Notes under the pieces: generated by a model
The model's database searches: none
The model's input: the letters and a program-made list of their open reading frames with translations, nothing else
What the model was told of the DNA's origin: nothing
In this document: piece by piece, positions 1-64,000 of the stretch
Layout of the letters: each line of letters opens with the position of its first letter
How positions within the stretch are numbered: the first letter of the stretch is position 1
IMG/VR virus record: IMGVR_UViG_3300030102_006934
Coordinates: 316,344 to 380,343 of that record
Length of the DNA: 64,000 bases
Reading direction: 5' to 3' (one strand)
Made by a program: the position numbers and the translations under genes

Positions 1-339
1 TGGGCTTTTAATTTAAAAAGGAGAAGTAAAGAAATAAAAGAAAAATGGGCTCAAATACCAAAAGACACACAACTACTAATCACACACGGACCACCTTTTG
101 GACGTTTAGATTGGGTCACTAAAAGTTATGAAAACGTTGGTTCTTTAGAATTAGCTAGAAGAATAGAAATAATCAAACCAAAGATACACGTTTTTGGCCA
201 TGTACATGAAGGTTATGGGTATACTCATGATGGTTATACACATTATATAAACGCTTCTATGGTCAGCCATCAAGACATGAACAACAATCCCATAAATATT
301 ATTTGGGATGTAGATAAAAATGAGGTAAAATTTTTGTAA
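1..339 (+). CDS. Calcineurin-like metallophosphoesterase, 5'-truncated by the window edge
   Basis: Frame +1 open to TAA at 337-339; LITHGPPFG and HVFGHVHEGYG motifs. Confidence 0.85.
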   Translation, partial: WAFNLKRRSKEIKEKWAQIPKDTQLLITHGPPFGRLDWVTKSYENVGSLELARRIEIIKPKIHVFGHVHEGYGYTHDGYTHYINASMVSHQDMNNNPINIIWDVDKNEVKFL

Positions 340-354
340 TAAATAAAAATTTGT

Positions 355-362
355 TATATTTG
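355..362 (+). promoter_or_regulatory. Bacteroidota-type -7 promoter element
   Basis: TATATTTG (TAnnTTTG) 4 nt before ATG 367. Confidence 0.65.
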
Positions 363-366
363 AAAT

Positions 367-738
367 ATGAAAAAAATAATAATCTTAATCGTTATAATTT
401 TAAATAGCGTGTTAGTATTATCACAAACCAACACTAACTATTTAATAGAGAATTATACAACTAGTAAAGGACAAACTGTGAAGACCAAGAATTATACCCA
501 ACAGTATAATTTTTATATTGAAAAGTCTGAAAGACAGAGAAATATAGCAACAATAGTTGGTTTAGTTGGTGGTTTAGTTGGTGTGGTTGGGTATAACTAC
601 TTACCACGTAACACACAAGGAAATTATTATTTAATAATAACTTCGATGGCAACCTCATGTATCTCAACAACTTTTTACATAAGGTCATCGGTTAATAGAA
701 GAAAAGCGTATAAACTTAAAAAAAATACTTATTTATGA
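367..738 (+). CDS. Hypothetical exported/membrane protein
   Basis: N-terminal signal-like hydrophobic stretch plus two further hydrophobic segments. Confidence 0.7.
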   Translation: MKKIIILIVIILNSVLVLSQTNTNYLIENYTTSKGQTVKTKNYTQQYNFYIEKSERQRNIATIVGLVGGLVGVVGYNYLPRNTQGNYYLIITSMATSCISTTFYIRSSVNRRKAYKLKKNTYL

Positions 739-1010
739 TTAACACACTAACATACAGTTTTATGGCATTAGTTTTTTTAATTTTTATTACAGTACTAGTA
801 ATAAAAATTTATAAAATGTACCCCCAATTTGGTATTGCTCTGATGTGGGGTAGTTTGTTTACCAAGATGTTATTTATTATAACCTATACATTGGTAGTAA
901 AAGATTTGATTGATAATCATATAATATATGCCACCTTTATTCTAATGGCTGTCATATATAGTATGGTACACACACTTATATCACTTAAAAACATTTTTAA
1001 AAAAGTATAA
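735..1010 (+). CDS. Small multi-TM membrane protein
   Basis: About three hydrophobic helices; ATGA overlap with the upstream ORF. Confidence 0.7.
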   Translation: MINTLTYSFMALVFLIFITVLVIKIYKMYPQFGIALMWGSLFTKMLFIITYTLVVKDLIDNHIIYATFILMAVIYSMVHTLISLKNIFKKV

Positions 1011-1546
1011 TGAAAAAAGATAGGTTTTTATCGGTTAAAAAATTAGCAACAAAACTACATGGAGAACAAAAAAGAAAATACTCTGGTGAACCATATGTTA
1101 CACACACTATTAGGGTTGCTAAAATTGTTGAGGACCATGGTGGTGATGATAATATGATCTATGCTGCATTACTCCATGATGTTCTAGAGGATACAGAAAC
1201 CACTGAATTGGAATTGTTCTCTATGTTGTCTACTATTATAGGTAATACTGACTCTATAGATACTCTTCGTTTAGTTAAGGAACTAACAGATGTTTTTACA
1301 ACAGAAGAATACCCCAAAATAAATAGAAGTGGAAGAAAAGAAATGGAATCTTTTAGACTGGGTAAGGTTTCACCTAGGTCACAAACAATTAAATACGCGG
1401 ACCTATTAGACAATAGTGCTGATATTTTAAGAAATGATCCTAAGTTCGCTAAATTATACCTAAAAGAAAAAGAGATGATTTTAAATCAAATGGACCAAGG
1501 TAACCAAACACTTTATAAAAAATGTTTAAATGTCTTGAACCTTTGA
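1010..1546 (+). CDS. HD-domain hydrolase, (p)ppGpp hydrolase/Mesh1-like
   Basis: RKYSGEPYVTH, AALLHDVLEDT, IKYADLLDN motifs. Confidence 0.85.
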   Translation: MKKDRFLSVKKLATKLHGEQKRKYSGEPYVTHTIRVAKIVEDHGGDDNMIYAALLHDVLEDTETTELELFSMLSTIIGNTDSIDTLRLVKELTDVFTTEEYPKINRSGRKEMESFRLGKVSPRSQTIKYADLLDNSADILRNDPKFAKLYLKEKEMILNQMDQGNQTLYKKCLNVLNL

Positions 1547-1641
1547 TTTATTAATACTATATTTAAATAAAGATAAGGGGTTACACAATAACGTTTGGAA
1601 CTCTGTAACCTTAAAAAAGAACCTTATCTTTTTTTTATTTT

Positions 1642-1713
1642 GGCCCCTTCGTCTAGTGGTTAGGACGCTAGGTTTTCATCCTAGAAACAGGAGTTCGATT
1701 CTCCTAGGGGCTA
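1642..1713 (+). tRNA. tRNA-Glu(TTC)
   Basis: Cloverleaf; anticodon arm CTAGG-TTTTCAT-CCTAG; T-loop TTCGATT. Confidence 0.95.
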
Positions 1714-1804
1714 CTGAGTAGGTTTTCGGTGTAAAACTCTTCGGAGTACCTAATCAAAATCCAGCCATTGTTCAGAATGGGAGATTATGAATAAAAACCG
1801 AAAC

Positions 1805-1878
1805 GGTCTGGTAGTTCAGTTGGTTAGAATACCTGCCTGTCACGCAGGGGGTCGCGAGTTCGAGTCTCGTCCAGACCG
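1805..1878 (+). tRNA. tRNA-Asp(GTC)
   Basis: Cloverleaf; CCTGC-CTGTCAC-GCAGG. Confidence 0.95.
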
Positions 1879-1888
1879 CAAATATTTA

Positions 1889-1973
1889 GGAAGATTGGCA
1901 GAGTGGTCGAATGCACTGGTCTTGAAAACCAGCATACCGAGAGGTATCGAAGGTTCGAATCCTTCATCTTCCG
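1889..1973 (+). tRNA. tRNA-Ser(TGA)
   Basis: CTGGT-CTTGAAA-ACCAG, long variable arm, G73. Confidence 0.95.
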
Positions 1974-1978
1974 CAAAA

Positions 1979-2006
1979 TAAACCCAAATACTCTTTGGGT
2001 TTTTTT
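1979..2006 (+). terminator. Intrinsic terminator
   Basis: AAACCCAAA-tactc-TTTGGGTTT followed by T run. Confidence 0.8.
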
Positions 2007-2030
2007 GTTAACCCAAACTATTTATTGTTG

Positions 2031-2789
2031 ATGAAACTTTTTGAAGTGTACGAAGATATAGTTATTGAAAACTCTTGGGGTAAACTAGAGGAAATACTAC
2101 AATCAGGTTTATTTCAAGAAGAAGGTGACTCTAAATTAAATGAATTACTAGAGAAGTCACAATTGTTAATTTTTAAAGCCTTTGACATAAACCCCAAAGA
2201 GGGTGGTAAATATTTTGTTTCTGGTTCCGCTAGACTATTTAAAAATCCTAGATTATTGAATGTGTTAAACAAACACGATAAATCTTTTGAGTTAGTATTA
2301 GGTGATTTAGATGTGGTAATACCTAATCAAGAAAACTGGGAAACATTATACAAAAACTATACAAATACAAATTCTGAATTTATAAAAGAGTTGTCACAAA
2401 AAATAAGTAAATCACCAGAAGATATTAAAAATAAGTTTTTAGAACAAAAGGGTAATTTTACAAAAGGTATTTATAGACCTGGTGTTGGCGGTATGGAACT
2501 TGTTGATGACGATATGGAAGCTTTTAAAGTTTGGGACCCTAGTAAAGCTAAAGACGCAAAAGACATGTCTGTTAGGAGCCAAAGTGACATTCTAAAAGAC
2601 AGTGTTAATATAGGTGGTTATTTTTTTATGAATATAAAAGATGTATTTGATTATAAATCAAAATTGAGTAGGGAAAAAGAAAAAAACATTGTGGCTTTCT
2701 TAAAAGATTATTTAACAGGAGAAGAGTCCCCACAAAGAGCCGAAGAACTTTTCAATAAAATAGGTGAAGAACTTGGAAAGGATAAATAA
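2031..2789 (+). CDS. Hypothetical protein, possible virion cargo
   Basis: ATG 2031 follows TATTTATT; leader MKLFEVYEDIVIE ends in VIE; DLDV motif hints at a nucleotidyltransferase-like fold. Confidence 0.7.
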   Translation: MKLFEVYEDIVIENSWGKLEEILQSGLFQEEGDSKLNELLEKSQLLIFKAFDINPKEGGKYFVSGSARLFKNPRLLNVLNKHDKSFELVLGDLDVVIPNQENWETLYKNYTNTNSEFIKELSQKISKSPEDIKNKFLEQKGNFTKGIYRPGVGGMELVDDDMEAFKVWDPSKAKDAKDMSVRSQSDILKDSVNIGGYFFMNIKDVFDYKSKLSREKEKNIVAFLKDYLTGEESPQRAEELFNKIGEELGKDK

Positions 2790-2807
2790 TTTAACTATCT
2801 TTACACA

Positions 2808-3095
2808 ATGAAAGGTAAAGAATACTTTAATAGGTTCACGGAAGATGAAAAAGTGGTTTGGTTAAAAAATTTCCACAAGTTTGGTTTTAATGATTTTAAG
2901 TCTTCAGAACAAGTAATGAAAACTGAATTTAAAAACTACTTTCAGTTTTTTTTCGGTATATTCCCAATAGAAAAAACTGAAGAAGGTTATAGTTATTGGT
3001 CAAACCTTTTCCACAAATATAGAGAATACGATAAGTTAACTATTAAAATTGGTCATAATTTTAAGAGTTATGTAACTGAACCAAAAATTTTTTAG
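2808..3095 (+). CDS. Hypothetical protein
   Basis: 95-aa ORF with phage-like codon usage. Confidence 0.65.
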   Translation: MKGKEYFNRFTEDEKVVWLKNFHKFGFNDFKSSEQVMKTEFKNYFQFFFGIFPIEKTEEGYSYWSNLFHKYREYDKLTIKIGHNFKSYVTEPKIF

Positions 3096-3125
3096 AAATA
3101 GGTTGTTATATTAAAAAGTTTTATT

Positions 3126-3150
3126 TATATTTGTATCAGTTCTTTGAAAA
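3126..3150 (+). promoter_or_regulatory. -7 promoter plus boxA-like leader of the tRNA operon
   Basis: TATATTTG then GTTCTTTGAAA; near-identical arrangement precedes tmRNA at 11569-11595. Confidence 0.7.
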
Positions 3151-3153
3151 TAT

Positions 3154-3409
3154 GACCGTGTGGCGGAATTGGTAGACGCTTACAAGAAAAACTAAAACTA
3201 TGGTAAAACTTGGTTTATATGTTTCCCTCTCACCCTTGTGTTGGTGAAAAAACATATAAGTATAATATAATATAATAATAACAACTAAAAGATTACTAAC
3301 GCGTTAGTTGAAACAAATTATAATATGATAAATAATAAAGAAAAATCCAGTTGTTTTAGTTTGATTGTATGAACGAAAGTTCGTGAAGGTTCGAATCCTT
3401 CCATGGTCA
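3154..3409 (+). ncRNA. tRNA-Leu-like RNA with a 179-nt insert replacing the anticodon loop
   Basis: Acceptor GACCGTG/CATGGTC+A73, D-arm GCGGAATTGGTAGACGC, stem TACAA/TTGTA, variable arm GAAC-GAAA-GTTC, T-arm GAAGG-TTCGAAT-CCTTC. Confidence 0.85.
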
Positions 3410-3507
3410 CAATAGGGTGGTAGATAAAATAGTAAAAAATCAATAATGCACCGAAAGGGGGAAATTCAATTTAGCATAAAAATCAATTACAACCACCCAC
3501 AGTTTTA

Positions 3508-3581
3508 GGACTTTTAGCTCAGTTGGTTAGAGCACTTGACTCATAATCAAGGGGTCGTAGGTTCGAGCCCTACATGGTCCA
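3508..3581 (+). tRNA. tRNA(CAT), probably Ile2 (lysidine type); elongator Met not excluded
   Basis: CTTGA-CTCATAA-TCAAG; paired G1-C72, so not an initiator. Confidence 0.9.
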
Positions 3582-3590
3582 CGTTAATTA

Positions 3591-3674
3591 GCTCGGGTGG
3601 CGGAATAGGTAGACGCGTCAGACTTAAAATCTGATTCCCAGTTGGGAGTGAGGGTTCGATTCCCTCTCCGAGTA
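3591..3674 (+). tRNA. tRNA-Leu(TAA)
   Basis: TCAGA-CTTAAAA-TCTGA, long variable arm, A73. Confidence 0.95.
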
Positions 3675-3893
3675 CTAGAGAGAGTGATGGGTACTCTCGG
3701 TGTTAGTAGAGGTCACGAAACTCTACCCCAAAAGCCTACGCGCGGGAAGAGCGAGGTATGTGGATACACGGATGGGTCATCCCCCTACCCCCACATCAAG
3801 GATTGACTTTTTTATGTGGTAAGACACTAATGAGTATTTTGAATAGGAAAAGAACGTTAAAATCTAGTACACTAAACCCTAGTGTACGCATTT

Positions 3894-3967
3894 GGATGGG
3901 TAGCTCAGCTGGATAGAGCATCTGCCTTCTAAGCAGACGGTCGCAGGTTCGAATCCTGCCCCGTTCA
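3894..3967 (+). tRNA. tRNA-Arg(TCT)
   Basis: TCTGC-CTTCTAA-GCAGA. Confidence 0.95.
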
Positions 3968-3972
3968 CTATT

Positions 3973-4000
3973 AAAACCTCGACATTAGTTGGGGTTTTTT
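3973..4000 (+). terminator. Intrinsic terminator
   Basis: AAAACCTCGAC-atta-GTTGGGGTTTT plus T run. Confidence 0.75.
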
Positions 4001-4048
4001 ATTGCCAATTAAAATAGGTTACCTACCTTTGTTCTAAACAAATAAGTT

Positions 4049-4789
4049 ATGTTAAATATATTTGAGGTTGGTGGATGTGTTAGAGATGAAATTCTAGGTG
4101 TAAGTACCAACGACATCGATTTTACTTTTGTTATAGAAGATACCAACCAAACAGTGGATGAGGGTTGGGATCAAATGTTATCTCACCTAAAAGAGGCTGG
4201 GTTTAAAATATTTTTAGAAACAAAAGAATGTTTTACTGTTAGAGCTAAATTCCCCAAAAACCATATTAATGAAGGATTAGTGGCTGACTTTGTTATGGCT
4301 AGGAAAGAAGTTGGTTACATTGATGGTACTAGGAAACCTATTTTAGAACTAGGTACACTGTTAGATGACTTAGTTAGAAGAGATTTTACAATCAATGCTT
4401 TAGCAAAAGATATGGACGGTAATATTATAGACCCCTTCGGTGGTGTAAAACATCTTAAAGAAGGTATCCTAATAACACCTCTAGATTCAAGAAAAACCAT
4501 GATGGACGACCCACTTAGAATATTAAGAGCTTTAAGATTTTCTATCACAAAAGGTTTTGAGGTATCTGAAGACATTATGGAAGCTATGAAGCAACCAAAC
4601 ATTTTAGAGAAATTAAAAACAACAGTTAGCCAAGAAAGAATTAGAGAAGAGTTGACTAAGATGATGAAATTCGATACAATTAAAACAATGAAACTACTAG
4701 TTAATATTGATAACGAGTTTATTCATGGGTTTTTAAATATCATTTTTGAAAAAGACATGTGGTTAAACCCAACTACCAAAAACAAGTAA
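4049..4789 (+). CDS. cca: tRNA nucleotidyltransferase (CCA-adding/poly(A) polymerase class II)
   Basis: VGGCVRD, DIDF, DLVRRDFTINALA, DDPLRILRALRF; TACCTTTG promoter element at 4024-4031. Confidence 0.9.
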   Translation: MLNIFEVGGCVRDEILGVSTNDIDFTFVIEDTNQTVDEGWDQMLSHLKEAGFKIFLETKECFTVRAKFPKNHINEGLVADFVMARKEVGYIDGTRKPILELGTLLDDLVRRDFTINALAKDMDGNIIDPFGGVKHLKEGILITPLDSRKTMMDDPLRILRALRFSITKGFEVSEDIMEAMKQPNILEKLKTTVSQERIREELTKMMKFDTIKTMKLLVNIDNEFIHGFLNIIFEKDMWLNPTTKNK

Positions 4790-4806
4790 ATTAAAAAACA
4801 AAAAAA

Positions 4807-5061
4807 ATGAATTTATTAAATAATATCGTAGATTATTACGAAGAAGAGGAAATATTAAAGGCAGATGGTTTCGATGAGGCGGTTATTGGTATAGAAGAAG
4901 GTACCATGAGATTGATTTATTCAGTTACTAAGTGTATTGAAATACTAATGACTGAAGATGATATGTCTATGGAAGATGCTATGGAACATTTTAGATATAA
5001 TGTTAGTGGTGCTTATGTTGGTAAAAAAACACCTATATGGTCAGAGGATATGTTTTATTAA
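4807..5061 (+). CDS. Conserved phage hypothetical protein
   Basis: LKADGFDEAVIG...YNVSGAYVGKKTP pattern recalled from large phages. Confidence 0.7.
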   Translation: MNLLNNIVDYYEEEEILKADGFDEAVIGIEEGTMRLIYSVTKCIEILMTEDDMSMEDAMEHFRYNVSGAYVGKKTPIWSEDMFY

Positions 5062-5198
5062 CATATTTATATAGTAGTAAAATAACTTTTACATAATTTG
5101 TTTTTTTATATAGAAATAATGTACAATATTTTTGAACCAGAGAACATTCATGACGAGGATGACGAGTTAGATATTTTCTAGTATATTTATTAGAAAAT

Positions 5199-5272
5199 GG
5201 GGGATTAGCTCAGCTGGCTAGAGCACCTGCCTTGCACGCAGGGGGTCATCGGTTCGACTCCGATATCCTCCA
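5199..5272 (+). tRNA. tRNA-Ala(TGC)
   Basis: CCTGC-CTTGCAC-GCAGG; G3-U70 pair. Confidence 0.95.
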
Positions 5273-5335
5273 CAATAAAATTGTTTTTACTCACCACTAT
5301 CACTTATTAACTATCTTACTATATTTATATTCGAT

Positions 5336-5788
5336 ATGTTAGATGAATTTATATTGAATACTAAAGAGGCGAGATTAATACAAATCGATTATAAATTGAT
5401 TACTGGCGATTTAAATGAGGAGTTACTATCCAAAATGTCACCTCAAGAACAAATTAACACATATAACTTAGCTTTACTACTACCTAGTAGAAGTTGTGAA
5501 GAAGACGATGAACTTTATTGGGATCAAATACTAGTTGATGAATTTATATTATCTTATTTAGAACAAATACTAAATAAAAGAAAAATAAAATATTTTTTAA
5601 CTGACATAACAAAAGATTATTATAAAAAATCTAGTTACCTTGACCTTGATTTTATAAAAGATATCGATGGGTTTATGGATACCTTATTAACTATTGATGA
5701 TGTTTTGGATAGGATAAATGATGTTGGTTTGGATAAGATAAATTTATTGGAGTTATCTTTTTTAGAAAGGAATTCTAGTAAGTTTTAG
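5336..5788 (+). CDS. Hypothetical protein
   Basis: 150-aa ORF; ATATTTAT at 5321. Confidence 0.7.
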   Translation: MLDEFILNTKEARLIQIDYKLITGDLNEELLSKMSPQEQINTYNLALLLPSRSCEEDDELYWDQILVDEFILSYLEQILNKRKIKYFLTDITKDYYKKSSYLDLDFIKDIDGFMDTLLTIDDVLDRINDVGLDKINLLELSFLERNSSKF

Positions 5789-5820
5789 TTTAAACGTTAA
5801 TATTTATAATAAAAGGTCGT

Positions 5821-6330
5821 ATGAAGGTCTTAGTATTGAATATGGATTACAGTCCTATAAACGTAACATCCCTACAGAGAGGTTTTAAGTTAGTATTTAA
5901 AGGAAAGGCAGAAATAGTAACACACGAAATAAAAAACCCAATCAAAACGGAAAGAAAAAAATACAGAAGACCAACGGTAATAAGACTTTTAAGATATATT
6001 TCAGTACCATTTAGAAAGGTTAAATTAAATAGACAAAATATTTTTAGGAGAGACGATTATAAGTGTGTGTACTGTTACTCCAAAGATAACCTCACCTTAG
6101 ACCATTTAATACCTAAATGTAAGGGTGGTCAAAATAGTTGGTCTAATTTAGTTACTTCTTGTGGTAGTTGTAATGTTAAAAAGGGTGATAAGGATGTTGA
6201 CTTATTCTTAGAAGAGAATAACATTGAAATGAGTCATCAACCATTTAAACCAACATACTTATATTTTGTAGAAAAAATAAATAATGTAAACCCAGATTGG
6301 AAACAGTTTGTGGGTATAGTAAAAAAATAA
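5821..6330 (+). CDS. HNH endonuclease
   Basis: VLVLNMDYSP N-terminus; CVYC, LTLDHLIP, NLVTSCGSCN. Confidence 0.9.
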   Translation: MKVLVLNMDYSPINVTSLQRGFKLVFKGKAEIVTHEIKNPIKTERKKYRRPTVIRLLRYISVPFRKVKLNRQNIFRRDDYKCVYCYSKDNLTLDHLIPKCKGGQNSWSNLVTSCGSCNVKKGDKDVDLFLEENNIEMSHQPFKPTYLYFVEKINNVNPDWKQFVGIVKK

Positions 6331-6331
6331 A

Positions 6332-6490
6332 ATGGATTTCGAGTTAGGTAAGGATTATTATTTAGAGAATGGTAAAATAGTTTTAACAGAAATATACCAT
6401 AAAAAAAGAGGTACTTGTTGTGGTTCTAATTGTAGACATTGTGCCTATGAGCCACCACATCAAAAAGGTAATAAAAAATTAAAAGAATAA
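6332..6490 (+). CDS. Small Cys-rich protein (DUF5522-like); absent from the ORF track
   Basis: Translates DYYLENGKIVLTEIYHKKRGTCCGSNCRHCAY. Confidence 0.75.
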   Translation: MDFELGKDYYLENGKIVLTEIYHKKRGTCCGSNCRHCAYEPPHQKGNKKLKE

Positions 6491-6505
6491 TATATTTATA
6501 ACTAT

Positions 6506-7216
6506 ATGGAATGGGAAGGTTATGATTGGCAAATAGGTGAGAGATGGGGTATTATTCACCCAAATAAACCAATTTGTTATTACGATAAGGACGCGGTTAA
6601 AATAAATAAAAAGGGTGAACTAGAATTATACACACACTATAACCCTAGAAAATTTGATGGTAAAACTGTTAACACAGGCGTTGGTTTGATTAATTGCAAA
6701 GAGAAGTTCGAATATGGTAGGTTCGACATAGATATTAAATTACCTAAAGGACCATCTTTGTGGCCAGCTTTTTGGATGTGGTCTTATAACTTTTGGCCAC
6801 CAGAGATTGATGTGTTTGAGGCGTACTCAAATAAAAAGGGTAGTTATTTTAATTGGAATATAGATGCTCTTTGGGGGAACTTTTGGAATGTTAAGAGTAA
6901 TTTACATTTGGGAATTCAACCAGAAAATTATCAATATGGTGCAAAAAGACATTGGTTGGGCTGGGAATGTCCTAGTAAGGATTTTCATAAGTATAGTGTG
7001 GAGTGGTTCCCAAATGAGGTAAACATTCTATTTGACGATAGATTGGTCAGAAAAATTAATGATGAAAAAACTTTATCACAATTAAGAGATTTCCCAATGA
7101 ATGTTATTATAAATACACACATTAGGCCAGGTTACCCAGCAGAGGATAAAGAATTAATCACAAAAATGGTTTGTAAAAACTTTAGATACTCTAAGTTTTA
7201 CCCTTACAATTTATAG
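6506..7216 (+). CDS. Glycoside hydrolase family 16 protein
   Basis: YGRFDIDIKLP, LWPAFWM, WPPEIDVFE catalytic ExDxxE. Confidence 0.85.
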   Translation: MEWEGYDWQIGERWGIIHPNKPICYYDKDAVKINKKGELELYTHYNPRKFDGKTVNTGVGLINCKEKFEYGRFDIDIKLPKGPSLWPAFWMWSYNFWPPEIDVFEAYSNKKGSYFNWNIDALWGNFWNVKSNLHLGIQPENYQYGAKRHWLGWECPSKDFHKYSVEWFPNEVNILFDDRLVRKINDEKTLSQLRDFPMNVIINTHIRPGYPAEDKELITKMVCKNFRYSKFYPYNL

Positions 7217-7273
7217 AATTGTATTGACAAAAATATTTTTTTGGTTATATTAATAAAAAAAAAGTTATAAATT

Positions 7274-7705
7274 ATGGATAATTTAAATTTCGGAAGTATG
7301 GATGATGATTTATTTAGAAAAGATTTTTTGAATTTTTTAAATCAACACCAAAAAAGGATGAGTGATTTCATGAAAAAAATGTATGGTGATAATAATTTAA
7401 ATTCCGGTCAGTCATTTGACGAAATCATGTCAAGACTAAATATTACCCCCAATAATATAGAAAGGGGTGAGGATGAGTATGGGACTTGGGAGAATAGTGA
7501 ATGGTTCTCAAATGATGGTAATACTCATTACAACTCTTTTTTCAGAGAATTTAACCCATATAAAGACATAAAACCAAGGAGTAAAACTCAAGAGATTAGC
7601 ACCCTTGATTTATTGGAGTCAAAGTTAAACAAGTCTATATTAGAAGAGGATTACGAATCCGCGGCTAAAATTAGAGATTTGATGAAGTCTTTGAGTGAAG
7701 ATTAA
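7274..7705 (+). CDS. Protein with C-terminal UVR (UvrB/UvrC) motif
   Basis: LESKLNKSILEEDYESAAKIRDLM. Confidence 0.75.
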   Translation: MDNLNFGSMDDDLFRKDFLNFLNQHQKRMSDFMKKMYGDNNLNSGQSFDEIMSRLNITPNNIERGEDEYGTWENSEWFSNDGNTHYNSFFREFNPYKDIKPRSKTQEISTLDLLESKLNKSILEEDYESAAKIRDLMKSLSED

Positions 7706-8229
7706 TGGAACCTAGGAAAGTAGTAAAAAAATTTCAAGAATTTACTGATACTAACTATCCCAGAGGTATCTTTAATCACCATATTTATGAACCCACACAA
7801 TCGATTAGAAGAGTAATGGAATTACCCATGGGTAATGTCTTAGGTATTCTTAAAGTTGATTCAGAAGCACCAATAATGTTGACGAAACAGGTGGGTTTAC
7901 CTATAGGGATGTTGGCAGAAGATTTTCCTAGAACGGCGGTCTCTTCCAATTCCCATACCCCACGACCAATAAGAATAAGGTTTAGGGACGGTATTAATGT
8001 CACAGAAATAGAATTACAAGATAGTATATGGGATTGGGCTGATAGTATGAGTAAAAAAAATATTTGTATAAAAACTTTAGACCCTACAGGGGTAGAAACA
8101 GAAAGATGGGATTTAAGAGGTTGTTTCCCTACACAAATCGGTTATGATTTAATTCCAGGGAACGATGAGCATCTATATTTAGAAATAACTTTAAATTGGG
8201 ATTGCTTAACGAAACAAATTTTAGAGTAA
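7705..8229 (+). CDS. Divergent T4 gp19-like tail tube paralog
   Basis: KKNICIKTLDPTGVETERWDLRGCFPTQIGY...LEITLNWD resembles tail-tube C-terminal strands. Confidence 0.6.
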   Translation: MEPRKVVKKFQEFTDTNYPRGIFNHHIYEPTQSIRRVMELPMGNVLGILKVDSEAPIMLTKQVGLPIGMLAEDFPRTAVSSNSHTPRPIRIRFRDGINVTEIELQDSIWDWADSMSKKNICIKTLDPTGVETERWDLRGCFPTQIGYDLIPGNDEHLYLEITLNWDCLTKQILE

Positions 8230-8348
8230 TTTTTGTTTATACCAGATATTTAATTATTGTCAGTAATGTAATCACATCCCCCGACCAAAACAAACTCAAT
8301 GGGGTTTTTATTGGCAAAAAAAAGGGACCTCTAGGGGTCCCAATTTTT

Positions 8349-8732
8349 TTATATATCAATTTGTTTAACATCTTTAAAGTATTTTTCAATACCCTCATAG
8401 TCTACAAAACTACCCAAATTATCTAATAAGCCTTGTAGTGTCATGATCTTCCAATCTAGTAAGTTATGTAAATCGTCTACTTCATTTTGAAGTTTATACC
8501 CCCATGTATCGAAATCTTCATCTGAAAGCTTATTTAATTTTTTTTCTACACTCTTACGCTTTTCATAAGAAGAATCATTTATTTTAGACAAAGACCACCA
8601 TATAGAATTTAAATCCATCTCTCCCTTTATTATTTCATCTAAAGTAGTAAATGTTATGGTACTATATATATTATTGATTTTGTTAATTTCTTTTTCTACA
8701 AAATCCCTATATTTTTTAACTTCTTCTACCAT
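8349..8732 (-). CDS. Hypothetical protein
   Basis: 127 aa; minus-strand TATATTTG at 8737-8744. Confidence 0.7.
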   Translation of the reverse strand: MVEEVKKYRDFVEKEINKINNIYSTITFTTLDEIIKGEMDLNSIWWSLSKINDSSYEKRKSVEKKLNKLSDEDFDTWGYKLQNEVDDLHNLLDWKIMTLQGLLDNLGSFVDYEGIEKYFKDVKQIDI

Positions 8733-8758
8733 AATACAAATATAATAAATTAAGTTGA

Positions 8759-10189
8759 TTAACCTATTTTAGACCTATTATTTTTAATAAAATCTAAGAC
8801 TTCATCCTCCATTTGTTCAGAACTAGAATCTACGGAATTTTCTAGGATATCTAAATCAGTTTTTATACCATAAAACTCCATACCATCATTATTCTCTAAT
8901 TTTAATTTTAACATATTAATTATTCTATATGAGGCGGGGTCTAATGGATCAACCTTAAGTAGGTTTATAACTTCTTTGTCTGGTCTGGATAAGAATACGT
9001 AAAAATTACTTTGGTTATGTTTTTCTAAATCTTCTGGTGTATAACTCCATTTCCTAAGTAATACCTTACTATCTGTATTATTTATCTTTTTAGCATCAAT
9101 CTTACCAGCAATCTCATTTTTCTTTGATTGATCAATTTCATCAGATATGTCTTTCATAACTTCAAACTGGTTTAATATGTGTGGATTGTTTATAACAACC
9201 AATAATCTTTCATCCACAGTTAAATTATCTCTCATCTCTTTATAATCATTAATACTAACCTCACCTTGTGTATATTTGGTTATAAATTCGTTCTTTTGTT
9301 TAGGACTTAAATCTCCTGACAATACTTTGAATGTATTTGAGTCTAACTTAACATCTTTACTATTCAATAATTTATCAACCACGGAACTTCTTTGTTCTGG
9401 TTTTAAGATATCATTAAACTTCTTATAATCCCTTATAGTAGGGTTTTTTAAATAAGTTTGTAGTTGTGCACTTAATTTTTTCTCTTTATGTATAGGATTA
9501 AAAGCCTCAACTTTATCCATCATTTCTTGGGTGACCCAAGTTGGTCTGTTTTGACTAGGGCTATCTTGGGCGTCCCACCAAGTTTGGCCTCCACCATCAG
9601 TAAATTTATATTGTAAAGCGTACTTGTAGTCTCTACCAGTTGCTGGAGCATTTTTCTTAATAAAGAAATAAAAATTAGAATGTCTACTATAATCCTCAAA
9701 GTGACTATTAAAACCATCAGCACCGGCAGTTGCCGCAATACACCACTGTGAACCAGCTCCATACTTACAAGAGGCCTGAACTGTAAAAGGTGCGAAAACA
9801 ACAACCTCATCATCTTCATATACTTTTTTAGCTTGTTTAGCGAATTTTTTTTCTTCTGCTTTCTTTTCAGCTTCATCAACAACCGCTTTAAATTCAAATA
9901 TAGATTCATAAGAATTAATATCTTTGTTTTTAATTCTAGGTAAATTTTTGTGAAACCCCTTAACCAACTTAACAATTGAATCAGCACTAAGAATATCTTC
10001 TTCCGCTTCTAACTTACCTAAAGCTGCTTTAGTCATCCACCCTAAATATTTATTATTTCCAGATGGATCTTCTTGTGATAATTTATTGATTAGGTCTATA
10101 TTTTCTTCCCCATATTTTCTTATCACATCTTCTTTTCTACCCTCTAATAATATGGTAGATTCTAAAATTTGATTTAAATTAAATTCCAT
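8759..10189 (-). CDS. Hypothetical protein, paralog family A (CKYGxGxxWC)
   Basis: Full-length similarity to 27648-29111; leader ends LLE. Confidence 0.8.
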   Translation of the reverse strand: MEFNLNQILESTILLEGRKEDVIRKYGEENIDLINKLSQEDPSGNNKYLGWMTKAALGKLEAEEDILSADSIVKLVKGFHKNLPRIKNKDINSYESIFEFKAVVDEAEKKAEEKKFAKQAKKVYEDDEVVVFAPFTVQASCKYGAGSQWCIAATAGADGFNSHFEDYSRHSNFYFFIKKNAPATGRDYKYALQYKFTDGGGQTWWDAQDSPSQNRPTWVTQEMMDKVEAFNPIHKEKKLSAQLQTYLKNPTIRDYKKFNDILKPEQRSSVVDKLLNSKDVKLDSNTFKVLSGDLSPKQKNEFITKYTQGEVSINDYKEMRDNLTVDERLLVVINNPHILNQFEVMKDISDEIDQSKKNEIAGKIDAKKINNTDSKVLLRKWSYTPEDLEKHNQSNFYVFLSRPDKEVINLLKVDPLDPASYRIINMLKLKLENNDGMEFYGIKTDLDILENSVDSSSEQMEDEVLDFIKNNRSKIG

Positions 10190-10192
10190 TAC

Positions 10193-10606
10193 TTATTTCT
10201 TTTTTTTATAAATATCTTGGTTTTCTTTAAATTTCCTTAAAATCTTATGAGATTCTTCAGTTAATCTAAAACTTTTATCCCTATTCTCTTTTTTAGGTAT
10301 GAATTTAAGGTTATCCATAGACCCAACTAAGTGAGGTGGTATATTCTCTAAATATGCGTGAGCGATTGGAAGTACGTGGTCTAATTCATAGCAACCAGAC
10401 CTACCCCAACAACGTTTGGTGTAGTTTTTTAATTTTTTTAATGGCTGCATTTCAGTTACCAACCAAACCCTTAAATAATATAATCTTTTTTTCTTATTCT
10501 TTATTTTATCTAAAGATCTTTTTTTAAGTTTAGGCATTATTCGATAGATATCAACCTCAGTGGTGTCATATAGTTTAAACCCCTTTTTATTTTTCTTTAA
10601 ACCCAT
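10193..10606 (-). CDS. Basic HNH-like protein
   Basis: CYELDHVLPI...NLKFIPKKENRDK. Confidence 0.6.
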   Translation of the reverse strand: MGLKKNKKGFKLYDTTEVDIYRIMPKLKKRSLDKIKNKKKRLYYLRVWLVTEMQPLKKLKNYTKRCWGRSGCYELDHVLPIAHAYLENIPPHLVGSMDNLKFIPKKENRDKSFRLTEESHKILRKFKENQDIYKKKK

Positions 10607-10651
10607 TTACAATAAACTATTATATGTTATAATTATTATAAAATAAAGATT

Positions 10652-10837
10652 ATGACAAACGAACAAAAAGGTAAATATTACGATCAGTTACTAAAAGAAC
10701 ATGATCAAAAAGCTTCTAGAGTTAGTAACTTAAAGAATAAAATAGACATTACCAAAGAAGAAAAGGAAGAGATTAAAAAATTAAAACAAGAAATGGTGGA
10801 AATTCAAAGAAAAGCCTATTCTTTAGGAACACTTTAA
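10652..10837 (+). CDS. Small coiled-coil hypothetical protein
   Basis: 61 aa, charged heptad pattern. Confidence 0.65.
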   Translation: MTNEQKGKYYDQLLKEHDQKASRVSNLKNKIDITKEEKEEIKKLKQEMVEIQRKAYSLGTL

Positions 10838-10840
10838 GTT

Positions 10841-11548
10841 ATGGTAGCTTACGTATTTGATGTAGATGGTACTCTGACACCTAGTAGATTACCCATGAAT
10901 CAAGAATTCAGTCAATTTTTTACTAATTGGTCGAGGGATAAAGAAGTATTTTTTGTTACAGGTTCAAATAGTGATAAAACTATTGAACAAGTTGGTTTAG
11001 ATATATGGAAAAACATTACCGCATCATTACAGTCTTGCGGGAATCAAATATTCATAGATGGTAAAGAAGTTTACAAAAACGAGTGGGAACCTAATGAAAA
11101 ATTAATTAGTTTATTAGAATACTTTTTAATGAGTTCTGACTATAGAAAAAGAACTTCTAACCATATTGAAGAAAGGGTTGGTTTATTAAACTTCTCTGTT
11201 GTTGGTAGGGATTGTACACAACAAGAGAGAGAAAATTATTACGAGTGGGATAAAACGGCTCAAGAGAGGGTCTCCATGGTAAAAGAGATTATGGAGAAGT
11301 TTACAGAGCTAGAAGCTTCTGTTGGTGGTCAAATATCCATAGACATTCACCCTAAAGGTGCTAATAAAGGACAAGCTAAAGATTGGATATTAAATCATTT
11401 AGGTAAAGATACAAGTATTTATTTTTACGGTGATAAAACAGAATTTGGTGGGAATGATTATGACCTAGCAAAAGTACTTACAGAAGATAGACATAAAGTC
11501 TTTCAAGTGAGTGGTTGGGAGGAGACTTATAAACTACTAAAAAAATAG
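10841..11548 (+). CDS. Eukaryote-type phosphomannomutase (HAD IIB)
   Basis: FDVDGTLT, IEERVGLLNFSVVGR, GGQISIDI, FYGDKTEFGGNDY. Confidence 0.85.
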   Translation: MVAYVFDVDGTLTPSRLPMNQEFSQFFTNWSRDKEVFFVTGSNSDKTIEQVGLDIWKNITASLQSCGNQIFIDGKEVYKNEWEPNEKLISLLEYFLMSSDYRKRTSNHIEERVGLLNFSVVGRDCTQQERENYYEWDKTAQERVSMVKEIMEKFTELEASVGGQISIDIHPKGANKGQAKDWILNHLGKDTSIYFYGDKTEFGGNDYDLAKVLTEDRHKVFQVSGWEETYKLLKK

Positions 11549-11595
11549 ACATCATAATAATTTTTTATTATATTTGTGTTAGTTATTTGAAATAT

Positions 11596-11992
11596 GGGGG
11601 TATTCTGGATTTGACTTGCAGTAATCAAGATTGGTGTAAGCATGTCGTGAAATGATACTATCACGTAAATCTGTGTATTACAACTCTTAAATGGCAACAT
11701 TTTAGAAAACGCAACAGTAGGTCATTTTGTGGCTGAAGATGCAGCTGTAGTAGCCTAATTAGATTAGGACTAACTACCCATCACAACTAAGACTCCGATA
11801 TTAGAGTATGTGATGTCAACGAATCGGAAACAGACTTAGTATGGTATAGTAGCCAAGTCGAACTACTATCAATGTTGTTGAACACTGTAAAAAAATCAAC
11901 TATTTTGGTAAGTTAGAAAACTTAATCCTAAACATGTAGAAGACCGTTAAGATGCGGTAAGGACATGGGTTCGACTCCCATTACCTCCACCA
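11596..11992 (+). ncRNA. ssrA: tmRNA
   Basis: 5' GGGGGTATTCTGGATTTGAC; 3' GGGTTCGACTCCCATTACCTCCACCA; G3-U70; TATATTTG at 11569. Confidence 0.95.
11693..11758 (+). other. tmRNA tag frame (A)GNILENATVGHFVAEDAAVVA*
   Basis: TTAAAT-GGC resume context; open to TAA. Confidence 0.75.
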
Positions 11993-12136
11993 TTAAGGTT
12001 GGTAGTGTCTCTACGGAGAGCTTGTAGAAATACACTGCAGTCCCTGATTTGATCAATCAAAAACTACCATTTTTCCTTGTTTTTAAAAAACAAGGTGGTG
12101 GAAAACCTAAAAAATGGTTAATCCATTCAAGGCCCC

Positions 12137-12167
12137 AAAAACCCTCACAGAGATGTGGGGGTTTTTT
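12137..12167 (+). terminator. Intrinsic terminator
   Basis: AAAAACCCTCACA-gaga-TGTGGGGGTTTTTT. Confidence 0.8.
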
Positions 12168-12190
12168 AGTTACAAAGGATATTTATTATT

Positions 12191-12388
12191 GTGAGTATCA
12201 AAAGAATCATAAAAGAAGAGGTGGATGAATTTGATTGGGTTAAAGATGTTAACCCAAGACTACCAATATCTAAAAAAGAAATATCTTTGATTAATGAAGT
12301 TATAAATTTCCTAATTGATAATGAACAGTATGGTGATGATTGGGGTGAACATATCGATACACTTCAAAAAATAATAGACCAAGGTTAA
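12191..12388 (+). CDS. xE-DFDW leader family protein
   Basis: GTG start after ATATTTAT (12179); MSIKRIIKEEVDEFDWV. Confidence 0.75.
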   Translation: MSIKRIIKEEVDEFDWVKDVNPRLPISKKEISLINEVINFLIDNEQYGDDWGEHIDTLQKIIDQG

Positions 12389-12390
12389 AA

Positions 12391-13839
12391 ATGAACATAA
12401 AAAGGGTTATACGAGAAGAGTTGAGTGACTTTGACTGGGTTGAAGAGATACCCAGTGTATTACCCAAAGATAGTGATTGGTGGATAATCAATGATGTTGA
12501 TCCCTATAGTTTAGAGGTAAGTGAAGAAATACAAGATTTTGTATTTAAACAAGGTTTTACTTGGATGTCGGGTCGGAAAAATTTCGTACCCAACAAGGTC
12601 GTAGCAATCTCACATCGAGGTGGAACATATGATCAACAATTAGGTAGATTTGGTTTTTACCGTCCATCTGACCATTCACCAAGTGACATAGAAAGATATG
12701 AAACAGGGAAAGATGACCTAGTTTATCGATGGAGTGAAATCGTTAAACCAATTAAAGAATCGGATGATATGGATTGGATTAGAGATATAAAACCAACAGA
12801 CCCAATCGGTGATTTCCTCATGAAAAAATTTCATGAGAAAATGGTTACTTATTTATCGTTGGGTGGTAGAAAAGGTGATGTTATTTCTAGGGAATGGGCT
12901 ACCGTTGAAGCTTTTTTAATTGAATTAAGGGAATTAAAAGAGAATGGCTTTGTTAATTTTTTAAGTAGGGTATTATTACAAAGTCATGTCGATAGACCTT
13001 ACCCACATGTCTTAAAGGCTATAGAAGACTCAGGTTTTGACGTTAATAAGTCAGAAGAAACCAAAAGACTTTATAAAATATTTCAGTCTTATAACTCTTT
13101 GGGTAATAGAATAAAAAGGACTTTAAAAAAAACTTTCATAAGAGAGAATGACCTAGATTGGATTGCTGGTGTTAGTAAAGACTATTGGGATTATTATGAT
13201 GCTGTGGTTTTCAAAAAAACATTGTTTGATGCTGAATTTAAGAAGTTTATTAACCAAGCCCTAAAATCCGTACAACCAACCAACGCTTCAGATTGGGAAG
13301 AAGATGATGAGATGAGTGATTTAGAGTACTTAAATTATAGGATTAGAAGACATGGCCAAGCTTTTATCGGAAAATACAGAGATGAAAAAGGTCGGAATGT
13401 TTTAGTTTTTGGTCAGGACCCAGATTATGAACTATACCCCCAAGTAAAGGATGCTAAAACTATAAATTACGAAGATATAAAAAAGGGGTTGTTCGAATCC
13501 AACGACTTTAGTTGGATCCAAGATATAGAACCACCGGTATTTAAACAACTAGATATTGCCACAAAAGATGATAATGATATAAACGTAAAGTGGGGTGATA
13601 ATGGGGATTTTAGTGAGGTGATAGATTCTAGTGGTCATAGGTATTTTAATCAAAGGGAATTAGGTTTATTTTTAGGTCTTTCTTATAGAAATTGGTCTGA
13701 AACTATTAATAATCTAGGGAAGTCAAATCTACTATTATATATAAAACACTTGATTGATTCTATAGAGTGGAGTTTACCAAGAGAACAGGAAGATTATGAT
13801 GATTTTATTAAATTATATAAAATAGTGGAAAAGTTATGA
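12391..13839 (+). CDS. Modular xE-DFDW polyprotein (4 modules)
   Basis: IREELSDFDWV, IKESDDMDWI, IRENDLDWI, LFESNDFSWI. Confidence 0.85.
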   Translation: MNIKRVIREELSDFDWVEEIPSVLPKDSDWWIINDVDPYSLEVSEEIQDFVFKQGFTWMSGRKNFVPNKVVAISHRGGTYDQQLGRFGFYRPSDHSPSDIERYETGKDDLVYRWSEIVKPIKESDDMDWIRDIKPTDPIGDFLMKKFHEKMVTYLSLGGRKGDVISREWATVEAFLIELRELKENGFVNFLSRVLLQSHVDRPYPHVLKAIEDSGFDVNKSEETKRLYKIFQSYNSLGNRIKRTLKKTFIRENDLDWIAGVSKDYWDYYDAVVFKKTLFDAEFKKFINQALKSVQPTNASDWEEDDEMSDLEYLNYRIRRHGQAFIGKYRDEKGRNVLVFGQDPDYELYPQVKDAKTINYEDIKKGLFESNDFSWIQDIEPPVFKQLDIATKDDNDINVKWGDNGDFSEVIDSSGHRYFNQRELGLFLGLSYRNWSETINNLGKSNLLLYIKHLIDSIEWSLPREQEDYDDFIKLYKIVEKL

Positions 13840-14366
13840 ACCTAAAAAAAATTATAAAAGAGGAATTAATTAAAGAATCTGGTGTAGAAAATTATCTACA
13901 ATCAATATCTAGTATAACTTCAGGTAATCAAAAAAAGTATTACCAATGGATTTTAGATAATCTAGAAAAAATTCCTGTTGTTAGTTATCGTTCTAACGAA
14001 GAACTAAAAGATAAAATAGATTCTTTTGTGGGAAAAATGAGACGCCGTGGTAGTTTTTGTGAAAAGAAAGGTTGTTTTGATACTGCCTATAATACAGCAA
14101 TGCATGTTCCTGGAGTTCATTATATAGAAGGTTATGTTCAATCCATGATACCTATTGTTCACGCATGGAATTATCTTCCAGAAGAAGGTATATATTTTGA
14201 TTTAATTAACGATATAGCTTGGGAAGAAGAAGATTCACACTTTAACGAATACTATAAGGTTATAGATTTAGATAAGTCAGGTGTGTTAAAATGGTCCATT
14301 GAAACTGGTTACGGTGGTGGATTCCTAGAAAGCCCAAAGTTTGTTAAACATATTTTAAAACAATAA
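13836..14366 (+). CDS. Leader-bearing protein, possible papain/transglutaminase-like fold
   Basis: MNLKKIIKEELIKE; KGCFDTA, YIEGYV, IVHAWN. Confidence 0.7.
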   Translation: MNLKKIIKEELIKESGVENYLQSISSITSGNQKKYYQWILDNLEKIPVVSYRSNEELKDKIDSFVGKMRRRGSFCEKKGCFDTAYNTAMHVPGVHYIEGYVQSMIPIVHAWNYLPEEGIYFDLINDIAWEEEDSHFNEYYKVIDLDKSGVLKWSIETGYGGGFLESPKFVKHILKQ

Positions 14367-14382
14367 TTAAATATTTATTATT

Positions 14383-15408
14383 ATGAACATCAAAAGAATT
14401 ATAAAAGAGGAGATGGATGACTTTGATTGGGTTAGAAATATAGAGGTTGATACTGATTTAACCCCTGCTCAACTTTACAATAGAATTAATGATTTACCAA
14501 ATGGTATAGTTGGCCCTTATGTCGGTGAAAACTTCGCTGATATTAAGTATGAGAATGGTAGGTACTATTTAATGGTTGATGATTTTTGTGATTTTAAAGA
14601 ATGGTTTAGTGATAGAGAAAACGGTTCTCAAGGTTATTATATGAATCAATGGGCTTTTACACAAGCTTTTTGTGGAGAAGATGATTTTTTTGAACCTTAT
14701 GGTGATTTGGTTTATGATTGGATTGACCAAGTATGGGAACTTGTTGCGGGGGATGAAAAATTATATAATTATGTAGTTGATTACATTACTGAAAACTTAG
14801 TTGGGGATGAGATGAGATTAGATAATGAGGAAAAAATATTAACTTTAGAAGATGTTCTTACTTGGTCAGCTGATTCAGATGTTTTAGGAATGGTTATAAA
14901 TGAACTAGATGTTTTTGAGGATTTAAAATGGGAATTAGAGAGATCTTACGAAAATGCTTATAATACATTTGTTGTTGATAATATGTATAAAGCAGGTAGG
15001 GATGCTATCACAGATGTTGTGGGTGATGGTGAAAGAAAAGATGTAGAACTTTATAATTCATACAGTAAATCCAATTACAACGCTAATAAATTAGTTTTTG
15101 ACGTGACGAGTATGTTGTCAGATTATCTTTATGAGGCTATTGAGTATTGTATAGATAATAGATGTAAACCTTATTGGAAACCAGAGAATTATGATTTTGA
15201 ATCGGAGGGTGAGACGGAAGAAGAAGCTTTTGAAGATTTTTGTCATGAGTGTATGAATTACCCCTTTGATGACCATGGGTCTTTCCTTTCTTTTATGAAA
15301 GAAATATTAGAAGAAAATGGGGACTTATTAAATCCTAGAGTCGATGATTACCCTAGTAACGATGAGATAGAAGATTATTTTATAGAAGACGTACATGGAA
15401 GATTCTAA
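14383..15408 (+). CDS. Acidic xE-DFDW family protein (paralog B1)
   Basis: ATATTTAT at 14371; MNIKRIIKEEMDDFDWV; similar to the C-terminal module of 15395-16759. Confidence 0.85.
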   Translation: MNIKRIIKEEMDDFDWVRNIEVDTDLTPAQLYNRINDLPNGIVGPYVGENFADIKYENGRYYLMVDDFCDFKEWFSDRENGSQGYYMNQWAFTQAFCGEDDFFEPYGDLVYDWIDQVWELVAGDEKLYNYVVDYITENLVGDEMRLDNEEKILTLEDVLTWSADSDVLGMVINELDVFEDLKWELERSYENAYNTFVVDNMYKAGRDAITDVVGDGERKDVELYNSYSKSNYNANKLVFDVTSMLSDYLYEAIEYCIDNRCKPYWKPENYDFESEGETEEEAFEDFCHECMNYPFDDHGSFLSFMKEILEENGDLLNPRVDDYPSNDEIEDYFIEDVHGRF

Positions 15409-16759
15409 AAAAACAAATTTAAAATTAATTATACGAGAAGAGTTGGATGACTTTGATTGGGTCAGAGACGTGAATACCAATCAAGATATCGCATTAGACA
15501 TTGTTAATAAAACTAAATTTTTTGTGTTAGACGGTAGTTTAAGGGTAGACCTACCTTTTATGAGTTATTATGAAGGTTATCCAGTGAAACAGTTATTTAA
15601 CTCCTCGTCATTACTTAAAAGTAATAGCCCTACTATTATGTTCCTTAATTACGTTAGCCAAAATCATGGGTTTGAAAGAACCGACTTCATGGCCAAATAT
15701 AACATAAACGCAAATGTACGTGATATATGGTTTAGGTATAAAAATTTAATGACACAAAAAGTTTTAGACAACCTTAAAGATAAACCAATTAACGAATCAG
15801 ATGACTTTGGTTGGGTTAGGGATATAAAGATTGATTATGATTTAACTCCTGCTCAGTTTTACCATAGGTATGAAGGTAATTTACCACTAAAATTTGTAGG
15901 ACCACTAATAGATAATGGATTTATTGATATAGACTATGATGGAGATGAACTTTATTTAAAATTGGAAGACGGTTGGTGTGATTTAAAATCACTTTTTACG
16001 GAACATGATACCAGTTCTTCTCAAGGAGCATACATTAACAAAAGTTTAGTTAATAATTTATATTGTGATGAGGATTACTTTGAACCATTCGATGGGATAG
16101 TTTATGATTGGGAAGATCAAGTTTGGGGCCTTATAACTCAAGATGATGAACTATATAAATACATAATAGACCATATAAACGAAAATATTGTGGGTTACCA
16201 AATGGATTTTGAGGGTGAACAAAGAACTCTAACTAAGGAAGATATTCTTGAATGGTCTGCCGACTCCGATGGGTTGGGTGAAGTCATCAATGACTTGAAT
16301 GTTTTTGAGGATTTAAAATGGGAATTAGAACTTTCTTATGAAAATGCTTATAACAATGTAATTAGAGATAATATTTACGAATCCGTTAGAAAAAGTGTTG
16401 AGGATTATCTTGGTCCGGCTGATTGGTATGGTAATGTTTTAACTTTTAAAGTAACTGAACCTCTTTTAGAACTTATAGGTAATGAAATTGGTGATTGTTG
16501 GGAAAACTGTAAACGACTTTGGGATCCAAAAGAATATGAAGATACTTATATGATGTTCAATAAAACCGAAGAAGAAGCTTTTGAGGAATACTGTGGTTCT
16601 TGTTTTGACCACCCATTTGATTCATATGGTTACTTTTTGGATTTCTTTAGTGAGTACTTATCTGAAGAAGGGGAATTACTAAACCCAAGGCTTGATGAAT
16701 TCGCGTCAGATGCTGAAATGTTACCATATTTTAAAGACGAGGTCTATTCTAGATTTTAA
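15395..16759 (+). CDS. Two-module xE-DFDW polyprotein (paralog B2)
   Basis: IIREELDDFDWV; INESDDFGWV. Confidence 0.85.
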   Translation: MEDSKKTNLKLIIREELDDFDWVRDVNTNQDIALDIVNKTKFFVLDGSLRVDLPFMSYYEGYPVKQLFNSSSLLKSNSPTIMFLNYVSQNHGFERTDFMAKYNINANVRDIWFRYKNLMTQKVLDNLKDKPINESDDFGWVRDIKIDYDLTPAQFYHRYEGNLPLKFVGPLIDNGFIDIDYDGDELYLKLEDGWCDLKSLFTEHDTSSSQGAYINKSLVNNLYCDEDYFEPFDGIVYDWEDQVWGLITQDDELYKYIIDHINENIVGYQMDFEGEQRTLTKEDILEWSADSDGLGEVINDLNVFEDLKWELELSYENAYNNVIRDNIYESVRKSVEDYLGPADWYGNVLTFKVTEPLLELIGNEIGDCWENCKRLWDPKEYEDTYMMFNKTEEEAFEEYCGSCFDHPFDSYGYFLDFFSEYLSEEGELLNPRLDEFASDAEMLPYFKDEVYSRF

Positions 16760-16806
16760 TTTTAGGTTTACAAACAATTCAGATATTTATAATTAAAACT
16801 AATCAT

Positions 16807-17553
16807 ATGTTATTAGGGTTTAATATCCAATTATTGGTAGCAATATTTTTTATCCCTTTAATCTACGCTGTAATAATTTATTTTACATCACCATATAAAT
16901 CAGTTAGTTTTAGAAGGGGGTTATTATACCTATGGGCTGGTTTACTTTCACCTACTGTAGTTCAAATGTTCTATTTTTTTATACCACACTTAAGGGAAAA
17001 TCATTCGGATTTCTACCAAATGTTCGCCATCGTAGGGCCAGTTGAGGAGATATCTAAATTTATTTTATTTTATACCGTATTAATCGTAACCAAAGAAAAG
17101 AAAATTAGTGACCACCCCTTCAAGTATATGTTCTATTTCGCTATGACTGGATTAGGTTTTGCTATTTTTGAGAATATTCACTATATCATGATGTATGGTG
17201 AATCCGTATTACCTATAAGGACTTTTACCAGTACAGTAGCTCACATGATATTTGGTTTGTTGTTTGGGTATTGGATTGGTTTAGGTACCATTGTTAGGAA
17301 AAATTTTGAAGACCGTTCTGTTTTTGGGGTTTTGGTTAGAAAAAACCACGATTTAAGAAGATTTATTTATTTTATAGTAGGTTTTGTTTTTGCCTTTTTT
17401 TACCACGGAATGTTTAATTATAATTTAGCCACGTCAGAAAGTTCAACTATGGTAATATTGATAATGTTAATATCTTTTGGTTTGGTAACTTCTAAGTTAT
17501 TGGCTGATGATTTAAATAGAAAATGGTCTTCTAGGTCTAAAAATAATTACTGA
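16807..17553 (+). CDS. PrsW-family intramembrane metalloprotease
   Basis: VGPVEEISK, GLGFAIFEN, AHMIF, YHGMFN; multiple TM helices. Confidence 0.85.
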   Translation: MLLGFNIQLLVAIFFIPLIYAVIIYFTSPYKSVSFRRGLLYLWAGLLSPTVVQMFYFFIPHLRENHSDFYQMFAIVGPVEEISKFILFYTVLIVTKEKKISDHPFKYMFYFAMTGLGFAIFENIHYIMMYGESVLPIRTFTSTVAHMIFGLLFGYWIGLGTIVRKNFEDRSVFGVLVRKNHDLRRFIYFIVGFVFAFFYHGMFNYNLATSESSTMVILIMLISFGLVTSKLLADDLNRKWSSRSKNNY

Positions 17554-18997
17554 AATCTATAACCCTCCTATTACCAACAAGCTGATGTTTTATTTTGTAG
17601 GTATTAAATGAAAACCAGTGATTCTTAATTCCGAATTCAAAAGAACTTAGTTTTTTTCGTAATGAAATAGATAATAAATCTTCTTCTACGGATCTCTTAT
17701 TAATTATTCTTTCATAAACTTTATTGAAATATCTTTCTCTAAATAACCCATCCCTTACAAACCTTTTCTTAAAATAGTCTATTAACTTAATTTGATTTTC
17801 AACGTTATCAACAAAAAATATGTCAGGTTGTATTCTATTAATATGTAGGTATTGGATGAAACCGTTAATTCTATTTAAATCTTGTAAATTAAATTCACAA
17901 TTAAAATAATTCTTAGATAACCTAAGACAACGTAATAAACTTAATCTTAAATAAAGATGTTTTGACTTCATCTTATTTTGAAAAATAAATTCGTGTAATT
18001 TATTTTTAATTTCATCACTGTATTTATCCCTAAAAAATAAATCCCATATAACTAATAAACTTTCCTTGTGCCAACTTAACAAATTGGTGATGACTCCCCC
18101 ATACAAGCTCTCTATTGAGGAGATAATTTTTACCGAATTAAAATCTGGTTTAACCTTATAGTAAGTCAAACCATCTTCTTCCATAAAAACCACATCATCA
18201 CCCTCTCTAGGCGTAACCCACACAAAGTTTTCTGAAAATAATTTAGAGTCTTGATTAATTCTAGAAAGCCAAACATTACCAACAGCTAACATACCACCAT
18301 TCTCAAATCTTAATACCTCTCTAAGGAGAGACATCTCAGAATCAAAATTTTTTGTAATAGTCTTTAATTCTGTAGATTTCTTTTTCATTCTGTAAGCTGT
18401 TTGAACGGGGTGTTTTAAAGAAGTAACCTCAATCATATCACGAAGTATAAAATCAACAAACTCATCTGTATAAACTATTTTTTTTGATACTCTGTTTATA
18501 CCTGCCATACAACAATTTAAATCAAAAGTGTTGATTAACCCTAAATAATATTTATCTAAATCTTTAGAATACTCCCCATTGTGATGAAAAACATCTAAAA
18601 ATATTTTGTTTATAATACCATCTACCTCACTAGATTTCATGGTTATTTGTTCGCCAAAAGAAGTTATAAAATACTTAGCGTAATCAGAACCAACTGTATT
18701 ATCTAAATTTATTTGTTGTATTTCCTTTTGTAGACTTAATTGTGAATAGTCGGGAAAGTAATCTTCCGAGTAATTAAAAGAAAACACATCCACATCGTTT
18801 ATCGTTGGGTTATTAAGTTTATCCTTATTAAGGATATAATATATTGTGTTGGCTACAGCACCACCACAAATAAAATGTTCAATAGGAACCTCATCAAATT
18901 GAGTGCCACGGATGTGACACTCATGTTTGATTATGTTGAGGACTTCGTTAAAAGTCTCGTTAGATTCCAGTATTTTAATTACTTCCTCTTTTTTCAT
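17537..18997 (-). CDS. Protein with N-terminal nucleotidyltransferase-like domain
   Basis: FICGGAVAN, INDVDVF, INTFDLNCC; ATG 18997 preferred over the ORF-track start. Confidence 0.65.
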   Translation of the reverse strand: MKKEEVIKILESNETFNEVLNIIKHECHIRGTQFDEVPIEHFICGGAVANTIYYILNKDKLNNPTINDVDVFSFNYSEDYFPDYSQLSLQKEIQQINLDNTVGSDYAKYFITSFGEQITMKSSEVDGIINKIFLDVFHHNGEYSKDLDKYYLGLINTFDLNCCMAGINRVSKKIVYTDEFVDFILRDMIEVTSLKHPVQTAYRMKKKSTELKTITKNFDSEMSLLREVLRFENGGMLAVGNVWLSRINQDSKLFSENFVWVTPREGDDVVFMEEDGLTYYKVKPDFNSVKIISSIESLYGGVITNLLSWHKESLLVIWDLFFRDKYSDEIKNKLHEFIFQNKMKSKHLYLRLSLLRCLRLSKNYFNCEFNLQDLNRINGFIQYLHINRIQPDIFFVDNVENQIKLIDYFKKRFVRDGLFRERYFNKVYERIINKRSVEEDLLSISLRKKLSSFEFGIKNHWFSFNTYKIKHQLVGNRRVIDFSNYF

Positions 18998-18998
18998 T

Positions 18999-19286
18999 TT
19001 AAACCAAATTATACCTTTTAACCAACCTTTTATCAACTAGGTGAGTTAAACTTTCTTTTTTAGCTAAGTCCCAAGCGTGTTTAATCGCTTTTAAACTATC
19101 ATTGAAACCGCCCTCTATAAGTTTGGTTCCTTGGTATATACCAGCACTTGTAGACCCAGGTGCTGTAGAGACATCACCCAATCTGTTTTTACCTATTTTA
19201 GGTTGTGTAATACTGTGTCTAATTTCATAGTAACCAATTTTACAAACTAATTTTCCGTACTTTGTTGCTCTAGATTTTGTTGCCAT
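18999..19286 (-). CDS. Basic hypothetical protein
   Basis: 95-aa ORF in the minus-strand operon. Confidence 0.7.
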   Translation of the reverse strand: MATKSRATKYGKLVCKIGYYEIRHSITQPKIGKNRLGDVSTAPGSTSAGIYQGTKLIEGGFNDSLKAIKHAWDLAKKESLTHLVDKRLVKRYNLV

Positions 19287-19409
19287 TTTTTATTTATTTT
19301 TGTTTATATATTACAAGTATAGTAATTATTTTTCAATAAAAAAAGGGGTTAACCACTTTTTTATTGTGAAATCTAAATTTTCTATAATTTAAAAATTCTA
19401 TAATACATT

Positions 19410-19871
19410 TTATCTTATTCTACCTCCACAAATTGGTCCTATACCAGACTTAATTGATTGTGGGGTTGTTAGTTTTTTGTGACAAGCCCCACATCTTCCA
19501 TGGTGGTATACTTTAACCATTGGGTATTTTTCTTGGCTATTAAAGAATTTATCTAAGAACCACTGAAAAACTACTACTTTTTGATCTTTTTGATAAATTT
19601 TAGAATTTCTACTGTGTTTGTATTTTTTATCTGAAAAACACGTCCCAATAAAATCGTAATTCCCATATTGACCTAAAGTGGAAACAAACCACACATCCTC
19701 TTCTTTGTGTTTTTTAACTTTGAAGGTCACGTAATTGTTTGTTAGGGTATTAGCCACTGTGAACAAAGAGTTTCCAGCGAATACAAATTCTCTGAGTTGA
19801 TTACCTCTTAATTCGTTAGCTGGTATAAAATCGTGTTTCTTTTGTTTTGTGGGTATTTTTACGAAGTCCAT
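19410..19871 (-). CDS. DUF6011-like zinc-finger protein
   Basis: HHGRCGACHKKLTTPQSIKSGIGPIC; -7 element at 19895-19902. Confidence 0.75.
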   Translation of the reverse strand: MDFVKIPTKQKKHDFIPANELRGNQLREFVFAGNSLFTVANTLTNNYVTFKVKKHKEEDVWFVSTLGQYGNYDFIGTCFSDKKYKHSRNSKIYQKDQKVVVFQWFLDKFFNSQEKYPMVKVYHHGRCGACHKKLTTPQSIKSGIGPICGGRIR

Positions 19872-19978
19872 GTTTTATTTATTTTATATTTATACAAATA
19901 TAACACACTTATTTTAATTGGCAAAACTTTAAGTAAAATAAGTCTTTATTTAAAAGTTGTTTATATTTATATTTGAGT

Positions 19979-20167
19979 ATGTTAAAAACCGAAGTCAAAA
20001 AGGGGAATATTGAAAAAGCTTTGAAATCTTACAAAAGTAAGGTTATAAAGACTAGACAAATGAAATTACTAAATAGTAAAAAAGAATTTGAAAAGCCTTC
20101 TGTTAGAAAAAGAAGGGAAAAACAAAAAGGTGCTTATAAGCAAAAAATAAGAAGGGAGAACGATTAG
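19979..20167 (+). CDS. rpsU: Ribosomal protein bS21
   Basis: IEKALKSYKSKV...KKEFEKPSVRKR...KGAY. Confidence 0.9.
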   Translation: MLKTEVKKGNIEKALKSYKSKVIKTRQMKLLNSKKEFEKPSVRKRREKQKGAYKQKIRREND

Positions 20168-20189
20168 TCCTCCCATTACTATTTTAAAC

Positions 20190-21098
20190 CTACTGTATCC
20201 TACTCATCCAAACTAATTTATCATTGTTTGTATTAAATATATCACTAAATAATGCTGAGTTTATTTGACCACTCCCAATAAAGTTACTAGGGACAAAACC
20301 ACTAAAGTCACCACCAATTGTATAGAAACCGTATAACGTCATTTCAGACATGTTGTTACCAATTACATTAGACAATGTGTAGTTTGTTGTTGTACCCCCA
20401 TTTATTGTGTATTGATTGTTTGATACAAAATGTAAAGTGTCATTAGGGTAATTGTTTGAAAACCCATCATAGTATTTAGTTACTACCCATTTTGTACCAA
20501 CGATTTCGTTTTCCTCAGTAGATTGTGTAATTAACCCACCATAAGTATAACCGTACAAAGCATTTGGTTGACAACTAGTACAGGTCTCCCCTTGTTTAAC
20601 AAATGTTAAGGTTGAAAAGTAATTATAGTTAGAACCACTAGAAGAAGCGTAACCTTCTCCTACACGAACTGTTAGTTTTTCTTCTGTGAGTTCTAAAACA
20701 ATTAAAGACCTAGAACTACCATCCTCCAAACCATTAATTGATACTATTTCAGTAGTACCATTCATTTCGTAAGCGTTTTCACCGTTGAGGGTAAAATTAG
20801 AATTACCGAAGTTCCATGTTGTAATATCTTGAACTAAACTATCGAAAAGAACGTCACTACCATTTATTGGTTGTAGGTTACTAATGTTTTGATTATCACC
20901 AAAATGGTCATAGTAAGACTTATCACCATTATCCATGTTCTCCAAATATATCCTACCATCTGATAGGATCCAGTTATAACCGATTAGTTCTGCGTTGTTC
21001 TCAACTATAACCACATTGTTTTCTGGAATTTCTATAACTTCTTTTTCACAAGATGTTGATAAAAATATTAGAGTAATAAGGAAGAATAATTTTTTCAT
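20190..21098 (-). CDS. Bacteroidota-type lipoprotein, lipocalin-like repeats
   Basis: Signal LFFLITLIFLSTS-C followed by acidic EKEVIE; two G.NW/G.KW domain starts; -7 element at 21126. Confidence 0.75.
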   Translation of the reverse strand: MKKLFFLITLIFLSTSCEKEVIEIPENNVVIVENNAELIGYNWILSDGRIYLENMDNGDKSYYDHFGDNQNISNLQPINGSDVLFDSLVQDITTWNFGNSNFTLNGENAYEMNGTTEIVSINGLEDGSSRSLIVLELTEEKLTVRVGEGYASSSGSNYNYFSTLTFVKQGETCTSCQPNALYGYTYGGLITQSTEENEIVGTKWVVTKYYDGFSNNYPNDTLHFVSNNQYTINGGTTTNYTLSNVIGNNMSEMTLYGFYTIGGDFSGFVPSNFIGSGQINSALFSDIFNTNNDKLVWMSRIQ

Positions 21099-21210
21099 TT
21101 TTAATTGTTTTAATAATTTATACTACAAATATAAGTATTTTATTATTATAGGCAAAATTTATTATTGACAATATTAAAAAAATGTCTATTTTTTGTGTTA
21201 AAATAAAATT

Positions 21211-21426
21211 ATGAATTATAGAAAAGGAGATAAAGTAAGTATAATCACTTATAACCCACCATTAGAGGCGACTGTTGCTGATTACTATGAATTACCTTTT
21301 GAACAGGTACCTATGGATAATGAAACTTTAATAAGAAAATATTACGGTAAAAAAGTACCTATAGTCGAGGTTTTCAATAACGGTAAACTCTTATCTTTTG
21401 TTGCTGATATTGTAAAAAAAAATTAA
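21211..21426 (+). CDS. Hypothetical protein
   Basis: 71-aa ORF. Confidence 0.65.
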   Translation: MNYRKGDKVSIITYNPPLEATVADYYELPFEQVPMDNETLIRKYYGKKVPIVEVFNNGKLLSFVADIVKKN

Positions 21427-22082
21427 CTTAACTTATTTTTTACTTTATCTAGTACAGACTTAACACCAAAAGTGGCTGAAGCCAAAGTTATACCCAATAA
21501 CATCTGTTTAATGTTGTTCACACTCAAGCCATATTCATTAATTATTTGTGTTAGTATGTTAGTTGTTGGTACTAACAAGAAAGTAAAACCTAATATATCA
21601 GATAAACTATAGGTTACTTCTATGGTTTTTTTAGTAACGTTATTGATAATCTTTTTAGTGTTTTTGATGAGTTCTTTAACACCTTTTAAATTAGATTCAA
21701 TACCCTTTTCTTTTATCTTATTCCTCAAAATAGTCTTATCAGAATCGTTAATTAGTATTGATATTGCTGTTATTATCAGTAAAACAATATCTTCCTTTGT
21801 CATAGATAAACCAGAACCAGATATTAATTCACTTACAGGATTTACAAAAGCTCCAATACCAGTCCCAAAGGTAAATAAGAATTTTTTGGATATATTTAAA
21901 TCGTTAATAATATCACTTATTATATTATTAGTATTTTCTTTTTCATCACTTTCTTTTATTAATAAACTTAAATCTTTATTATCACCATATTCTGAAATAT
22001 CGTTATAAAGAGCGTTAACTAACCCCTCTACATAAATTTTTTCTAAAGTTAAATTTAAGTTTATTTTTGATGTTTTTACCAT
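21423..22082 (-). CDS. Hypothetical protein with hydrophobic segments
   Basis: Minus-strand ATATTTAT at 22089-22096; LIKE-SD site. Confidence 0.7.
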   Translation of the reverse strand: MVKTSKINLNLTLEKIYVEGLVNALYNDISEYGDNKDLSLLIKESDEKENTNNIISDIINDLNISKKFLFTFGTGIGAFVNPVSELISGSGLSMTKEDIVLLIITAISILINDSDKTILRNKIKEKGIESNLKGVKELIKNTKKIINNVTKKTIEVTYSLSDILGFTFLLVPTTNILTQIINEYGLSVNNIKQMLLGITLASATFGVKSVLDKVKNKLS

Positions 22083-22110
22083 ATATTAATAAATATAAAA
22101 AAAATACAAA

Positions 22111-22317
22111 ATGTTAATACTAAAAATATTGTTTTTTTACATACTAACTATCCCAGTATGTAATCTATTATTAAATAGAATAATAAACATAGAATACCTA
22201 ATCACCGAAAAGAAGGTAAGAAGGTTAAAACGTGTATTTTATATACCATTTCTTAATATAAGTACCTATTTCATTTATTTATTGATAGTAATTATAAAAT
22301 TTAAAAGACCTTTGTAA
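22111..22317 (+). CDS. Small membrane protein
   Basis: Two hydrophobic segments. Confidence 0.5.
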   Translation: MLILKILFFYILTIPVCNLLLNRIINIEYLITEKKVRRLKRVFYIPFLNISTYFIYLLIVIIKFKRPL

Positions 22318-22334
22318 TATTTATATAGAAAGAT

Positions 22335-22829
22335 ATGAATATGAAAAAAAGAGTCGTAAAGTTTAATGAGTCGGATCTAGAAAAAATTGTTCAAAAAATA
22401 CTAAAGGAAGAGGGTGAAGAAAGAAGTTCACGTTATATGTTCTTTTCTAACTTAGAACAAATTCATAGACAAGCAGCCATGTTGTTAGAGATGGATGAAG
22501 ATATGTTGGAACAAATCTTAAATAACGGTCATGATTGGGCACAAGATCACATATCAGAAGCTAAAAATAACATGGACCAAGTATTTGATTTCATTATGAA
22601 TAAAATCAAAGAACCCCAAAACGTTTCTGTTGATGAGGGTAGTAATTTAAAAAATAATAACTTAATCTCAGAGAGTGGTAAAAACTGTGCAGACACAGAA
22701 AAGGGTTGTATTAGAAAAAGAAAGTCTGGTTGGGTTATTTTAAATAATAAAAAAGGTGGTGTTTGGAGAAAATGTGACTCCAAAAAACACTGTGAAGAAA
22801 TATTAGATGCGTTTCACGCTAGTAAGTAG
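22335..22829 (+). CDS. Leader-bearing protein with basic Cys-rich C-terminal module
   Basis: ATATTTAT at 22317; FNE-S, ILKEE, LISE-S sites. Confidence 0.8.
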   Translation: MNMKKRVVKFNESDLEKIVQKILKEEGEERSSRYMFFSNLEQIHRQAAMLLEMDEDMLEQILNNGHDWAQDHISEAKNNMDQVFDFIMNKIKEPQNVSVDEGSNLKNNNLISESGKNCADTEKGCIRKRKSGWVILNNKKGGVWRKCDSKKHCEEILDAFHASK

Positions 22830-22831
22830 TT

Positions 22832-23893
22832 ATGGAAATTAAAGAAATTATATTAGAAGAGTTATTTCTTGAGGCTAAGAAGAAAAAGAAATCTAAAAAA
22901 AAGAAGAAAGCTAAAAGAGATGCTTGTTACCATAAAGTTAAGTCTAGATATGATGTTTGGCCTTCAGCTTATGCTTCAGGAGCCTTAGTAAAATGTAGAA
23001 AAGTTGGTGCAGCTAATTGGGGTAACTCAAAGAAAGAATCTGAAGAAATAGAAAACCACAACTTAATCACTGAAAAAAAGAAAGGTAAAAGAAAGTTAAC
23101 TAAAAAGGCTAGTTCAGAATCAAACTTAGGTGATTGGTTCAAAAGAAAAGGAGCTAAAGGTTCTTCTGGTGGTTGGGTTGATTGTAATGCTCCTGACGGT
23201 AAAGGTGGTTATAAATCATGTGGTAGAAAAGAAGGTGAAAAAAGAGCTAAATACCCAGCTTGTAGACCTACACCTGGAGCATGTAAAGATAAGGGTAAAG
23301 GTAAGTCTTGGGGTAAGAAAGCTAAGAAAGAATCTATATCTGAAAGTTTACAATATCACATAGACCGTAATATACCTTTAGTGGAAAACATTTATAGATA
23401 TGGTTCAGAAGGATTCTTTAACCTTATTAATGAAACTAGAGAATTATATAAAAAAGGTGAGATAGATTTATGTTTAGCTGATAAAGAATTACTCCAAACC
23501 AATATAGGCGAGAAAGCTATGTTTGAAGGTAAAGAGGTTTGGTTAGACATCCCAATGGAAAACACAGAAGTATTATTTGAGGATGATAAGTTTAAAGGTA
23601 AAAAGTCTGGTTCCCCAACTAGAGATACTTCTGGTGGTAAAGCTTATAAAGTTTATGTTGCTGGTTGTTCAAAGAAAACAGATTCAAATCCAAGAGGAAT
23701 TAAATTAGTTAGATTTGGTTCTGGTGGTTTAAAAGCTAAGTTAAGTAACAAAGAAGCTAAAAAGTCTTACAACGCTAGACACGGTTGTTCAGAAGGAAGA
23801 CATAACGATAAGTGTAAGGCTGGTTATTGGTCTTGTAGATTACCACGTTACGCTAAAAAATTAGGTTTGTCTGGTGGTGGAACTTGGTGGTAA
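22832..23893 (+). CDS. Basic Lys/Gly/Cys-rich multi-module protein
   Basis: VWPSAYASGALVKC, WVDCN...YPACRP and KAGYWSC modules separated by LITE, ISE, LFE. Confidence 0.8.
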   Translation: MEIKEIILEELFLEAKKKKKSKKKKKAKRDACYHKVKSRYDVWPSAYASGALVKCRKVGAANWGNSKKESEEIENHNLITEKKKGKRKLTKKASSESNLGDWFKRKGAKGSSGGWVDCNAPDGKGGYKSCGRKEGEKRAKYPACRPTPGACKDKGKGKSWGKKAKKESISESLQYHIDRNIPLVENIYRYGSEGFFNLINETRELYKKGEIDLCLADKELLQTNIGEKAMFEGKEVWLDIPMENTEVLFEDDKFKGKKSGSPTRDTSGGKAYKVYVAGCSKKTDSNPRGIKLVRFGSGGLKAKLSNKEAKKSYNARHGCSEGRHNDKCKAGYWSCRLPRYAKKLGLSGGGTWW

Positions 23894-24293
23894 AATAGAG
23901 TGCCCAATATGTGATTGGGATTGGGAATTAGAATCTGATGATGATAGACCTACATTATGTCATAAATGTGGATATGATTCGGATATAAAAGAGTTTGATA
24001 TGAAAGCTTTAAAAAAATGGGAAAAAGAAAACCAACTACCATTTCAAGAACAAAAAGAAGAAAGATATATAGTTAGAACTTTTTCCGAATCGACAGAGGA
24101 TACGGAATTGGTTTGGCATAGAGATAAGGAAGATAGGATAGTTAAAAGTTTAGGTAACACTGATTGGTCGATTCAATTGGATAATGAACTTCCTAGACCT
24201 TTAACAGAAATGATTTACATCCCTAAGAATAGTTACCATAGAGTTATTAAGGGTACGGGTGATTTAAAAGTGAGAATTAACAAATTATCATGA
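23874..24293 (+). CDS. Zn-ribbon plus cupin-like protein
   Basis: CPIC...CHKC; ELVWHRD...YHRVIKG. Confidence 0.7.
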   Translation: MVELGGKIECPICDWDWELESDDDRPTLCHKCGYDSDIKEFDMKALKKWEKENQLPFQEQKEERYIVRTFSESTEDTELVWHRDKEDRIVKSLGNTDWSIQLDNELPRPLTEMIYIPKNSYHRVIKGTGDLKVRINKLS

Positions 24294-25129
24294 AAACAAT
24301 AAATGAGGAAATAAATAGGATTAAACAGATAATGGGACTTCTAAATGAAGAAGGAAAACAGTATGGTACAATACTGATATTTGGACCTCAAGGTGTTGGT
24401 AAATCCACAATCACAAAACCATTAAGTAAAAAACTTGGGATGGAAGTTATTGGTACTGATGATTTTATTAATCAAGGTGACTGGCAAAGTCAAGAAACGA
24501 AAAAGAAAGGCTGGGAAAAAAGAAAAGAAAATGAGTTTACAGGTATGGTCAGTTTTTTAAAAAACAATTTAGGTAAACCAGTTATTTTAGATGTAGGTGG
24601 TAGTCATGGTGTGTGGGAAAAAGACCATTTAATAGAAATTATGAAATTAATATCAGATTATCCTAATAGATTTTTATTGTTACCCTCAAAAGATATGGGA
24701 AAATCAAAAGAATTTTTAAGACGTAATATGTTAAACAGAGAAAAAGGGATGGAAGGTGCTATTAAATACTGGGAAGCGTTATTAAAACAAGACGACAATT
24801 TCTCTAAAAACTTTAATGGTGAAGATAAAGTGGACTGGGACAAAAGAATGGAACGTGTAAAAAGTGGTGATGAAAGTGAAGCCAAATTTTGGATTAATAA
24901 AATGCAAACGAGACTAGATTTAATTAAGTCAGGAAAAGTAACATGGGATGAATTTGATATTAACGATGATAAAACTTTAATCAAAAAATCAGACCCCACC
25001 TATTTTGAAGATTATACTCAGTATTTCATAGAAAACATGAAAAAGTCTGGGATTGGGAATCATGTGATTTATAATTTAGGTAAAGAACAAGAATCATTAG
25101 TTGATGAAATAATAAGCAAATTAAAATAA
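24290..25129 (+). CDS. P-loop kinase (shikimate/nucleotide kinase-like) with leader
   Basis: GPQGVGKST, VILDVGG; leader MKTINEEINRIKQIMGLLNEE. Confidence 0.75.
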   Translation: MKTINEEINRIKQIMGLLNEEGKQYGTILIFGPQGVGKSTITKPLSKKLGMEVIGTDDFINQGDWQSQETKKKGWEKRKENEFTGMVSFLKNNLGKPVILDVGGSHGVWEKDHLIEIMKLISDYPNRFLLLPSKDMGKSKEFLRRNMLNREKGMEGAIKYWEALLKQDDNFSKNFNGEDKVDWDKRMERVKSGDESEAKFWINKMQTRLDLIKSGKVTWDEFDINDDKTLIKKSDPTYFEDYTQYFIENMKKSGIGNHVIYNLGKEQESLVDEIISKLK

Positions 25130-25554
25130 TGAAAAATTTAATTAAAAAAGTATTGAAGGAGTCGATTGGTGGTAATTATTTTTATTTAATAACTACTAAA
25201 GATGGTAAGTATTATTTCAACGAAGGTTATGAAACTTTTGATGCTAAACACGAATTAGTCCCACTAGATGGTACACTTGATTATGATGAGTTGGATAGAC
25301 TACATCAACCAAGTCGAGGAGGTGGTTATCTCTATCAATCAAGAGAAAGAGCTGAAAAATCTTTAAAAGCTAAAATAAAATGGTATGAAAAAATTAGAAC
25401 TGAAATGGAAGATGAGAATTATCAGCAGGATGAGTTTTTCGATAAACCAAGAAGAGCTTTGATTAATCAAATGGAGGACTTAGGTTATACATGGGATGAT
25501 TTAGAAGTTAAAGAATATTATTTAGGTTTAATACCAGCAACAACAAGTATATGA
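25129..25554 (+). CDS. Leader family hypothetical protein
   Basis: MKNLIKKVLKE-S. Confidence 0.75.
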   Translation: MKNLIKKVLKESIGGNYFYLITTKDGKYYFNEGYETFDAKHELVPLDGTLDYDELDRLHQPSRGGGYLYQSRERAEKSLKAKIKWYEKIRTEMEDENYQQDEFFDKPRRALINQMEDLGYTWDDLEVKEYYLGLIPATTSI

Positions 25555-25883
25555 AAAACTTAATTAGACATATATTATTAGAAGAAGCTAGTAAAGTAGA
25601 ATACCAAGTAAGGGATATTGGTGGTCCTACTTACTATAAACGCCATAAAGGAGAAAAATGGACTTTTACAGATGAAGTAGATTTTTTCAAAAACTCTAAT
25701 AGAAACAATCTAGTTAAATGGGTAGAAAAGAAGCCGAAAAAAGGACCATTCGTTAGACAAGTAGAGGTTCCCCAAGAAGATACTGATACTTTGAAATATT
25801 TAAAGGTATACTACCAAAATTTATCCCCTAATGATTATTCGGTGAAAATTCAAGGTGAAGAAATTATTATTAAAGCAAAATGA
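25551..25883 (+). CDS. Leader family hypothetical protein
   Basis: MKNLIRHILLEE. Confidence 0.75.
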   Translation: MKNLIRHILLEEASKVEYQVRDIGGPTYYKRHKGEKWTFTDEVDFFKNSNRNNLVKWVEKKPKKGPFVRQVEVPQEDTDTLKYLKVYYQNLSPNDYSVKIQGEEIIIKAK

Positions 25884-27568
25884 AAAATTTAATTAAAAAT
25901 ATTTTGAGGAGATCAGATATAGATACATCTATTACTGAAGTTTACAATATATTCGAAGAAGAAGAGTTTGACCCATTTGGGTATATCACAGACCAAGGTG
26001 ATGAGGATTTAGAAGCTATGGAATTAGGTGTGGATTTTGAGAAAGATTGTGTTTTAGGTTTTTCAAAAAACAACGCAAAATTAGAGTGGCCTTATTTTTC
26101 TTTACCAGCTGGATATACATGTCCTTTTGCGACTGTTTGTAAAAACTTCCCCGCGAGATGGGAAGGGCCCACTAAGGGTGGTAAATTTAAAAAACCTTCT
26201 TCTTGGGACAAGAATGTTAAAGCAGGACCAAAAGCTGAGATGATGTGTTACGCGGCAAGAGCTCAAGGACAATACCCAGGGGCTAACGTACAAGCTTTTA
26301 AGAATTTGGATTTGATTAAAAAAATGAAAACCAAAGAAAAGATGGCTGATTTGATAGTTAAATCAATGAAGTATCATAATTTAGATAATACTGACGTATT
26401 AAGAATACATGAGGCTGGTGACTTCTTCAACCAAGAATATTTTGACGCTTGGGTTGAAGTAGCTGAAAGATTGCCTAATACATTATTTTATGCGTATACA
26501 GTCTCACTACCATATTATATGTCTAGAAAAAACAGTTTACCTAAGAATTTTAAGGTAATAGCCTCAATGGATAAAAACAATGAGGATTTCATTTTAGATA
26601 ACAATTTAAGATACTCAAGAGTGGTTAATTCAACAGAAGAAGCAAAAGAACTAGGATTACCAATAGATGTGGATGATTCTTTAGCTTTGGGTACTGATGA
26701 TAATTTTGCTCTAATAATACATGGTGGCCAACCTAAAGGCTCTGAAGCTGCTAAAGCTTTAAAAAAGAATAGAGAGTCTGGTTTGTATGATAAAATAAAA
26801 AAAATGAAAAAGATGAATCAAACTAAAAAAAACACTCTAAGAGATAAAATAAGAAAAGAGTTAAGGAATGAAGATTTAGAGTATTGGGGTGTTAAGGGTA
26901 ATAAAATGGGTCCTTTAAAGGAAGATGATTTTTCGTGGACTAATAATAGTAACCTTGATGGTATCATTTTTAGGACAAAAGAAAGACCAGATTTAACCTA
27001 TATTATTAAAGATAATGGTAACCCCACTGTTAGTATATATAAACAAGGTGGTGGGTTTATTAATTCTATTGTAAGAGACTATGTTAAATCACAATTTAAA
27101 ACAAATGGATGGTACGTAATAGAAGATGATAAATTAATTCATGAGGTGGACTCTGATTTTGGTTCAGAAGATGACGAAATCACATCATTAAAAGGTCACC
27201 GTGATTACACTGATTGGGTGTTTATACATAGAAACCTAAATAGACCACCATATTATTCAATTAAGGCTGGTAAGAGTGGTGGACCAGTTATTGGTTACGA
27301 TACTGACATCCATTTGAAAGATGTACAATTTAAAGTACAAAAGGGTGGTATGAATAGAGTAAGGAAAGAAAAAAGAAAAAATGTACACGCTGGTGTTGTG
27401 GGTAAAATAATTAGTTCTGGTGGTGAGTACAACACAGATGGTTGGGTTTTAATAACTTACAACCCATATAAACATGATTCTTTTGTTGAATATGAAACAG
27501 AAGAGCCTATATTTAAGGCAGATGAAGTTATACTAAAAAATGAAAGGGAGGTTTGGGCTAAAAAATGA
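25880..27568 (+). CDS. Polyprotein: GP88-like domain plus two further modules
   Basis: FSLPAGYTCPFA..C, CYAA, RIHEAGDFF, FYAYT; LKEDDFSW and IHE junctions; C-terminal RVRKEKRKNVHA domain. Confidence 0.8.
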   Translation: MKNLIKNILRRSDIDTSITEVYNIFEEEEFDPFGYITDQGDEDLEAMELGVDFEKDCVLGFSKNNAKLEWPYFSLPAGYTCPFATVCKNFPARWEGPTKGGKFKKPSSWDKNVKAGPKAEMMCYAARAQGQYPGANVQAFKNLDLIKKMKTKEKMADLIVKSMKYHNLDNTDVLRIHEAGDFFNQEYFDAWVEVAERLPNTLFYAYTVSLPYYMSRKNSLPKNFKVIASMDKNNEDFILDNNLRYSRVVNSTEEAKELGLPIDVDDSLALGTDDNFALIIHGGQPKGSEAAKALKKNRESGLYDKIKKMKKMNQTKKNTLRDKIRKELRNEDLEYWGVKGNKMGPLKEDDFSWTNNSNLDGIIFRTKERPDLTYIIKDNGNPTVSIYKQGGGFINSIVRDYVKSQFKTNGWYVIEDDKLIHEVDSDFGSEDDEITSLKGHRDYTDWVFIHRNLNRPPYYSIKAGKSGGPVIGYDTDIHLKDVQFKVQKGGMNRVRKEKRKNVHAGVVGKIISSGGEYNTDGWVLITYNPYKHDSFVEYETEEPIFKADEVILKNEREVWAKK

Positions 27569-27647
27569 TTGGAATGGTCTTCTTTCTATTCGTTTTTATT
27601 TTTTTGGTTACCTGTTCTATCATCGATGATAATATTAATAAGAAAAA

Positions 27648-29111
27648 ATGAAATTAAACTTATCTAAAATACTAAATTCTACATTAATCCTTGAGGGTAG
27701 GTGGGAGGATGTAATTAAAAAGTATAATCCCCAAGGTAGTGATATAGAAGTAATAGATTATCTATCAAGAGAAGATCCTTCTGGAAATAACAAATATTTA
27801 GACTGGATGACTAAAATTTGGATGGGTCACACCAAAGAACTACCCACAGATGAGGAAATATTGAATTTGGTAAAAAACTTTCATCAGAACTTAAGTAGAA
27901 TTAAAAACAAAGATATAAATAGTTATACCTCCTTTAAAGAATTAGGGGTGGTTGTTGATGAGGCTGTGAGAAAAGCCTACACCAAGAAAGCTAAAAAGAA
28001 TGTTATAAAAGTTTTCGAAAATGATGATATTTTAGTCTTAGCCCCTTTGAGTATTGAAGCTTCTTGTAAGTATGGTGCTGGTACTAAGTGGTGTATTGCG
28101 GCAACAAATAATCAAATGGTGGGTAACCCACATTTTGAAAGTTACACCAAACACTCTAGTTTTTATTTTTTGATAAATAAAAAAATGACAAAGGAAGAAA
28201 ACCCAAGAGAATATAAATACGCTTTACAGTGGAAACGAAGCGGTGATGAATTTACATGGTGGGATGCTCAAGATGATTCTCACAGTGTGGCTCCGAATTG
28301 GGTTACTGATGAAGTATTGGAAGCTATAAAACAAAATGGGGAAAAAGTTAATAGGGGTTTACTTAAGACAAAAATTAAAGACTTTTTAAACGCACCTAAT
28401 ATAGATGAGTATATTAAAATGAAAGATGTTCTTAATGAAAAAGAAAAAACCCAAGTCATAGACACCCTCATAAAACAAGGTTTTAGTATTGATTACTTTC
28501 CGATATTTAAAGAAGATATAACAGAATCACAAATGAAAACTTTAATAGCTAAGTTTGTTAAAGTATATACTAAAAGTGAAAGGTTTAAGTTTAAAGATTT
28601 TAACTTGATAAAGGGTTATTTAAGTAAAGAACAACTTTTTAATATTTTAGAATCTCATGTGAGTTTATTGGAAAATGATGAGGTTGTTAATTGGATGGAT
28701 ACTAATTTTTCCCATAAATATAAACACAACTTAGTTAATAAGATAGATGGAATAAATAAAATTTCTAACAATTTAAATAATAAACTTATTTTAAAAAAAT
28801 GGTCTATGACAGAAGAGGAGTTGGAAGAACAATTAGCGATATCTTATTATGCCTTTTTATCTTCTGGTGATTGGGATACTGGTCAAAGAGAAAATTTTAT
28901 AGATTCTTTAGTTAAAATAGATAGGCTGGACCCAAGTTCACATAAGACCTTAAATATGATGAAAATGAGAAAACAATTTCAACCAGCAACTAAATTGTAC
29001 ATGATTAAAACCAGTGAGGGATTACTAGACGATTATGTGGGTATGTCTGACGAAGAAATAGATGACCCCATATTAGACTCTATAAAACAAAGAGCGATAG
29101 AAATTAGGTAA
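27648..29111 (+). CDS. Paralog family A protein
   Basis: EDPSGNNKYL, RIKNKDINSY, ASCKYGAGTKWC. Confidence 0.85.
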   Translation: MKLNLSKILNSTLILEGRWEDVIKKYNPQGSDIEVIDYLSREDPSGNNKYLDWMTKIWMGHTKELPTDEEILNLVKNFHQNLSRIKNKDINSYTSFKELGVVVDEAVRKAYTKKAKKNVIKVFENDDILVLAPLSIEASCKYGAGTKWCIAATNNQMVGNPHFESYTKHSSFYFLINKKMTKEENPREYKYALQWKRSGDEFTWWDAQDDSHSVAPNWVTDEVLEAIKQNGEKVNRGLLKTKIKDFLNAPNIDEYIKMKDVLNEKEKTQVIDTLIKQGFSIDYFPIFKEDITESQMKTLIAKFVKVYTKSERFKFKDFNLIKGYLSKEQLFNILESHVSLLENDEVVNWMDTNFSHKYKHNLVNKIDGINKISNNLNNKLILKKWSMTEEELEEQLAISYYAFLSSGDWDTGQRENFIDSLVKIDRLDPSSHKTLNMMKMRKQFQPATKLYMIKTSEGLLDDYVGMSDEEIDDPILDSIKQRAIEIR

Positions 29112-29112
29112 A

Positions 29113-29877
29113 ATGAAAAACTTAATCAAAAAAATATTAAAAGAAGATTTTAATCCTGAAGATTTTGAATGGGTTAGAGAGATAGACCCATTGAACACCT
29201 TCAAGGAGTGGGTAGAATCAACTAGTTTAATAAAAAAAAATAATCCTAGTGGAAAAACTGATAGACAATGGTTGAACCACATAGAAAGGACTAAAAATTG
29301 GGTTGAAGATTTTACAGATGAAACACATACATTATTAGAATATGTAGAAAATTTAAACAGTTCAGCTGGTTTAGAACACACAAAAGATATGCTTGGTGCG
29401 ATACATGATTATATAGGCACTGAAGATGGAAATAGTGAAGGTTATTATGTTGGTACTTATAGAGAAGGGGAAAGATATTTATGGATGTTTTTAAAATATT
29501 TTAGTCCATACGGTGAAAAATATAATCTAACACTAAAAGAGTTATTAGACATATCACATAAGTATTTTGAAAGTCGTGTTGACGCTGATATAGAAAAGTC
29601 AGAGTCATTAAGAGAATATAATGAAATTGAAAAAAGAAGTACCACTGAAATCACAATATCTTTATTAAATGAGGCAGCTGACCATTTCGCTAAAGGTTTA
29701 AGGTTAATTGAATCGGCGACACAATTTGCTTATGACTCAAACAACGAAGATTTAATTAGAGATTTGGAAGAACTAAGGATATCAATTCAAAGTGGGAGTG
29801 ATAAGATGTGGGTTGAAAACCCAAACAGTATGAATATTGTTAATCGTATTAATGATATAATCACTAAATATAGTTAA
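29113..29877 (+). CDS. xE-DFDW family protein
   Basis: MKNLIKKILKEDFNPEDFEWV. Confidence 0.8.
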   Translation: MKNLIKKILKEDFNPEDFEWVREIDPLNTFKEWVESTSLIKKNNPSGKTDRQWLNHIERTKNWVEDFTDETHTLLEYVENLNSSAGLEHTKDMLGAIHDYIGTEDGNSEGYYVGTYREGERYLWMFLKYFSPYGEKYNLTLKELLDISHKYFESRVDADIEKSESLREYNEIEKRSTTEITISLLNEAADHFAKGLRLIESATQFAYDSNNEDLIRDLEELRISIQSGSDKMWVENPNSMNIVNRINDIITKYS

Positions 29878-30444
29878 ATGAGAAAGTTAATTAAAAAGAT
29901 ATTGGTGGAATCTGATTGGGATTGGATTGAAAATGTTAAGTACGTAACATTGGAGTGGGGTGAAATACCAAAGAAAGGTGAAAAACTGATTTGTGTAGAT
30001 GGTTATATTAACACCGAAGAATTATCTTATTATATACAAGGTGCGGATGAAGATGTGTGTGATAAACTAAATGGGGGTCACGGATATTATCCAAAAAAAG
30101 AAATAATAGTAGAAAAAACTACTTTAGATGAGTGTACAAATGGTGGTAGTAGAGTCATAGTTTGGCCAAGAGTAACCCGAAGAATGCGTAATGAAAATGG
30201 TATTATGGGTGATGCGTTAGCGAGAATATCGACTCAACATAAAACGATTAATGAGTCTTACTTCGACTCCAATAAACTTTACAATAAAAGTTACATAGAC
30301 AGTGTTACCAAAAACGCTGATAGAAATATAAAACGAATTGTTAATAACCTAGAAGTGGTTAAATGTAAAGATAAAAATAATAACTCAACTGAGTGTGTTA
30401 GAATACCAGAAGTGGTATTTGTTTATATAAATGGTAGATATTAA
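29878..30444 (+). CDS. xE-DFDW family two-module protein
   Basis: ILVESDWDWI; internal INES. Confidence 0.8.
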   Translation: MRKLIKKILVESDWDWIENVKYVTLEWGEIPKKGEKLICVDGYINTEELSYYIQGADEDVCDKLNGGHGYYPKKEIIVEKTTLDECTNGGSRVIVWPRVTRRMRNENGIMGDALARISTQHKTINESYFDSNKLYNKSYIDSVTKNADRNIKRIVNNLEVVKCKDKNNNSTECVRIPEVVFVYINGRY

Positions 30445-30446
30445 AA

Positions 30447-30782
30447 ATGAAACATTTAATTAGAAAAATACTAAATGAAGGTGATTTTGATTGGGTAGAA
30501 GATTCAAAAAGTCCTAATATACCCTTAAAAGACATATCTGACTGGGTATATGAAACTAGATATAAAATTGCTCCAGTCATGCAAAGTATAGATGAATTCA
30601 AAAAACAAAACTTTATCAAAGGTGGGTCTAATAATTCGAATACCACTAATTCAGAAGTACTAGAAGACGTTTTATATTCTATCACACAAATAGGTACTGA
30701 AATAAGTAATATATATGATAGTCTTGAACAAATAGACGAAGAACTTCACTCATTAAGTTTTGTAATTGAAGATGATGAATAA
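30447..30782 (+). CDS. xE-DFDW family protein
   Basis: MKHLIRKILNEGDFDWV. Confidence 0.8.
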   Translation: MKHLIRKILNEGDFDWVEDSKSPNIPLKDISDWVYETRYKIAPVMQSIDEFKKQNFIKGGSNNSNTTNSEVLEDVLYSITQIGTEISNIYDSLEQIDEELHSLSFVIEDDE

Positions 30783-31473
30783 AAAAGACATATTATTGGA
30801 AATGGGTAGGTACGACTCCTTAACTAGAAGAATAAGTAATGATATTTTTAGTGAGATAAAAAAATCAGAAGGAAAACTAGGTATTACTCGTATAGAACTT
30901 CCTTGGGATACAAAGAAAATTCCGGCATATAATCACGAATCTGGTCTTGTTATAGAAGTAGCTCTAGTAATTAATAGAACTGAGGATACAATACTTTATG
31001 GTAATAGGGAATTACCTTATTATGTGTTTACTTATTTAGCTGATGAGGATTCTATAGTTGTAGAGGTTAGCTTAGACGAATTGTATGGTAAAAGTTTTTA
31101 TGAGGAGATTATCTACAAAATCAATGAAGATGTTAGACACGAAATAGAGCATTTACTACAAGAGATGGGTGTGGGTGACAGAGAGGGTCTAGATTTAAAA
31201 AATTCTTCTAATTATGAAACCACTTTCGACCACCATAAAGATAAAGGTGAAGTAGCGGCCCTAGTACATGGATTTTATCGTAGAGCTAAACTAGAGAAAA
31301 AACCAATAGACGTTATAATGTTAGAGGACTTGAATAAAGATATCTTGGATGGTAGAATAACAGTAGAAGAGGCAGATAAGTTAATACAACTATGGATTAA
31401 GTATTCAATGAATAATCTACCAAAAGCACAGTACACACCAAAAATTAAAAGACGTTTTATTTTCGAAAAGTAA
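30772..31473 (+). CDS. Leader-bearing protein with HExxH zincin-like motif
   Basis: ILLE-MG; RHEIEH followed by a downstream E (GEVAA). Confidence 0.7.
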   Translation: MMNKKDILLEMGRYDSLTRRISNDIFSEIKKSEGKLGITRIELPWDTKKIPAYNHESGLVIEVALVINRTEDTILYGNRELPYYVFTYLADEDSIVVEVSLDELYGKSFYEEIIYKINEDVRHEIEHLLQEMGVGDREGLDLKNSSNYETTFDHHKDKGEVAALVHGFYRRAKLEKKPIDVIMLEDLNKDILDGRITVEEADKLIQLWIKYSMNNLPKAQYTPKIKRRFIFEK

Positions 31474-31549
31474 TTTTAGGCTTTAATTTATTAAATAAAA
31501 ATACTATTATTTTAACAAATAAATTATTTAGTTTAAAAATAGTGTAATT

Positions 31550-31720
31550 ATGCCAAAATCAAGAAATAGAAAAAATCATAAGAAAAAAGTAGAAGCTAGA
31601 AGAAAAAGAATGGATGCCAAAAAAAGAACTATGGAGAATCAGTTCAGAAAAATGGTTGAGCAAAGAATGAAAGAAATGAATGCTAATAACGATGAAAGTA
31701 AAGAACAAGAAAATGTCTAA
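31550..31720 (+). CDS. Small basic protein; absent from the ORF track
   Basis: MPKSRNRKNHKKKVEARRKR..., 56 aa. Confidence 0.7.
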   Translation: MPKSRNRKNHKKKVEARRKRMDAKKRTMENQFRKMVEQRMKEMNANNDESKEQENV

Positions 31721-32351
31721 TAAAGAAAGTGATGTATTAGTTAGTGATTTAGTTTATGACGGTTATCATAAAATAGAAGAAGTAGTTAGAAACTACGAAG
31801 GTAAAGAAATAAAAACTGAAGTTTTAAAAAAAGGCCAAAATGTATCAGCTGTTGTGTACAATACTGAAAGTAAAGAGTACATTTTTATCGAAAAATACAA
31901 AGTATCTGCTGACGGTGTTACTGTTGAAATAATAAACGGTAACGTTGGTCAAAATGAAAAACCACAACAATCAATAAAAAGGTTGGTTACGGAGTTGACT
32001 GGTTATAAAGTAGAAACAGTAAAAGAAATAACTAACTATTACATGGACACCAATAATTCAGATGAGATTTGTTCTTTATACTATATTGAGGTTAATGAAT
32101 TAGTTGTGGATGATTTGGAGTTTGAGGATTATAAATTAATTAAAGTTGAAAAACTAGGTTTGGGTGGTAAGCTATTTGTAGAAGACCCTATGAACATGAT
32201 GAGTTTTAATACAGAAGAAGATAAAAAAGTAAAACCACCATATCAAACTATTGACGCAAAATCTTTAATAGCTGTTATGTGGGTTGAAAACAACAACATT
32301 TTAAAAGATGTTGCAGAACTTATAACTAACGCTAAAATAAGAAGTTTATGA
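31713..32351 (+). CDS. ADP-ribose pyrophosphatase (NudF)-like protein with a degenerate Nudix box
   Basis: VSAVVYN...IFIEKYK...VEIINGNV..NEKP...KRLVTELTGY. Confidence 0.7.
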   Translation: MSNKESDVLVSDLVYDGYHKIEEVVRNYEGKEIKTEVLKKGQNVSAVVYNTESKEYIFIEKYKVSADGVTVEIINGNVGQNEKPQQSIKRLVTELTGYKVETVKEITNYYMDTNNSDEICSLYYIEVNELVVDDLEFEDYKLIKVEKLGLGGKLFVEDPMNMMSFNTEEDKKVKPPYQTIDAKSLIAVMWVENNNILKDVAELITNAKIRSL

Positions 32352-32554
32352 TGAACGAAAAAATAGTGGATGCTTTAAGGACAAAGTATCAATACGACAT
32401 GAAAAAATCAGTATCTTTAATAGATTCTGAATTAAACAACCCAACCACTGAGACTATAATTAATGTAGACCGTTTAATTGGTGAGTTTTATGAAGCTAAA
32501 GAAAAAGCTTCCTACTTGGAGGCTATCATTAAGAATTTAAAGGGGGAAGAGTAA
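32348..32554 (+). CDS. Hypothetical protein
   Basis: 68 aa, translationally coupled. Confidence 0.7.
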   Translation: MMNEKIVDALRTKYQYDMKKSVSLIDSELNNPTTETIINVDRLIGEFYEAKEKASYLEAIIKNLKGEE

Positions 32555-33219
32555 TGACAAACAATCAAATATTTTTCAATATAGATACACAACAAGACTT
32601 TTTTGATAGGGAGTGTGTAGATATACCAAATGGGGAATCTGTTTTAGAAAATTTAAAATCAATTAGTAATTATTTAAGGGATAACCAAATTAAAACTATC
32701 CATACAATAAGATGGTTCATAGAGGATTCGGAATTCTTTTCTGAGATGCCAGATTATAAAACTAAATTCCCTAAACATTGTATTAAAGATACAAAAGGAT
32801 CTAGATTTATAAGTCAGACAGCACCTATAGGTTATTTTTTGATAAATTGGGAGGGTGGTGACTTAGTATTCCCAGAAATACACAGAAACACAAACATTGT
32901 GGTAACTAAAAAAAATACTGATTTATTTGGTGGTAACTCTTTTTCCGAAGCTTTAATAAATAATCTAGGAATTCCAATGATGCAAAGACCATCTTTTTAT
33001 CTGTACGGTGTTTCAGTTGGTTCCACAGCATTGTCACTATTAAGAAGAGGTTATTCAGTGACGGTCATTAGTGATGCCAATATAAACTTAGATGGACAAG
33101 TATTTAAAAAAGAGGATATAATAAATAGTACTATAAACCCAGAAACTGGTAAACAAGTAAATGAGGTGTTACCATTAAATTTTATAACAACAAAAGAGTT
33201 AATAGATGGAAATAAATAG
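32554..33219 (+). CDS. Isochorismatase/nicotinamidase-fold protein lacking the catalytic Cys
   Basis: NIDTQQDF, FPKHCIKDTKG, TKKNTDLF; YGVSVGSTA where GVATDYCV is expected. Confidence 0.75.
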   Translation: MTNNQIFFNIDTQQDFFDRECVDIPNGESVLENLKSISNYLRDNQIKTIHTIRWFIEDSEFFSEMPDYKTKFPKHCIKDTKGSRFISQTAPIGYFLINWEGGDLVFPEIHRNTNIVVTKKNTDLFGGNSFSEALINNLGIPMMQRPSFYLYGVSVGSTALSLLRRGYSVTVISDANINLDGQVFKKEDIINSTINPETGKQVNEVLPLNFITTKELIDGNK

Positions 33220-33829
33220 TGAATCAATAGAGAGATGGGGTTCGATAGGTTTGTTAGAGGGACTACCTATATGGGAGAAAAATGAGTTAGCCTTAATTTT
33301 AGATAACGCCACAAAAATATTGTTAGACCAAATTAAGAGAAAATCTTTAAGCGATGAATTTTTAGACATTTATGATAATGTGTACATCCCTATTTGTAGA
33401 AGATTATATAGAAGGGTTGGCCCTAGGTTTGACATTATTAAGATGATGGATAGATTGATGGATGATACGATACTTAATTTTGACTTACTTAAAGGGAAAG
33501 TTGAAAACAAAAAAAAGGAAAAACTAAGTCAAAAAGACCCAATAGTAGAGTTCTGTGTTAATTTTTCCGATTCTTACGAGGATGAAGAAACTCTTAAAAG
33601 TTTTTTATCAGAAGAAGATTATGAAAAAAAGGTAGATCTAATTTTAGAAAGAATGCGGTCTGTGTTATTAAATAATAGGAATGTTTTAAGTTTTAAGAAT
33701 ACTGGTACCGATTGGGATATAAAATTATCGGAAGAGAAAAGGTCAGTTAGTCATGTTAGGTTTTGGAATCAAAAAATGTCTAACTCTTTTCTACTACAAT
33801 CTCTATCAGATATAAACAAAGGTATATAA
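33206..33829 (+). CDS. Protein resembling the N-terminus of T4 gp23-type major capsid proteins
   Basis: RWGSIGLLEGL...LALILDNA...IPICRR. Confidence 0.55.
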   Translation: MEINSESIERWGSIGLLEGLPIWEKNELALILDNATKILLDQIKRKSLSDEFLDIYDNVYIPICRRLYRRVGPRFDIIKMMDRLMDDTILNFDLLKGKVENKKKEKLSQKDPIVEFCVNFSDSYEDEETLKSFLSEEDYEKKVDLILERMRSVLLNNRNVLSFKNTGTDWDIKLSEEKRSVSHVRFWNQKMSNSFLLQSLSDINKGI

Positions 33830-34314
33830 TGGAAAAGGCAGAGAGGTTAAAAAATCAAATTTTCTTTGATGATAGGGGTTCATTTAGTCCTCTATCACTT
33901 AATTTATTAGATAAAGTATGGGTTCAAAGTAATGTTAGTGTCAACCCCCAAAAATGGACTCTAAGAGGACTCCATTTCCAAAAGGGTTGGTACTCACAAG
34001 CTAAACTGATAAAAGTTATAAAAGGTGAGATATTGGACTTTGTGGTGGATTTAAGAGGCGATACCCCATCCAAAGTTGAGTTTTTTCAAATGTCTGAGGG
34101 TGATGAAATAATTGTCCCTAAAGGTTACGCCCATGGGTTTATCACTTTAGAAGATAATACTGTAGTACAATATTTAGTGGATAATGAGTACAACCCAAGT
34201 TCAGAAGGTAATATAGTGTGGACCAATTTCGAATCTATTTTGAATAAAATAAAAGAGGTTTCCCCAGAATTTGATGATTCTAAAGTGATAATTTCAAAAA
34301 AAGATTTAATTTAA
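33829..34314 (+). CDS. rmlC: dTDP-4-dehydrorhamnose 3,5-epimerase
   Basis: FFDDRGSF, TLRGLHFQ, QAKLIKV, VPKGYAHGF. Confidence 0.9.
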   Translation: MEKAERLKNQIFFDDRGSFSPLSLNLLDKVWVQSNVSVNPQKWTLRGLHFQKGWYSQAKLIKVIKGEILDFVVDLRGDTPSKVEFFQMSEGDEIIVPKGYAHGFITLEDNTVVQYLVDNEYNPSSEGNIVWTNFESILNKIKEVSPEFDDSKVIISKKDLI

Positions 34315-34326
34315 TCACAAAACCTG

Positions 34327-34355
34327 TTGACCATTTAAAATAAGTTTAGTAGTAT
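34327..34355 (+). promoter_or_regulatory. Sigma70-consensus-like promoter
   Basis: TTGACC-N17-TAGTAT. Confidence 0.65.
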
Positions 34356-34499
34356 TGTATTGTATTTAAACAGAGAAGTCTGAGAAAAAGAAAGAAGAGA
34401 AATTTTTTAAACTTGGTTATCGTGTTAAGTTAAAAAGTTGTAAACTTAATTATTGAAAAGAGACTTAATGTTTAAGGGGGTATAAAATCCCCCATATAA

Positions 34500-34571
34500 G
34501 CGGGTGTAGTTTAAAAGTAAAACATTTAACATCCAGTTAGAAGTTGGCGGTGCGAATCCGACCTACCCGCT
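34500..34571 (+). tRNA. Atypical tRNA-Gly(TCC)
   Basis: GCGGGTG/TACCCGC, U73; loop CATCCAG (A33); D-loop without GG; T-loop TGCGAAT; bulged A in T-stem. Confidence 0.8.
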
Positions 34572-34609
34572 CTAAAATTAAGAAAGACAGTTATACTGTC
34601 AAAATATAA

Positions 34610-34681
34610 GCGGATGTAGTTTAATGGTAAAACGTTTAACATCCAGTTAGAAGTTAGGAGTTCGATTCTCACTCATCCGCT
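34610..34681 (+). tRNA. Atypical tRNA-Gly(TCC)
   Basis: GCGGATG/CATCCGC, U73; loop CATCCAG (A33); bulged A in T-stem. Confidence 0.85.
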
Positions 34682-34846
34682 CAATTTAAAAAAAGATTAA
34701 CTCAATTAAAATGAGGAAAAAACATCTAACCAAAAAATACGCTAAGTTAATATCCTTTAGACTTTTAGCCACTGTAAAACATGTGGACTATGAGTGGTTG
34801 GAAAAAGTCCTTTCGGATTTAATAGACGCTTCAAATAAAAAGTAGT

Positions 34847-35071
34847 ATGATTAAAAAAAGAACTTTAAACGAATATAGACAAACAAAAGACTCGGTGTAT
34901 AAAGTTACAAATGGTAAGGACAATAGTCACCCAAAATACAAATCATTAGATAAACCATTACTCACTCAAGAAGATATGTCTGAGTTAATTGATTTAATTA
35001 GTAGTACACCTAATGATTGGGATTTAGGTCAAAGAATTAGAGAATATTTTATTAAAAAAACTCTAGTATAA
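34847..35071 (+). CDS. Hypothetical protein
   Basis: C-terminal STPNDWDLGQRIR. Confidence 0.7.
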   Translation: MIKKRTLNEYRQTKDSVYKVTNGKDNSHPKYKSLDKPLLTQEDMSELIDLISSTPNDWDLGQRIREYFIKKTLV

Positions 35072-35108
35072 TAAAAAAATAAGGTTCTAACCTTAAAAAA
35101 AAAATAGT

Positions 35109-35264
35109 ATGGATAAGATAAAGAAAATAGTTAACTCTTCTTGGTTTAGGTCAGCTTTAGCTGGTTTAGTTGCCGTAGGTTTGGTCATCAAGGGTGAGTT
35201 ATTTTACGCAGGTATCGCTATAGGTATTGGTGTTAGAGAATTCTTACTAGCATTTAAATCTTAG
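35109..35264 (+). CDS. Small two-TM membrane protein; absent from the ORF track
   Basis: MDKIKKIVNSSWFRSALAGLVAVGLVIKGELFYAGIAIGIGVREFLLAFKS. Confidence 0.65.
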   Translation: MDKIKKIVNSSWFRSALAGLVAVGLVIKGELFYAGIAIGIGVREFLLAFKS

Positions 35265-35357
35265 TATGAAAAGTAAATTAAAAAACCTTGTGATTACAAG
35301 GTTTTTTTTTTATTCCGTAAGGTTGATTTAATGGTTTTAATTTAATATCGTTATTTT

Positions 35358-35828
35358 ATGGACTATAAAAAGGGTGAAATAGTAAAGATTAGTGATGATA
35401 GGTTAGTTAAAATAATTAATTTACCAGGATCTTTTATGTCCAACGGATCTTATGAAGTTGTTGAATGGATAGATAATGGAGTGGGTGAGATAGGGAAACC
35501 TTTTTGGGTTAAACCAGAAAAAATCATGTACCCTATCAAAAAGGAAATGTTAGACGATATTAACCACTACTTTGAGGTTATATGGGATGAAGATGGTTTA
35601 AATTTAATACCCAAAAACTTCTCATTAATAGATATTGAGTCTGATAGAGACGACTTTAATAGAATTAAATTTACTTTTGAAGAAGGGAGAAAACATAAAA
35701 CTGTTAATATTCATGTGGGTGGTGTACCAATTAATGATAAAGACAAAATCACCACCAGACCCAAGAAGAAGAAAAGTAAAGTGAAAAAAATTATAAATGT
35801 TTTAAAAGAAAAAGAAGATGAAGTTTGA
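35358..35828 (+). CDS. Hypothetical protein
   Basis: 156-aa ORF. Confidence 0.7.
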   Translation: MDYKKGEIVKISDDRLVKIINLPGSFMSNGSYEVVEWIDNGVGEIGKPFWVKPEKIMYPIKKEMLDDINHYFEVIWDEDGLNLIPKNFSLIDIESDRDDFNRIKFTFEEGRKHKTVNIHVGGVPINDKDKITTRPKKKKSKVKKIINVLKEKEDEV

Positions 35829-36285
35829 AAAACCTTTTCACATTAAAATACAACCTTATTACAATATTAAAGAACCTACCACTGAAAGAGAAAATGCTGA
35901 GACTACTTTAAATGTTAGAGAGTTAGGTGGTATGACAACTACTACGGGTGAAAGACTAGAAGGACAAGAAGTTGAAATGATTAGAAGTGGTGGTAAAATG
36001 GATTGGAACCTTTTTAATGAGTCTAATGGTGGTAAACCCCAAAATAATCTCCATTTGATGCGTATTTGGACTCTACAGATGGTGACACAAATGGTTAATG
36101 AAAAGGCCTATACTAATGAGTTCCATAGTGAACCTAAATTTGGGGTATCTGAAGAAGATAAAAATATAGTTTTAAAAACAATCCGTAAAATGACTAATAT
36201 TTTAAACGATGAATTAGAAAAAACTAGTAATTCATTAATAACAAAAAAGAAAAATAAATTTAATTTTAGTGAAAATGTTGAATAA
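35818..36285 (+). CDS. Hypothetical protein
   Basis: 155-aa ORF, coupled. Confidence 0.7.
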   Translation: MKFEKPFHIKIQPYYNIKEPTTERENAETTLNVRELGGMTTTTGERLEGQEVEMIRSGGKMDWNLFNESNGGKPQNNLHLMRIWTLQMVTQMVNEKAYTNEFHSEPKFGVSEEDKNIVLKTIRKMTNILNDELEKTSNSLITKKKNKFNFSENVE

Positions 36286-36541
36286 AGAAAAAAAATTATA
36301 TGAGATAATATCGGACAATGGTTCCTATATCTATTTAGATGAGTTAAATAATGTTATCTATGATGCAGACTTTAAAGTTGTGTTAGGTAAAATAAGTGAT
36401 GAATTTAGGTTCATACCAAAGTCTAATACAGTTTTAGAACAAGGATTAACACCACAAATGTTAACTTTAATCTCTAATTTAATTAAAAAGAAGGCGGGTA
36501 TAGGTGAAAAAAGAGCTGAGTCTATTGAGGTAGAGGATTAA
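36275..36541 (+). CDS. Hypothetical protein
   Basis: ATG 36275, coupled. Confidence 0.65.
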   Translation: MLNKEKKLYEIISDNGSYIYLDELNNVIYDADFKVVLGKISDEFRFIPKSNTVLEQGLTPQMLTLISNLIKKKAGIGEKRAESIEVED

Positions 36542-36574
36542 AAACTTATTATAGTAACAACATATTTATATGGT

Positions 36575-37804
36575 ATGGGGTTAAGTTCTATAATAAAACA
36601 TTTTTTAACTGAAGTAGGTGGAATATCTATTGAGTCCAGAAAATGGGCTAAAATAATAGAAAAATATGTTTCAGATGTCTTAGAAAAACAAAGGGAAGAA
36701 CAGAAGAAAAATACACCTCAAAAGGGTTATGGGAAAGAAACAGATTACCCAGAAGATTTTGAAAGCTACTACGACTCTTACCCAACTCACTTTATAAATG
36801 ATGAGGGTCAAGAATATAATGTAGGATATGTCTACGGTTTGGAAATTATTGATTACGTAGATGAAGATATAAGAGATATTATAGAAAATGTTTTATTCGA
36901 AGTTGAGTTTGACTCTGATGGTTTGTTTATAGATGTCGTTAATTTTGAAATAGAGGAGTTGGAGCCGTTTTTTGGCCAAATTTATGGAGCCGTTGAAGAT
37001 TACATATTCGATGGTGGTCACTTTATTGATGATGATTACAACCAGTTAGAGGTCGTATACAACAAAAATGATCAATTTGATTATTTCTATGAGAGTAACT
37101 TAGAATTTTTTTCAACACCAAGCATAGAACAAATAGAAATAGAAGGTAAGTATTTTCCAGAAGCTTATAAAGATTTTAGTGTAGATAAATGGATTATAAA
37201 AAATTCTAATAGAATAGAATACGACCATAGGGAATCTGGTTACGATAAAGATGGTAATTATTTAGTTTATCTGAATATGCCATTATACTCTGTTGGTGGG
37301 TCAGCACTAAATCATGAGATAAAACACGCTTTCGATGATTGGAACAGAATTAGTAGAGGGGCTCAACCAATAAGGTCTAGTTGGGAAATTAAAAATATAT
37401 ATACACCAGATTTTGAGAAATTAATTTTAGGGGACTCCCGTAAATTTGGGAGTGTGTTATCTGAAATAATAAAAAAGTATTATATGGGATCTAAATTAGA
37501 AGTACCAGCTTACCTAGAAAGTGAGTTCGATGACCCAACAATGACCAATTATAAAGCCGTTGCTAAGGATATGATTAATTTTAAGGTTTCTAACTACCTA
37601 GATAAAGATGGTAATCCTATGGGACCTTTACAAGAAAATTGGTCTAATTTAATAGGTAATTATGATATCCCATTTTTTAAGAAGTTTCCAGATGTTTTAG
37701 AGTTTTTAAAGTATACTCAGAAACACTTCAATAAAAGAGGTGAATATATTTTAAAGAAAATAAATAAAATGAGTTATTTAAACGATAAAAACAAAAAAAA
37801 ATAA
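36575..37804 (+). CDS. Leader-bearing acidic protein with HExxH motif
   Basis: ATATTTAT at 36562; IIKHFLTE-V; LNHEIKH with downstream EVPAYL. Confidence 0.75.
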   Translation: MGLSSIIKHFLTEVGGISIESRKWAKIIEKYVSDVLEKQREEQKKNTPQKGYGKETDYPEDFESYYDSYPTHFINDEGQEYNVGYVYGLEIIDYVDEDIRDIIENVLFEVEFDSDGLFIDVVNFEIEELEPFFGQIYGAVEDYIFDGGHFIDDDYNQLEVVYNKNDQFDYFYESNLEFFSTPSIEQIEIEGKYFPEAYKDFSVDKWIIKNSNRIEYDHRESGYDKDGNYLVYLNMPLYSVGGSALNHEIKHAFDDWNRISRGAQPIRSSWEIKNIYTPDFEKLILGDSRKFGSVLSEIIKKYYMGSKLEVPAYLESEFDDPTMTNYKAVAKDMINFKVSNYLDKDGNPMGPLQENWSNLIGNYDIPFFKKFPDVLEFLKYTQKHFNKRGEYILKKINKMSYLNDKNKKK

Positions 37805-37851
37805 TTCACATTTTACTTTTCTTATATAGATTTTTTATCTACAATTAAAAT

Positions 37852-38046
37852 ATGAGAAATAGTTATATAATTAAAAAAATTATGGCGGATGCTAAGGGTG
37901 ATAAAAAACATGTATTACTTTTAGATTCACAGAATGAAGTTTTAGAGATGAAATCAATGAAAGAGGCTAATAAGTTAGTTGACATATTAAATTCAAATTC
38001 TGACAGTGGTTGGGTTTACGAAATAATGGAGATTAAAAATAAATGA
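37852..38046 (+). CDS. Hypothetical protein
   Basis: 64-aa ORF. Confidence 0.7.
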   Translation: MRNSYIIKKIMADAKGDKKHVLLLDSQNEVLEMKSMKEANKLVDILNSNSDSGWVYEIMEIKNK

Positions 38047-38053
38047 TTTTAAA

Positions 38054-38416
38054 ATGTCTTGTGAAGGGGAGCCTTTTTGGGCTAAAAAGAAGAGAGATCA
38101 ATGGGAACAACTAAAGTTTAATTCAGAATTTCTGAAAGAATCTTTAGAAAAAAATGGAGAGTTACATTGTGAGTATTGTGGGAAGGATAATTTAACTATC
38201 TATGAGTGGTGTGAAAAAGTTAATTTTAATGATGTCGCTACTGTAGATCATTTTTACCCTAAATCAAGATATCAGAACTTAAAAAAGGATAAAAATAACT
38301 TAATTGTATCTTGTTATAACTGTAATAATAAGAAAAAAGATTCTGTTTGGGATATAGAAAATATAAAACACCCAATGGACCTTGATAAAATTAAAAAAAT
38401 TAAAAAAATTGTTTAA
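38054..38416 (+). CDS. HNH endonuclease
   Basis: CEYCG, ATVDHFYPKS, NLIVSCYNCNNKK. Confidence 0.85.
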   Translation: MSCEGEPFWAKKKRDQWEQLKFNSEFLKESLEKNGELHCEYCGKDNLTIYEWCEKVNFNDVATVDHFYPKSRYQNLKKDKNNLIVSCYNCNNKKKDSVWDIENIKHPMDLDKIKKIKKIV

Positions 38417-38882
38417 AAAAGGGTTAGATTTTGAGAATTTACTACACAAGTTAAAACCAAGTACTGCAATATTTTCATTAATTTTTTTGATAGTAATAGT
38501 ATTAAGCGAACAACCACTAGAGTCAATATCATCCACATGGGGTACACCTTTACAACCCATGTTTATAATAACTAACGCCTTAACTAGTTACTTTTTCTTT
38601 GAACTTAAAAAGTGGAGGTTAGCCGCTTTATTCCTTTTACTACTAACAGCATTCCCACTAGACACTTTCAAAGAAGTTCACGATATTTCAGCAACATTGT
38701 TTTTTTTATTTTGTATGAGAGGATTATTTTTTATTAAAAAATTTAGATTTTACTTAGTAATTTACATGTTTTCCCCAATAATATGGTTAATTTATAATCT
38801 TTTTTGGTTCGAAGTTTACGCTATTTTTGTTTTATGTCTTTACCATTTAAATTTAATTTATTATATTAGGTTTAAAATATAG
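38382..38882 (+). CDS. Multi-TM membrane protein (start uncertain)
   Basis: Five or more hydrophobic segments. Confidence 0.65.
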   Translation: MIKLKKLKKLFKKGLDFENLLHKLKPSTAIFSLIFLIVIVLSEQPLESISSTWGTPLQPMFIITNALTSYFFFELKKWRLAALFLLLLTAFPLDTFKEVHDISATLFFLFCMRGLFFIKKFRFYLVIYMFSPIIWLIYNLFWFEVYAIFVLCLYHLNLIYYIRFKI

Positions 38883-39180
38883 AAAATGGATGAAATTAAT
38901 CAAAAAAGTATTGGAGATTTAACTGTTTCGGAGGCTATGGTTTTATTAACCCCAATAAGTTTATCCTATGGATTAAGATTAAATAGATTAAAAGAATTTA
39001 AATTAGCTAGATTGATACTAGTTAATTTGTATAGTAGAGAGTTGATTTGATGGGTAGGTTTTTAAATTTTTTGAGGTCTTGGTGGAAAGAACACATTGTA
39101 GACGTTTGCCCACCAGAATTAGAGGACGAAGAGTTTTCTGAAAAATATAGGTAAATAATAAAAATTAAAAATAAAAAAAA

Positions 39181-39555
39181 ATGAGTATTAAAAAACGTTT
39201 TGTTGAAATGATTAAAAATGGTTACCCAGAGTTTAACCAAGAAAGTGACTCTGTTGAAATTGAATTTGAAGGTGGAGGGGATGACTTTGGTTCTTTTCAT
39301 TATATTGACATCTATCCTAATAGAGAGGGTGATGTAGATTTAAATGAAGATGAAAATCGTAATCTTCTTTTGGATATTATTGATGCTGGTAATGTACACT
39401 ATACTTGGATTAACAATGGTACAACTGGTAATATCAAGTATAATGAAGAAGGTGAACAGGAATTATCAGTTTATACTTTAGTTAGTGAAGAACATTACGG
39501 TTATGTTGAAGAGGAGGAAGAAGTTGAAAACACAAATGAAGAAGTAAATGGCTAA
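39181..39555 (+). CDS. Acidic hypothetical protein (DUF6878-like)
   Basis: VEIEFEGGGDD motif; paired with the next gene. Confidence 0.65.
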   Translation: MSIKKRFVEMIKNGYPEFNQESDSVEIEFEGGGDDFGSFHYIDIYPNREGDVDLNEDENRNLLLDIIDAGNVHYTWINNGTTGNIKYNEEGEQELSVYTLVSEEHYGYVEEEEEVENTNEEVNG

Positions 39556-39952
39556 CCCTAGAGTACATTCAAAGTCTTCAGTAAGATTATGGGGTGGTGA
39601 GATAGAAGACTATCTACCACTTCATAATAAAATGGATTGTTCTAAGAAGTATTTTTCAGACAATAGACATCGAACATTAACACACAATATGTTTTTTATT
39701 TTTGAGGTTATGTTGCCTTTATTTGGGGAGTATATAACCAATTCATCTGGTAAAGTTGTGTCAGTTAAAGATATATGTGAATACCATATACTAGAGGATT
39801 ACGGTAAGAAATTTATACCCAACGTATCAGACTTTTTATCTGAGATGGATATTAAACCTTGGATGGCTAATGGCGTTGGTGAGAATCCATATTCCATCAA
39901 GAAAAATGTTTCGGAGGAGAAAAAGGTTTTGAAAAGAATATTAATAGATTAA
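39548..39952 (+). CDS. His-rich conserved protein (DUF6915-like)
   Basis: NPRVHSKSSVRLWGG..EDYLPLH..MDCSK...RHRTLTH. Confidence 0.75.
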   Translation: MANPRVHSKSSVRLWGGEIEDYLPLHNKMDCSKKYFSDNRHRTLTHNMFFIFEVMLPLFGEYITNSSGKVVSVKDICEYHILEDYGKKFIPNVSDFLSEMDIKPWMANGVGENPYSIKKNVSEEKKVLKRILID

Positions 39953-40118
39953 TGTGAAAAATATATTAAAAAAAATAATAATATTCTTTTTAATTAGGAA
40001 TATTGGTAAAAAAAATAGAAGTAAATATGATAGGATTTAAATACGTTTTATTAGTTTTCACACTAACCTTTATATTTATAATTTACTCAGCTAAAAAATG
40101 GTATAAAAAAAGTGGTAA

Positions 40119-40340
40119 ATGAAGTCTTTAGATCTCCATGGTATAAAACACGCCGATGTCTTTAGAAAAGTGGACACATTTGTTGGTGAAAATATTATAC
40201 GGGGGGTTAACGAGGTAGAAATAATAACTGGTTACAGTGTGAAAATGAAATCTTTAGTTAACATAGTTTTAGATGATTATGGGTTAGATTCTGAAGAAGA
40301 TTTTTTAAATAAAGGAAGATTAGTGGTTAAACTAATTTAA
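40119..40340 (+). CDS. Stand-alone Smr-like domain protein
   Basis: LDLHG...VEIITG. Confidence 0.7.
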   Translation: MKSLDLHGIKHADVFRKVDTFVGENIIRGVNEVEIITGYSVKMKSLVNIVLDDYGLDSEEDFLNKGRLVVKLI

Positions 40341-40367
40341 TATAATAACAAAAAAAACAGAAGCAAA

Positions 40368-40673
40368 ATGAAAAAAATGTTTAAACGATTAATTGACTTG
40401 TTTAGGTCAAAAAAAGAAGAAAAGGTTACGGAAAGACCTAAACCAAAAGCTAAACCAAAAGCTAAATCAAAAGCTAAATCAAAAGCTAAACCAAAAGCTA
40501 AATCAAAAGCTAAACCAAAAGCTAAACCAAAAAAAACAAAAGTTAACATCACATCACAAATGAAAAAAGACTTTGTTAAAGATAGGGAAAAGGGTTTAAG
40601 TTTTAAATCTATTGGTGAAAAGTACGGGATACCAACCAGTACTGTAACCTACCATATAAAAAATAATAAATGA
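40368..40673 (+). CDS. Lys/Ala/Pro-rich histone H1-like protein with C-terminal HTH
   Basis: (K-P/S-K-A)n; GLSFKSIGEKYGIPTSTVTYH. Confidence 0.7.
   Translation: MKKMFKRLIDLFRSKKEEKVTERPKPKAKPKAKSKAKSKAKPKAKSKAKPKAKPKKTKVNITSQMKKDFVKDREKGLSFKSIGEKYGIPTSTVTYHIKNNK
40440..40532. repeat. 12-bp coding tandem repeat
   Basis: AAA[C/T]CAAAAGCT x7 plus a partial unit. Confidence 0.9.
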
Positions 40674-40975
40674 GTAAAAAACTCAAAAAGTTAAAACAAG
40701 AATACAGAGATTCTACACCTAAAGAAATTAGAGAAGCTATATTAGAAAATACAGTATATGGTTTTTTAGGTTCGACATTAATAGTTTTTATATCTTCTGG
40801 TGTAGATATTGCTGTATTAATAAGTTACCTAGTTTACTACTTCTTTTTAGGTAAGGTTGTTAATAGACCTAAATATGTAACTTCTTTAGGTAAGTTTATA
40901 TTGTTCCCGGTACCTACATCTTTAGGGGCATTCATAGGATATAAATTCGCTGGTTACATTTCACTAGTAATGTAA
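40670..40975 (+). CDS. Small membrane protein
   Basis: Three hydrophobic segments. Confidence 0.7.
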   Translation: MSKKLKKLKQEYRDSTPKEIREAILENTVYGFLGSTLIVFISSGVDIAVLISYLVYYFFLGKVVNRPKYVTSLGKFILFPVPTSLGAFIGYKFAGYISLVM

Positions 40976-41006
40976 GATCAAAAAAGGGACCTAAGTCCCT
41001 TTCATC

Positions 41007-41804
41007 TTAAAAGAATGAGTGTCTAAACCTTCGTGGTTGTTCTTCTACAGATTCTTCTACTATAGTGTCAATCTCTTGAATGAGGTTCTCACCTACATTA
41101 GGTATGTAACTCATACCACCATCAGATAGTCTGTAGTATTGTTTAACCTTATTTTCACCTCTTCTATTTTTACTAAACTCTAAGTAACGGTTTCCTATCT
41201 CATCATCAAACTTAACATATAACATACCAGTTGTATCAAATTCTATGGAAGAGTCTCCTTTGAAGGTACCAGATTTAGTTGATTGTTGAATAACTATAAA
41301 AGAACTAAAAATATTTTTTTCATTACCACCCTTTTTATGTTTAAACATCAAATCTAAAACCCACCTACTACTTTGTTTAACATTTAAATCAGTGGTCATG
41401 TTAATACGACCAGCAACAACTTCTAAACTATCTAGTAGAACAACATCCCAACCTTGATTAAGTACATCAACCAAAACTTTTTGTGGTTCGTTACAACCAG
41501 CTAAATATAAAGTATTTAAATCTAATAAACCTGGTATCTTTTGTGAAAGTTCGTAGTTGTCAACTTCATCTTGTTCACCAGAGATATATAGAACCCTTTT
41601 AGTTGGGTTATTTGTTTGTAATTTATGAATAGTGTCAATAGACCAAGAGGTTTTCCCACTACCAGCACCACCGACCACAACATAAACACAAGAAGGTAGT
41701 AAACCACCCCTATCAGATATAAAATCATCTAGAATGGTATTTGTTTTTATTGGTACTAAAACTTCTTGTGGAATTTCTAAATTTCTTAATTTGACTATTT
41801 TCAT
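41007..41804 (-). CDS. RadA/Sms-like RecA-fold ATPase
   Basis: GGAGSGKTS, YISGEQ, VLLDSL, FSKNRRG; -7 element at 41827. Confidence 0.8.
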   Translation of the reverse strand: MKIVKLRNLEIPQEVLVPIKTNTILDDFISDRGGLLPSCVYVVVGGAGSGKTSWSIDTIHKLQTNNPTKRVLYISGEQDEVDNYELSQKIPGLLDLNTLYLAGCNEPQKVLVDVLNQGWDVVLLDSLEVVAGRINMTTDLNVKQSSRWVLDLMFKHKKGGNEKNIFSSFIVIQQSTKSGTFKGDSSIEFDTTGMLYVKFDDEIGNRYLEFSKNRRGENKVKQYYRLSDGGMSYIPNVGENLIQEIDTIVEESVEEQPRRFRHSFF

Positions 41805-42060
41805 TTTTACCGTTTTAAATGTTAAACAAATATAAGAAAATTATATGGATAAAAAAAATTATAGTTGATTTTTTTTTAATAAATATTTATCTTTAGTTTT
41901 GTTATGAATTTAGAAAAATACCCAGAAATATTTAAATTACCATTAATAATAACGAAATTAGATTTAGAGATGGAAAAAAGTTATTTAGACTATTACGATG
42001 ATGAGTATTGGGATAATTATAAGAAAAGAAAAATAAAAAACAGAATCAATAAAAATAGTC

Positions 42061-42690
42061 ATGAATAAACTTTATTTTAGGTACGCAACAATGGGAGCAG
42101 GAAAATCATTAGACTTATTAAAGACAGCTCATAATTATGAGGAGAGAAATAAGAGAGTATTTTTACTAACATCAAGTTTAGATGATAGGTTCGGTAAAAA
42201 GAAAATAGCCTCAAGGTTAGGTATTAGTAAGAAGGCAGACACTTTTAATAAAGATACGGACATATACGAATTAATATATCACAAGAACCAAGTCATTAAC
42301 TCCCTGAATCAAAAATCAGTTAATGATAAAAAATTATCTTGTGTACTAATCGATGAATCACAATTTTTAACAAAAGCACAAGTTTGGCAACTAACAGATG
42401 TAGTAGATTATTTAAATATAGATGTTATTTGTTATGGTTTAAGGTCCGATTATCAAGGAGAACCTTTCGAGGGTTCTACATATTTAATGACTTTATCTGA
42501 TGAAATAGAGGAATTAAAGACCATATGTGAGTATGGTGATAAAACTTCAATGAATATGAGGATGTTAGATGGTAAACCAATATTCAGAGGCAGTCAAATA
42601 CACATAGCAGCCGATGACTCATACACCCCAGTTTGTAGGAAACATTTTAAAAAAGAAAGACACAAAAAAACTTTTATCGAAAATGAGTGA
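42061..42690 (+). CDS. tdk: Thymidine kinase
   Basis: YATMGAGKS, LIDESQF, CYGLRSD, LKTIC, YTPVCRKH. Confidence 0.95.
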   Translation: MNKLYFRYATMGAGKSLDLLKTAHNYEERNKRVFLLTSSLDDRFGKKKIASRLGISKKADTFNKDTDIYELIYHKNQVINSLNQKSVNDKKLSCVLIDESQFLTKAQVWQLTDVVDYLNIDVICYGLRSDYQGEPFEGSTYLMTLSDEIEELKTICEYGDKTSMNMRMLDGKPIFRGSQIHIAADDSYTPVCRKHFKKERHKKTFIENE

Positions 42691-42847
42691 AAAGGAAATA
42701 CATAACAAATGGAAAAAAATTCTTAGAGGAATTTCTATTGAAGATGCTATTAGGTGTGAAGGTTACCATGAGGATTTAGAAAATGGATTTTTATCCTATG
42801 AGGAAGTAAGAGAACTTATCTACCAAATATCATTAAAATATAGTTAA
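42683..42847 (+). CDS. Small hypothetical protein
   Basis: ATG 42683 preferred. Confidence 0.55.
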   Translation: MSEKEIHNKWKKILRGISIEDAIRCEGYHEDLENGFLSYEEVRELIYQISLKYS

Positions 42848-42890
42848 AATGGTTATAGTACATTACCACATTGGCTAATATTTATTAAGT

Positions 42891-45800
42891 GTGATGTCAA
42901 TTAAAAAAATTTTAAAAGAGTATAATAATTTCGATTGGATTAATGATATAAATCCTATTTCCCCACATATAGAAAATATTGTGGGTAAAAAACTACGTCA
43001 TCGAGACAATAACTTAGCACATATACCCAACCACAACGATTTAAGTAAAATAAAAGACGGTGGTGTTCTTTTATTAAAACCCAAGATGGATTATTATTTT
43101 GTTGTGGACCGTATAGACCGTATAACAAATGAGGTTATTATTAAAATATTCCCTAAAAGAAAATCTCGCTACAAACAAGAAGAAGTAAGATATTCAATTA
43201 GTGATATGGAGAATTTAATTCGGTTGGGTATATGGGTTCTTGATGATAGTATAGAAGAATCTGATAATACCATAGTAGAAGAAGAGGAAATAGGGCTAGA
43301 CAATGATGAAAATATATCACAAGAAGAAATAGATTATATTAATAAAGAGTATGGTTCTTTAAGGGATAGGGAAAATATAAAAAACACATTGAAGAACCCA
43401 CCTTTTAACTTCAATCCGTCCCAAATAAGAAATGGAAGTATCAACACTTATGTTGTGAGATATATAGTTTCTAAAGAAGGAAATAAAGGTAATAAAGATG
43501 TTTTTGTAAAAGAAAAATTTGAAAATTTTTTGGATAAAGTAAATAGTGTATTGGGCACTAATTACAAAAACTCTAGTGGATATAGGGAATTGACATCATC
43601 AGCAAAACCCAAAAAACAAGGGGCTTTGACTCAACGACAAATATTGGTACACAACTTTAATATGAGTAAGGAAGCAATTGAAAGTTGGTTACAAGTAAAA
43701 CAAAATAACCAAAGAGTTGTTGGACAAAAGAACCTAAGACAGCCAAAAACACAGGAAGAGATAGATACTAACCTTACTAAACTCATAGATTATTTAGCTA
43801 AAACTAAACTTAGTGAAATTATTTTATCATTAGATGGTTTACTAGAAAAGTTTGGGTTAAGTCGTGATGATAAAAGTAAAAATGACGCAATCCCCAAAAA
43901 AGATGAGATTGTTAAACAATTAATTGATGAATTTGAACAGAACTTAAGGGTGAAGTTTTATTTAAATTACATTGGTGGTAATGTTGTAGATCAAAGGTCT
44001 AACTGGGCAACATTTGTGAGGTATTCTAAAGCAATTAAAAAAATTATAGAAAACAGTGAACTACCAAAAGACCTCGGAATAGACTTTAAAAATAGTAAGA
44101 ACTATAAAAGGTTAAAGGATTTATTTGAAAAAATAAAAGAAAAAGAATACTGTTACATTTTTAGTGAAAACTGTGAATTATCCAGTTCTGATATAGAAAA
44201 AGTTATGGACTTTTTCGGTAAAAAATATGAAAATAGTTTTTTAACTAAAGGATTTAAAAAAGATACTAATAGGGGTCTTGAGTCTAGGATTCATAATTTA
44301 GATATGGTGGGGTATAACTTTTCTGAAAAAATAAAATCAAAAGATTTTAATGCGGACGAAATTTATAATTATATAACTAAAAACATTAAAAATTATTTAG
44401 ATAATACAGAAACTATTGTTAAGTATGATTTATTGGCTAAAGGGGAAAGAAAAGACAATAAGGGTAATATTATAATACCCAACGAAGGTAAAGTTGAGGT
44501 AAAGGATATAAACTATTTAGATAGTTACTTATCAGAATTTTTAGCATCTCCAGTCAAAAGAGCGGAATATGGGGTGAAAGATGACCCTAAATATTTAAAA
44601 AGGTATAATGAAGTGGTTGATAGGGTTTATACCTATTTAACAGAAAATTATAAAGAAATCATTATTAGTAAAATTCAAGAAGGTTTAGAAGGTATAATAA
44701 TATCTAATAATATCTATGTCCCTAATAAAAAAAATAACATTAAATTTTATTTATCCGATATTGGTCGAAGTAACCCCAAAAAACAAAGAAGAATTACTGT
44801 TAGATACGAGATTAATGAAAGTAACTGGGAAAATTTTTATATAATAGATGATAATGGTGTGTTACAACCACTAGATGAAGACACCAAAAAAGTGTTAAGA
44901 TATAAAGGTGAAAAAATTTCTGAATCTAACGACATTGATTGGATAAAAGATGCTTATAAAACAGAATGGACTTTTGATGATATCGCACAATTATATTATG
45001 CTGGTGACGTTGAAGCTGTTAAAATTGTTAGGTTTAAAGATTTAAAACACTTAAGGGGAGCTATTGAGTGGTGTCTTGGTGAGGATGCGGAGTTAGATTT
45101 TTTCAATGAATTCAAGGTCGGTAATATACGCCAGATACTTTCTACCAATTTAGACATTGACGGCCAAATATCACACAATAATTTTACAGTGAGTGATTTA
45201 GATTGTGGTTGGTGTCTAGATGACCCAGATTCCATTGGTTATAATTGTAATGAAAGACCTAAAACCATGTCTCTACGGGTTGATGGTCAAATATTCGAAG
45301 ACTCTTTTGCCTTCAGTGAGGATTGGGTTGAGTTAGAACCTATTATGAAATCAGATGAAATAAATGAATCTTCTGAGGGGTTAGAATGGATTAGGGATGT
45401 GGTACCTGACGACAGTGTAAGATTTGATAAAGATAAATTATATTACTTTAACCCACCACTAAACCATGATGAGATAATAAATTTAATGAATAGAATACCC
45501 AATGAAAGTAAGTATACACAAACCAAAAAATGGTTTGATAGGGTTTTTGGGGGTAGAGCACCACAGAGGTATATGACTTATTTTAATGTAGATGGTGGTG
45601 ATCGAAATGATGGTAAATTTTATGTTAGTGGTTGGTGTAGTGAAACTCGTTGGTCTCAGGTTAATGATGAGTATTATCCACACTCTGAACCAGTAAATGG
45701 TAGGGATGAATTTTTTGGACACTATAAAATTTCAGAAGAAAAGGTAAGTGAATCTAAAGACGATTTTGATTGGGCGAGGGACGTTAATCCAAATCCTTTT

Positions 45801-47627
45801 CACGGTACAAACATTAAATTCTATATAAACGCTACACCAACTCAAGAACAAGCTGAAAAGATTTGGGATTTATTAATTGATGCGGGTGTAACTGATTCGG
45901 CTAAAGTTAAAGAATACAACAGGGTGTATAAGTTGATGAGGGGTAGAGGTACATTTATGATGATTGACCACGATGGTGACTTTATGTATAATATTGATAA
46001 CTTATCTGAGTACGTTAGAAATGGAAGAATTAGTTCTGGTAATATTATTAATTTTACAGACATTTTTTCAGATGATGAACCTGATGATTATATAAAAGAA
46101 TCTAAAGATTTTGAATGGTTAGATGATGTACCACTAACTCTTAACCATATTTTTAATGAGTTAAGTATTGGTGATGAGTTAACCCTAAAGGGCAATACTT
46201 ATGGTGCTCATCTAAATATGCAACATTTTAAATACACAGAACCTTTTACAATTACGATACAATCAATCGGACCTAGATTAGAAGATTCTGATTTTAAAAT
46301 ATCAGTTAGAGAAAAGGAAGCTATAGTTAACTTAGGTATAAAACATAAGGGTGAACTACTTAAAAAGTACCCAAAATTTCATGTGTTTTCAAATAATTCG
46401 TTTTTTCCAGAGGATGGCGATTTAGAAGTTGTTTCTTGGGTTAAATCTGAAGATAAATTAGAAGAGTCCTCACAAGATTGGGATTGGGCCGAAACTCCAG
46501 AAGTAATCATAGGGGGTAAAAACGGTTTACCAAAAGAAAGTGTTCCTTTAGGTACTAAAGTGGTGAATTATGATGGTGACATATTCACCATAGAGGATAT
46601 TACTGGAGGGTATATGGATTTCCAACATGTATGGGGTAGTGACCAAAAGACAGCTTGGTTGGGTCCTAAAGATGATGAGGATAATAAAAATTGGCATAAT
46701 ACCTTATGGTTAAGAAAAGCAACTTCTGAAGATTTAAATGAATCTGAAAATGAGTGGGACTGGGCAAAGAATATAGTTACTGATGGTTTAGATCTTAAGT
46801 TTAGTGAAGGGATGTGTTTACTTAGGAAAGACGGTACTCGATGGTTGGTAGTGGATACACCGAAACACGCTTCAAAATCCACAACATTAGTTTGGCTTCA
46901 ACGAACTCACACAAATGGGATAGATATAACTGAAAAAAAGAGGCCAATCTCACCCTTTAGAGAATCAACTCTTTCTAGGCAAATACAAAGTGGTGATATA
47001 ACAATCTGTAATAAACCTTTAAAGGAATCCGATGACTTTGATTGGGTTGATGATATTGATGCTGTAGACCCTAAAAAACCTAAGCCTGGTTATGTTTATA
47101 ATTGGAGTGGTTATAGTGATATAATTGATGATGATGAGGTGCTAACCGATACCATAATTATTACAAAAATAAAGGGTGATGACGAATGGGTTAGTGGGGG
47201 TTTTGAAATTATGTTTGTTCCAGAAGGTACTTCTCCCAATTCCGAAGATGCGGTTCATAAACAAGTTTTTGATAAATTAGTTGATAAGGGTGAAATTCAA
47301 TTTCTTCACAAATTAGATACTGATATGGTTAATGAATCTAAAGATGATTTTGATTGGGTTAGAGATACAATACCTGTTGAACTAGAAGACCCTCAATCTT
47401 GGGTCGGTAGGTCCTTTGGTTATGGTCCTGAAATAGTAGATAACATGGATGGAGCGGAACTAGCAATGGGTGATGATAAGGAATATTATACTATAGATAG
47501 TATTGATGGAAATGGTAATTTAGCTTTAACGAGGCACCACCCCAATAGAAGAAGCATGAGTGATAGTAGTACTTCAGTTATTTCTTTAAGAGATTATATT
47601 AGTAATGGTAGATGGGTATGGGTTTAA
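42891..47627 (+). CDS. 1578-aa modular xE-DFDW polyprotein
   Basis: ATATTTAT at 42878; leader plus 8 internal xE-S..[DE]W linkers. Confidence 0.9.
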   Translation: MMSIKKILKEYNNFDWINDINPISPHIENIVGKKLRHRDNNLAHIPNHNDLSKIKDGGVLLLKPKMDYYFVVDRIDRITNEVIIKIFPKRKSRYKQEEVRYSISDMENLIRLGIWVLDDSIEESDNTIVEEEEIGLDNDENISQEEIDYINKEYGSLRDRENIKNTLKNPPFNFNPSQIRNGSINTYVVRYIVSKEGNKGNKDVFVKEKFENFLDKVNSVLGTNYKNSSGYRELTSSAKPKKQGALTQRQILVHNFNMSKEAIESWLQVKQNNQRVVGQKNLRQPKTQEEIDTNLTKLIDYLAKTKLSEIILSLDGLLEKFGLSRDDKSKNDAIPKKDEIVKQLIDEFEQNLRVKFYLNYIGGNVVDQRSNWATFVRYSKAIKKIIENSELPKDLGIDFKNSKNYKRLKDLFEKIKEKEYCYIFSENCELSSSDIEKVMDFFGKKYENSFLTKGFKKDTNRGLESRIHNLDMVGYNFSEKIKSKDFNADEIYNYITKNIKNYLDNTETIVKYDLLAKGERKDNKGNIIIPNEGKVEVKDINYLDSYLSEFLASPVKRAEYGVKDDPKYLKRYNEVVDRVYTYLTENYKEIIISKIQEGLEGIIISNNIYVPNKKNNIKFYLSDIGRSNPKKQRRITVRYEINESNWENFYIIDDNGVLQPLDEDTKKVLRYKGEKISESNDIDWIKDAYKTEWTFDDIAQLYYAGDVEAVKIVRFKDLKHLRGAIEWCLGEDAELDFFNEFKVGNIRQILSTNLDIDGQISHNNFTVSDLDCGWCLDDPDSIGYNCNERPKTMSLRVDGQIFEDSFAFSEDWVELEPIMKSDEINESSEGLEWIRDVVPDDSVRFDKDKLYYFNPPLNHDEIINLMNRIPNESKYTQTKKWFDRVFGGRAPQRYMTYFNVDGGDRNDGKFYVSGWCSETRWSQVNDEYYPHSEPVNGRDEFFGHYKISEEKVSESKDDFDWARDVNPNPFHGTNIKFYINATPTQEQAEKIWDLLIDAGVTDSAKVKEYNRVYKLMRGRGTFMMIDHDGDFMYNIDNLSEYVRNGRISSGNIINFTDIFSDDEPDDYIKESKDFEWLDDVPLTLNHIFNELSIGDELTLKGNTYGAHLNMQHFKYTEPFTITIQSIGPRLEDSDFKISVREKEAIVNLGIKHKGELLKKYPKFHVFSNNSFFPEDGDLEVVSWVKSEDKLEESSQDWDWAETPEVIIGGKNGLPKESVPLGTKVVNYDGDIFTIEDITGGYMDFQHVWGSDQKTAWLGPKDDEDNKNWHNTLWLRKATSEDLNESENEWDWAKNIVTDGLDLKFSEGMCLLRKDGTRWLVVDTPKHASKSTTLVWLQRTHTNGIDITEKKRPISPFRESTLSRQIQSGDITICNKPLKESDDFDWVDDIDAVDPKKPKPGYVYNWSGYSDIIDDDEVLTDTIIITKIKGDDEWVSGGFEIMFVPEGTSPNSEDAVHKQVFDKLVDKGEIQFLHKLDTDMVNESKDDFDWVRDTIPVELEDPQSWVGRSFGYGPEIVDNMDGAELAMGDDKEYYTIDSIDGNGNLALTRHHPNRRSMSDSSTSVISLRDYISNGRWVWV

Positions 47628-47633
47628 AATAAT

Positions 47634-47843
47634 ATGATGATATTAACAAAAGAAGAGAAATTATTATTAATGGAGACCACACTAGATAATCTTAAATCTG
47701 GTGGTGAAGGTATTTTAATAACAGAAGAAGAATACCAATGGATACTTAATTACTTGGTATCGGATAATGAAAGATATGAAGATTGTGTTATTTTTAGAGA
47801 TAATAAAGATAACATTGTGGGTGACATAGGTAATACTTATTGA
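47634..47843 (+). CDS. Hypothetical protein
   Basis: 69-aa ORF. Confidence 0.6.
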   Translation: MMILTKEEKLLLMETTLDNLKSGGEGILITEEEYQWILNYLVSDNERYEDCVIFRDNKDNIVGDIGNTY

Positions 47844-47844
47844 T

Positions 47845-48888
47845 ATGGATTCAGAAAAAAAAGAAGGTAAAGTTTCAAACGATTTTGATTGGGTAAAAGA
47901 TGTTAAAGCAAGACTACCTTTAAGAGTTGGTACTTGTTTAACTTTTAAACACTCAAAAGAGGAAGAAGAATGGGTAGAAGATGAATACGGTAACATGATT
48001 GACCACGGTAAAATGAACTGGCATATCACAAGTAAGTTTATAGATGTGTATAATGACGATAAACCAACCTTTTCAATGGTAGCCACAGATAGAATGGGTG
48101 AAAGTCGTCAAATTTTTATGGAAGTGGAAAAGGTTAAAGAATTGTATGAGGAAGGTGTTTATGAGCCTTGTAAAAAACAGCCATACCTAAAAAGAGTAAT
48201 GAAAGAAGAATCCGATGATTTTGATTGGGTTGAGGATGTTTCCAACACTTTACCCAGAAATGATAATTGGATGTTAATTAACGATGTAGACCCTGATTCT
48301 TTGGAAGTGTCTAAAGATATACAAAATTACCTATTCAGTAAGGGTTTGTTTTGGAATACAGGTAGAAAAACCCCATTGTATCAACGTATATTAGCGATAC
48401 ACTATGTCTTACCACACCGAATACATAGTGGTAGCTTTACCTACGTACCTAATAGTATACCTCATGAAAAAGCAAGATTAGAAGTTGAGTATGATAGGGA
48501 AGAACTTCTCAAAAAAGGAAAACATGTTTACTATTGGAGTCAATTAAAACCAGAAAAAGATAATATCAAAGAATCAAAAGATTTAAAATGGATCGAAGAT
48601 ATTGATTTTACAGACCCTAAAAAACCCAAACGTGGTTATGTTTATGATTGGAAGGGTTATAGTGATAGTGTTGCTAATTTAGGATATCAGTTAGGTGAAA
48701 TTGGGGATATTATAATTATTAAAGAACCATTTAGCAACCCAAGTCATAGGTACCCCAAGTGGAAGATGCATTACTTCGATACTTTAAATTTTGATTGGGG
48801 TGAAGAATTAGATGGTATTTCTGAAATTGAATTCAATAGAAAAATAGATGACGGTACCATAACCTACCTATACAAGTTAGGTCAATAA
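47845..48888 (+). CDS. Three-module xE-DFDW polyprotein
   Basis: NDFDWV, MKEESDDFDWV, IKESKDLKWI. Confidence 0.85.
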   Translation: MDSEKKEGKVSNDFDWVKDVKARLPLRVGTCLTFKHSKEEEEWVEDEYGNMIDHGKMNWHITSKFIDVYNDDKPTFSMVATDRMGESRQIFMEVEKVKELYEEGVYEPCKKQPYLKRVMKEESDDFDWVEDVSNTLPRNDNWMLINDVDPDSLEVSKDIQNYLFSKGLFWNTGRKTPLYQRILAIHYVLPHRIHSGSFTYVPNSIPHEKARLEVEYDREELLKKGKHVYYWSQLKPEKDNIKESKDLKWIEDIDFTDPKKPKRGYVYDWKGYSDSVANLGYQLGEIGDIIIIKEPFSNPSHRYPKWKMHYFDTLNFDWGEELDGISEIEFNRKIDDGTITYLYKLGQ

Positions 48889-48966
48889 ACATTTACCACA
48901 TTATATAACAATTTTTCTTGATTATTTTAAATTTATTTTCTATCATTAACTAAACATAGTTAAGAA

Positions 48967-49626
48967 ATGGGAAAAAATAATAATAAAGCAAACGATGCTT
49001 GGCAAGTATTAAGAATTCAAGGAGAATTTGTAAAAGGTTTCGACCAATTATCAGAGTTAGGTCCTTGTATATCCATATTTGGTTCAGCTAGAACTAAGAA
49101 AGATAACAAATATTATAATAATGCAAAAGAACTTGCTGACTTATGTACTAAAAATGGTTTTGGTGTGATAACTGGTGGTGGTCCTGGAATTATGGAAGCG
49201 GCAAATAAAGGAGCTTATAAGTCAGACAAACCAAGTGTTGGTTTATCAATACAACTACCTTTTGAGGCCAAAGAAAACGATTATATAGATAATTTAGTGG
49301 AATGTAGGTATTTTTTTACTAGAAAAGTTTTCTTCTTAAAATACGCACAAGCATTTGTTGGATATCCGGGTGGGTTTGGGACTTTAGATGAGTTATTTGA
49401 AACCCTAACACTTATTCAATGTGGTCACATGAGAAAAGTACCAGTAGTTCTTGTCGGTGTAAGTTATTGGAGACCACTTATATATTGGTTAAGAGATACA
49501 ATGTATAAGGAGGAGGGTAATATTTCTGAAAAGGACTTCGATTTATTTACAATAGTAGATACCCCACAAGAAGCTATGGAATACATTTTACAAAAACGAA
49601 AACATCAAACAGATATTAATTTTTAA
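48967..49626 (+). CDS. LOG-family nucleotide monophosphate nucleosidase
   Basis: SIFGSAR, ITGGGPGIMEAAN, PGGFGTLDE. Confidence 0.9.
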   Translation: MGKNNNKANDAWQVLRIQGEFVKGFDQLSELGPCISIFGSARTKKDNKYYNNAKELADLCTKNGFGVITGGGPGIMEAANKGAYKSDKPSVGLSIQLPFEAKENDYIDNLVECRYFFTRKVFFLKYAQAFVGYPGGFGTLDELFETLTLIQCGHMRKVPVVLVGVSYWRPLIYWLRDTMYKEEGNISEKDFDLFTIVDTPQEAMEYILQKRKHQTDINF

Positions 49627-49643
49627 ACAAAAACAAAACAAAT

Positions 49644-50096
49644 ATGAAAAAATTTATCAAAACCCCAATAATTATACTAATTATGATTCCATTCTTAATG
49701 TTTGGACAATCGAAACAACAATTTATAGAAACTAACATAGGATTAGCCGCCATAGGAAGTTACAAAGTATCTGATATGTACTATCCAGGTTGTAGTGTTC
49801 TATATGGTCAAACAAGACATATGTCAGAGAATAGTGTCTTTGAGTGGGAAGTAGGTCTAGCTGTTCCATGTGTTGTAACGGGTAAAGCTGGAGTTGGATT
49901 TGGTACTATTAAAAATAACTTTATGATATCAATTAGACCTTGGCCTTTAACAGTTGGTCCACAACTAAGAATAGGTGGTCTTGTTGCATCATTTGAATTC
50001 GGTACAGAGAGTGAAATAAGCTTTGGTGCGGGATTAATTGGTACAGTTGGGTATAGATTCAACCTAAAAAGTAAAAAGAAAAATAATCTTAAATAA
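49644..50096 (+). CDS. Exported, probable outer-membrane beta-rich protein
   Basis: Signal peptide ending FG-Q; alternating hydrophobic strands; GYRF near the C-terminus. Confidence 0.6.
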   Translation: MKKFIKTPIIILIMIPFLMFGQSKQQFIETNIGLAAIGSYKVSDMYYPGCSVLYGQTRHMSENSVFEWEVGLAVPCVVTGKAGVGFGTIKNNFMISIRPWPLTVGPQLRIGGLVASFEFGTESEISFGAGLIGTVGYRFNLKSKKKNNLK

Positions 50097-50102
50097 AAAA
50101 AA

Positions 50103-50384
50103 ATGATTAAAAATAAGTATAAAAAGGAGAAAAAAGAACTAATAGATTCCCTAAATAAAATGGGTAGACACGTTGCGGTATTAGAAATCAAACTTGTTAG
50201 TACATCTAAGGTTGAGGATAATTTAATTTATGAGTGTACATACACGGAGAGTGGTAAAATAAATGTTGTACCAGTAATAGCAAAAGACGTTACACAAGCT
50301 CTAGCAAAATTAGAACAATTCACACAACTAGGTATACCAGAAGATGTTTTAAAATATATGTTAGGTAGTGAGAGGTATTCTTAG
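50103..50384 (+). CDS. Hypothetical protein
   Basis: 93-aa ORF. Confidence 0.7.
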   Translation: MIKNKYKKEKKELIDSLNKMGRHVAVLEIKLVSTSKVEDNLIYECTYTESGKINVVPVIAKDVTQALAKLEQFTQLGIPEDVLKYMLGSERYS

Positions 50385-50619
50385 TTTAGTCATACTGTTA
50401 AGTAGTTGTAGTGTTGTTGAATATTATAGTGTAGATGGTGAATCTACTTTCGTTGGAATTACGAAAAGTGAAAACCATTTTCATGAACATTTTGTAGATA
50501 GTACAAATAACTCACACCATTGTTTTTATTATCACGACACAACAACATATAGGTGGAAAATAGTGGTTGATAATATAGTGAAAAGAAAAAAATTAGTTAG
50601 ATATAAATTAAAAAAATGA
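50368..50619 (+). CDS. Small lipoprotein
   Basis: Lipobox LSS-C; His-rich core. Confidence 0.6.
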   Translation: MRGILSLVILLSSCSVVEYYSVDGESTFVGITKSENHFHEHFVDSTNNSHHCFYYHDTTTYRWKIVVDNIVKRKKLVRYKLKK

Positions 50620-51842
50620 GGGTATTTAAATTTGTAATAATTTTATTAGTGAGTTTAACAAGTTATTCACAAAATTTTTGTAAAACTGACGAACACAATA
50701 GGTTATTTTTTGAAAAAAATATAAACCACTATAAAGGGGTTGAGGAAAAAATAAAAAAATATATTAAGAATAATCAAAATAAAGATGGTGACGAAGATAT
50801 AATAACCATACCAGTGGTCTTTCATATAATATGGCAAGAAGATAAACAAAATTTAGATGAAGAAGTTGTAATAGACCAGTTACTATTATTAAATGAGTGT
50901 TTTAACGCTGAAAATTCAGACACATCTATTTTGACTGACACTTTAAAAGACTGGGTTGGTAACTTCGGTATTCGTTTTGAGTTGGCTCACGAAGACCCTA
51001 ATGGTTTTATGACTAATGGTATAACTAGAACTAAAACAATTAATCCACATTTCTCATCATATAATAATCTAGTTAAAAAATCAAACTATGGTAAAGAACC
51101 GTGGCCGACTGATAGGTATTTAAATATATGGGTTTGTAACTTATTAGATGACTTATATGGTTACGCTCAATTTCCAGGTGGACCAATTGAAACTGATGGT
51201 GTTGTGGTCGATTGGCAAACTGTAGGTAATGGTATATACCCTTGGACTTACCCTAGTTTGGAAAATTTAGCTTGTGGTAAAGTCTTGGTACATGAAATTG
51301 GCCATTGGTTAAATTTATATCACCCATGGGGGAACGAACCTTTTGGTTGTGGTGACGACTACATACCAGAAACTGGCTTACAAGATGGACCTATTTATTC
51401 AAGTGACCAATGTTTTGATACTTTGATTAGTACATGTAATTCTATAGATAGAGTTTTTGTTAAAACTTATATGGACTATTCAGGTTGTGACTGTATGGTA
51501 ACATTTACTACAAACCAAGTTGTACGGGGTTTGGCCTCACTACATACCTATAGAGAAAGTATGATAAATAATTACAAACCAAAACCTAATATTAATTATC
51601 TAGAAGAAACAAGGATAAACCCAACCCTAACTAAGGGTTTATTCTACATACATCTACCAAATTATAGTGGAATAATTGAAGTATTTATTTTTGATATTGG
51701 TGGTAAATTGATAGAATATAGGTCTTTACACGGAAAAACAATTAATATTTTCGATATTAGTAATAATGGTAATGGTATGTATTTTATAAAATTAACCCAT
51801 AACAATTTTATATCAACAAAAAAAATATTAAAATATGACTAA
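50616..51842 (+). CDS. M43 (ulilysin/pappalysin-like) zinc metalloprotease with T9SS C-terminal domain
   Basis: Signal peptide, CKTDE Cys-switch, TIPVVFHII, HEIGHWLNLYH, Met-turn YMDY; CTD ...IFDIGGK...GMYFIKL...TKKILK. Confidence 0.9.
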   Translation: MRVFKFVIILLVSLTSYSQNFCKTDEHNRLFFEKNINHYKGVEEKIKKYIKNNQNKDGDEDIITIPVVFHIIWQEDKQNLDEEVVIDQLLLLNECFNAENSDTSILTDTLKDWVGNFGIRFELAHEDPNGFMTNGITRTKTINPHFSSYNNLVKKSNYGKEPWPTDRYLNIWVCNLLDDLYGYAQFPGGPIETDGVVVDWQTVGNGIYPWTYPSLENLACGKVLVHEIGHWLNLYHPWGNEPFGCGDDYIPETGLQDGPIYSSDQCFDTLISTCNSIDRVFVKTYMDYSGCDCMVTFTTNQVVRGLASLHTYRESMINNYKPKPNINYLEETRINPTLTKGLFYIHLPNYSGIIEVFIFDIGGKLIEYRSLHGKTINIFDISNNGNGMYFIKLTHNNFISTKKILKYD

Positions 51843-52041
51843 TATGGATAATAATATTGATAAAAAATTACTATCTAAAAAAGATGTTATGAACTTACTA
51901 GATACTGTCTTTAAAGATAAAATTTTTAATTTTAGGGGGTCCAACAAATTTAAAGTTTCAGCTAGTAAAGAATATGAGAAGTTGTGTCTCACTTTAGATG
52001 ATTTAGTTAGACAAAAAGTAGAAGAAAATAAACAAAAATAA
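51835..52041 (+). CDS. Hypothetical protein
   Basis: 68-aa ORF. Confidence 0.6.
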   Translation: MTNMDNNIDKKLLSKKDVMNLLDTVFKDKIFNFRGSNKFKVSASKEYEKLCLTLDDLVRQKVEENKQK

Positions 52042-52082
52042 CTAAATAGATTTTTTGTTTATAAAAGATATTTATTAACGTA

Positions 52083-52715
52083 ATGAGTATTAAAAAAATT
52101 ATAAGGGAAGAGTTAGAGTCAATGGTTTATTCGGATAAGATTAAGCCCAAACACAAAAAAAAGATGAGTCGTGAACTTAAGTTTTTTAAAGACTTCCCTA
52201 TTCGAAAATTTGCTAATATACCACCACCTAAAAACGAATCCATAGAAACTGAAGAAGAAATAGATTATTTAGAGAGTATACCAGTTAGTAAAAAATTTGT
52301 GGACGTGGCAGATGAATTCGAAGATTACTTTGGTGAATTTCTTAAAATTAGAGGATTAAAATACCCAAAGAAAGAATTATCAGAATTAATAGAAGAGACT
52401 AAAACAATAATTCTAAAATTAAAATACCACTATAACAGACCAAGACCATACCAAATAGCTAATGAAAAAAATATGTCTTTGAATTCTGAAGATTTAGCAT
52501 CAGCTAAAACACCCTCTTACCCATCTGGACACGCAACACAAGGTACTTTTATTAGTCGTTATTTAGCCGATTTATACCCAAAATACGAGAAAGAACTTTT
52601 AGACATGGGTGAGGATATCGCTTTTAGTAGAAATATGGCAAAAGTACATTACCCAAGTGACACTGAGTTAGGTAAAATACTTGGTAATGATTTGTATGAT
52701 TATCTAGGAAAATAG
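52083..52715 (+). CDS. PAP2/haloperoxidase-superfamily phosphatase with leader
   Basis: KYHYNRPRP, PSYPSGH, SRNMAKVHYPSD; leader MSIKKIIREELE; ATATTTAT at 52068. Confidence 0.85.
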   Translation: MSIKKIIREELESMVYSDKIKPKHKKKMSRELKFFKDFPIRKFANIPPPKNESIETEEEIDYLESIPVSKKFVDVADEFEDYFGEFLKIRGLKYPKKELSELIEETKTIILKLKYHYNRPRPYQIANEKNMSLNSEDLASAKTPSYPSGHATQGTFISRYLADLYPKYEKELLDMGEDIAFSRNMAKVHYPSDTELGKILGNDLYDYLGK

Positions 52716-52773
52716 TAAAGATAAATCAATCATAATAAAATAGAGTTTTTACACCACCATAATATTTATTAGT

Positions 52774-54060
52774 ATGAACTTAAAAACCATCATTAAGTCA
52801 GAACTATTATTTGAATCTTTGGAAGATAGGTTAAAATCTGCCTATCGAAAATGGTGTAAAAAAATGAAATTAAAAGACCAAGACACCCTTGATGATATTA
52901 AGAATGCTGATGGTTATGTAGAAGAACTTGATGTATATGCAGAAGAATTTGAGGACCCTCACAGTAAAATGTACCAAAAAGTTGAAGAACTATACGCCAA
53001 GGAAGATTATGAAGGTATACATAATTTGATAGCTGACCACCAATGTAGGGATTTGTATATTGGTGCAGTATTTAAAGATTGGCTTTCTTATAGGAACCTA
53101 ACAAAAAGTTCAGATATATTCCAATATAAAAGTGAGAGAGAACTTGCGGGGGAGTTAGAGGACGCAAAAGAGAAATCATTTACCAAAAAGTTAAAGAAAG
53201 CTTCAGAGGGTGAAGATTTTGATAAAATTTGGGAGAATGATGATATGTTGATTGTTGTCCCTAAGTCACACGTTGGAGCTTGTAAATTTGGTCAGGGTAC
53301 TAAATGGTGTACCGCTAGTAAAACTGGTAATTACTTTGATCCTTATTATAAAAAAGGTATCTTATATAGGGTACTACAAAAAAATGATAATTATAAAGAA
53401 TTGTTCTCTAATTTTCAGATGAATAATAAGTTAGTCTCTGACATTGAAAACCTAAGTAAAGTCTCCATAAATCTAAGAAGAAAACAAGACTCTATGTCTA
53501 TGGTGGATAAAGTAGATTATGCTTTTGGAAATAAATCAACTTTAGAGTTTTTAAACTCCTTACCTAGTGAAGGTTATAAAGCCATTAAAAATTACCATAG
53601 TTTAAACGAACAAAGTATAAAAAATATTATAAGAGAAGAGTTGGATGACTTTGATTGGGTTAAAAATACTAACCCAATTCCAAATGAAATTTTAGACATA
53701 AGTAAGTACCGAGATGGGAATTATAAATTTTGGTTGGGAGATATATCAAAAGAAACTCAACTACAAATATTGGATTATATAAGTGAGGTGATTAGGGGTG
53801 ACGATAATTTACATACCAATGGTACATTGTATGAAGTTCGTAAAAGGGTGGATAAAAATTTAGTCTCTATTAATTCACTTTTTTTTGAGATTAAACAGGT
53901 TGGCTTAAAAAAAGGAATAAATTTATCAATAATGGGTTGGTACCCAAATGACCCACATTTTGAAAGAGAAGAAAGATTAGAATATTGTAGAAATTATTTT
54001 TATCAAACGGATGATATAAATTTGTCTGATGTAGATTTGGGGGAACAAAATAAAATTTGA
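52774..54060 (+). CDS. Family A domain fused to an xE-DFDW module
   Basis: ACKFGQGTKWC; internal SIKNIIREELDDFDWV. Confidence 0.85.
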   Translation: MNLKTIIKSELLFESLEDRLKSAYRKWCKKMKLKDQDTLDDIKNADGYVEELDVYAEEFEDPHSKMYQKVEELYAKEDYEGIHNLIADHQCRDLYIGAVFKDWLSYRNLTKSSDIFQYKSERELAGELEDAKEKSFTKKLKKASEGEDFDKIWENDDMLIVVPKSHVGACKFGQGTKWCTASKTGNYFDPYYKKGILYRVLQKNDNYKELFSNFQMNNKLVSDIENLSKVSINLRRKQDSMSMVDKVDYAFGNKSTLEFLNSLPSEGYKAIKNYHSLNEQSIKNIIREELDDFDWVKNTNPIPNEILDISKYRDGNYKFWLGDISKETQLQILDYISEVIRGDDNLHTNGTLYEVRKRVDKNLVSINSLFFEIKQVGLKKGINLSIMGWYPNDPHFEREERLEYCRNYFYQTDDINLSDVDLGEQNKI

Positions 54061-54127
54061 CGTTCCTTTCAATCGGTATTGAGTGAAATATTGAGTAAAT
54101 ACCCATCTACTAAATAAAGATAAATAT

Positions 54128-54160
54128 AAAAAAACCCCCTATCTTATTTAGGGGGTTTTT
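54128..54160 (+). terminator. Intrinsic terminator
   Basis: AAAAACCCCCTA-loop-TAGGGGGTTTTT followed by ATGCCTA. Confidence 0.8.
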
Positions 54161-54183
54161 ATGCCTATTAGATATTTATTAGT

Positions 54184-54564
54184 ATGAAGAAAATAATAAA
54201 AAGAATTTTAAGAGAAGAATTCAATGATTTTGATTGGATTAAGGACACTGGTGGTGATAAATATGTCCCTATAAGAGTTATTCTCAATAAGCTTGATGAG
54301 ACTTATTATGGGGAAAATCCTAATGAAATTCTAGAATACGAAAATGTTTTCAAAGTACCATTAGAAGATTTTGTGAGAATTACAAATAGTACGAATTATA
54401 CAGACGAGGAATATGAGATTATTACCCCAATAGGTCATAATTTACTTAATTATGCTTATGATTGTGAACTTAATCCATTTGTTTGTAAAGAAATTGATGA
54501 TTTTTTCGATACGGAGGTTGACGAATATATTGAGGGTATAGTATTATTGGATGATAATTTTTAA
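54184..54564 (+). CDS. xE-DFDW family protein
   Basis: ATATTTAT at 54172; ILREEFNDFDWI. Confidence 0.8.
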   Translation: MKKIIKRILREEFNDFDWIKDTGGDKYVPIRVILNKLDETYYGENPNEILEYENVFKVPLEDFVRITNSTNYTDEEYEIITPIGHNLLNYAYDCELNPFVCKEIDDFFDTEVDEYIEGIVLLDDNF

Positions 54565-54571
54565 TTTATAA

Positions 54572-57157
54572 ATGAGAGTTTTAATAAATAAAATATTAAA
54601 AGAGTTACATAGTAAAAGTATTATTAAAAAAGTACTTAATGAAAATTACCAGGACGAAAATATATCACAAGAAGAAAAAAATAGTATCATTGATGAGTAT
54701 GGGTGGTTAAAAAATGAAGAAAAAATTGAAAGTATTTTAAAAAACCCGCCTTTTTCAAAGAAAACTAGGACCTATAGAATAGTTAATAGCTATAGGGTTA
54801 GGTATATTATATCTAAGGAAATAAAAAAAAATGTATATTTTAATAACGCGGGTTGGGCTAACTTTGTAAAGAAGGTGGGTCAAGTAATAGGCTTAAAAAT
54901 AAAAGCAACAGATGATACCGTTTCAAAATTCTTTAAAAATATCGATGAGACCAAAAAATATGGTTTAGAGGGGAAACATTTAGAAGATAGAAAAAATACT
55001 TCCACGGAGTTAAAAAAGAATTGGAATAAAATAGACCCTGAAGTATACGAAGAAAGAATAGAACATACTATTAATTATTTAAAAAATACCAATATTACAG
55101 AATTGGAAAATTCAAAGACAAGCTTATTGACACGGTTTTCTTTAATACTAAGATACCAAGAAGAAATAATGAACTATCTTATTGATTATTTTAAAGATGA
55201 CCCAAAAATAAGGTTTTATCTTAGTTATCTTAATAAAGGTGGAAAATATTGGGGTACACTTGTAAAATACCAAAAAAAACTAAGTAATGTGCTAGACAAC
55301 CCTAATATTAGTGAAAAATATGATGACATTGTAGAAATGAAAAAATCATATAAGGCTATTATTGAAGAAGAAGCACCTTATTTGTTTAACGAAAAGGGTA
55401 ATTTTACTAAAAAAGAAAAGGAAATATTAGTAAATTGGTTTAATTTAACAAGTTATGAACATTCTTTCACAGAATTAGGGTTTTATAAACCAGAAGGAAA
55501 AGGTGCGGAGTCTTTAATACATAATCTACACAGTGCAGGTATTAGATACAATGTTAGTAATGAAATAAAAAATAATACTGATACTGATGACGTTGTAAAA
55601 TTTGTGATAAACAATATTATTAATTATTTAAAAAACACAAAAGATATAATTAAATACGATATTGTTAGTAAAGATACTATAAAAGATATTAATGGAAATG
55701 AAGTGATTCCAAAGGGTAGTAAAATAGAGGTTAAAGACATTAAGAATAGTGATAGTTATTTTGCTGAATTTTTATCATCACCTGTTAAAAGCGGTTCAGA
55801 AATATTGAATAATGAAGTTTATAGAGGAAGGTATAATAAAATAATAGAAGGAATTTATAATTGGTTATCTAACGATAGTGTGGGTATGGGTATTAAAAAT
55901 ACTATTAAGTGGTTAATGACTAACGATTTAGAAGGTATAATAATATCTAATAATATCTATGTCCCTAATAAAGATGGTAACATTGAATTTTATTTATCTA
56001 ATATTGGTCAAAACAACCCAAAAAATCATATAAGAATTACAATAAGATATAATATTAATTTAGATAAATCGAAAAATTTCTATAAAATAGGAGATGGTAA
56101 GTGGAAATTAAACGGTAAAGCATCCAAAAAAGGTATTCTTTACCCACTACCAGAAACAGAAAGTAATTTAATAAGACCCATAGAGAAACAAATTTATAAA
56201 ACAATAGAAGAATCTAAGACTAAATCTACAATAAATAAAATATTAAAAGAAGAATTCGATGATTTCGATTGGATTAAGGACACTTTTACCGAACTAAACA
56301 AAAGTGAAAAATGGATGTTGGTTAATGATATAGACCGTGAGAGTATATCGGAAGGTCATGAAATACAAAAATATCTATTTGACTTGGGTTATAGTTGGGG
56401 TACTGGTGATTTAAAAAATTCACTAAAAGATTTTTGTATCTATACAATATATCATTTCGGAAATATTAGAAATGATGAACACTTATATTACGGAGATGGT
56501 TGTAGAAGTGCTGATATAAGAATTTCAGATAAAGATATTAAAAGTGGTGAACATATAGTTTATTATTGGAGTGAGTTAAAACCTAAAACAATAAAGGAAG
56601 AAAACGATTTTAAATGGATTGATGAACCAAGAAACAACCCATTAGATGGTTTAAGATTAACAACACCTATGGGTAGAGCTGGTAGTGGTGGTAGTGGTTT
56701 AACAATAAAAGACGATGGTGGTACATATGTTACTGTTACCTCTTCTAACGGTTCTAGTGAATATCATAGGGGTACTGTTAAAAACTTTATAAGAATGGGT
56801 ATTTGGTTACCAATAGATTCTATGAATGAATCAGATGATTTTGATTGGGCGAAAGAAATAAAACCAACGTTGAATGTTGCCTTTGAAGAAGGTCTGATTA
56901 AAGCGGGTGATATTTTGACACTTTCTGGGGAACTAATGGATGATGAAGGAAGACACACAATACAAGTTTCAGATTTTAAAATAAAAATAGATCAAATATA
57001 TGGGCCTAATAGTGTATATAGAGACATCACCAGTTCTCTTTTCATACCACTACAAGAAAAATATTTCAAACACTTAGGTTATTATGAAAATGAATTTAAT
57101 GATTCTATCAGATTTGCTAAGAAAGATGGTGAGTTAGAAATATTAGATATATCTTAA
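54572..57157 (+). CDS. 861-aa modular xE-DFDW polyprotein
   Basis: Large module homologous to module 2 of 42891; ILKEEFDDFDWI, IKEENDFKWI, MNESDDFDWA. Confidence 0.9.
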   Translation: MRVLINKILKELHSKSIIKKVLNENYQDENISQEEKNSIIDEYGWLKNEEKIESILKNPPFSKKTRTYRIVNSYRVRYIISKEIKKNVYFNNAGWANFVKKVGQVIGLKIKATDDTVSKFFKNIDETKKYGLEGKHLEDRKNTSTELKKNWNKIDPEVYEERIEHTINYLKNTNITELENSKTSLLTRFSLILRYQEEIMNYLIDYFKDDPKIRFYLSYLNKGGKYWGTLVKYQKKLSNVLDNPNISEKYDDIVEMKKSYKAIIEEEAPYLFNEKGNFTKKEKEILVNWFNLTSYEHSFTELGFYKPEGKGAESLIHNLHSAGIRYNVSNEIKNNTDTDDVVKFVINNIINYLKNTKDIIKYDIVSKDTIKDINGNEVIPKGSKIEVKDIKNSDSYFAEFLSSPVKSGSEILNNEVYRGRYNKIIEGIYNWLSNDSVGMGIKNTIKWLMTNDLEGIIISNNIYVPNKDGNIEFYLSNIGQNNPKNHIRITIRYNINLDKSKNFYKIGDGKWKLNGKASKKGILYPLPETESNLIRPIEKQIYKTIEESKTKSTINKILKEEFDDFDWIKDTFTELNKSEKWMLVNDIDRESISEGHEIQKYLFDLGYSWGTGDLKNSLKDFCIYTIYHFGNIRNDEHLYYGDGCRSADIRISDKDIKSGEHIVYYWSELKPKTIKEENDFKWIDEPRNNPLDGLRLTTPMGRAGSGGSGLTIKDDGGTYVTVTSSNGSSEYHRGTVKNFIRMGIWLPIDSMNESDDFDWAKEIKPTLNVAFEEGLIKAGDILTLSGELMDDEGRHTIQVSDFKIKIDQIYGPNSVYRDITSSLFIPLQEKYFKHLGYYENEFNDSIRFAKKDGELEILDIS

Positions 57158-57177
57158 ATAACAATTAGTATTTACGT

Positions 57178-57260
57178 ACCTCATATTATATGAGGTTTTT
57201 TTATGCCTAAAATTTGACCGTTTAAAATATTATTAATACATTAGTAATAATTAAAAAAAG
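57178..57260 (+). promoter_or_regulatory. Terminator plus TTGACC-N17-TACATT promoter cassette, copy 1
   Basis: ACCTCATAT/ATATGAGGT hairpin; promoter 57214-57242. Confidence 0.75.
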
Positions 57261-57263
57261 AAA

Positions 57264-57566
57264 ATGAAAAAATATATTGTAATAGAAAGAAGTAGAACAA
57301 GAAAATCCTTTGATTTTATCAATGGTGACACTAAAAACTTGGTTGATATATGGCATACGAGTTGCCCTTATGAACTATCTGACACTAAAAAAGGTGAGTT
57401 GAATCCTTTGTTGTTTGAAAGTAAACAAGATGCTGCCAAGTATAAAAATATACTACAGTCTGTGGCGAATGAAGATTGGGCGGAGAATAAACACTACCAC
57501 AAAATGTACGGTGACTCCAAACCAAAATGGAAAGTAGAAGAGTATAATGGTAATTTATTTATATAA
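57264..57566 (+). CDS. Hypothetical protein
   Basis: 100-aa ORF. Confidence 0.7.
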   Translation: MKKYIVIERSRTRKSFDFINGDTKNLVDIWHTSCPYELSDTKKGELNPLLFESKQDAAKYKNILQSVANEDWAENKHYHKMYGDSKPKWKVEEYNGNLFI

Positions 57567-57578
57567 ACTAGGATAAAA

Positions 57579-57959
57579 ATGGTTCAGAAAAAAATAAACG
57601 GAGACTTAATAGAAAAAATAGAAGTATTTGAAGACCCAACTCAGGAGAAAGATTTTAAATTGGTTAGACAATCAATGTTTAAGAGAATTAAAAACTTTCT
57701 TACAGGTACCGAACCGAAAAAAAGGATGAGGATTGGTGATAGGAGTATCTTCACTTGTTATATATACGATTTAGATAAGTTTTTTATCAAAAATAAAGAT
57801 GTTTATTTTCTAAGAAATGGTTTGGTGTATAGAAACCCTAATGTAGAAATAAAAATGGTTTCTGATGATGATGTTTATATTAAACATTTTAAGTCAAAAA
57901 AAGATTTACATAACTGGTTAGATGAAAACGTGAAAGTTTTAAGATTAATAACAATTTAA
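57579..57959 (+). CDS. Hypothetical protein
   Basis: 126-aa ORF. Confidence 0.7.
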   Translation: MVQKKINGDLIEKIEVFEDPTQEKDFKLVRQSMFKRIKNFLTGTEPKKRMRIGDRSIFTCYIYDLDKFFIKNKDVYFLRNGLVYRNPNVEIKMVSDDDVYIKHFKSKKDLHNWLDENVKVLRLITI

Positions 57960-57972
57960 AATAGAGAAGCAA

Positions 57973-58356
57973 ATGGAGTTTAGAACTAGAAAATTAGTAA
58001 GACCTGTAGATCTTAATTCTGGTGGAAGTCTGTTTGGTGGTCAGTTACTAAAATGGATTGATGAGGAAGCGGCTATTTTTGCCATGTGTCAATTAGATAG
58101 TCAACGAGTGACTACCAAGTTCATATCGGAAATAGACTTTGTTTCTCCCGCTATGAATGGTGATGTAATTGAAATAGGTTTGGGTGTAGTTAAGTTTGGG
58201 AATACTTCGATAACTATTAAATGTGAAGTTAGAGTTAAAAAAACAGAGAAGACAATTTTAACCATTGAGAGGATGGTATTCGTAAATCTATCTGAAAGTT
58301 TTAAACCAGTAAAACACCATAAAACCGATATTAAAAAACAAAACAAAAATGATTAA
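57973..58356 (+). CDS. Acyl-CoA thioesterase (hotdog fold)
   Basis: DLNSGGSLFGGQLLKWIDEEA, IDFVSP, FGNTSI. Confidence 0.9.
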   Translation: MEFRTRKLVRPVDLNSGGSLFGGQLLKWIDEEAAIFAMCQLDSQRVTTKFISEIDFVSPAMNGDVIEIGLGVVKFGNTSITIKCEVRVKKTEKTILTIERMVFVNLSESFKPVKHHKTDIKKQNKND

Positions 58357-58585
58357 AGAAAAAAAACATACAATAGATTTAGAATATTTTAAAAAATATG
58401 TTGAAACTTATGATTATACCGATTTTGAATATAATGAAACATTTATAAAAGATATGATTTATGGTATTGGTTTAGCTGTTAACGGTGATAATTTCAAAAT
58501 GGCTGATGGTTATAAAAGATTTGAAGAGTTCTTATTAAATGAAATTATAAAACAAAAAGAAGATGAGACACGAAGATTACGTTAG
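58349..58585 (+). CDS. Hypothetical protein
   Basis: 78-aa ORF. Confidence 0.7.
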   Translation: MIKEKKHTIDLEYFKKYVETYDYTDFEYNETFIKDMIYGIGLAVNGDNFKMADGYKRFEEFLLNEIIKQKEDETRRLR

Positions 58586-58679
58586 AGATATGGACTGGGC
58601 TTTATCAAAAGGAATTACTATTGGTATTTTTATAGGAATTGTCATAAGTATTTTATTATATTCAATAACTAAATTATAA
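58563..58679 (+). CDS. 38-aa single-TM peptide; absent from the ORF track
   Basis: Follows the start-associated motif; GITIGIFIGIVISILLY. Confidence 0.6.
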   Translation: MRHEDYVRDMDWALSKGITIGIFIGIVISILLYSITKL

Positions 58680-58691
58680 ACCAAAACAAAG

Positions 58692-58943
58692 ATGAGAAGT
58701 AAAATTGGGGTGGTTTGGACCCTTTTAATAATTTTTTTCCCAAAATGGTCATACCCACAAGGATGTTCTCAGTGTAAACTTCTGGTTGAGCAGGGTAGTG
58801 AACTTGGTGAAAGTTCATTTGGGAGTAACATCAATCTAGGTATATTATTTTTAATGGTAATACCATATTTGATTATAATTATTATTTTTAGAGAACAAAT
58901 AAAAAATTTTTTACGTTTAAAATTTGGCCGTTCAAAATATTAA
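58692..58943 (+). CDS. Bacteroidota-type small membrane protein with CxxC
   Basis: QGCSQCK...NINLGILFLMVIPY. Confidence 0.7.
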   Translation: MRSKIGVVWTLLIIFFPKWSYPQGCSQCKLLVEQGSELGESSFGSNINLGILFLMVIPYLIIIIIFREQIKNFLRLKFGRSKY

Positions 58944-58952
58944 AACTATATT
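58924..58952 (+). promoter_or_regulatory. Promoter cassette variant
   Basis: TTGGCC-N17-TATATT-AGTAGTAATTAAAAAAAAGATG. Confidence 0.65.
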
Positions 58953-58971
58953 AGTAGTAATTAAAAAAAAG

Positions 58972-59178
58972 ATGGTTGATTATATTTTAATAGGATTAGT
59001 TCTAACATTTATTTTAGAGATAACGACAATTTATTATGCTGACAAGATTATGGTTATGAGGGATGATGAACCTTTCATTCGGTTCTCTATGTTGGAGAGG
59101 TTATTTGTAGTAGTAATATGGCCAGCTGTGGTGGGAATTTTTTTATATGTATTATTTAAAAAGGAAAATCATGAGTAG
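58972..59178 (+). CDS. Small two-TM protein
   Basis: ATG 58972 follows the promoter cassette. Confidence 0.65.
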   Translation: MVDYILIGLVLTFILEITTIYYADKIMVMRDDEPFIRFSMLERLFVVVIWPAVVGIFLYVLFKKENHE

Positions 59179-59248
59179 AGAATTATTTGTATTGATTTAT
59201 TTTTCCATAGCTATATTAGCGTTTATAATTGTAAAACAGAAAAAATGA
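59171..59248 (+). CDS. 25-aa single-TM peptide
   Basis: MSRELFVLIYFSIAILAFIIVKQKK; overlaps both neighbours. Confidence 0.5.
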   Translation: MSRELFVLIYFSIAILAFIIVKQKK

Positions 59249-59481
59249 AAGCAAAAGATAAGGCAAATGAGTTAGGTAACAAATTTTACCAAGGAAGTGT
59301 CTTCGATTATGATAAAGAAGAACACGTAGAAGAAAAGAAAAAGGCAAAAAAACGTGCTCATGTTTGTATAGATGTATTTATAGACTTTCTTCACAGACAA
59401 ACAGATAAACAAACAAAACTAAAAGGCGTTACACCAGTAGAGTATTGGGAAAAAGTCAAAGAAGAAGTGTATAATTTATAA
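59245..59481 (+). CDS. Conserved phage hypothetical protein
   Basis: MKAKDKANEL...YWEKVKEE. Confidence 0.7.
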   Translation: MKAKDKANELGNKFYQGSVFDYDKEEHVEEKKKAKKRAHVCIDVFIDFLHRQTDKQTKLKGVTPVEYWEKVKEEVYNL

Positions 59482-59499
59482 ACCAAAACAAAGAAGATA

Positions 59500-59598
59500 A
59501 TGAAAGATAAACACAAAGCATTTGTATATGGATTTATACTTGCTAGTATAATGTATTTTATAGCAGGTTGTATGATAATAGGTGTATATTTTAAATAA
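59500..59598 (+). CDS. 32-aa single-TM peptide
   Basis: Follows the repeat motif; AFVYGFILASIMYFIAGCMIIGVYF. Confidence 0.6.
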   Translation: MKDKHKAFVYGFILASIMYFIAGCMIIGVYFK

Positions 59599-59616
59599 CT
59601 AAAAACATAAACAAAG

Positions 59617-59811
59617 ATGAGTAGTGCGGTGTGGATAGTTGAATATGAAAACCATATCTACAATTTACAAGATAGAGATGGTAGTTTCAAGAAAGGAGAT
59701 TTGTTTTTTGAAAGAGCGGGTAGACTGGGTCCTATTGAGTGGGATGGTAAGGAAAAGCTTAATTACCATTGTAAAAAAATAGTGAGTATTAAACAAAAAA
59801 AAGATGAGTGA
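59617..59811 (+). CDS. Hypothetical protein
   Basis: Starts at a repeat variant. Confidence 0.65.
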   Translation: MSSAVWIVEYENHIYNLQDRDGSFKKGDLFFERAGRLGPIEWDGKEKLNYHCKKIVSIKQKKDE

Positions 59812-60004
59812 ATTAAAAGGAGAGTGGTTGGTAAAATTAAGTGTTGATTTGGGTTCGGACAAAGATAATTTACTAGAAGTGTTGTCTGATGTGGTGGATA
59901 TAGTCGCTGATGGGGATGAAGATACTAAATACAAAATAATGTTTCTTGAAAAATTTGAGGACCGAAGTTCAGTAGATAATAATAAAAATAAAGAAAATGA
60001 GTAA
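59804..60004 (+). CDS. Hypothetical protein
   Basis: Starts at a repeat variant. Confidence 0.65.
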   Translation: MSELKGEWLVKLSVDLGSDKDNLLEVLSDVVDIVADGDEDTKYKIMFLEKFEDRSSVDNNKNKENE

Positions 60005-60077
60005 AGACTTTGATAAGTGGGAAGAAAGAGCAAAGAAAAACACAGAAATCATTGAGCAACAACAAACCAAAACAAAG

Positions 60078-60176
60078 ATGGGTAAAGAAGAAAATACGGG
60101 TTGTTTTGAAACATGGTTAGGAATCGTAGTCTTTTCCATAATAATGATATTAATAATGATGATAAACGAATATTAG
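60078..60176 (+). CDS. 32-aa single-TM peptide, copy 1
   Basis: MGKEENTGCFETWLGIVVFSIIMILIMMINEY; near-duplicate of 62922-63014. Confidence 0.7.
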   Translation: MGKEENTGCFETWLGIVVFSIIMILIMMINEY

Positions 60177-60218
60177 TGAATACAAGGTATTTTTTATACT
60201 TAGATAATATTTATTAAT

Positions 60219-60974
60219 ATGAGAAAGATGGGTAGAATAACCGAAAAAGATATCAGTAGACTTATTAGTATTATAAGAGAAAATAATGAATTAAAGTCTG
60301 ATAATCAAGATTGGGGTTGGTTTGATCGATTTGGTTTTGGTAAAGGGGATTATACAGAAGAAAAAACTCAAAAAGAACTAGAGTCTCTTAGATGGAAAAA
60401 TGTTAAAAGTGGTGATGTATTAATAATACACCCAGATGATAGAACAACCGATTTTCTTAAACCGACTTATTCTGACTTGGATGCTACTATTCTAACACAA
60501 TCTAATGAATTCTTTAATCTAGCGGAAACCATGAAAAGACATAATAGAATTATTATGATGGGCCATGGTTCACCAAGTGGTTTATTTATGCCAAAAGTAG
60601 AGGGTATAGAAGAAGATGAAAATGGTGAGTTATTCGAGTACACTGATTACGCAATCAACAACTCATACGCTGATATTTTAAGAGAAAAACGTACTGTATG
60701 TGTTTGGTGTAATGCTGATAGATATGTTGTACCTAATGATTTACATGGTTTTTACACAGGGATGGCTATTTCAGAACTTTGTGAAGCCGATTATTGTGAT
60801 GTTAAAGGGTGTAACCCAAAACAACTAGAAGAATCAAATACTAAGTTTACAATGGGTTTAAAAGAATCGTTAAAAGTAGATGGACCAGGTTCTGTAAATA
60901 TCTTCAAAGAAATTTATAATAACCCAGAAAACCCTATCATGGTCTATAATAGAAAAAGACTTTATTATAGATAA
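60219..60974 (+). CDS. Leader-bearing protein, possible His-Cys dyad peptidase fold
   Basis: ATATTTAT at 60207; IIRE; IIMMGHGS and CVWCNA. Confidence 0.7.
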   Translation: MRKMGRITEKDISRLISIIRENNELKSDNQDWGWFDRFGFGKGDYTEEKTQKELESLRWKNVKSGDVLIIHPDDRTTDFLKPTYSDLDATILTQSNEFFNLAETMKRHNRIIMMGHGSPSGLFMPKVEGIEEDENGELFEYTDYAINNSYADILREKRTVCVWCNADRYVVPNDLHGFYTGMAISELCEADYCDVKGCNPKQLEESNTKFTMGLKESLKVDGPGSVNIFKEIYNNPENPIMVYNRKRLYYR

Positions 60975-60986
60975 TAAAAAGAAATT

Positions 60987-61295
60987 ATGGGAAGAATAGA
61001 AAGACAAAAAGTACAGTTAATAAAAGAAGCTAATAAAAGGATATTAAAAGAGGGTGAGGGATTAGATTTTCACTTGGAGGAACTTTCCGAGTTTGTGATT
61101 CATTTGAAAAATAAGGCGTATGACAAACATGACGAAATTAGTCATGATGAACTCACTGAATACGATATACAGAAAATAAAAGAGATACTACAAAACGCCA
61201 AAGAAGATAAAACATTGAGTGCTGATGAGATGATCATTGTTAGTAAATATGGAGAAGGTATAATTGATAGAATCAATCAAAAATCAGATAAATAA
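60987..61295 (+). CDS. Leader family hypothetical protein
   Basis: LIKEANKRILKE-G. Confidence 0.7.
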   Translation: MGRIERQKVQLIKEANKRILKEGEGLDFHLEELSEFVIHLKNKAYDKHDEISHDELTEYDIQKIKEILQNAKEDKTLSADEMIIVSKYGEGIIDRINQKSDK

Positions 61296-61309
61296 TAAAA
61301 ATATGAAAT

Positions 61310-61396
61310 AACCCCTTATAGAAATATAAGGGTTTTTTATGCCTAAAATTTGACTCTTTGAAATATTGTTAATACATTAGTGGTAATTAAAAAAAG
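61310..61396 (+). promoter_or_regulatory. Terminator plus TTGACT-N17-TACATT promoter cassette, copy 2
   Basis: CCCTTATA-gaaa-TATAAGGG hairpin; promoter 61350-61378; homologous to 57178-57260. Confidence 0.75.
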
Positions 61397-61588
61397 ATGA
61401 GTAGTAAAAGAGAAAGACAACTAGAAGAAAGACTCAGACATTTAGAGATAGAAATAAAAGCGGAACGTCAATGGAACAATATACCAGACCCACTAAAACC
61501 TACATCTAAAGGAAGATGGGACCAAATGACAGAAGAATTAAAAACTCAGGAGAGTAGACGATTAAGTTGGCCAAACAATCATTATTAA
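61397..61588 (+). CDS. Hypothetical protein
   Basis: First gene after the promoter cassette. Confidence 0.65.
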   Translation: MSSKRERQLEERLRHLEIEIKAERQWNNIPDPLKPTSKGRWDQMTEELKTQESRRLSWPNNHY

Positions 61589-61600
61589 AACAAAACAAAG

Positions 61601-61693
61601 ATGAGTGATAAAGAATATAAATTATGGTTATTTGTTATTATAGGAACCGTATTATGGGGAATTATTTTAATGATATTAAACTTTATAAATTAA
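61601..61693 (+). CDS. 30-aa single-TM peptide
   Basis: MSDKEYKLWLFVIIGTVLWGIILMILNFIN after the repeat motif. Confidence 0.6.
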   Translation: MSDKEYKLWLFVIIGTVLWGIILMILNFIN

Positions 61694-61696
61694 ACT

Positions 61697-61879
61697 ATGA
61701 TAGAATATACTAAAATTGATGCTTTAAAATATTTGGCTAATACTAAACTAGATAATATAAACGAATGGACAGAAGCTGCTATGGGTAATTTTCTCTCTAA
61801 GGTTATATTAGAAGATGACAACAAAATATATACCAAAGAAGAACTGGATAGATTTATAAAAACAGCATCTAATGCTTAA
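61697..61879 (+). CDS. Hypothetical protein
   Basis: 60-aa ORF. Confidence 0.65.
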   Translation: MIEYTKIDALKYLANTKLDNINEWTEAAMGNFLSKVILEDDNKIYTKEELDRFIKTASNA

Positions 61880-61891
61880 ACCAAAACGAAG

Positions 61892-62140
61892 ATGAGCAGT
61901 AAAAGAATAGAAATAAATGAAAAAATGTTAGTTGATTTCTCATTAGAAATTGACATCAAAGAATTAACGATTTGGGGAAATACAAATCAAATAGAAAAGG
62001 TTATTGAAAATTCAGTTAGCCAATTTAAGGAAGAGATTAAAAGTGACTTAATCCATAAATTAGAACAAGAGACAGAGTTTGAAACATTAGGGTTAGACAG
62101 AATAGCTTTTGAAATAAACCAAAACAAAGATGAGTTATGA
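61892..62140 (+). CDS. Hypothetical protein
   Basis: Starts at the repeat; C-terminus INQNKDEL is the translated repeat. Confidence 0.65.
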   Translation: MSSKRIEINEKMLVDFSLEIDIKELTIWGNTNQIEKVIENSVSQFKEEIKSDLIHKLEQETEFETLGLDRIAFEINQNKDEL

Positions 62141-62349
62141 AACAAGAAAATAGAATAATTAGAATGATAATGGATTCCGATACTGTTTATGTTGATGGTA
62201 TGACAATAAAGGATAGAGAAAATTTAGAAACACATCCTAATGTTAATGAAGTGATGAAGAATATCGATAACTACTTTATTACATCTTTTAATAGAGACAG
62301 TAAGAAAGGTAAACGATATTTGGAACTACGTAGTGAATATGTTTTATAA
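62137..62349 (+). CDS. Hypothetical protein
   Basis: 70-aa ORF. Confidence 0.65.
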   Translation: MKQENRIIRMIMDSDTVYVDGMTIKDRENLETHPNVNEVMKNIDNYFITSFNRDSKKGKRYLELRSEYVL

Positions 62350-62369
62350 ACACAATCTAAACCAAAACA

Positions 62370-62690
62370 ATGATGAATAGATTACAAGATAAACATGAAA
62401 TATCATCTTATGAAGAAAAGGCAAAAGTTCTTAGAGAGAATGGGTGGGAAACTTGGTATAACGATGATAACTGGATAAAAACAGAGTGGATTGACCAAGG
62501 TAAAAAGGTTGATATGATGGGGAGAACAACTGACTCCGCTTATACACTAGAAAAAGATTTACAAATCATTGATGACTTGGTTCAGGTTAAATCTTTAAAT
62601 GAAGAAGATTTTAGATATAAAAATTGGACCACTGTTACAAGGTACCTAGCAACTGGATTACAAGGTGTTGAAATAAGAGAAATAAATTAA
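62370..62690 (+). CDS. Hypothetical protein
   Basis: Starts at a repeat variant. Confidence 0.7.
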   Translation: MMNRLQDKHEISSYEEKAKVLRENGWETWYNDDNWIKTEWIDQGKKVDMMGRTTDSAYTLEKDLQIIDDLVQVKSLNEEDFRYKNWTTVTRYLATGLQGVEIREIN

Positions 62691-62710
62691 ACCAAAACAA
62701 GACAAAGAAG

Positions 62711-62929
62711 ATGAGTAAAGAAGAATATAATAAAAAATGGGTTGAGTTAAATCAGGAAATACAGAAACTTAATAGAGATAGGTTTAATTTATACATACAG
62801 TATCAAAAAGAATTTGGGCCATTAAACCTAACTATTGACAGAAACGTATCTCTTTATTATGATTTTAACGGTAATGATATTGACTTAAACAAAGAAAGAA
62901 AATTAGTAAACCAAAACAAAGATGAGTGA
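62711..62929 (+). CDS. Hypothetical protein
   Basis: Starts at a repeat variant; ends VNQNKDE. Confidence 0.65.
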   Translation: MSKEEYNKKWVELNQEIQKLNRDRFNLYIQYQKEFGPLNLTIDRNVSLYYDFNGNDIDLNKERKLVNQNKDE

Positions 62930-63014
62930 AGAAGAAAATACAGGTTGTTTTGAAACATGGTTAGGAATCGTAATCTTTTCCATAGTAATGATATTATTAA
63001 TGATGATAAAATAA
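62922..63014 (+). CDS. 30-aa single-TM peptide, copy 2
   Basis: MSEEENTGCFETWLGIVIFSIVMILLMMIK. Confidence 0.7.
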   Translation: MSEEENTGCFETWLGIVIFSIVMILLMMIK

Positions 63015-63026
63015 AAATGGTAAATT

Positions 63027-63341
63027 ATGGATAAAAAAAACGTAATAGAACAATACAAAGAAATAGCAAAAACATATTCATCTTTTGAAGATTGTTATAA
63101 ACTTATGACTGAAACTAATAATATTGAAGTCTGTAAATTTTGTTTAGATTATGATGGTGTTTGGAAAAGACTTGAATTACAATGGATGTTAGAGTTTTTT
63201 CAAAACAACGAAGAATATGAAAAATGTGAAGTTTTGAAAAAATTGATAGGTGAACATTTTATTGCCGATGAAATTAAACAAAATGAGTTGAATAGCAAAT
63301 TAGATGAATATGTTTCTAATATAAACAAAGATGATGAGTGA
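63027..63341 (+). CDS. Hypothetical protein with UVR-like motif
   Basis: FFQNNEEYEKCEVLKKLI. Confidence 0.7.
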   Translation: MDKKNVIEQYKEIAKTYSSFEDCYKLMTETNNIEVCKFCLDYDGVWKRLELQWMLEFFQNNEEYEKCEVLKKLIGEHFIADEIKQNELNSKLDEYVSNINKDDE

Positions 63342-63567
63342 AAACATAGAAATAACACAAGGTGAATGGGACCACTTACATGATGTGATATTAGACGCAA
63401 CATGGGAATCTGGTAAACTAAAACTATCCCAAAAAGAGTTAGAGAGTTTATTTGATGAACTTCCATCTCACATAAAAGATGATGCGTATCACTGGGGTAT
63501 TAATGATACGGTTGTTAGAGACAACATCTATGTGTGGTATCAAAAAAATAAATTAAAAAAAAAATAA
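63331..63567 (+). CDS. Hypothetical protein
   Basis: Starts at a repeat variant. Confidence 0.7.
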   Translation: MMSENIEITQGEWDHLHDVILDATWESGKLKLSQKELESLFDELPSHIKDDAYHWGINDTVVRDNIYVWYQKNKLKKK

Positions 63568-63579
63568 ATTAAAACAAAG

Positions 63580-63876
63580 ATGAGTAAACAATATAATGTA
63601 AAGTATGAAGTAGGACAGGATGTCTATGTATTAAGAGATAAAAAAATAAGTAAAAATAGGATAGACAAGATTAGAGTTACCGAACAACAACCTTATACTA
63701 AGGGTAATTCAGATGGAACTCTTACTGAAATGTTGGGTATTGAAATAGATTATCTTATAGAAACAAAAAGAGATTTCATACATCCACATACAAAAAGTAC
63801 CCAAAGTTCATACGATTGGTATAGTCAAGAAGATGTCTTTACTAATAAGGATGAATTGATTGCACAAATTGTATAA
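63580..63876 (+). CDS. Hypothetical protein
   Basis: Starts at a repeat variant; KYEVGQDVY. Confidence 0.7.
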   Translation: MSKQYNVKYEVGQDVYVLRDKKISKNRIDKIRVTEQQPYTKGNSDGTLTEMLGIEIDYLIETKRDFIHPHTKSTQSSYDWYSQEDVFTNKDELIAQIV

Positions 63877-63888
63877 ACCAAAACAAAG

Positions 63889-64000
63889 ATGAGTAAAAAG
63901 AAATTTATAGAAAGAAGACCAAATTATTTTTCAGGGTTTGAAGATAGTGAGTATGAGGTAGACAACTTCAATCAAGTTTTAGAAATACCCTTCGTAAAAA
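63889..64000 (+). CDS. Hypothetical protein, 3'-truncated by the window edge
   Basis: ATG after an exact repeat; MSKKKFIERRPNYFSGFE... open to the end. Confidence 0.65.
   Translation, partial: MSKKKFIERRPNYFSGFEDSEYEVDNFNQVLEIPFVK

What the first reader, a model, noticed from the sequence alone, without database searches (positions are those of the whole stretch)
31713..33219. Neighbouring NudF-like and nicotinamidase-like genes that have both lost catalytic residues
Seen: the Nudix box GX5EX7REUXEEXG appears as GNVGQNEKPQQSIKRLVTELTG (RE and EE eroded). The PncA-fold protein keeps the N-terminal Asp, PxHC and Lys but has RWF for the metal-binding DWH and lacks the nucleophile Cys segment. 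Established: the parent enzymes act on ADP-ribose and nicotinamide, the products of NAD+-cleaving defences (Thoeris, SIR2/DSR, TIR); phages counter these with NAD-rebuilding pathways and signal-binding sponges. Inference: paired pseudo-enzymes that bind ADPR- or nicotinamide-type molecules or immune signals, or have shifted chemistry.
Basis: partly seen in the sequence, partly recalled or inferred. Interest (0 to 1): 0.62.

Follow-up and report, generated by a model that had tools for sequence, protein, structure and literature searches.

The report
Dead nicotinamidase and Nudix pair in phage
A giant T4-like phage carries two tightly linked genes, descended from an NAD-recycling enzyme pair, that have lost their catalytic residues yet are strongly conserved, so they now probably act by binding something, though what they bind is untested.

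Summary
Window 31713-32351 encodes a NudF/NudK-type Nudix protein whose box reads RLVTEL instead of REUXEE. Window 32554-33219 encodes a PncA-fold protein that keeps Asp11, PxHC and Lys119. It has RWF for DWH and lacks the Cys and oxyanion loop.

Neither gene is decaying. Both have many intact metagenomic relatives, with dN/dS of at most 0.06-0.08 to the closest one. They sit in a conserved, translationally coupled block in a 380-kb T4-like phage.

The two losses are separate events:
- **PncA-like loss:** one old origin. The nearest catalytic relatives lie beside PncB and NadE in Preiss-Handler NAD clusters.
- **Nudix loss:** younger. It arose once, on a long stem branch, inside a clade that is otherwise canonical and ADPRase-like. 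Most relatives therefore pair a live Nudix with the dead PncA.

This genome has no PncB/NAMPT, NadE or Macro gene.

Best reading: an exapted remnant of a phage NAD/ADP-ribose module that now works without the ancestral hydrolysis. Ligand binding or an anti-defence role remains inference. The canonical nicotinamide- and ADPR-contact motifs are also altered, so the ligands may have changed.

The parts
31713..32351 (+). Nudix-like protein (212 aa), NudF/NudK (YffH/AdpP) two-domain fold. Box reads KRLVTELTG, DTN replaces SPG, and the catalytic loop is shortened.
   Evidence: TIGR00052 scores 40.7 against a cut-off of 79.55, while the canonical sister protein in L003 scores 85.7.
32554..33219 (+). 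PncA/isochorismatase-fold protein (221 aa). It lacks the nucleophile Cys, the oxyanion loop and the Asp/His metal ligands. It keeps Asp11, His75-Cys76 and Lys119, and has gained a conserved NLGxPxMxRP segment.
32348..32554 (+). 68-aa predicted helical ORF between the two genes. It overlaps both neighbours (ATGA and TAATG junctions). It is present in the inner family only and absent in L029, L030, L032 and L036.
31550..31720 (+). 56-aa highly basic protein whose end overlaps the Nudix start. It is conserved upstream of the Nudix in most relatives checked (not found in L030), including the distant L032.
33206..33829 (+). 207-aa protein of unknown function that overlaps the iso-like gene by 14 bp. 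It is conserved downstream in all seven aligned relatives and in L032 (202 aa).
   Evidence: No family or structure match was found.
30766..31473 (+). 235-aa protein with an invariant HE[IL]EH motif. It is the first gene of the conserved block and is separated from the p56 gene by a 76-bp AT-rich gap.
   Evidence: No family match was found.
33829..34314 (+). RmlC-like cupin (dTDP-4-dehydrorhamnose 3,5-epimerase family), the last translationally coupled gene of the run. It is adjacent in L026 and lies about 3 kb away in L032.

Best explanation
The two genes are a vertically inherited, translationally coupled remnant of a jumbo-phage NAD+/ADP-ribose module, originally a nicotinamidase (PncA) plus a NudF-type ADP-ribose pyrophosphatase.

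The PncA descendant lost its Cys nucleophile, oxyanion loop and metal ligands once, early, in a large clade of aquatic T4-like phages. It has been kept ever since directly downstream of the Nudix gene.

In the window's sub-lineage the Nudix protein later lost two box glutamates, and in most of that clade, the window included, also the ADPRase Pro-Gly motif and the catalytic loop. This happened in a single burst of change, after which new residues became fixed.

Both proteins therefore no longer carry out the ancestral hydrolysis. They most likely act by binding a small molecule related to NAD breakdown or signalling, or a protein partner, within the phage-host contest over NAD.

Shown: ancestry, the order and single origin of the losses, purifying selection and the operon structure.
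Inferred: non-catalytic binding, the nature of the ligand, and any anti-defence role.
For: 1. The folds and the missing residues are confirmed.
2. Equivalent substitutions kill the model enzymes. NUDT9 with RILGEE or REFGKK is inactive, and human TRPM2 NUDT9-H (RILRQE) binds ADPR without hydrolysing it (PMC6461439). PncA C138A, D49G, H51A, H57D and A134V lose activity (PMC3025910).
3. The block p235-p56-Nudix-(p68)-iso-p207 is syntenic in 7 related loci at 41-85% amino-acid identity. The Nudix-iso adjacency persists in the distant L032 and L036. Gene junctions overlap by 1-14 bp.
4. Purifying selection is strong. Window versus L026 gives dN/dS of 0.08 (Nudix) and 0.06 (iso). dS is saturated, so these are upper bounds. 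No relative has a frameshift.
5. Eroded iso proteins form one group with 98% SH-aLRT support.
6. The eroded Nudix proteins form one clade with 100% support, on the longest inner branch (0.77 substitutions per site), nested among canonical proteins. New states are fixed in most or nearly all of the 27 full-length clade members: T70, T93, T113, N114, D134, F137, Y140.
7. All three canonical iso relatives examined lie beside NAPRTase and NAD synthase.
8. The 380-kb genome, which CheckV rates complete, has no NAPRTase/NAMPT, NAD synthase or Macro gene. A working nicotinamidase would therefore have no pathway to feed.
Against: - No binding or activity data exist.
- The features that hold nicotinamide in PncA (metal-bound water, oxyanion hole) are gone. 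In the Nudix, Arg35, the Pro-Gly motif and the loop are replaced. The ancestral ligands may no longer fit.
- Across the whole eroded iso clade the replacement residues at the former metal site vary (R/G/S at 53, F/Y/N at 55), and Asp11 is Asn in some members. This argues against one deeply conserved pocket.
- Residues such as Lys119, Cys76, Glu72, Glu82 and Glu94, plus new acidic residues at 134 and 136, could support a different chemistry.
- The co-folding test of the two proteins gave no answer.
- The nearby RmlC-like cupin hints at nucleotide-sugar metabolism instead.
Confidence: 0.42

Rival explanations
1. Shifted chemistry: one or both proteins are still enzymes that use a different residue set and substrate. 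The iso-like protein could be an Asp/Lys-based hydrolase, like the Cys-less isochorismatases PhzD and EntB (from my own knowledge). The Nudix-like protein could use Glu72/Glu82/Glu94 together with the new Asp134 and Glu/Asp136.
For: - Lys119 and Cys76 are invariant and Asp11 is usually kept.
- The iso clade has new invariant residues: Arg145-Pro146 and Tyr167.
- The eroded Nudix clade has fixed new acidic and aromatic residues in the former catalytic loop.
- Strong purifying selection fits an enzyme as well as a binder.
Against: - Asp11 is Asn in L029, L030, P0039 and P0126, so no general acid is conserved across the clade.
- The residue at the Cys position varies (S/D/E/N/Q).
- Both main Mg-binding glutamates of the Nudix box are replaced by aliphatic or variable residues.
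- Sequence affinity is to PncA and not to isochorismatases.
Confidence: 0.25
2. Protein-binding or structural role: the conserved folds serve as scaffolds, regulatory subunits, or decoys and inhibitors of host proteins, such as host NAD-salvage enzymes or NAD-consuming defence effectors. The old pockets would be irrelevant.
For: - The old pocket residues are not uniformly conserved across the eroded iso clade, whereas a new surface-type segment (NLGxPxMxRP) is invariant.
- Erosion in the Nudix is progressive. The deepest member, L039, lost the box glutamates but keeps Ser-Pro. This looks like relaxation of the substrate site after catalysis was lost.
- Tight translational coupling with small conserved partners p56, p68 and p207.
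Against: - The iso loop 57-82, the former metal flap, is highly conserved in sequence, which suggests it is still used.
- No predicted Nudix-iso interface was found, although that test gave no verdict either way.
- No partner has been identified.
Confidence: 0.2
3. Nucleotide-sugar metabolism: the Nudix is a NudK-like NDP-sugar hydrolase lineage that works with the adjacent RmlC-like cupin (and a phosphomannomutase elsewhere in the window) on sugar nucleotides for DNA or surface modification. There would be no link to NAD.
For: - The best PDB match is the GDP-mannose hydrolase NudK.
- An RmlC-like gene is translationally coupled at 33829 and recurs in L026 and L032.
- A PMM family member is present in the window.
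Against: - The iso partner descends from PncA proteins found in PncB/NadE clusters.
- Canonical sister Nudix proteins carry the Pro about 15-16 residues after the box, which marks ADPRases (my own knowledge; the motif is seen).
- RmlC is absent from the block in L003, L006, L028, L029 and L030.
- The window's Nudix lacks its catalytic glutamates whatever the substrate.
Confidence: 0.08
4. Decay: the two genes are non-functional relics on their way to being lost.
For: Catalytic residues are lost in both. The partner NAD genes are absent from the genome.
Against: - ORFs are intact in all 39 and 84 relatives at 90% clustering. Some occur on dozens of contigs, including Tara Oceans samples.
- dN/dS is at most 0.06-0.23 within the eroded clade, the same range as in canonical clades.
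- Synteny is conserved.
- The iso-like protein is the best conserved of the block's proteins in nearly every comparison, and the Nudix-like protein ranks near the top.
Confidence: 0.02

Closest known systems
Nicotinamidase/pyrazinamidase PncA (Mtb 3pl1; P. horikoshii 1ilw/1im5)
   Same: Isochorismatase-like fold. Keeps the equivalents of Asp8, Lys96 and the PxHC His71-Cys72. These are the best sequence matches in the PDB.
   Different: No Cys138 and no cis-peptide/oxyanion loop (4-residue deletion). Asp49, His51 and His57 are replaced by Arg, Phe and Phe, and the Glu conserved in phage relatives is replaced by Phe61. The flap region is modelled with low confidence. No PncB or NadE partner exists in the genome.
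Jumbo-phage Preiss-Handler / NAD-reconstitution gene clusters (pncA, pncB, nadD, nadE; NARP pathways)
   Same: The nearest catalytic relatives of the iso-like protein sit in such clusters, and one of them also holds a NudF-type Nudix and a Macro gene. Clusters of this kind are described for jumbo phages (PMC11662467).
   Different: Only the PncA- and Nudix-derived genes remain here, and both lack catalytic residues. No phosphoribosyltransferase, NAD synthase or Macro gene is present. The one cytidylyltransferase-like gene sits among sugar-metabolism genes.
YffH/AdpP subfamily Nudix enzymes (E. coli NudF ADPRase, NudK GDP-mannose hydrolase; TIGR00052)
   Same: Same architecture of an N-terminal beta domain plus a Nudix domain, and the same length. 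Top structural matches. Sister phage proteins pass the TIGR00052 cut-off.
   Different: The box reads RLVTEL. The Pro-Gly after the box is replaced by Thr-Asn. The GGGxxDE loop is shortened and its Asp is replaced by Phe. Arg35 is replaced by Gly or Thr. The protein scores 40.7 against a cut-off of 79.55.
Non-catalytic Nudix domains: human TRPM2 NUDT9-H (RILRQE) and NrtR regulators
   Same: The first box Glu is replaced by an aliphatic residue. These are precedents for a dead ADPRase kept as a ligand-binding module (PMC6461439; PMC2330246).
   Different: The window protein is stand-alone, with no channel or winged-helix domain. Its ADPR-contact motifs are also altered, so ADPR binding cannot be assumed.
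Phage immune-signal sponges (Tad1, Tad2, Acb2 and related)
   Same: Only the concept: small, non-enzymatic phage proteins that neutralise NAD-derived signals (papers listed).
   Different: The folds are unrelated. No isochorismatase-fold or Nudix-fold sponge turned up in the literature searches. No binding evidence exists here.
Cys-less active members of the fold (isochorismatases PhzD/EntB; from my own knowledge)
   Same: Asp and Lys are present, with a small residue in place of the Cys.
   Different: Sequence affinity is to PncA. Asp11 is not invariant in the clade.

Membership tests
Nudix hydrolase superfamily (PF00293) | Nudix alpha/beta/alpha fold | tested here: met
   AF2 model pLDDT 86.5. 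Foldseek gives 3o52, 1viu, 5c7q and 9b21 at E 3e-13 to 1e-11.
Nudix hydrolase superfamily (PF00293) | Nudix box GX5EX7REUXEEXGU with three metal-binding/catalytic glutamates | tested here: not met
   The box reads G..E..KRLVTELTG. The first and third Glu are Leu, and this state is conserved as L/V/I and variable in 27 clade members.
Nudix hydrolase superfamily (PF00293) | Pfam gathering score | tested here: inconclusive
   20.4 bits against 21.1 in the protein scan, and 21.4 bits in the six-frame search.
YffH/AdpP (NudF/NudK) nucleoside diphosphatase subfamily, TIGR00052 | Curated score cut-off | tested here: not met
   40.7 against 79.55. Canonical sister L003 scores 85.7 and the L031 Nudix 104.5.
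YffH/AdpP (NudF/NudK) nucleoside diphosphatase subfamily, TIGR00052 | Pro about 15-16 residues after the box (ADPRase marker, from my own knowledge) and an acidic catalytic loop (GGGxxDE) | tested here: not met
   Thr113-Asn114 replace Pro-Gly. The loop is 2 residues shorter, with Phe137 in place of Asp. The sister clade keeps both features.
Nicotinamidase PncA / cysteine hydrolases of the isochorismatase fold (PF00857) | Fold and Pfam gathering score | tested here: met
   41.2 bits against 27. Foldseek gives 3hb7, 3o90 and 1ilw.
Nicotinamidase PncA / cysteine hydrolases of the isochorismatase fold (PF00857) | Asp-Lys-Cys catalytic triad with cis-peptide oxyanion loop | tested here: not met
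   Asp11 and Lys119 are present. The Cys and the preceding 'tnv' loop are deleted. Position 154 is S/D/E/N/Q. The residue roles come from PMC3025910.
Nicotinamidase PncA / cysteine hydrolases of the isochorismatase fold (PF00857) | Metal site Asp-x-His plus the His of PxHC | tested here: not met
   Arg53-Trp-Phe55 replace Asp-Trp-His. Only His75 is kept. Canonical relatives have Asp and His in 50 of 50 sequences.
Phage NAD+ salvage / reconstitution pathway (Preiss-Handler cluster, NARP2-like) | Co-occurrence with a phosphoribosyltransferase (PncB/NAMPT), NMNAT and NAD synthase | tested here: not met
   The 380-kb genome has no NAPRTase or NAD_synthase hit, and none occurs in five related fragments. 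Canonical relatives do have them.
Non-catalytic ADPR-binding Nudix modules (TRPM2 NUDT9-H, NrtR) | Degenerate box together with retained ADPR binding | not testable with these tools
   The degenerate box is met. Binding needs ITC/DSF or a structure.
Phage signal sponges (Tad/Acb type) | Sequestration of cADPR-type or cyclic-nucleotide signals and rescue from Thoeris/CBASS | not testable with these tools
   No fold relationship was seen, since all structural matches are hydrolases. The function needs an experiment.

The most novel reading that the evidence does not exclude
The dead nicotinamidase and the dead ADPRase form a new kind of phage counter-defence: a two-protein trap or sensor built from former NAD-salvage enzymes. 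It would sequester NAD-derived immune signals (gcADPR isomers, His-ADPR, N7-cADPR) or NAD fragments, or it would block host NADase effectors. It would be widespread in T4-like jumbo phages of aquatic, probably Bacteroidota, hosts.
Probability: 0.12. Interest if true: 0.8.

Novelty: new variant of a known kind. Interest (0 to 1): 0.55.

Why it matters
- **Annotation:** pipelines name these proteins 'ADP-ribose pyrophosphatase' and 'nicotinamidase-related amidase' (source names). Virome surveys would then count them as NAD-metabolism auxiliary genes, yet the catalytic machinery is absent and the pathway partners are missing.
- **Evolution:** the locus gives a dated, stepwise example of a viral metabolic module turned into non-catalytic proteins. 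The dead PncA came first and the dead Nudix later. Living sister forms are available as natural controls.
- **Possible new function:** if the proteins bind NAD-derived molecules or host NADases, they would add new folds to the phage anti-defence repertoire.
- **Testability:** simple comparative experiments would settle it, using the canonical versus the eroded Nudix on the same genomic background.

Tried and rejected
- **Decay or pseudogene:** rejected on intact ORFs, dN/dS and synteny.
- **Working NAD-salvage step:** rejected for this genome. It has no NAPRTase/NAMPT, NAD synthase or Macro gene. The only cytidylyltransferase-like gene lies among glycosyltransferase and cupin genes.
- **Nudix + iso co-folding:** no answer (score 0.01). 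This counts neither for nor against binding.
- **tblastn of both proteins against 50,697 GenBank phage records:** no match. A blastn of the region matched only a tRNA-Gly.
- **BFVD fold search:** only weak hits to giant-virus nicotinamidases.
- **Atlas feature search:** only generic cysteine-hydrolase clusters for the iso-like protein and nothing for p207.
- **PDB, Pfam, PHROG and NCBIfam searches of p235 and p207; Pfam of p56:** nothing useful.
- **T4 late-promoter motif and sigma-70/terminator scans:** at chance level, so transcription timing is not resolved.
- **Ser154 as a substitute nucleophile:** considered and rejected, because the position varies (S/D/E/N/Q) among relatives.
- **Model coordinates:** not available to scripts, so no pocket geometry was computed.
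Full report
**What is there**

The window is the last 64 kb of a 380,343-bp IMG/VR virus record that CheckV rates complete. GC content is about 30% and almost all genes are on the + strand. The genome encodes a T4-type gp23 major capsid protein (E 1e-62) and many tRNAs, so it is a T4-like jumbo phage. A Por_Secre_tail domain and SprB repeats hint at a Bacteroidota host.

The flagged interval holds two ORFs: 31713-32351 (212 aa) and 32554-33219 (221 aa). A 68-aa ORF separates them.

**The Nudix-like protein**

It matches Pfam NUDIX only at the border: 20.4 bits against 21.1, and 21.4 bits. It aligns to E. coli NudK and to ADP-ribose pyrophosphatases (E about 1e-6).

An AF2 model (pLDDT 86.5) superposes on NudK, NudF and other NDP-sugar/ADPR hydrolases at E 3e-13 to 1e-11. 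The fold claim therefore holds.

The box reads G-x5-E-x7-R-L-V-T-E-L-T-G. The Arg and the middle Glu are kept, and the first and last Glu are Leu. Mutating these positions inactivates NUDT9. Human TRPM2 NUDT9-H, whose box is RILRQE, binds ADPR but does not hydrolyse it (PMC6461439).

**Relatives of the Nudix-like protein**

84 clusters were found. They split cleanly into two groups:
- Sequences at 53% identity or more to the window all carry KR[LVI]VTE[x]TG.
- Those at 40-51% identity carry the canonical KREIMEETG.

On a tree the eroded proteins form one clade with 100% SH-aLRT support. The clade is nested among canonical ones, on the longest internal branch (0.77 substitutions per site).

That branch also carries these changes: R35 to G, M70T, M93T, P113T, G114N (loss of the SPG motif), a 2-residue deletion, and D-to-F and I-to-Y changes in the GGGxxDE loop. 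The new states are fixed in most or nearly all of the 27 full-length clade members.

The deepest eroded member, a Tara contig (L039), has lost the box glutamates but still has Ser-Pro. Catalysis therefore went first.

TIGR00052 (YffH/AdpP) scores 40.7 for the window protein and 85.7 for a canonical sister, against a cut-off of 79.55.

**The PncA-like protein**

It passes PF00857 (41.2 bits). It aligns to M. tuberculosis, P. horikoshii and another nicotinamidase. The model (pLDDT 73) matches isochorismatase-like hydrolases and nicotinamidases.

Using the Mtb numbering (residue roles from PMC3025910):
- Asp8 is kept as Asp11, Lys96 as Lys119, and His71-Cys72 as His75-Cys76.
- Asp49 is replaced by Arg53, His51 by Phe55 and His57 by Phe62.
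- The segment carrying the cis-peptide/oxyanion loop and Cys138 is shortened by four residues.
- The residue at the Cys position is Ser here, and D/E/N/Q in relatives.

The former metal-locked flap (residues 57-82) is the low-confidence part of the model, yet its sequence is highly conserved.

**Relatives of the PncA-like protein**

All 39 close relatives share these states. A profile search of 1.8 billion representatives found 815 relatives. The top six (E 1e-64 to 1e-38) are also eroded. From E 4e-37 downward the hits show the full nicotinamidase signature: D, DWH, PxHC, K and GVAtnvCV.

The eroded sequences form one group with 98% support. In some branches Asp11 is Asn (L029, L030, P0039, P0126).

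**Ancestry**

All three canonical relatives whose contigs were read lie beside NAPRTase (PncB) and NAD synthase. One contig also holds Macro, a NudF-type Nudix and an NMNAT-like gene. Preiss-Handler clusters of this kind are known from jumbo phages (PMC11662467).

Distant eroded members lie directly after a canonical NudF-type Nudix (L032, L036). One lies before a short NAD-synthase-like PP-loop protein (L035).

The window's genome has no NAPRTase/NAMPT, NAD synthase or Macro gene. It has a second, canonical MutT-like Nudix at 73.9 kb. Its one cytidylyltransferase-like gene sits in a sugar-metabolism context.

**Context and selection**

The block p235 - p56 - Nudix - (p68) - iso - p207 is syntenic in seven related loci at 41-85% identity. 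From p56 to the RmlC-like gene, every junction overlaps by 1-14 bp. This indicates one translationally coupled unit.

The Nudix state follows the iso phylogeny:
- Four of four genomes in the window's iso sub-clade have the eroded Nudix (window, L026, L006, L039).
- Seven of seven outside that sub-clade have the canonical one (L003, L028, L029, L030, L032, L036, L040).

Nei-Gojobori dN/dS between the window and L026 is 0.08 for the Nudix and 0.06 for the iso protein. Within-clade values (0.06-0.23) resemble those of the canonical clades. dS is saturated, so these are upper bounds. Decay is excluded.

**Interpretation**

Shown:
- The pair is a conserved, co-expressed module that descends from a phage NAD/ADP-ribose gene set.
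- The PncA descendant lost its hydrolytic machinery once, long ago.
- The Nudix lost its machinery later, and only in this sub-lineage, in a burst followed by renewed constraint.

Inferred:
- Both now act without the ancestral hydrolysis, most likely by binding a small molecule or a protein.
- They probably still act within the NAD-centred phage-host conflict.

I give about 0.85 to 'selected non-hydrolases of NAD-module ancestry'. I give about 0.42 to the fuller statement that includes a binding mechanism.

There are cautions. The elements that hold nicotinamide (metal-bound water, oxyanion hole) and the ADPRase marker residues are themselves replaced. The replacement residues vary across the deep iso clade. 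The ancestral ligands may therefore not be the present ones.

Rival readings are a new chemistry (0.25), a protein-binding or scaffold role (0.2), nucleotide-sugar metabolism with the RmlC-like neighbour (0.08) and decay (0.02). A co-folding test of the two proteins gave no verdict.

**Novelty**

Dead Nudix domains used as ADPR sensors are known (TRPM2 NUDT9-H, NrtR). Phage PncA genes are also known.

Three literature searches found no description of a Cys-less, metal-less PncA lineage, or of its pairing with a Nudix. No relative exists among 50,697 GenBank phage records.

I rate it a new variant of known kinds, worth a small set of comparative biochemical tests.

**Limits**

No pocket geometry was computed, because model coordinates are not exposed. 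Relatives are metagenomic fragments, so absence of NAD genes in them is weak evidence.

Noticed in passing
window 30766-31473 (+): A 235-aa protein at the head of the conserved block has an invariant HE[IL]EH motif followed by a conserved HH..D..E..ALV.GFYR segment in all 7 relatives. It may be an unrecognised zinc metallohydrolase. No Pfam, PHROG, NCBIfam or PDB match.
   Followed up: partly
window 31550-31720 (+); L032 713-877: A 54-61-aa extremely basic protein (N-terminus like PKSRNRKNHKKK) is conserved immediately upstream of the Nudix gene, even in the distant relative L032. Its end overlaps the Nudix start codon.
   Followed up: partly
window 48967-49623 (+) (G000 365535-365930): A LOG/SLOG-family protein (PF03641, E 7e-34, and LDcluster4). 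SLOG domains are predicted nucleotide/ADPr-derivative binders or processors in phage-host conflict. It lies about 16 kb downstream of the pair.
   Followed up: partly
window-wide; L013 9589-14052: A Por_Secre_tail (T9SS sorting) domain in one window ORF and SprB repeats in a 1488-aa protein suggest a Bacteroidota (Flavobacteriia-like) host. The 30% GC content fits this.
   Followed up: no
window 1642-5273 and 34610-34682: Eight tRNA genes (Glu, Asp, Ser, Met, Leu, Arg, Ala, Gly). The Gly tRNA sits just after the RmlC-like gene and was the only part of the region with a blastn match to known phages.
   Followed up: no
L035 813-1502: In one distant lineage the eroded PncA-like gene is followed by a short (229-aa) protein that matches only the PP-loop start of NAD synthase (28.7 bits). 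This may be another cut-down NAD-pathway relic.
   Followed up: partly
P0185 and P0038: P0185 looks like an intermediate. The loop is full length, but the Cys position is Asn and the metal Asp is Leu, and it sits as sister to the eroded iso group. P0038 is a p68-iso fusion or frameshifted call on one ENA contig, truncated after about residue 105 of iso.
   Followed up: no
window, various: Other auxiliary genes in the window: thymidine kinase, phosphomannomutase, CCA-adding/poly(A) polymerase head with HD domain, GH16 glycosidase, PrsW-like and M43-like peptidases, a thioesterase, PAP2, and two HNH endonucleases.
   Followed up: no
G000 73890-74330 (L001): A second, small (146-aa) Nudix protein with a fully canonical box (GGIDEGEE..REIGEE). 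The phage therefore keeps at least one presumably active Nudix hydrolase elsewhere.
   Followed up: partly

What the first reader, a model, noticed from the sequence alone, without database searches (positions are those of the whole stretch)
50616..51842. Phage-encoded protease addressed to the host type IX secretion system
Seen: Sec signal, M43 catalytic domain and a C-terminal 75-aa segment with the type A CTD pattern (INPT..KGLFYI...VFIFDIGGKLI...IFDIS...GMYFIKL....TKKILK). It lies with a predicted outer-membrane protein (49644) and a lipoprotein (50368). Established: T9SS is Bacteroidota-specific and exports CTD-bearing cargo to the surface. Inference: the phage uses T9SS to display or release a protease that could clip phage receptors or gliding adhesins (superinfection exclusion, avoiding progeny re-adsorption) or digest matrix.
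Basis: partly seen in the sequence, partly recalled or inferred. Interest (0 to 1): 0.65.

Follow-up and report, generated by a model that had tools for sequence, protein, structure and literature searches.

The report
Phage-borne secreted T9SS metalloprotease zymogen
A 380-kb marine phage carries an intact, self-inhibited zinc protease with both export signals that Bacteroidota use to send proteins to the cell surface, and it belongs to a lineage of such proteases found only in phage-like DNA, so these phages probably make the infected cell export a viral protease.

Summary
ORF 50616..51842 (+), 408 aa, has four parts:
- a Sec signal peptide whose predicted cleavage exposes Gln19, as the Bacteroidetes Q-rule requires;
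- a pro-segment whose Cys22 aligns with the cysteine-switch Cys23 of promirolysin;
- an M43B (ulilysin/mirolysin-type) catalytic domain with HEIGHWLNLYH and a YMDY Met-turn;
- a terminal type A T9SS sorting domain that passes both curated HMM cut-offs. In the AF2 model it superposes on a CTD solved inside the Flavobacterium johnsoniae T9SS translocon.

The gene is not host contamination:
- The record is a T4-like tailed phage with a major head protein, portal and baseplate.
- Both flanks belong to phage-specific paralog families.
- An independent Tara scaffold reproduces the locus at 99.85% identity.
- GC and GC3 match the phage.

New here: the protein sits in a strongly supported clade of at least 85 sequences from IMG/VR contigs and phage-like metagenome contigs. 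No member was found in 185,579 prokaryote species genomes (best 41% identity) or in 401 Flavobacteriales genomes (best 42%). The gene occupies different genome positions in related phages, and its CTD is under purifying selection.

The biological role (surface or receptor shaving, or protein scavenging) is untested. Phage-encoded T9SS cargo has precedent (Cryophage, 2020).

The parts
50616..51842 (+). Whole gene: pre-pro-M43B metalloprotease with a type A T9SS C-terminal domain (408 aa plus stop)
   Evidence: ORF. Pfam and NCBIfam. PDB sequence matches to pro-ulilysin (E 1.4e-52) and mirolysin (E 8e-47). AF2 model pLDDT 87.8.
50616..50669 (+). Signal peptide, aa 1-18; predicted SPase I cleavage after Ser18 exposes Gln19 (Bacteroidetes Q-rule)
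   Evidence: Read directly from the sequence. Gln19 is conserved in at least 90% of 39 homologs, and S/G-Q is present in essentially all clade members. Promirolysin also starts at Gln. Q-rule: PMC5837995.
50670..50795 (+). Pro-segment, aa 19-60, with Cys22 (codon 50679-50681) as the candidate cysteine switch
   Evidence: Cys22 is invariant in alignment A1. The profile aligns it to the Cys of 'QRTCGS' in promirolysin and 'QRRCGA' in pro-ulilysin. The Cys23 switch in mirolysin is documented in PMC6949598 and PMC8259862. The model superposes on pro-ulilysin 8cdb (TM 0.86) and promirolysin 6r7v (TM 0.80).
50796..51575 (+). M43B catalytic domain, aa 61-320. Zinc motif HEIGHWLNLYH at aa 226-236 (51291-51323). 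Met-turn and Tyr (YMDY) at aa 285-288.
   Evidence: The motif is identical to ulilysin's. H226, E227, H230, H236, M286, D287 and Y288 are invariant in A1. Foldseek gives ulilysin 2cki a TM of 0.90 and rmsd of 2.1. dN/dS is 0.10 against L135.
51612..51839 (+). Type A T9SS C-terminal sorting domain, aa 333-408, seven beta-strands, ending two residues before the stop
   Evidence: TIGR04183 scores 35.4-38.8 bits against a cut-off of 23; PF18962 scores 30.9-33.9 against 27. The model shows seven strands. Foldseek matches 8glk_D, the NucA CTD in the F. johnsoniae T9SS complex (TM 0.87, rmsd 2.0), and the mirolase CTD 8qb1 (TM 0.74). The profile hits 8glk_D at E 7.8e-7. dN/dS is 0.17 and 0.07.
50368..50619 (+). 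83-aa predicted lipoprotein (lipobox LLSSC); its stop overlaps the protease start by 4 nt. Co-conserved neighbour, functional link unproven.
   Evidence: Sequence. The same gene sits directly upstream of the protease in the 82%-identical relative L135 and in the Tara scaffold L134.
50103..50384 (+). 93-aa protein without an export signal; a conserved upstream neighbour of the protease gene in several phage groups. Function unknown.
   Evidence: Homologs (28-41% identity, phmmer E 3e-19 to 7e-14) lie 0.4-2.7 kb upstream of the protease in L004/L007, L008, L011 and L012, and also in L134 and L135. The Atlas gave no lead.
49644..50096 (+). 150-aa exported beta-rich protein (signal peptide with Gln at +1), possibly a small outer-membrane beta-barrel; one of three paralogs in the phage
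   Evidence: Paralogs lie at genome 88791-89270 and 119452-119940. Atlas features point to Bacteroidota clusters and to the OMP_b-brl, Opacity and DUF2715 families at 0.90-0.91. The fold is not confirmed. The gene is absent from the relative L135.
51835..52041 (+). 68-aa ORF overlapping the protease stop; conserved downstream neighbour in L134 and L135

Best explanation
The gene encodes a secreted zymogen of an ulilysin/mirolysin-type (MEROPS M43B, pappalysin family) zinc endopeptidase. It belongs to the phage itself, a 380-kb T4-like tailed phage whose host is very probably a marine member of the Bacteroidota.

Proposed path:
1. The host Sec system exports the pre-pro-protein.
2. Signal peptidase I cuts after Ser18 and exposes Gln19, as the Bacteroidetes Q-rule predicts.
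3. In the periplasm the enzyme stays latent, because Cys22 of the short pro-segment caps the catalytic zinc held by His226, His230 and His236. This is the cysteine switch known from mirolysin.
4. The terminal 75-residue type A CTD hands the folded zymogen to the host T9SS translocon, which moves it across the outer membrane.
5. The CTD is then removed, and the protein is either released or anchored to the surface.
6. Outside the cell the pro-segment is lost and the protease becomes active.

Shown here: the domain architecture, intact catalytic and latency residues, the CTD fold and HMM membership, phage ownership, membership of a clade found only in phage-like DNA, and purifying selection on the CTD.

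Inferred: the actual export route, activation, and the role. My preferred role is proteolytic remodelling of the infected cell's surface or immediate surroundings. That means shaving T9SS-delivered adhesins or receptors to block superinfection and stop progeny sticking to debris. Extracellular protein scavenging is the main alternative.
For: Architecture and residues:
-.

Fold:
- AF2 model pLDDT 87.8.
- TM 0.90 to ulilysin, 0.86 to pro-ulilysin, 0.80 to promirolysin.
- The CTD gives TM 0.87 to a CTD solved in the F. johnsoniae T9SS complex.

Phage ownership:
- G000 is a 380,343-bp virus record.
- It has a major head protein (phrog_138, E 1e-65), a portal (phrog_213, E 1.5e-56), a tape measure and baseplate wedge proteins.
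- The flanking ORFs have several paralogs elsewhere in the phage.
- The gene's GC is 0.300 and GC3 0.215, against 0.315+-0.027 and 0.22+-0.031 for the phage.
- The independent Tara scaffold L134 matches window 49189-53146 at 99.85% without gaps.

Clade found only in phage-like DNA:
- FastTree of 199 rows puts the query in an 85-row clade (support 99) made of IMG/VR loci and metagenome proteins only.
- IQ-TREE on 83 rows puts 31 clade representatives on one side of a branch, SH-aLRT 99.
- Every context inspected is phage-like.
- The best match in 185,579 species genomes is 29-41% identical. In 401 Flavobacteriales genomes the best is 42% and 203 bits, against 390-960 bits inside the clade.

Mobility:
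- Close relatives L002 and L006 carry the gene 85 kb away in genome terms.
- L014 has it next to the major head gene.
- L005 and L010 have it next to RNR.

Selection:
- dN/dS for the CTD is 0.17 against L135 and 0.07 against L002; for the catalytic domain it is 0.10 against L135.

Host phylum:
- Gln at +1 in most of the phage's SPase I sites.
- Shine-Dalgarno motifs are depleted (1.8-3.4% against a 4.9-7.5% background), with A-rich leaders.
- A clade member was binned into a Flavobacteriaceae MAG.

Background literature:
- Mirolysin is a secretory pappalysin-family protease of Tannerella forsythia whose latency depends on the Cys23 switch (PMC8259862, PMC6949598).
- T9SS and gliding mutants of Flavobacterium resist phages (PMC9804748).
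Against: - There is no experimental or read-level evidence.
- The host is unknown. No cultured relative exists in the phage collection, and the nearest major head protein is 43% identical to that of a Microcystis phage.
- The CTD scores (31-39 bits) are at the low end of what Flavobacteriales cargo show (40-59 bits).
- The query has Cys-Lys instead of the conserved Cys-Gly of the switch.
- The S1' Asp is displaced by one residue, so specificity and even the details of latency may differ.
- In 22 of 79 clade members the CTD-like domain is followed by an extra S-P-Y/F-G tail, in 4 of them with a TM helix. This is atypical for T9SS cargo and hints that the domain may have another use in parts of the clade.
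- No substrate is known.
Confidence: 0.7

Rival explanations
1. Same exported protease, but its role is nutritional. It would act as an auxiliary metabolic gene that digests dissolved or particulate protein around the infected cell and feeds amino acids into the large phage's replication.
For: Marine Flavobacteriia live on extracellular polymer degradation, and 277 of 401 Flavobacteriales genomes searched carry M43 homologs, often several. The gene lies among AMG-like genes, a LOG-family nucleosidase and a PAP2 phosphatase. A canonical terminal type A CTD is compatible with release into the medium.
Against: A diffusible public good gives little return to a single infected cell. Four clade members add a TM anchor after the CTD, and related phages place M43 domains in tail-like modules, in some fused to SprB repeats. 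Both point to action on the cell surface. The host already has its own M43 proteases.
Confidence: 0.25
2. The C-terminal beta-sandwich is not used as a T9SS signal. It would serve as an Ig-like binding or anchoring module, and the protease would act in the periplasm (for example in lysis or envelope remodelling) or travel with the virion.
For: CTD-like Ig folds are common decorations on phage proteins. In 54 of 79 clade members the domain is not at the extreme C-terminus. In L014 the gene lies just downstream of the major head gene. CTD HMM scores are modest.
Against: In the query and its 24 closest kin the domain is terminal. It passes two curated cut-offs and superposes on a translocon-bound CTD at TM 0.87. 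A cleavable signal peptide obeying the Q-rule argues against virion packaging. The phage's presumed packaged proteins carry a different N-terminal leader.
Confidence: 0.1
3. The segment is host DNA, either a chimeric assembly or a recently captured host gene that has no function in the phage.
For: The gene lies 12 kb from the end of a linear scaffold that contains a 10-N gap elsewhere. One clade member is labelled as a Flavobacteriaceae MAG protein.
Against: - Phage paralog families flank the gene on both sides.
- Genes are packed tightly on one strand, with 4-nt overlaps.
- Composition matches the phage.
- An independent Tara scaffold carries the same junctions.
- No cellular genome holds a close relative.
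- The MAG contig is itself phage-like.
- Selection is purifying.
Confidence: 0.02

Closest known systems
Mirolysin of Tannerella forsythia (M43B pappalysin-family protease; PDB 6r7v, 6r7w)
   Same: - It is a secreted protease of a Bacteroidota species.
- After the signal peptide its chain starts at Gln.
- It has a short pro-segment with a zinc-capping cysteine (Cys23 there, Cys22 here).
- It shares the metzincin zinc motif and the YMDY Met-turn.
- The fold superposes at TM 0.80-0.84 (PMC6949598, PMC8259862).
- From my own knowledge, not checked in the papers read here: mirolysin also carries a T9SS C-terminal domain.
   Different: - It is only 34-38% identical to the query.
- It is cellular, not viral.
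- Mirolysin has Arg21 plugging S1' and Asp289 at Met+5. The query has Asn20/Phe21 and Cys at Met+5, with Asp at Met+6.
- The third motif position is Asp in mirolysin and Asn here.
Ulilysin (LysargiNase) of Methanosarcina acetivorans (PDB 2cki, 8cd8)
   Same: This is the best sequence and fold match: E 1.4e-52, TM 0.90, and an identical HEIGHWLNLYH motif. The pro-segment cysteine aligns.
   Different: It is archaeal, has no T9SS CTD, and has the S1' Asp at the canonical position.
Cryophage T9SS cargo genes (Bellas et al. 2020, PMC7468147) and T9SS sorting-domain proteins on gut phage contigs (PMC6949934)
   Same: These are phage genomes encoding proteins with a type A T9SS sorting domain. The authors interpret them as hijacking the host secretion system.
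   Different: The reported cargo are an endoglucanase, a GH39 and a PA14 protein in one phage's variable islands. No protease is among them, no zymogen logic is described, and there is no evidence for a phage-only gene lineage shared by many phages.
Cellular M43-CTD proteins of about 420 aa in Bacteroidia, Chitinophagaceae and Ignavibacteria (loci L042, L043, L048, L071, L090)
   Same: Same domain order and length; they align over residues 1-405.
   Different: They are only 29-33% identical and fall outside the clade found only in phage-like DNA in both trees.

Membership tests
MEROPS M43B / pappalysin-family metzincin (ulilysin, mirolysin) | Profile match above the curated threshold | tested here: met
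   PF05572 scores 48.1 bits against a cut-off of 23. PDB phmmer gives E 1.4e-52 to pro-ulilysin.
MEROPS M43B / pappalysin-family metzincin (ulilysin, mirolysin) | Extended zinc motif HExxHxx(G/N)xxH/D with the catalytic Glu | tested here: met
   HEIGHWLNLYH at residues 226-236. H226, E227, H230 and H236 are invariant in 39 homologs.
MEROPS M43B / pappalysin-family metzincin (ulilysin, mirolysin) | Met-turn followed by Tyr (YMDY) | tested here: met
   M286, D287 and Y288 are invariant; Y285 is conserved in at least 90% of the 39 homologs. Compared with PMC6949598.
MEROPS M43B / pappalysin-family metzincin (ulilysin, mirolysin) | Catalytic-domain fold | tested here: met
   Foldseek TM 0.90 and rmsd 2.1 to 2cki; TM 0.84 to 7od0.
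MEROPS M43B / pappalysin-family metzincin (ulilysin, mirolysin) | N-terminal pro-segment with a Cys-Gly cysteine switch | tested here: inconclusive
   Cys22 is invariant and aligns to the switch Cys of promirolysin and pro-ulilysin. The following residue is Lys, not Gly, in the query; it is Gly in many clade members. Zinc contact could not be measured because model coordinates are not returned.
MEROPS M43B / pappalysin-family metzincin (ulilysin, mirolysin) | Conserved Asp at the bottom of S1' (Met+5), which gives Lys/Arg specificity | tested here: not met
   The query subclade reads YMDYSGCDCM, with Cys at +5 and Asp at +6. Deep subclades keep Asp at +5 and others have none. This affects specificity, not family membership.
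MEROPS M43B / pappalysin-family metzincin (ulilysin, mirolysin) | Zinc-dependent endopeptidase activity | not testable with these tools
   Needs recombinant protein.
T9SS type A cargo (CTD-bearing secreted protein of Bacteroidota) | CTD profile match above the curated cut-offs | tested here: met
   TIGR04183 scores 35.4 and 38.8 bits against 23; PF18962 scores 30.9 and 33.9 against 27.
T9SS type A cargo (CTD-bearing secreted protein of Bacteroidota) | Domain at the extreme C-terminus | tested here: met
   The match ends at residue 404-406 of 408.
T9SS type A cargo (CTD-bearing secreted protein of Bacteroidota) | Seven-stranded Ig-like beta-sandwich | tested here: met
   Seven strands lie between residues 333 and 406 at pLDDT about 90. 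TM is 0.87 to 8glk_D, 0.74 to the mirolase CTD 8qb1 and 0.57 to the RgpB CTD.
T9SS type A cargo (CTD-bearing secreted protein of Bacteroidota) | N-terminal Sec signal peptide | tested here: met
   A basic n-region, an 11-residue hydrophobic core and S-Y-S|Q were seen by inspection and by a heuristic script. No dedicated predictor was available.
T9SS type A cargo (CTD-bearing secreted protein of Bacteroidota) | Producer cell possesses a T9SS | not testable with these tools
   The host is unknown. There are indirect signs of a Bacteroidota host only: the Q-rule, Shine-Dalgarno depletion and MAG binning.
T9SS type A cargo (CTD-bearing secreted protein of Bacteroidota) | T9SS-dependent secretion and CTD removal | not testable with these tools
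   Needs genetics in a T9SS-proficient host and in a T9SS-deficient one.
Phage accessory (moron/AMG-like) gene | Embedded in a bona fide phage genome, with phage genes on both sides | tested here: met
Phage accessory (moron/AMG-like) gene | Locus reproduced in an independent assembly | tested here: met
   L134 matches at 99.85% over 3,958 nt.
Phage accessory (moron/AMG-like) gene | Present in related phages at variable positions | tested here: met
   (L002, L006, L005, L010, L014 compared with G000).
Phage accessory (moron/AMG-like) gene | Expressed during infection | not tested

The most novel reading that the evidence does not exclude
A conserved lineage of cysteine-switch M43B zymogens, found only in phages, is a general effector of large marine Bacteroidota phages. 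The infected cell is made to export it through its own T9SS, and it shaves T9SS-delivered surface adhesins and receptors. This excludes superinfecting phages and frees progeny. The lineage has diversified its S1' pocket and, in some branches, replaced or supplemented the CTD signal with a new S-P-Y/F-G plus TM anchoring signal. That would make T9SS a secretion route routinely co-opted by viruses, and the protease a viral 'receptor-destroying enzyme' in bacteria.
Probability: 0.25. Interest if true: 0.75.

Novelty: new variant of a known kind. Interest (0 to 1): 0.55.

Why it matters
T9SS cargo build the surface of Bacteroidota: adhesins, gliding machinery and degradative enzymes. Loss of T9SS or gliding function is a main route to phage resistance in Flavobacterium (PMC9804748). 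A phage-owned protease sent through that same system would let the virus edit the surface it and its competitors must recognise.

The clade gives a concrete, testable handle. It is a compact 408-aa gene with known catalytic, latency and sorting residues. At least 85 natural variants show a varying specificity pocket and varying C-terminal signals. It offers a sequence marker (Q-rule plus CTD) for assigning uncultured marine jumbo phages to Bacteroidota hosts. It also adds a viral branch to the pappalysin family, whose members (LysargiNase) are used as proteomics reagents.

Tried and rejected
- DNA similarity of 48.9-52.8 kb to deposited phages: no match.
- tblastn of the protease against 50,697 phage records: one weak hit, 25% identity. 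No cultured phage in that collection carries the clade.
- First viral-contig scan with single-sequence patterns found nothing. The alignment-based scan then found 35 loci.
- PHROGs has no family for the protease.
- Bacteroidota promoter pattern TTTG-N17-21-TAnnTTTG: 5 hits against 4.07 expected, not informative.
- Sigma-70-like promoters were at the chance level and no intrinsic terminators were found in 48.8-52.9 kb.
- Type B CTD (TIGR04131): none in the phage. A second weak type A-like hit, in the 1488-aa protein at genome position 32910, is not significant (E 0.05).
- AF2 model of the 150-aa neighbour: pLDDT 37.5, unusable, so no fold search was run.
- Atlas search for the 93-aa neighbour gave no lead (0.76).
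- Host contamination and chimeric assembly were rejected (see the rival explanations).
- Reading Lys/Arg P1' specificity from mirolysin was rejected because the S1' Asp is displaced.
- Complex prediction and the big representative search were not used. The family was already clear and no binding claim is made.
Full report
WHAT IS THERE

The ORF at 50616..51842 on the + strand is real.
- Pfam finds Peptidase_M43 at 48.1 bits (cut-off 23) and the T9SS sorting domain PF18962 at 30.9 bits (cut-off 27).
- NCBIfam finds the type A sorting domain TIGR04183 at 35.4 bits (cut-off 23).
- Six-frame searches of the whole genome give 38.8 and 33.9 bits for the two CTD models and show this is the only CTD in the genome.
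- There is no type B CTD.

Against solved structures, the protein matches pro-ulilysin (E 1.4e-52, residues 27-317) and mirolysin (E 8e-47). The zinc motif HEIGHWLNLYH is letter for letter that of ulilysin. The Met-turn YMDY is invariant or nearly so in an alignment of 39 homologs.

A profile of that alignment extends the match into the pro-segment. The invariant Cys22 aligns with the cysteine of 'QRTCGS' in promirolysin and 'QRRCGA' in pro-ulilysin. In mirolysin that residue (Cys23) caps the zinc and keeps the zymogen latent (PMC6949598, PMC8259862).

An AlphaFold2 model built on the alignment has mean pLDDT 87.8.
- It superposes on ulilysin at TM 0.90, on pro-ulilysin at 0.86 and on promirolysin at 0.80.
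- Its last 76 residues form seven strands. They superpose at TM 0.87 (rmsd 2.0) on the NucA CTD solved inside the Flavobacterium johnsoniae T9SS complex (8glk_D), and at 0.74 on the mirolase CTD.

The N-terminus is a typical Sec signal. Its predicted cleavage site, S-Y-S|Q, leaves Gln at +1. This S/G-Q pair is kept in essentially all clade members. Gln at +1 is the Bacteroidetes Q-rule (PMC5837995).

IS IT THE PHAGE'S OWN GENE?

The window is the last 64 kb of a 380,343-bp IMG/VR virus record. That record encodes a T4-type major head protein (phrog_138, E 1e-65), a portal (E 1.5e-56), a tape-measure protein and baseplate wedge proteins. It also carries eight tRNA genes in the window alone.

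Several lines show the protease gene belongs to it:
- The gene sits in a tightly packed same-strand block with 4-nt start/stop overlaps.
- The ORFs on both sides belong to families with several paralogs elsewhere in the phage.
- Its GC (0.300) and GC3 (0.215) are those of the phage (0.315+-0.027 and 0.22+-0.031).
- A Tara Oceans scaffold assembled independently (L134, 3,981 bp) matches window 49189-53146 at 99.85% without a gap. It has the same gene order, from the LOG gene through to the first flanking phage-family gene.

Host contamination or a chimeric join is therefore very unlikely.

A LINEAGE FOUND ONLY IN PHAGE-LIKE DNA

The word-index search found 2,474 homologs. The closest, at 82% down to about 40% identity, are unnamed metagenome proteins of the same length and mostly the same M43+CTD architecture.

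Every genomic context I opened for them is phage-like: dense small same-strand ORFs, DNA ligase, RecA-like protein, RNR, chaperonins, ClpP. An alignment-based scan of IMG/VR found ten further clade members on viral contigs of 48-160 kb.

By contrast:
- The best match among one genome from each of 185,579 prokaryote species is 29-41% identical.
- Among 401 Flavobacteriales genomes, 277 have M43 homologs, but none exceeds 42% identity or 203 bits. Scores inside the clade are 390-960 bits.

The trees agree:
- In a FastTree of 199 sequences the query falls in an 85-row clade (support 99, stem length 0.45) that contains no cellular genome sequence.
- An IQ-TREE run with a site-heterogeneous model on 83 sequences keeps the 31 clade representatives on one side of a branch, SH-aLRT 99.

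The one clade protein labelled 'Flavobacteriaceae bacterium' lies on a contig that is itself phage-like.

The root is not known, so I do not name a donor.

MOBILITY AND SELECTION

The contigs carrying the gene share other genes with this phage, so they form a loose family of large marine phages. The protease gene, however, moves:
- In L002 and L006 the protease is 70% identical and the flanks are 50-91% identical to genome positions 274.6-290.2 kb. There the gene lies between a PD-(D/E)XK gene and a DruA-like gene, which are adjacent in this phage.
- In L014 it follows the major head gene.
- In L005 and L010 it abuts RNR genes that are 86-92% identical to this phage's.
- The nearest relative, L135 (82% identical), keeps the local order LOG, 93-aa ORF, 83-aa lipoprotein, protease, 68-aa ORF.

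The 93-aa ORF recurs upstream of the protease in four more contigs.

dN/dS is 0.10 for the catalytic domain and 0.17 for the CTD against L135. It is 0.07 for the CTD against L002, though dS is near saturation there. So the sorting domain is maintained by selection, not decaying.

HOST

No cultured relative exists in the phage collection; the best major-head match is 43% identical, to a Microcystis phage. Three independent features point to Bacteroidota:
- The CTD itself.
- The Q-rule, seen in the protease, in the three 150-aa paralogs and in most other predicted SPase I substrates of the phage.
- Depletion of Shine-Dalgarno motifs upstream of 326 ORFs (1.8-3.4% against a 4.9-7.5% background), with A-rich leaders.

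This is inference, not proof.

MECHANISM

The best-supported reading is a pre-pro-enzyme that takes the normal Bacteroidota route:
1. Sec export.
2. Cleavage to expose Gln19.
3. Latency through the Cys22-zinc bond.
4. Recognition of the terminal CTD by the host T9SS.
5. Release or surface attachment.
6. Loss of the pro-segment and activity outside the cell.

The architecture and residues are shown. The route and the activation are inferred by homology with mirolysin and with F. johnsoniae cargo.

The role is open. I favour surface or receptor shaving, for three reasons:
- Three consecutive genes here encode exported products.
- Neighbours of the gene in six other loci also carry signal peptides or lipoboxes.
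- Related phages place M43 domains inside tail or baseplate-like modules, in L020, L024 and L025 fused to SprB repeats.

Protein scavenging is a fair alternative.

Specificity cannot be copied from mirolysin. The S1' aspartate at Met+5 is replaced by Cys, with Asp one residue later. Other subclades keep it or lose it altogether.

COMPARISON WITH WHAT IS KNOWN

As an enzyme it is a member of the M43B pappalysin family. As an export substrate it meets every sequence and fold criterion of type A T9SS cargo.

Mirolysin is the closest cellular analogue. It shares the phylum, the Gln start, the cysteine switch and the fold. By my own knowledge, not checked in the papers read here, mirolysin also carries a T9SS C-terminal domain.

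Phage-encoded T9SS cargo has been reported:
- Three variable genes of 'Cryophage' (an endoglucanase, a GH39 and a PA14 protein) were called a unique occurrence in 2020 (PMC7468147).
- T9SS sorting-domain proteins were noted on gut phage contigs (PMC6949934).
- Q-rule proteins were noted in Porphyromonas phages (PMC10367356).

I found no paper linking Peptidase_M43 with phages. What is new is a conserved clade of zymogen proteases with this addressing, found only in phage-like DNA and spread across many large marine phages. That makes it a new variant of a known kind rather than a new kind.

LIMITS

- There is no expression, secretion or activity data.
- The host is unknown.
- The signal peptide was judged without a dedicated predictor.
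- CTD scores are at the low end of the cellular range.
- Contexts were inspected for a sample of the clade, not all of it.
- The cellular absence rests on species representatives and on a sample of one order.

Noticed in passing
window 42891-47627, 47845-48888, 52774-54060, 54184-54564, 54572-57157; also genome 95-120 kb and 313-347 kb: A 'DFDW box' occurs about 50 times in roughly 25 ORFs of the phage; the shuffled expectation for the loose pattern is 10.6. It sits either at residue 13 behind a shared leader (M-x-I-K-K-I-I-K-E-E) or inside long proteins after L/I/V-x-E-S, up to 7 copies per protein. The L-x-E context recalls T4 prohead-protease sites and capsid-targeting leaders. These could be processed polyproteins or packaged proteins. 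Unexplained.
   Followed up: partly
window 52083-52715: A PAP2-family phosphatase gene (39.7 bits) two genes downstream of the protease starts with the same leader (MSIKKIIREEL) as the DFDW-box proteins, but lacks the box and any signal peptide.
   Followed up: no
window 48967-49626: A LOG / TIGR00730-family Rossmann protein (153 bits; weaker matches to PpnN-type nucleotide nucleosidases) lies directly upstream of the exported-protein cluster. It is 95% identical at the DNA level in the relative L135, while the protease region there is 86% identical.
   Followed up: partly
G000 genome 90703-90712 and window about 59000-64000: The virus record is a scaffold with a 10-N gap. The last 5 kb of the record share mosaic pieces at 95-100% identity (77-340 nt) with the DNA on both sides of that gap. 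This could be a repeat family or a scaffolding artefact.
   Followed up: partly
homologs P0013-P0060 and others (tails listed): In 22 of 79 clade proteins the CTD-like domain is followed by a conserved S-P-Y/F-G motif. In four of them (P0016, P0017, P0019, P0021) a hydrophobic helix and a basic tail also follow. This tripartite look recalls exosortase-type sorting signals and is atypical for T9SS cargo.
   Followed up: partly
L020, L024, L025 (about 9.9-13.3 kb); L021, L022, L026 (about 9.0-11.6 kb); L018, L019 (9884-11917): Other IMG/VR phages carry M43 domains from a different clade. Some are fused into 850-1135-aa proteins that sit between homologs of this phage's genes downstream of its baseplate wedge gene, and three of those carry SprB repeats. 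L018 and L019 encode an M43-fn3-CTD protein whose CTD scores 47 bits.
   Followed up: partly
window 49644-50096; genome 88791-89270 and 119452-119940: Three paralogs of a 150-160-aa exported beta-rich protein share an invariant Gln at the predicted cleavage site. The nearest Atlas clusters are Bacteroidota hypotheticals and small OMP beta-barrel families. The copy next to the protease is missing in the closest relative, L135.
   Followed up: partly
whole G000 genome: Shine-Dalgarno motifs are under-represented upstream of start codons (1.8-3.4% against a 4.9-7.5% background), and positions -14 to -3 are 50-63% A. This fits Bacteroidota-style translation initiation.
   Followed up: yes
window 1642-5273 and 34610-34682: Eight tRNA genes (Glu, Asp, Ser, Met, Leu, Arg, Ala, Gly), seven of them clustered within 3.7 kb.
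   Followed up: no

Follow-up and report, generated by a model that had tools for sequence, protein, structure and literature searches.

A near-identical stop-start sequence between small genes of a marine phage appears to serve as a translation start site and as a common linker for gene exchange

Introduction

Short repeated sequences associated with small phage genes have been described in several systems. In Cluster K mycobacteriophages, start-associated sequences (SAS) are short asymmetric repeats in one orientation that lie immediately upstream of the start codons of non-structural genes only, prefer ATG, sometimes contain the upstream stop codon and are absent from the host genome, and their role is presumed to be translational (Pope et al. 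2011, PMC3203893). In T4-type phages, promoter-early stem-loop (PeSL) cassettes place short conserved regulatory repeats between small non-essential ORFan genes in hyperplastic regions, where recombination between copies causes insertions, deletions and replacements and is proposed to move genes between phages (Arbiol et al. 2010, PMC2839356; Comeau et al. 2014, PMC4122927). Integrons carry arrays of small, mostly promoterless, same-orientation cassettes separated by a repeated site (attC), with a highly variable cassette content shared between replicons. At the level of translation, Bacteroidia use Shine-Dalgarno-independent, "Kozak-like" initiation regions, and A at -3, -6, -12 and -13 are the positive determinants measured in Flavobacterium johnsoniae (Baez et al. 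2019, PMC6847099), while bacterial and phage operons use overlapping stop-start translational coupling (ATGA, TAATG).

Here we analyzed a 64,000-nucleotide stretch (hereafter the window) of a 380-kb marine phage genome, positions 316,344 to 380,343 of the IMG/VR record IMGVR_UViG_3300030102_006934, in which a 24-nt sequence that ends one small gene and starts the next is repeated almost letter for letter; such copies lie between dozens of tiny genes in this phage and in unrelated phages. In contrast to SAS, which are 13 bp, GC-rich, contain a Shine-Dalgarno core 3-7 bp from the start and are confined to one phage cluster, this motif has no Shine-Dalgarno sequence, includes the ATG and the next codons and crosses unrelated lineages; also, SAS have not been described as a cassette boundary or as a three-frame stop. 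PeSLs are transcription units in which each gene has its own sigma-70 promoter and terminator hairpin, whereas the linker described here lies inside operons, has no promoter or hairpin and would work, if at all, at translation, although three PeSL-like terminator/promoter units coexist with it in the window. It differs from attC sites in having no inverted repeat or hairpin, in being fused to stop and start codons and in residing on phage genomes, in five of which we looked for an integrase and found none. It shares with the Bacteroidia initiation regions A at -3, -6, -12 and -13, an A-run at -14 to -11 and low structure, but those regions are a statistical tendency with no fixed sequence, whereas this is a fixed 24-mer with invariant C and G positions that is absent from host genes. 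Finally, unlike in ordinary stop-start coupling, one conserved sequence supplies stops for all three frames at fixed positions and is reused at every junction.

Results

A discrete motif restricted to two arrays

The first-pass annotation had reported about 15 copies or variants of a junction element in 5.3 kb, nearly always fusing an upstream TAA to the next ATG, and this observation is confirmed and turns out to be larger than reported. By searching the window for the 18-mer TAAACCAAAACAAAGATG with up to 3 mismatches, we found 17 matches, while shuffled sequences gave a mean of 0.42 and a maximum of 3. Sixteen of them are on the + strand and 13 lie at 58334-63891. The consensus T-TAAACCAAAACAAAG-ATG-AGTAA has 13 strong and 3 weaker same-strand copies at 58.3-63.9 kb of the window, and all the coordinates listed in the annotation hold a copy or a variant. 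The protein tails that it had noted (INQNKDEL, VNQNKDE and INKDDE) and the 7-codon ORF MSYETRK at 62130 are also as described.

Then, we tested whether the motif is merely the generic A-rich start context of this genome, and it is not. A weight-matrix scan of the whole 380,343-bp genome gave 25 sites scoring 20 or more, all on the + strand and all in two clusters, with a bimodal score distribution in which the next-best sites elsewhere score below 17. The start context of 441 other genes is only weakly A-rich: G at -1 occurs in 7% of them against 55% of the 38 genes in the two array regions, and C at -11, -10 and -5 occurs in 5-7% against 39-47%. The motif is absent from the first 57 kb of the window, as had been noted, but it is not unique to this locus, since a second, paralogous array (array A) lies at genome 89.7-92.4 kb. 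The contigs are metagenomic; the array in the window is cut off by the end of the contig and array A contains a 10-N gap. Moreover, about a third of the genes inside the arrays lack the motif and have ordinary leaders, so it is not needed for expression there.

Organization of the array in the window

Four copies on the + strand, as are all features below, are perfect. The copy at 58677-58700 (matrix score 35.2) provides with its TAA the stop of a 38-aa gene, and its ATG at 58692 starts an 83-aa gene. The copy at 62115-62138 opens only 7 codons from its own ATG (62130), the 70-aa ORF starting at ATG 62137 in another frame, and it forms the left edge of a cassette that is 100% identical to array A over 77 nt. 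The copy at 62907-62930 starts a 30-aa membrane protein, the second copy of the cassette at 60063-60176; in metagenome data its word depth is about 4 times that of neighbouring stretches, and a joint 58676->62907 shares 20 nt. The copy at 63874-63897 starts a gene that runs off the contig end and whose array A copy is 165 aa; this junction is a recombinant of two array A junctions.

Four copies have a single mismatch. The one at 60063-60086 has CAA instead of TAA, so that the upstream ORF (from 59997) reads through in frame into the small membrane-protein cassette (ATG 60078); genome 376407-376509 matches 379251-379353 at 94%, with homology starting at the motif. Those at 61586-61609 (score 30.4) and 61877-61900 (score 31.4) start a 30-aa membrane protein (ATG 61601) and an 82-aa gene (ATG 61892), respectively. 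The one at 62358-62381 starts a 106-aa gene and is the left breakpoint of a 1.2-kb, five-gene segment present here and absent from array A. The right breakpoint of this segment is the motif at 63565-63588 (2 mismatches), which starts a 98-aa gene.

The remaining copies are more divergent. The variant at 58334-58357 (3 mismatches, score 23.7) starts a 78-aa gene (ATG 58349) and is the left edge of a cassette shared with array A, genome 374680-374909 matching 89545-89775 at 95%. A weak variant at 58548-58571 (score 16.2) starts the 38-aa membrane-protein gene (ATG 58563), a cassette 95.5% identical to one in another record, G001. At 59479-59502, AAG replaces ATG and the real start lies at 59500, 6 nt on (32-aa membrane protein); the same AAG variant recurs in other phages. 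Degenerate motifs at 59602-59625 (score 26.1) and 59789-59812 (score 20.5) start a 64-aa gene (ATG 59617), whose cassette has homologues in the records L022, L043 and L090, and a 66-aa gene (ATG 59804), whose upstream ORF ends in ...KQKKDE at the +5 stop. The motif at 62688-62719 carries a small internal insertion (…CAAGACAAAGAAG-ATG) and starts a 72-aa gene (ATG 62711), while 63322-63342 is a half copy (TATAAACAAAGATGATG) that starts a 78-aa gene.

In addition, three separate units divide the array into transcription units. The first, at 57178-57263, consists of a hairpin terminator, a promoter-like element (TTTGACC, 17-20 nt, TACATTAG) and an A-rich leader. The second, at 58905-58974, has the promoter-like element and leader but no clear hairpin, precedes ATG 58972 and is 78% identical over 68 nt to the third. 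The third, at 61313-61399, has a hairpin terminator (61313-61332) with a T-run, the promoter-like element and the leader before ATG 61397.

The motif is shared by unrelated phage lineages

The exact 17-mer was found in at least 117 viral loci, at least 44 of them, in other marine viral contigs, with same-strand arrays of 3-25 copies. These include lineages sharing almost no genes, that is jumbo phages, a 110-kb phage, a Crassvirales-like group and a 34-kb siphovirus-like phage. In nine other records searched in full the motif sits in one to three tight clusters, with 0-1 hits for the reversed control. In contrast, 118 of 120 cellular-genome loci fetched hold at most one strong site, and the three with two to four lie on two MAG contigs that are probably misbinned phage; cultured phages showed nothing. 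Neighbouring genes have their best or only cultured relatives in Cellulophaga and Flavobacterium phages.

Near-identical cassettes are shared between arrays in scrambled order

Homology blocks between arrays are single cassettes bounded by the motif, in scrambled order, and are 95-98% identical between genomes whose other proteins are about 39% identical. Indeed, the order of shared cassettes is scrambled between the genomes G000 and G001, and these cassettes are 94-98% identical in protein while 62 other shared proteins have a median of 39%. We observed that 67% of the starts of inter-array homology blocks lie within -25..+10 of a motif ATG, against 15% for random positions, and three-way alignments place crossovers inside the motif with the flanks swapped on either side. 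However, homology blocks also break at non-motif gene starts inside arrays at about 60% of the per-junction rate (0.23 against 0.37), so the motif is associated with breakpoints rather than proven to cause them. All 44 arrays form one network of shared cassettes, which includes a 435-bp block at 97% identity between a Crassvirales-like contig and a 126-kb fragment of a larger phage. Metagenome unitigs branch at motif copies and run on into different neighbours.

Features related to translation and search for a dedicated factor

The motif carries stop codons in all three frames: TAA at -15, the TGA overlapping the ATG, and TAA/TGA at +5. Of 259 upstream ORFs, 183 end at one of these three embedded stops (74, 59 and 50), and each stop is kept in 58-100% of the sites where it is not used, although site selection used a matrix built from the motif, which inflates the apparent conservation inside it. 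The predicted unpaired probability of the motif is higher (0.72 against 0.58, p = 3e-4). RNA runs gave only a few short contigs.

We also looked for a factor that could read the motif. The phage does encode bS21, but only 5 of 31 motif-bearing records have the gene, and it is missing from three records judged 96-100% complete. No RegA homologue was found, no tyrosine recombinase was found in five carriers, four of them 96-100% complete, and four near-complete motif-bearing genomes share no BLAST-detectable protein. Complementarity to Flavobacteriaceae 16S rRNA is no better than for shuffled motifs.

Discussion

Together these data lead us to favour, with moderate confidence only, a stop/reinitiation translation linker whose identical copies allow homologous cassette exchange. 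In this view, the element joins small accessory genes inside polycistronic, probably early, operons of marine phages that very likely infect Flavobacteriia. At the RNA level, it would stop the upstream reading frame, whichever of the three frames it is in, and offer the host ribosome an unstructured, Shine-Dalgarno-free initiation site of the Bacteroidia type, with adenines at -14 to -12, -6 and -3, placed 12 nt after or overlapping the stop, the next gene then being translated by de novo initiation or by termination-reinitiation. At the DNA level, near-identical copies flanking every cassette would give ordinary homologous recombination about 20-25 bp of identity on each side, so that cassettes could be deleted, duplicated, reordered and swapped, both between arrays of one genome and between co-infecting phages of unrelated lineages, and any crossover inside the linker would recreate a correct stop and start. 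What our analysis shows directly is the sequence, its restriction to arrays and its spread across lineages, the three-frame stop usage, the cassette-sized homology blocks, the crossovers inside the motif and the near-identical cassettes in very different genomes, whereas the translational role, co-transcription, the early timing, the recombination pathway and the host are inferred. Generic favourable features such as adenines and openness do not explain why C at -11, -10 and -5 and G at -1 are nearly invariant in hundreds of copies, which points either to a sequence-specific reader that we could not find or to constant homogenisation by recombination.

The interpretation in the first-pass annotation, a combined translation enhancer and microhomology site driving gain, loss and duplication of small early genes, or a binding site for a phage translational regulator with bS21-modified ribosomes as one candidate, is partly supported. 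The motif is a discrete element, gain, loss, duplication and reordering of small genes have their breakpoints in it, and its sequence fits what favours initiation in Flavobacterium. On the other hand, neither the link to phage bS21 nor a phage-encoded regulator in general is supported, and the claim that the motif drives recombination is overstated. The sharing by unrelated lineages, the three-frame stops and the division of the array into operons by separate terminator-promoter units had not been foreseen.

Among the alternatives, a purely translational signal, kept identical by selection for an optimal site read by the host ribosome while the mosaic arises by the usual illegitimate recombination followed by selection for intact genes, is possible but unlikely. 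It accommodates the breaks at non-motif gene starts, the match to the Flavobacterium determinants and the openness of the motif, but host genomes do not use this sequence (singletons only, and no gene class), crossovers map inside the motif, 20 nt are shared at a metagenome joint, and identical 17-mers in unrelated lineages are hard to reach by convergence alone. About equally doubtful is an operator for a sequence-specific trans-acting factor (a translational repressor or activator, a bS21-modified ribosome, a small RNA or a host RNA-binding protein) that would define a co-regulated set of accessory genes. The near-invariance of non-adenine positions, the fixed register with the ATG, the restriction to one gene class and the analogy with T4 RegA sites, which cover the AUG, speak for it, whereas the distribution of bS21, the absence of a RegA homologue, the lack of any BLAST-detectable protein shared by four near-complete carriers and a complementarity to 16S rRNA no better than that of shuffled motifs speak against it; a host-encoded factor is not excluded.

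The other readings appear improbable. An RNA processing site, where an endoribonuclease would release monocistronic or near-leaderless mRNAs or inactivate early mRNAs as T4 RegB does, would agree with a single-stranded, A- and C-rich sequence that contains ACA and is repeated at every junction of a polycistron, and nucleases have comparable short targets. However, no nuclease is shared among the four near-complete carriers compared, and this reading does not explain the three-frame stops or the fixed distance to the ATG better than translation does. Still less likely is a role at the DNA or transcription level, either as a phage promoter starting transcripts at or near the ATG or as a stoperator-like repressor site: the motif is asymmetric, in one orientation and at stop/start junctions, like cluster A stoperators (mentioned in PMC3203893), and early regions of T4-type phages carry very dense promoters (PMC2839356), but it bears no resemblance to the Bacteroidota promoter elements TTTG and TAnnTTTG, separate promoter-like and terminator units exist in the same array, its occurrence in lineages with no BLAST-detectable protein in common makes a shared phage-encoded polymerase or sigma factor unlikely, and the strict register with ATG and stops would remain unexplained. 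An integron-like system with a dedicated recombinase is very unlikely: although the arrays consist of small, promoterless, same-orientation ORFan cassettes separated by a repeated site and shared between unrelated replicons, the carriers examined have neither a tyrosine recombinase nor a common protein, and the site is 24 nt of A and C with no inverted repeat, unlike attC. Finally, chimeric joining of strains at a repeat during assembly could be suspected from the position at a contig end, the 10-N gap of array A and the unitigs breaking at the motif, but it is the least likely reading, since arrays occur in at least 44 independent contigs from many samples. Also, unique parts of the array have an even depth of about 32x in the probable source run, with cassettes shared with array A running higher, up to about double, and one complete genome with terminal repeats carries an internal array.

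The repeat is a discrete element of the genome

The window covers the last 64 kb of a viral record of 380,343 bp (hereafter G000) with about 30% G+C. By searching the window for the 18-mer TAAACCAAAACAAAGATG with up to three mismatches, we found 17 matches, whereas dinucleotide-preserving shuffles give a mean of 0.42. Sixteen of the matches are on the + strand and 13 lie between 58334 and 63891. The observation made in the first-pass annotation was confirmed, since every position that it had assigned to the repeat holds a copy or a recognisable variant, and the C-terminal protein tails and the seven-codon ORF at 62130 that it had described are also present. A crude gene call for the whole genome gave 479 genes. 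The 441 genes outside the arrays have only a weak A-rich start context, whereas the array genes show T-15, AAA, CC, AAAA, C, AAA, G-1, ATG, AGT. Then, we scanned both strands with a weight matrix built from the copies and found 25 sites scoring 20 or more, all of them on the + strand and all in two clusters, while nothing elsewhere scores above 17. The sites were selected with a matrix derived from the motif itself. The element is therefore discrete and far beyond chance.

Two arrays share cassettes bounded by the motif

The array of the window (array B) lies at genome 374.6-380.3 kb, that is window 58.3-63.9 kb, and runs to the contig end, and a second one (array A) lies at genome 89.7-92.4 kb. 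First, we observed that they share four blocks at 95-100% nucleotide identity, each bounded by motif copies. Second, between two blocks that are adjacent in A, array B holds 1.2 kb with five genes, and between two blocks that are adjacent in B, array A holds two genes. Third, three-way alignments of the junctions (genome 90771-90845 against 378670-378744 and 379877-379951, and 380196-380256 against 91090-91150 and 91470-91530) show that the left flank matches one partner up to the motif while the right flank matches the other partner from the motif on. Within B, a cassette encoding a 30-aa membrane protein is duplicated (60063-60176 and 62907-63014), with homology beginning at the motif. In the first copy the TAA has become CAA, so that the upstream ORF is fused in frame. 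At another cassette (window 62130-62153 and genome 90644-90667) the ATG of the motif opens only MSYETRK and the 70-aa ORF starts 7 nt later in another frame. The sequence is identical in both arrays, so it is not a sequencing error, and it may be a leader peptide or a start shifted by a 1-nt change.

The record ends at window position 64000 inside a cassette that continues in array A (98% identity over the last 127 nt), so B is truncated by assembly, and array A contains a 10-N gap (genome 90703-90712). The arrays of two other motif-bearing records, G002 and G005, also sit at contig ends, so the repeats evidently break assemblies. In the probable source run, the unique parts of B have an even word depth of about 32, and the cassettes shared with A run higher, up to about double, which fits two arrays in one genome.

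Terminator/promoter-like units divide the array

Three copies of an approximately 70-85-nt unit lie at window 57178-57263, 58905-58974 and 61313-61399. Each consists of a G+C-rich hairpin with a T-run (present in two of the three), then TTTGAC, 17-20 nt, TA(c/t)ATTAG, and a short A-rich leader ending in AAAG(A)ATG. These look like terminator/promoter units and split the array into putative operons, inside each of which no terminators lie between the cassettes. The motif is thus the internal junction of these inferred polycistrons, not their promoter. However, four RNA or RNA-like runs gave only a few short contigs, too little to show transcription, and about a third of the genes in the arrays have ordinary leaders without the motif. 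Searching all arrays for the Bacteroidota-type promoter pattern gave 12 forward matches, 9 reverse and 4.7 in shuffles, which is too weak to use beyond the three copies of this window. In the array region of G005 (locus L048, positions about 4800-7420), three canonical Bacteroidota-type promoters (TTTG, about 19 nt, TAnnTTTG) end 4-5 nt before an ATG, which suggests leaderless transcripts in that phage.

The motif carries a stop codon in each frame

Read in frame with its ATG, the motif is TAA ACC AAA ACA AAG ATG AGT AA and carries a stop in each frame: TAA at -15, TGA overlapping the ATG at +1, and TAA or TGA at +5. Across 259 sites in all arrays with a clear upstream ORF, 183 ORFs end at one of these three stops, in similar numbers (74 at +5, 59 at -15 and 50 at +1). 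We considered whether the three stops merely reflect the local upstream ORFs, but rejected this because each stop is retained in 58-100% of the sites where the upstream ORF does not use it. The three-frame stop is therefore a property of the consensus itself, and it explains the recurrent C-terminal tails, ...NQNKDE in one frame and ...KPKQR in another.

The upstream part of the motif has adenines at -14 to -12, -6 and -3. These are the positions shown by ribosome profiling and GFP reporters to promote initiation in Flavobacterium johnsoniae, whose ribosomes ignore Shine-Dalgarno sequences (PMC6847099). By direct reading, the consensus has the adenines at -3, -6, -12 and -13 of Shine-Dalgarno-independent initiation regions of Bacteroidia, and its predicted secondary structure is weak, with an unpaired probability over -18..+2 of 0.72 for motif genes against 0.58 for the other genes (p = 3e-4). 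In contrast, the motif does not qualify as a Shine-Dalgarno site, that is a purine-rich stretch complementary to the 3' end of 16S rRNA 5-10 nt upstream of the start. Its complementarity to Polaribacter or Dokdonia 16S rRNA, whether Shine-Dalgarno-like or as tethering, is no better than that of shuffled versions, either to the whole molecule or to the 3' tail (duplex with the tail of -3.5 kcal/mol against a shuffle mean of -4.8), and the start logos of the genome show no G peak.

The same element occurs in unrelated phages

By scanning 2.9 million viral contigs for the exact 17-mer, we found at least 117 loci, 44 of which have three or more same-strand sites, and one of which has 25 consecutive small genes each preceded by the motif. 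In nine further records searched in full, copies are confined to one to three tight clusters on one strand, while the reversed-pattern control gives 0-1 hits. The median spacing between copies is 213 nt and the median ORF is 61 aa. All carriers are metagenomic contigs. We also scanned one genome per prokaryotic species, which gave at least 120 loci. In 118 of the 120 loci fetched there is at most one strong site, in all kinds of taxa and with no common gene. The other three lie on two MAG contigs with 2-4 motif copies, L227 (MAG binned as Campylobacteraceae) and L221 and L233 (MAG binned as Promethearchaeia). L227 shares cassettes and flanking genes with viral contigs, and both are probably phage contigs binned by mistake. 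No cultured phage in the collection shows the array: megablast and sensitive blastn of the array and tblastn of a cassette protein against 50,697 phage records gave no real match, and Cellulophaga phage phi14:2, the nearest cultured relative of one carrier group, has no copy with up to 3 mismatches. A full-text literature search for the motif string found nothing relevant.

The carriers are not one lineage (completeness figures are CheckV estimates). G001, a 156-kb record (96% complete), shares 67 of its 259 called proteins with G000, and the 62 that lie outside its array have a median identity of 39%. G024 (110 kb, direct terminal repeats, 100% complete) shares 5 ORFs with G000 and 1 with G001. 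G032 (34 kb, 100% complete) shares 1-3 weak hits with each of the others and none with all of them. We found no conserved neighbour gene next to the arrays, as the commonest, a helicase, is in only 10 of 46 loci. In this group of ten loci the helicase is 46% identical to that of Cellulophaga phage phi14:2, a member of Crassvirales, and it is absent from six large carriers. The tape-measure-like protein of G032 hits only Flavobacterium phages, and all samples are marine or aquatic. We infer that the hosts are Flavobacteriia, as supported by these relatives, by the lack of Shine-Dalgarno signal and by the promoter-like TTTG...TAnnTT(A/T)G elements, although this is not demonstrated for G000 itself, whose SNF2 helicase was uninformative on the host.

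Cassettes move between arrays

Between arrays of different contigs there are 216 homology blocks of at least 90 bp and at least 80% identity. We observed that 67% of block starts lie within -25..+10 of a motif ATG, and that 48% of block ends lie within -25..+12 with most of the rest just beyond, whereas random positions give 15%. Seven cassettes of G001 are 95.5-98.3% identical in DNA to cassettes of G000 but in scrambled order, the G000 order c1-c5 appearing as c4, c3, c5, c1, c2. These are among the most similar segments of two genomes that otherwise share about 12.8 kb of alignment, mostly at 66-88% identity. Homologous cassettes keep the motif (about 89% identity) even when their proteins are under 70% identical, while the 30 nt upstream of the motif are then at random-level identity, which means different neighbours. 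However, per junction, block starts are only 1.6 times more frequent at motif junctions than at non-motif gene starts (0.37 against 0.23, with 15 events in the second class), so the data show association and crossovers inside the motif but do not show that the motif is required.

All 44 arrays form one connected network of shared cassettes, which includes a 435-bp block at 97.2% between a contig of the Crassvirales-like group and a 126-kb fragment of a larger phage. In four marine metagenomes, unitigs end or branch at motif copies and run on into other sequences. One joint shares 20 nt, which is the motif, and in two samples only the cassettes shared with array A are deep. Joints that go back to an earlier position, as expected from circular single-cassette molecules formed by exchange between neighbouring repeats, were seen in these unitigs with short sides only (33-74 nt), which fit other arrays equally well.

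Candidate readers of the motif

The first-pass annotation had proposed phage bS21 as a candidate factor acting on the motif. G000 does encode a bS21 homologue in the window (19991-20143, + strand; PF01165, 40 bits, E = 1e-10). However, bS21 is found in G000 and in the motif-bearing records G004, G005, G012 and G017 only, that is in 5 of 31 carrier records, and it is missing from G001 (96% complete), G024 (100%) and G032 (100%), so co-occurrence with the motif does not hold. A search for the RegA family (PF01818) found no homologue in five carriers, but the control genomes contain no positive either. The tyrosine recombinase family PF00589 is absent from G000, G001, G002, G024 and G032, while all 14 control genomes were positive. 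Rfam gave no hit at 57000-64000, and BLASTP found no protein common to four near-complete carriers, although remote homologues could be missed. Pfam and PHROGs searches with 20 array proteins gave nothing, except for a 4HBT-family thioesterase (PF03061, E = 3e-15; window 57973-58356, + strand) directly upstream of the first motif copy, an unusual auxiliary gene for a phage, and one weak PHROG of unknown function. A dedicated, orthologous phage-encoded reader or recombinase is therefore unlikely, and the host ribosome, a host factor and general homologous recombination remain. The interpretation put forward in the first-pass annotation, a translation enhancer that is also a recombination site or else a target of a phage regulator, is only partly supported.

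A putative linker for translation and for cassette exchange

We conclude, with moderate confidence, that the element is a stop/reinitiation linker that doubles as a recombination linker. What the analysis establishes is the sequence and its arrays, the three stops, the cassette-sized homology and the crossovers within the motif, whereas both functions are inferences. The translational role, including any gain in initiation in a Flavobacterium host, is inferred from the register of the motif, its three stops, its match to the Flavobacterium determinants, its openness and its place inside the putative operons. The role in exchange is inferred from cassette-sized homology, crossovers within the motif and the lack of any site-specific enzyme. 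The length of identity (about 20-25 bp) is close to what is reportedly the minimal length for efficient RecA-dependent exchange in E. coli (Shen and Huang 1986). This model leaves the near-invariance of the C and G positions unexplained: either a sequence-specific reader exists, or frequent exchange homogenises the copies.

A bolder reading is not excluded by the evidence, though we consider it unlikely. In this view, unrelated phages of marine Flavobacteriia would share one common pool of small accessory genes held together by a universal 24-nt stop/start linker, a recombinase-free counterpart of the integron. Any cassette, in any reading frame, could be dropped between two linkers of any carrier phage and be correctly terminated and translated at once. 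In its strongest form, the linker would also be read by a specific host or phage factor setting the timing or level of expression of the whole pool, and the invariant C and G positions would be the recognition code of that factor.

Comparison with known repeats

The motif behaves like the start-associated sequences (SAS) of Cluster K mycobacteriophages (PMC3203893) in position, orientation and gene class: it occurs in one orientation, at the starts of non-structural genes only and, as judged from the scan of prokaryotic genomes, is absent from the host genome. It differs in crossing lineages and in including the start codon, and while SAS have a 13-bp consensus GGGATAGGAGCCC with a Shine-Dalgarno core 3-7 bp upstream of the start, the motif has no G-rich core and abuts the ATG. 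It also behaves like the PeSLs of T4-type phages (PMC2839356, PMC4122927) in its inferred role in modular shuffling of ORFan genes, and insertions, deletions and replacements between related genomes have their end points in the repeat. PeSLs carry a strong sigma-70-type early promoter and a terminator stem-loop in each repeat, whereas the motif is 24 nt of A and C that lies inside the putative operons and has no hairpin or promoter hexamers. The separate units at 57178-57263, 58905-58974 and 61313-61399 resemble PeSLs and coexist with the linker in the same array. Finally, the arrays resemble integron cassette arrays in architecture but lack both defining features, as the five carriers searched have no integrase and the motif, by direct reading, has no self-complementary bases and hence none of the imperfect inverted repeats by which attC folds as a hairpin. 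We place the motif, as a variant, among the start-associated or linker repeats already known from phage accessory regions.

The old modular theory of phage evolution supposed that conserved linker sequences sit between exchangeable modules, but clear examples are rare and lie within one phage group, such as PeSLs in T4-type phages. Here, a single linker is shared by phages ranging from 34 kb to 380 kb that have almost no genes in common, and cassettes are 95-98% identical across them, so exchange is recent and crosses lineages. Given that its inferred role is translational rather than transcriptional, the linker gives a defined, compact sequence with which to study how ribosomes that ignore Shine-Dalgarno sequences pick start codons and reinitiate within operons in Bacteroidia. 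The cassettes encode uncharacterised small proteins, many of them membrane-spanning, and sit where host-takeover and anti-defence genes usually lie. The motif is therefore a search handle for collecting hundreds of such genes from metagenomes.

Other features of the carrier genomes

The only large gene in array B (window 60219-60974, + strand) encodes 251 aa with no Pfam or PHROG hit. It has a GHGSPSG stretch and a later WCNAD stretch that loosely recall a His/Cys protease dyad, and a metagenome joint (60216->61313) skips it together with the next gene. Outside the window, a cluster of glycosyltransferase genes (Glycos_transf_1 and three Gly_transf_sug) at genome 197.5-206.3 kb (locus L255) is shared with the otherwise distant phage G001 at 82-88% DNA identity, which makes it a second horizontally exchanged region. 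Also outside the window, G000 has a single open reading frame of 4,098 codons at genome 237155-249451, and G024 has one of 4,198 codons.
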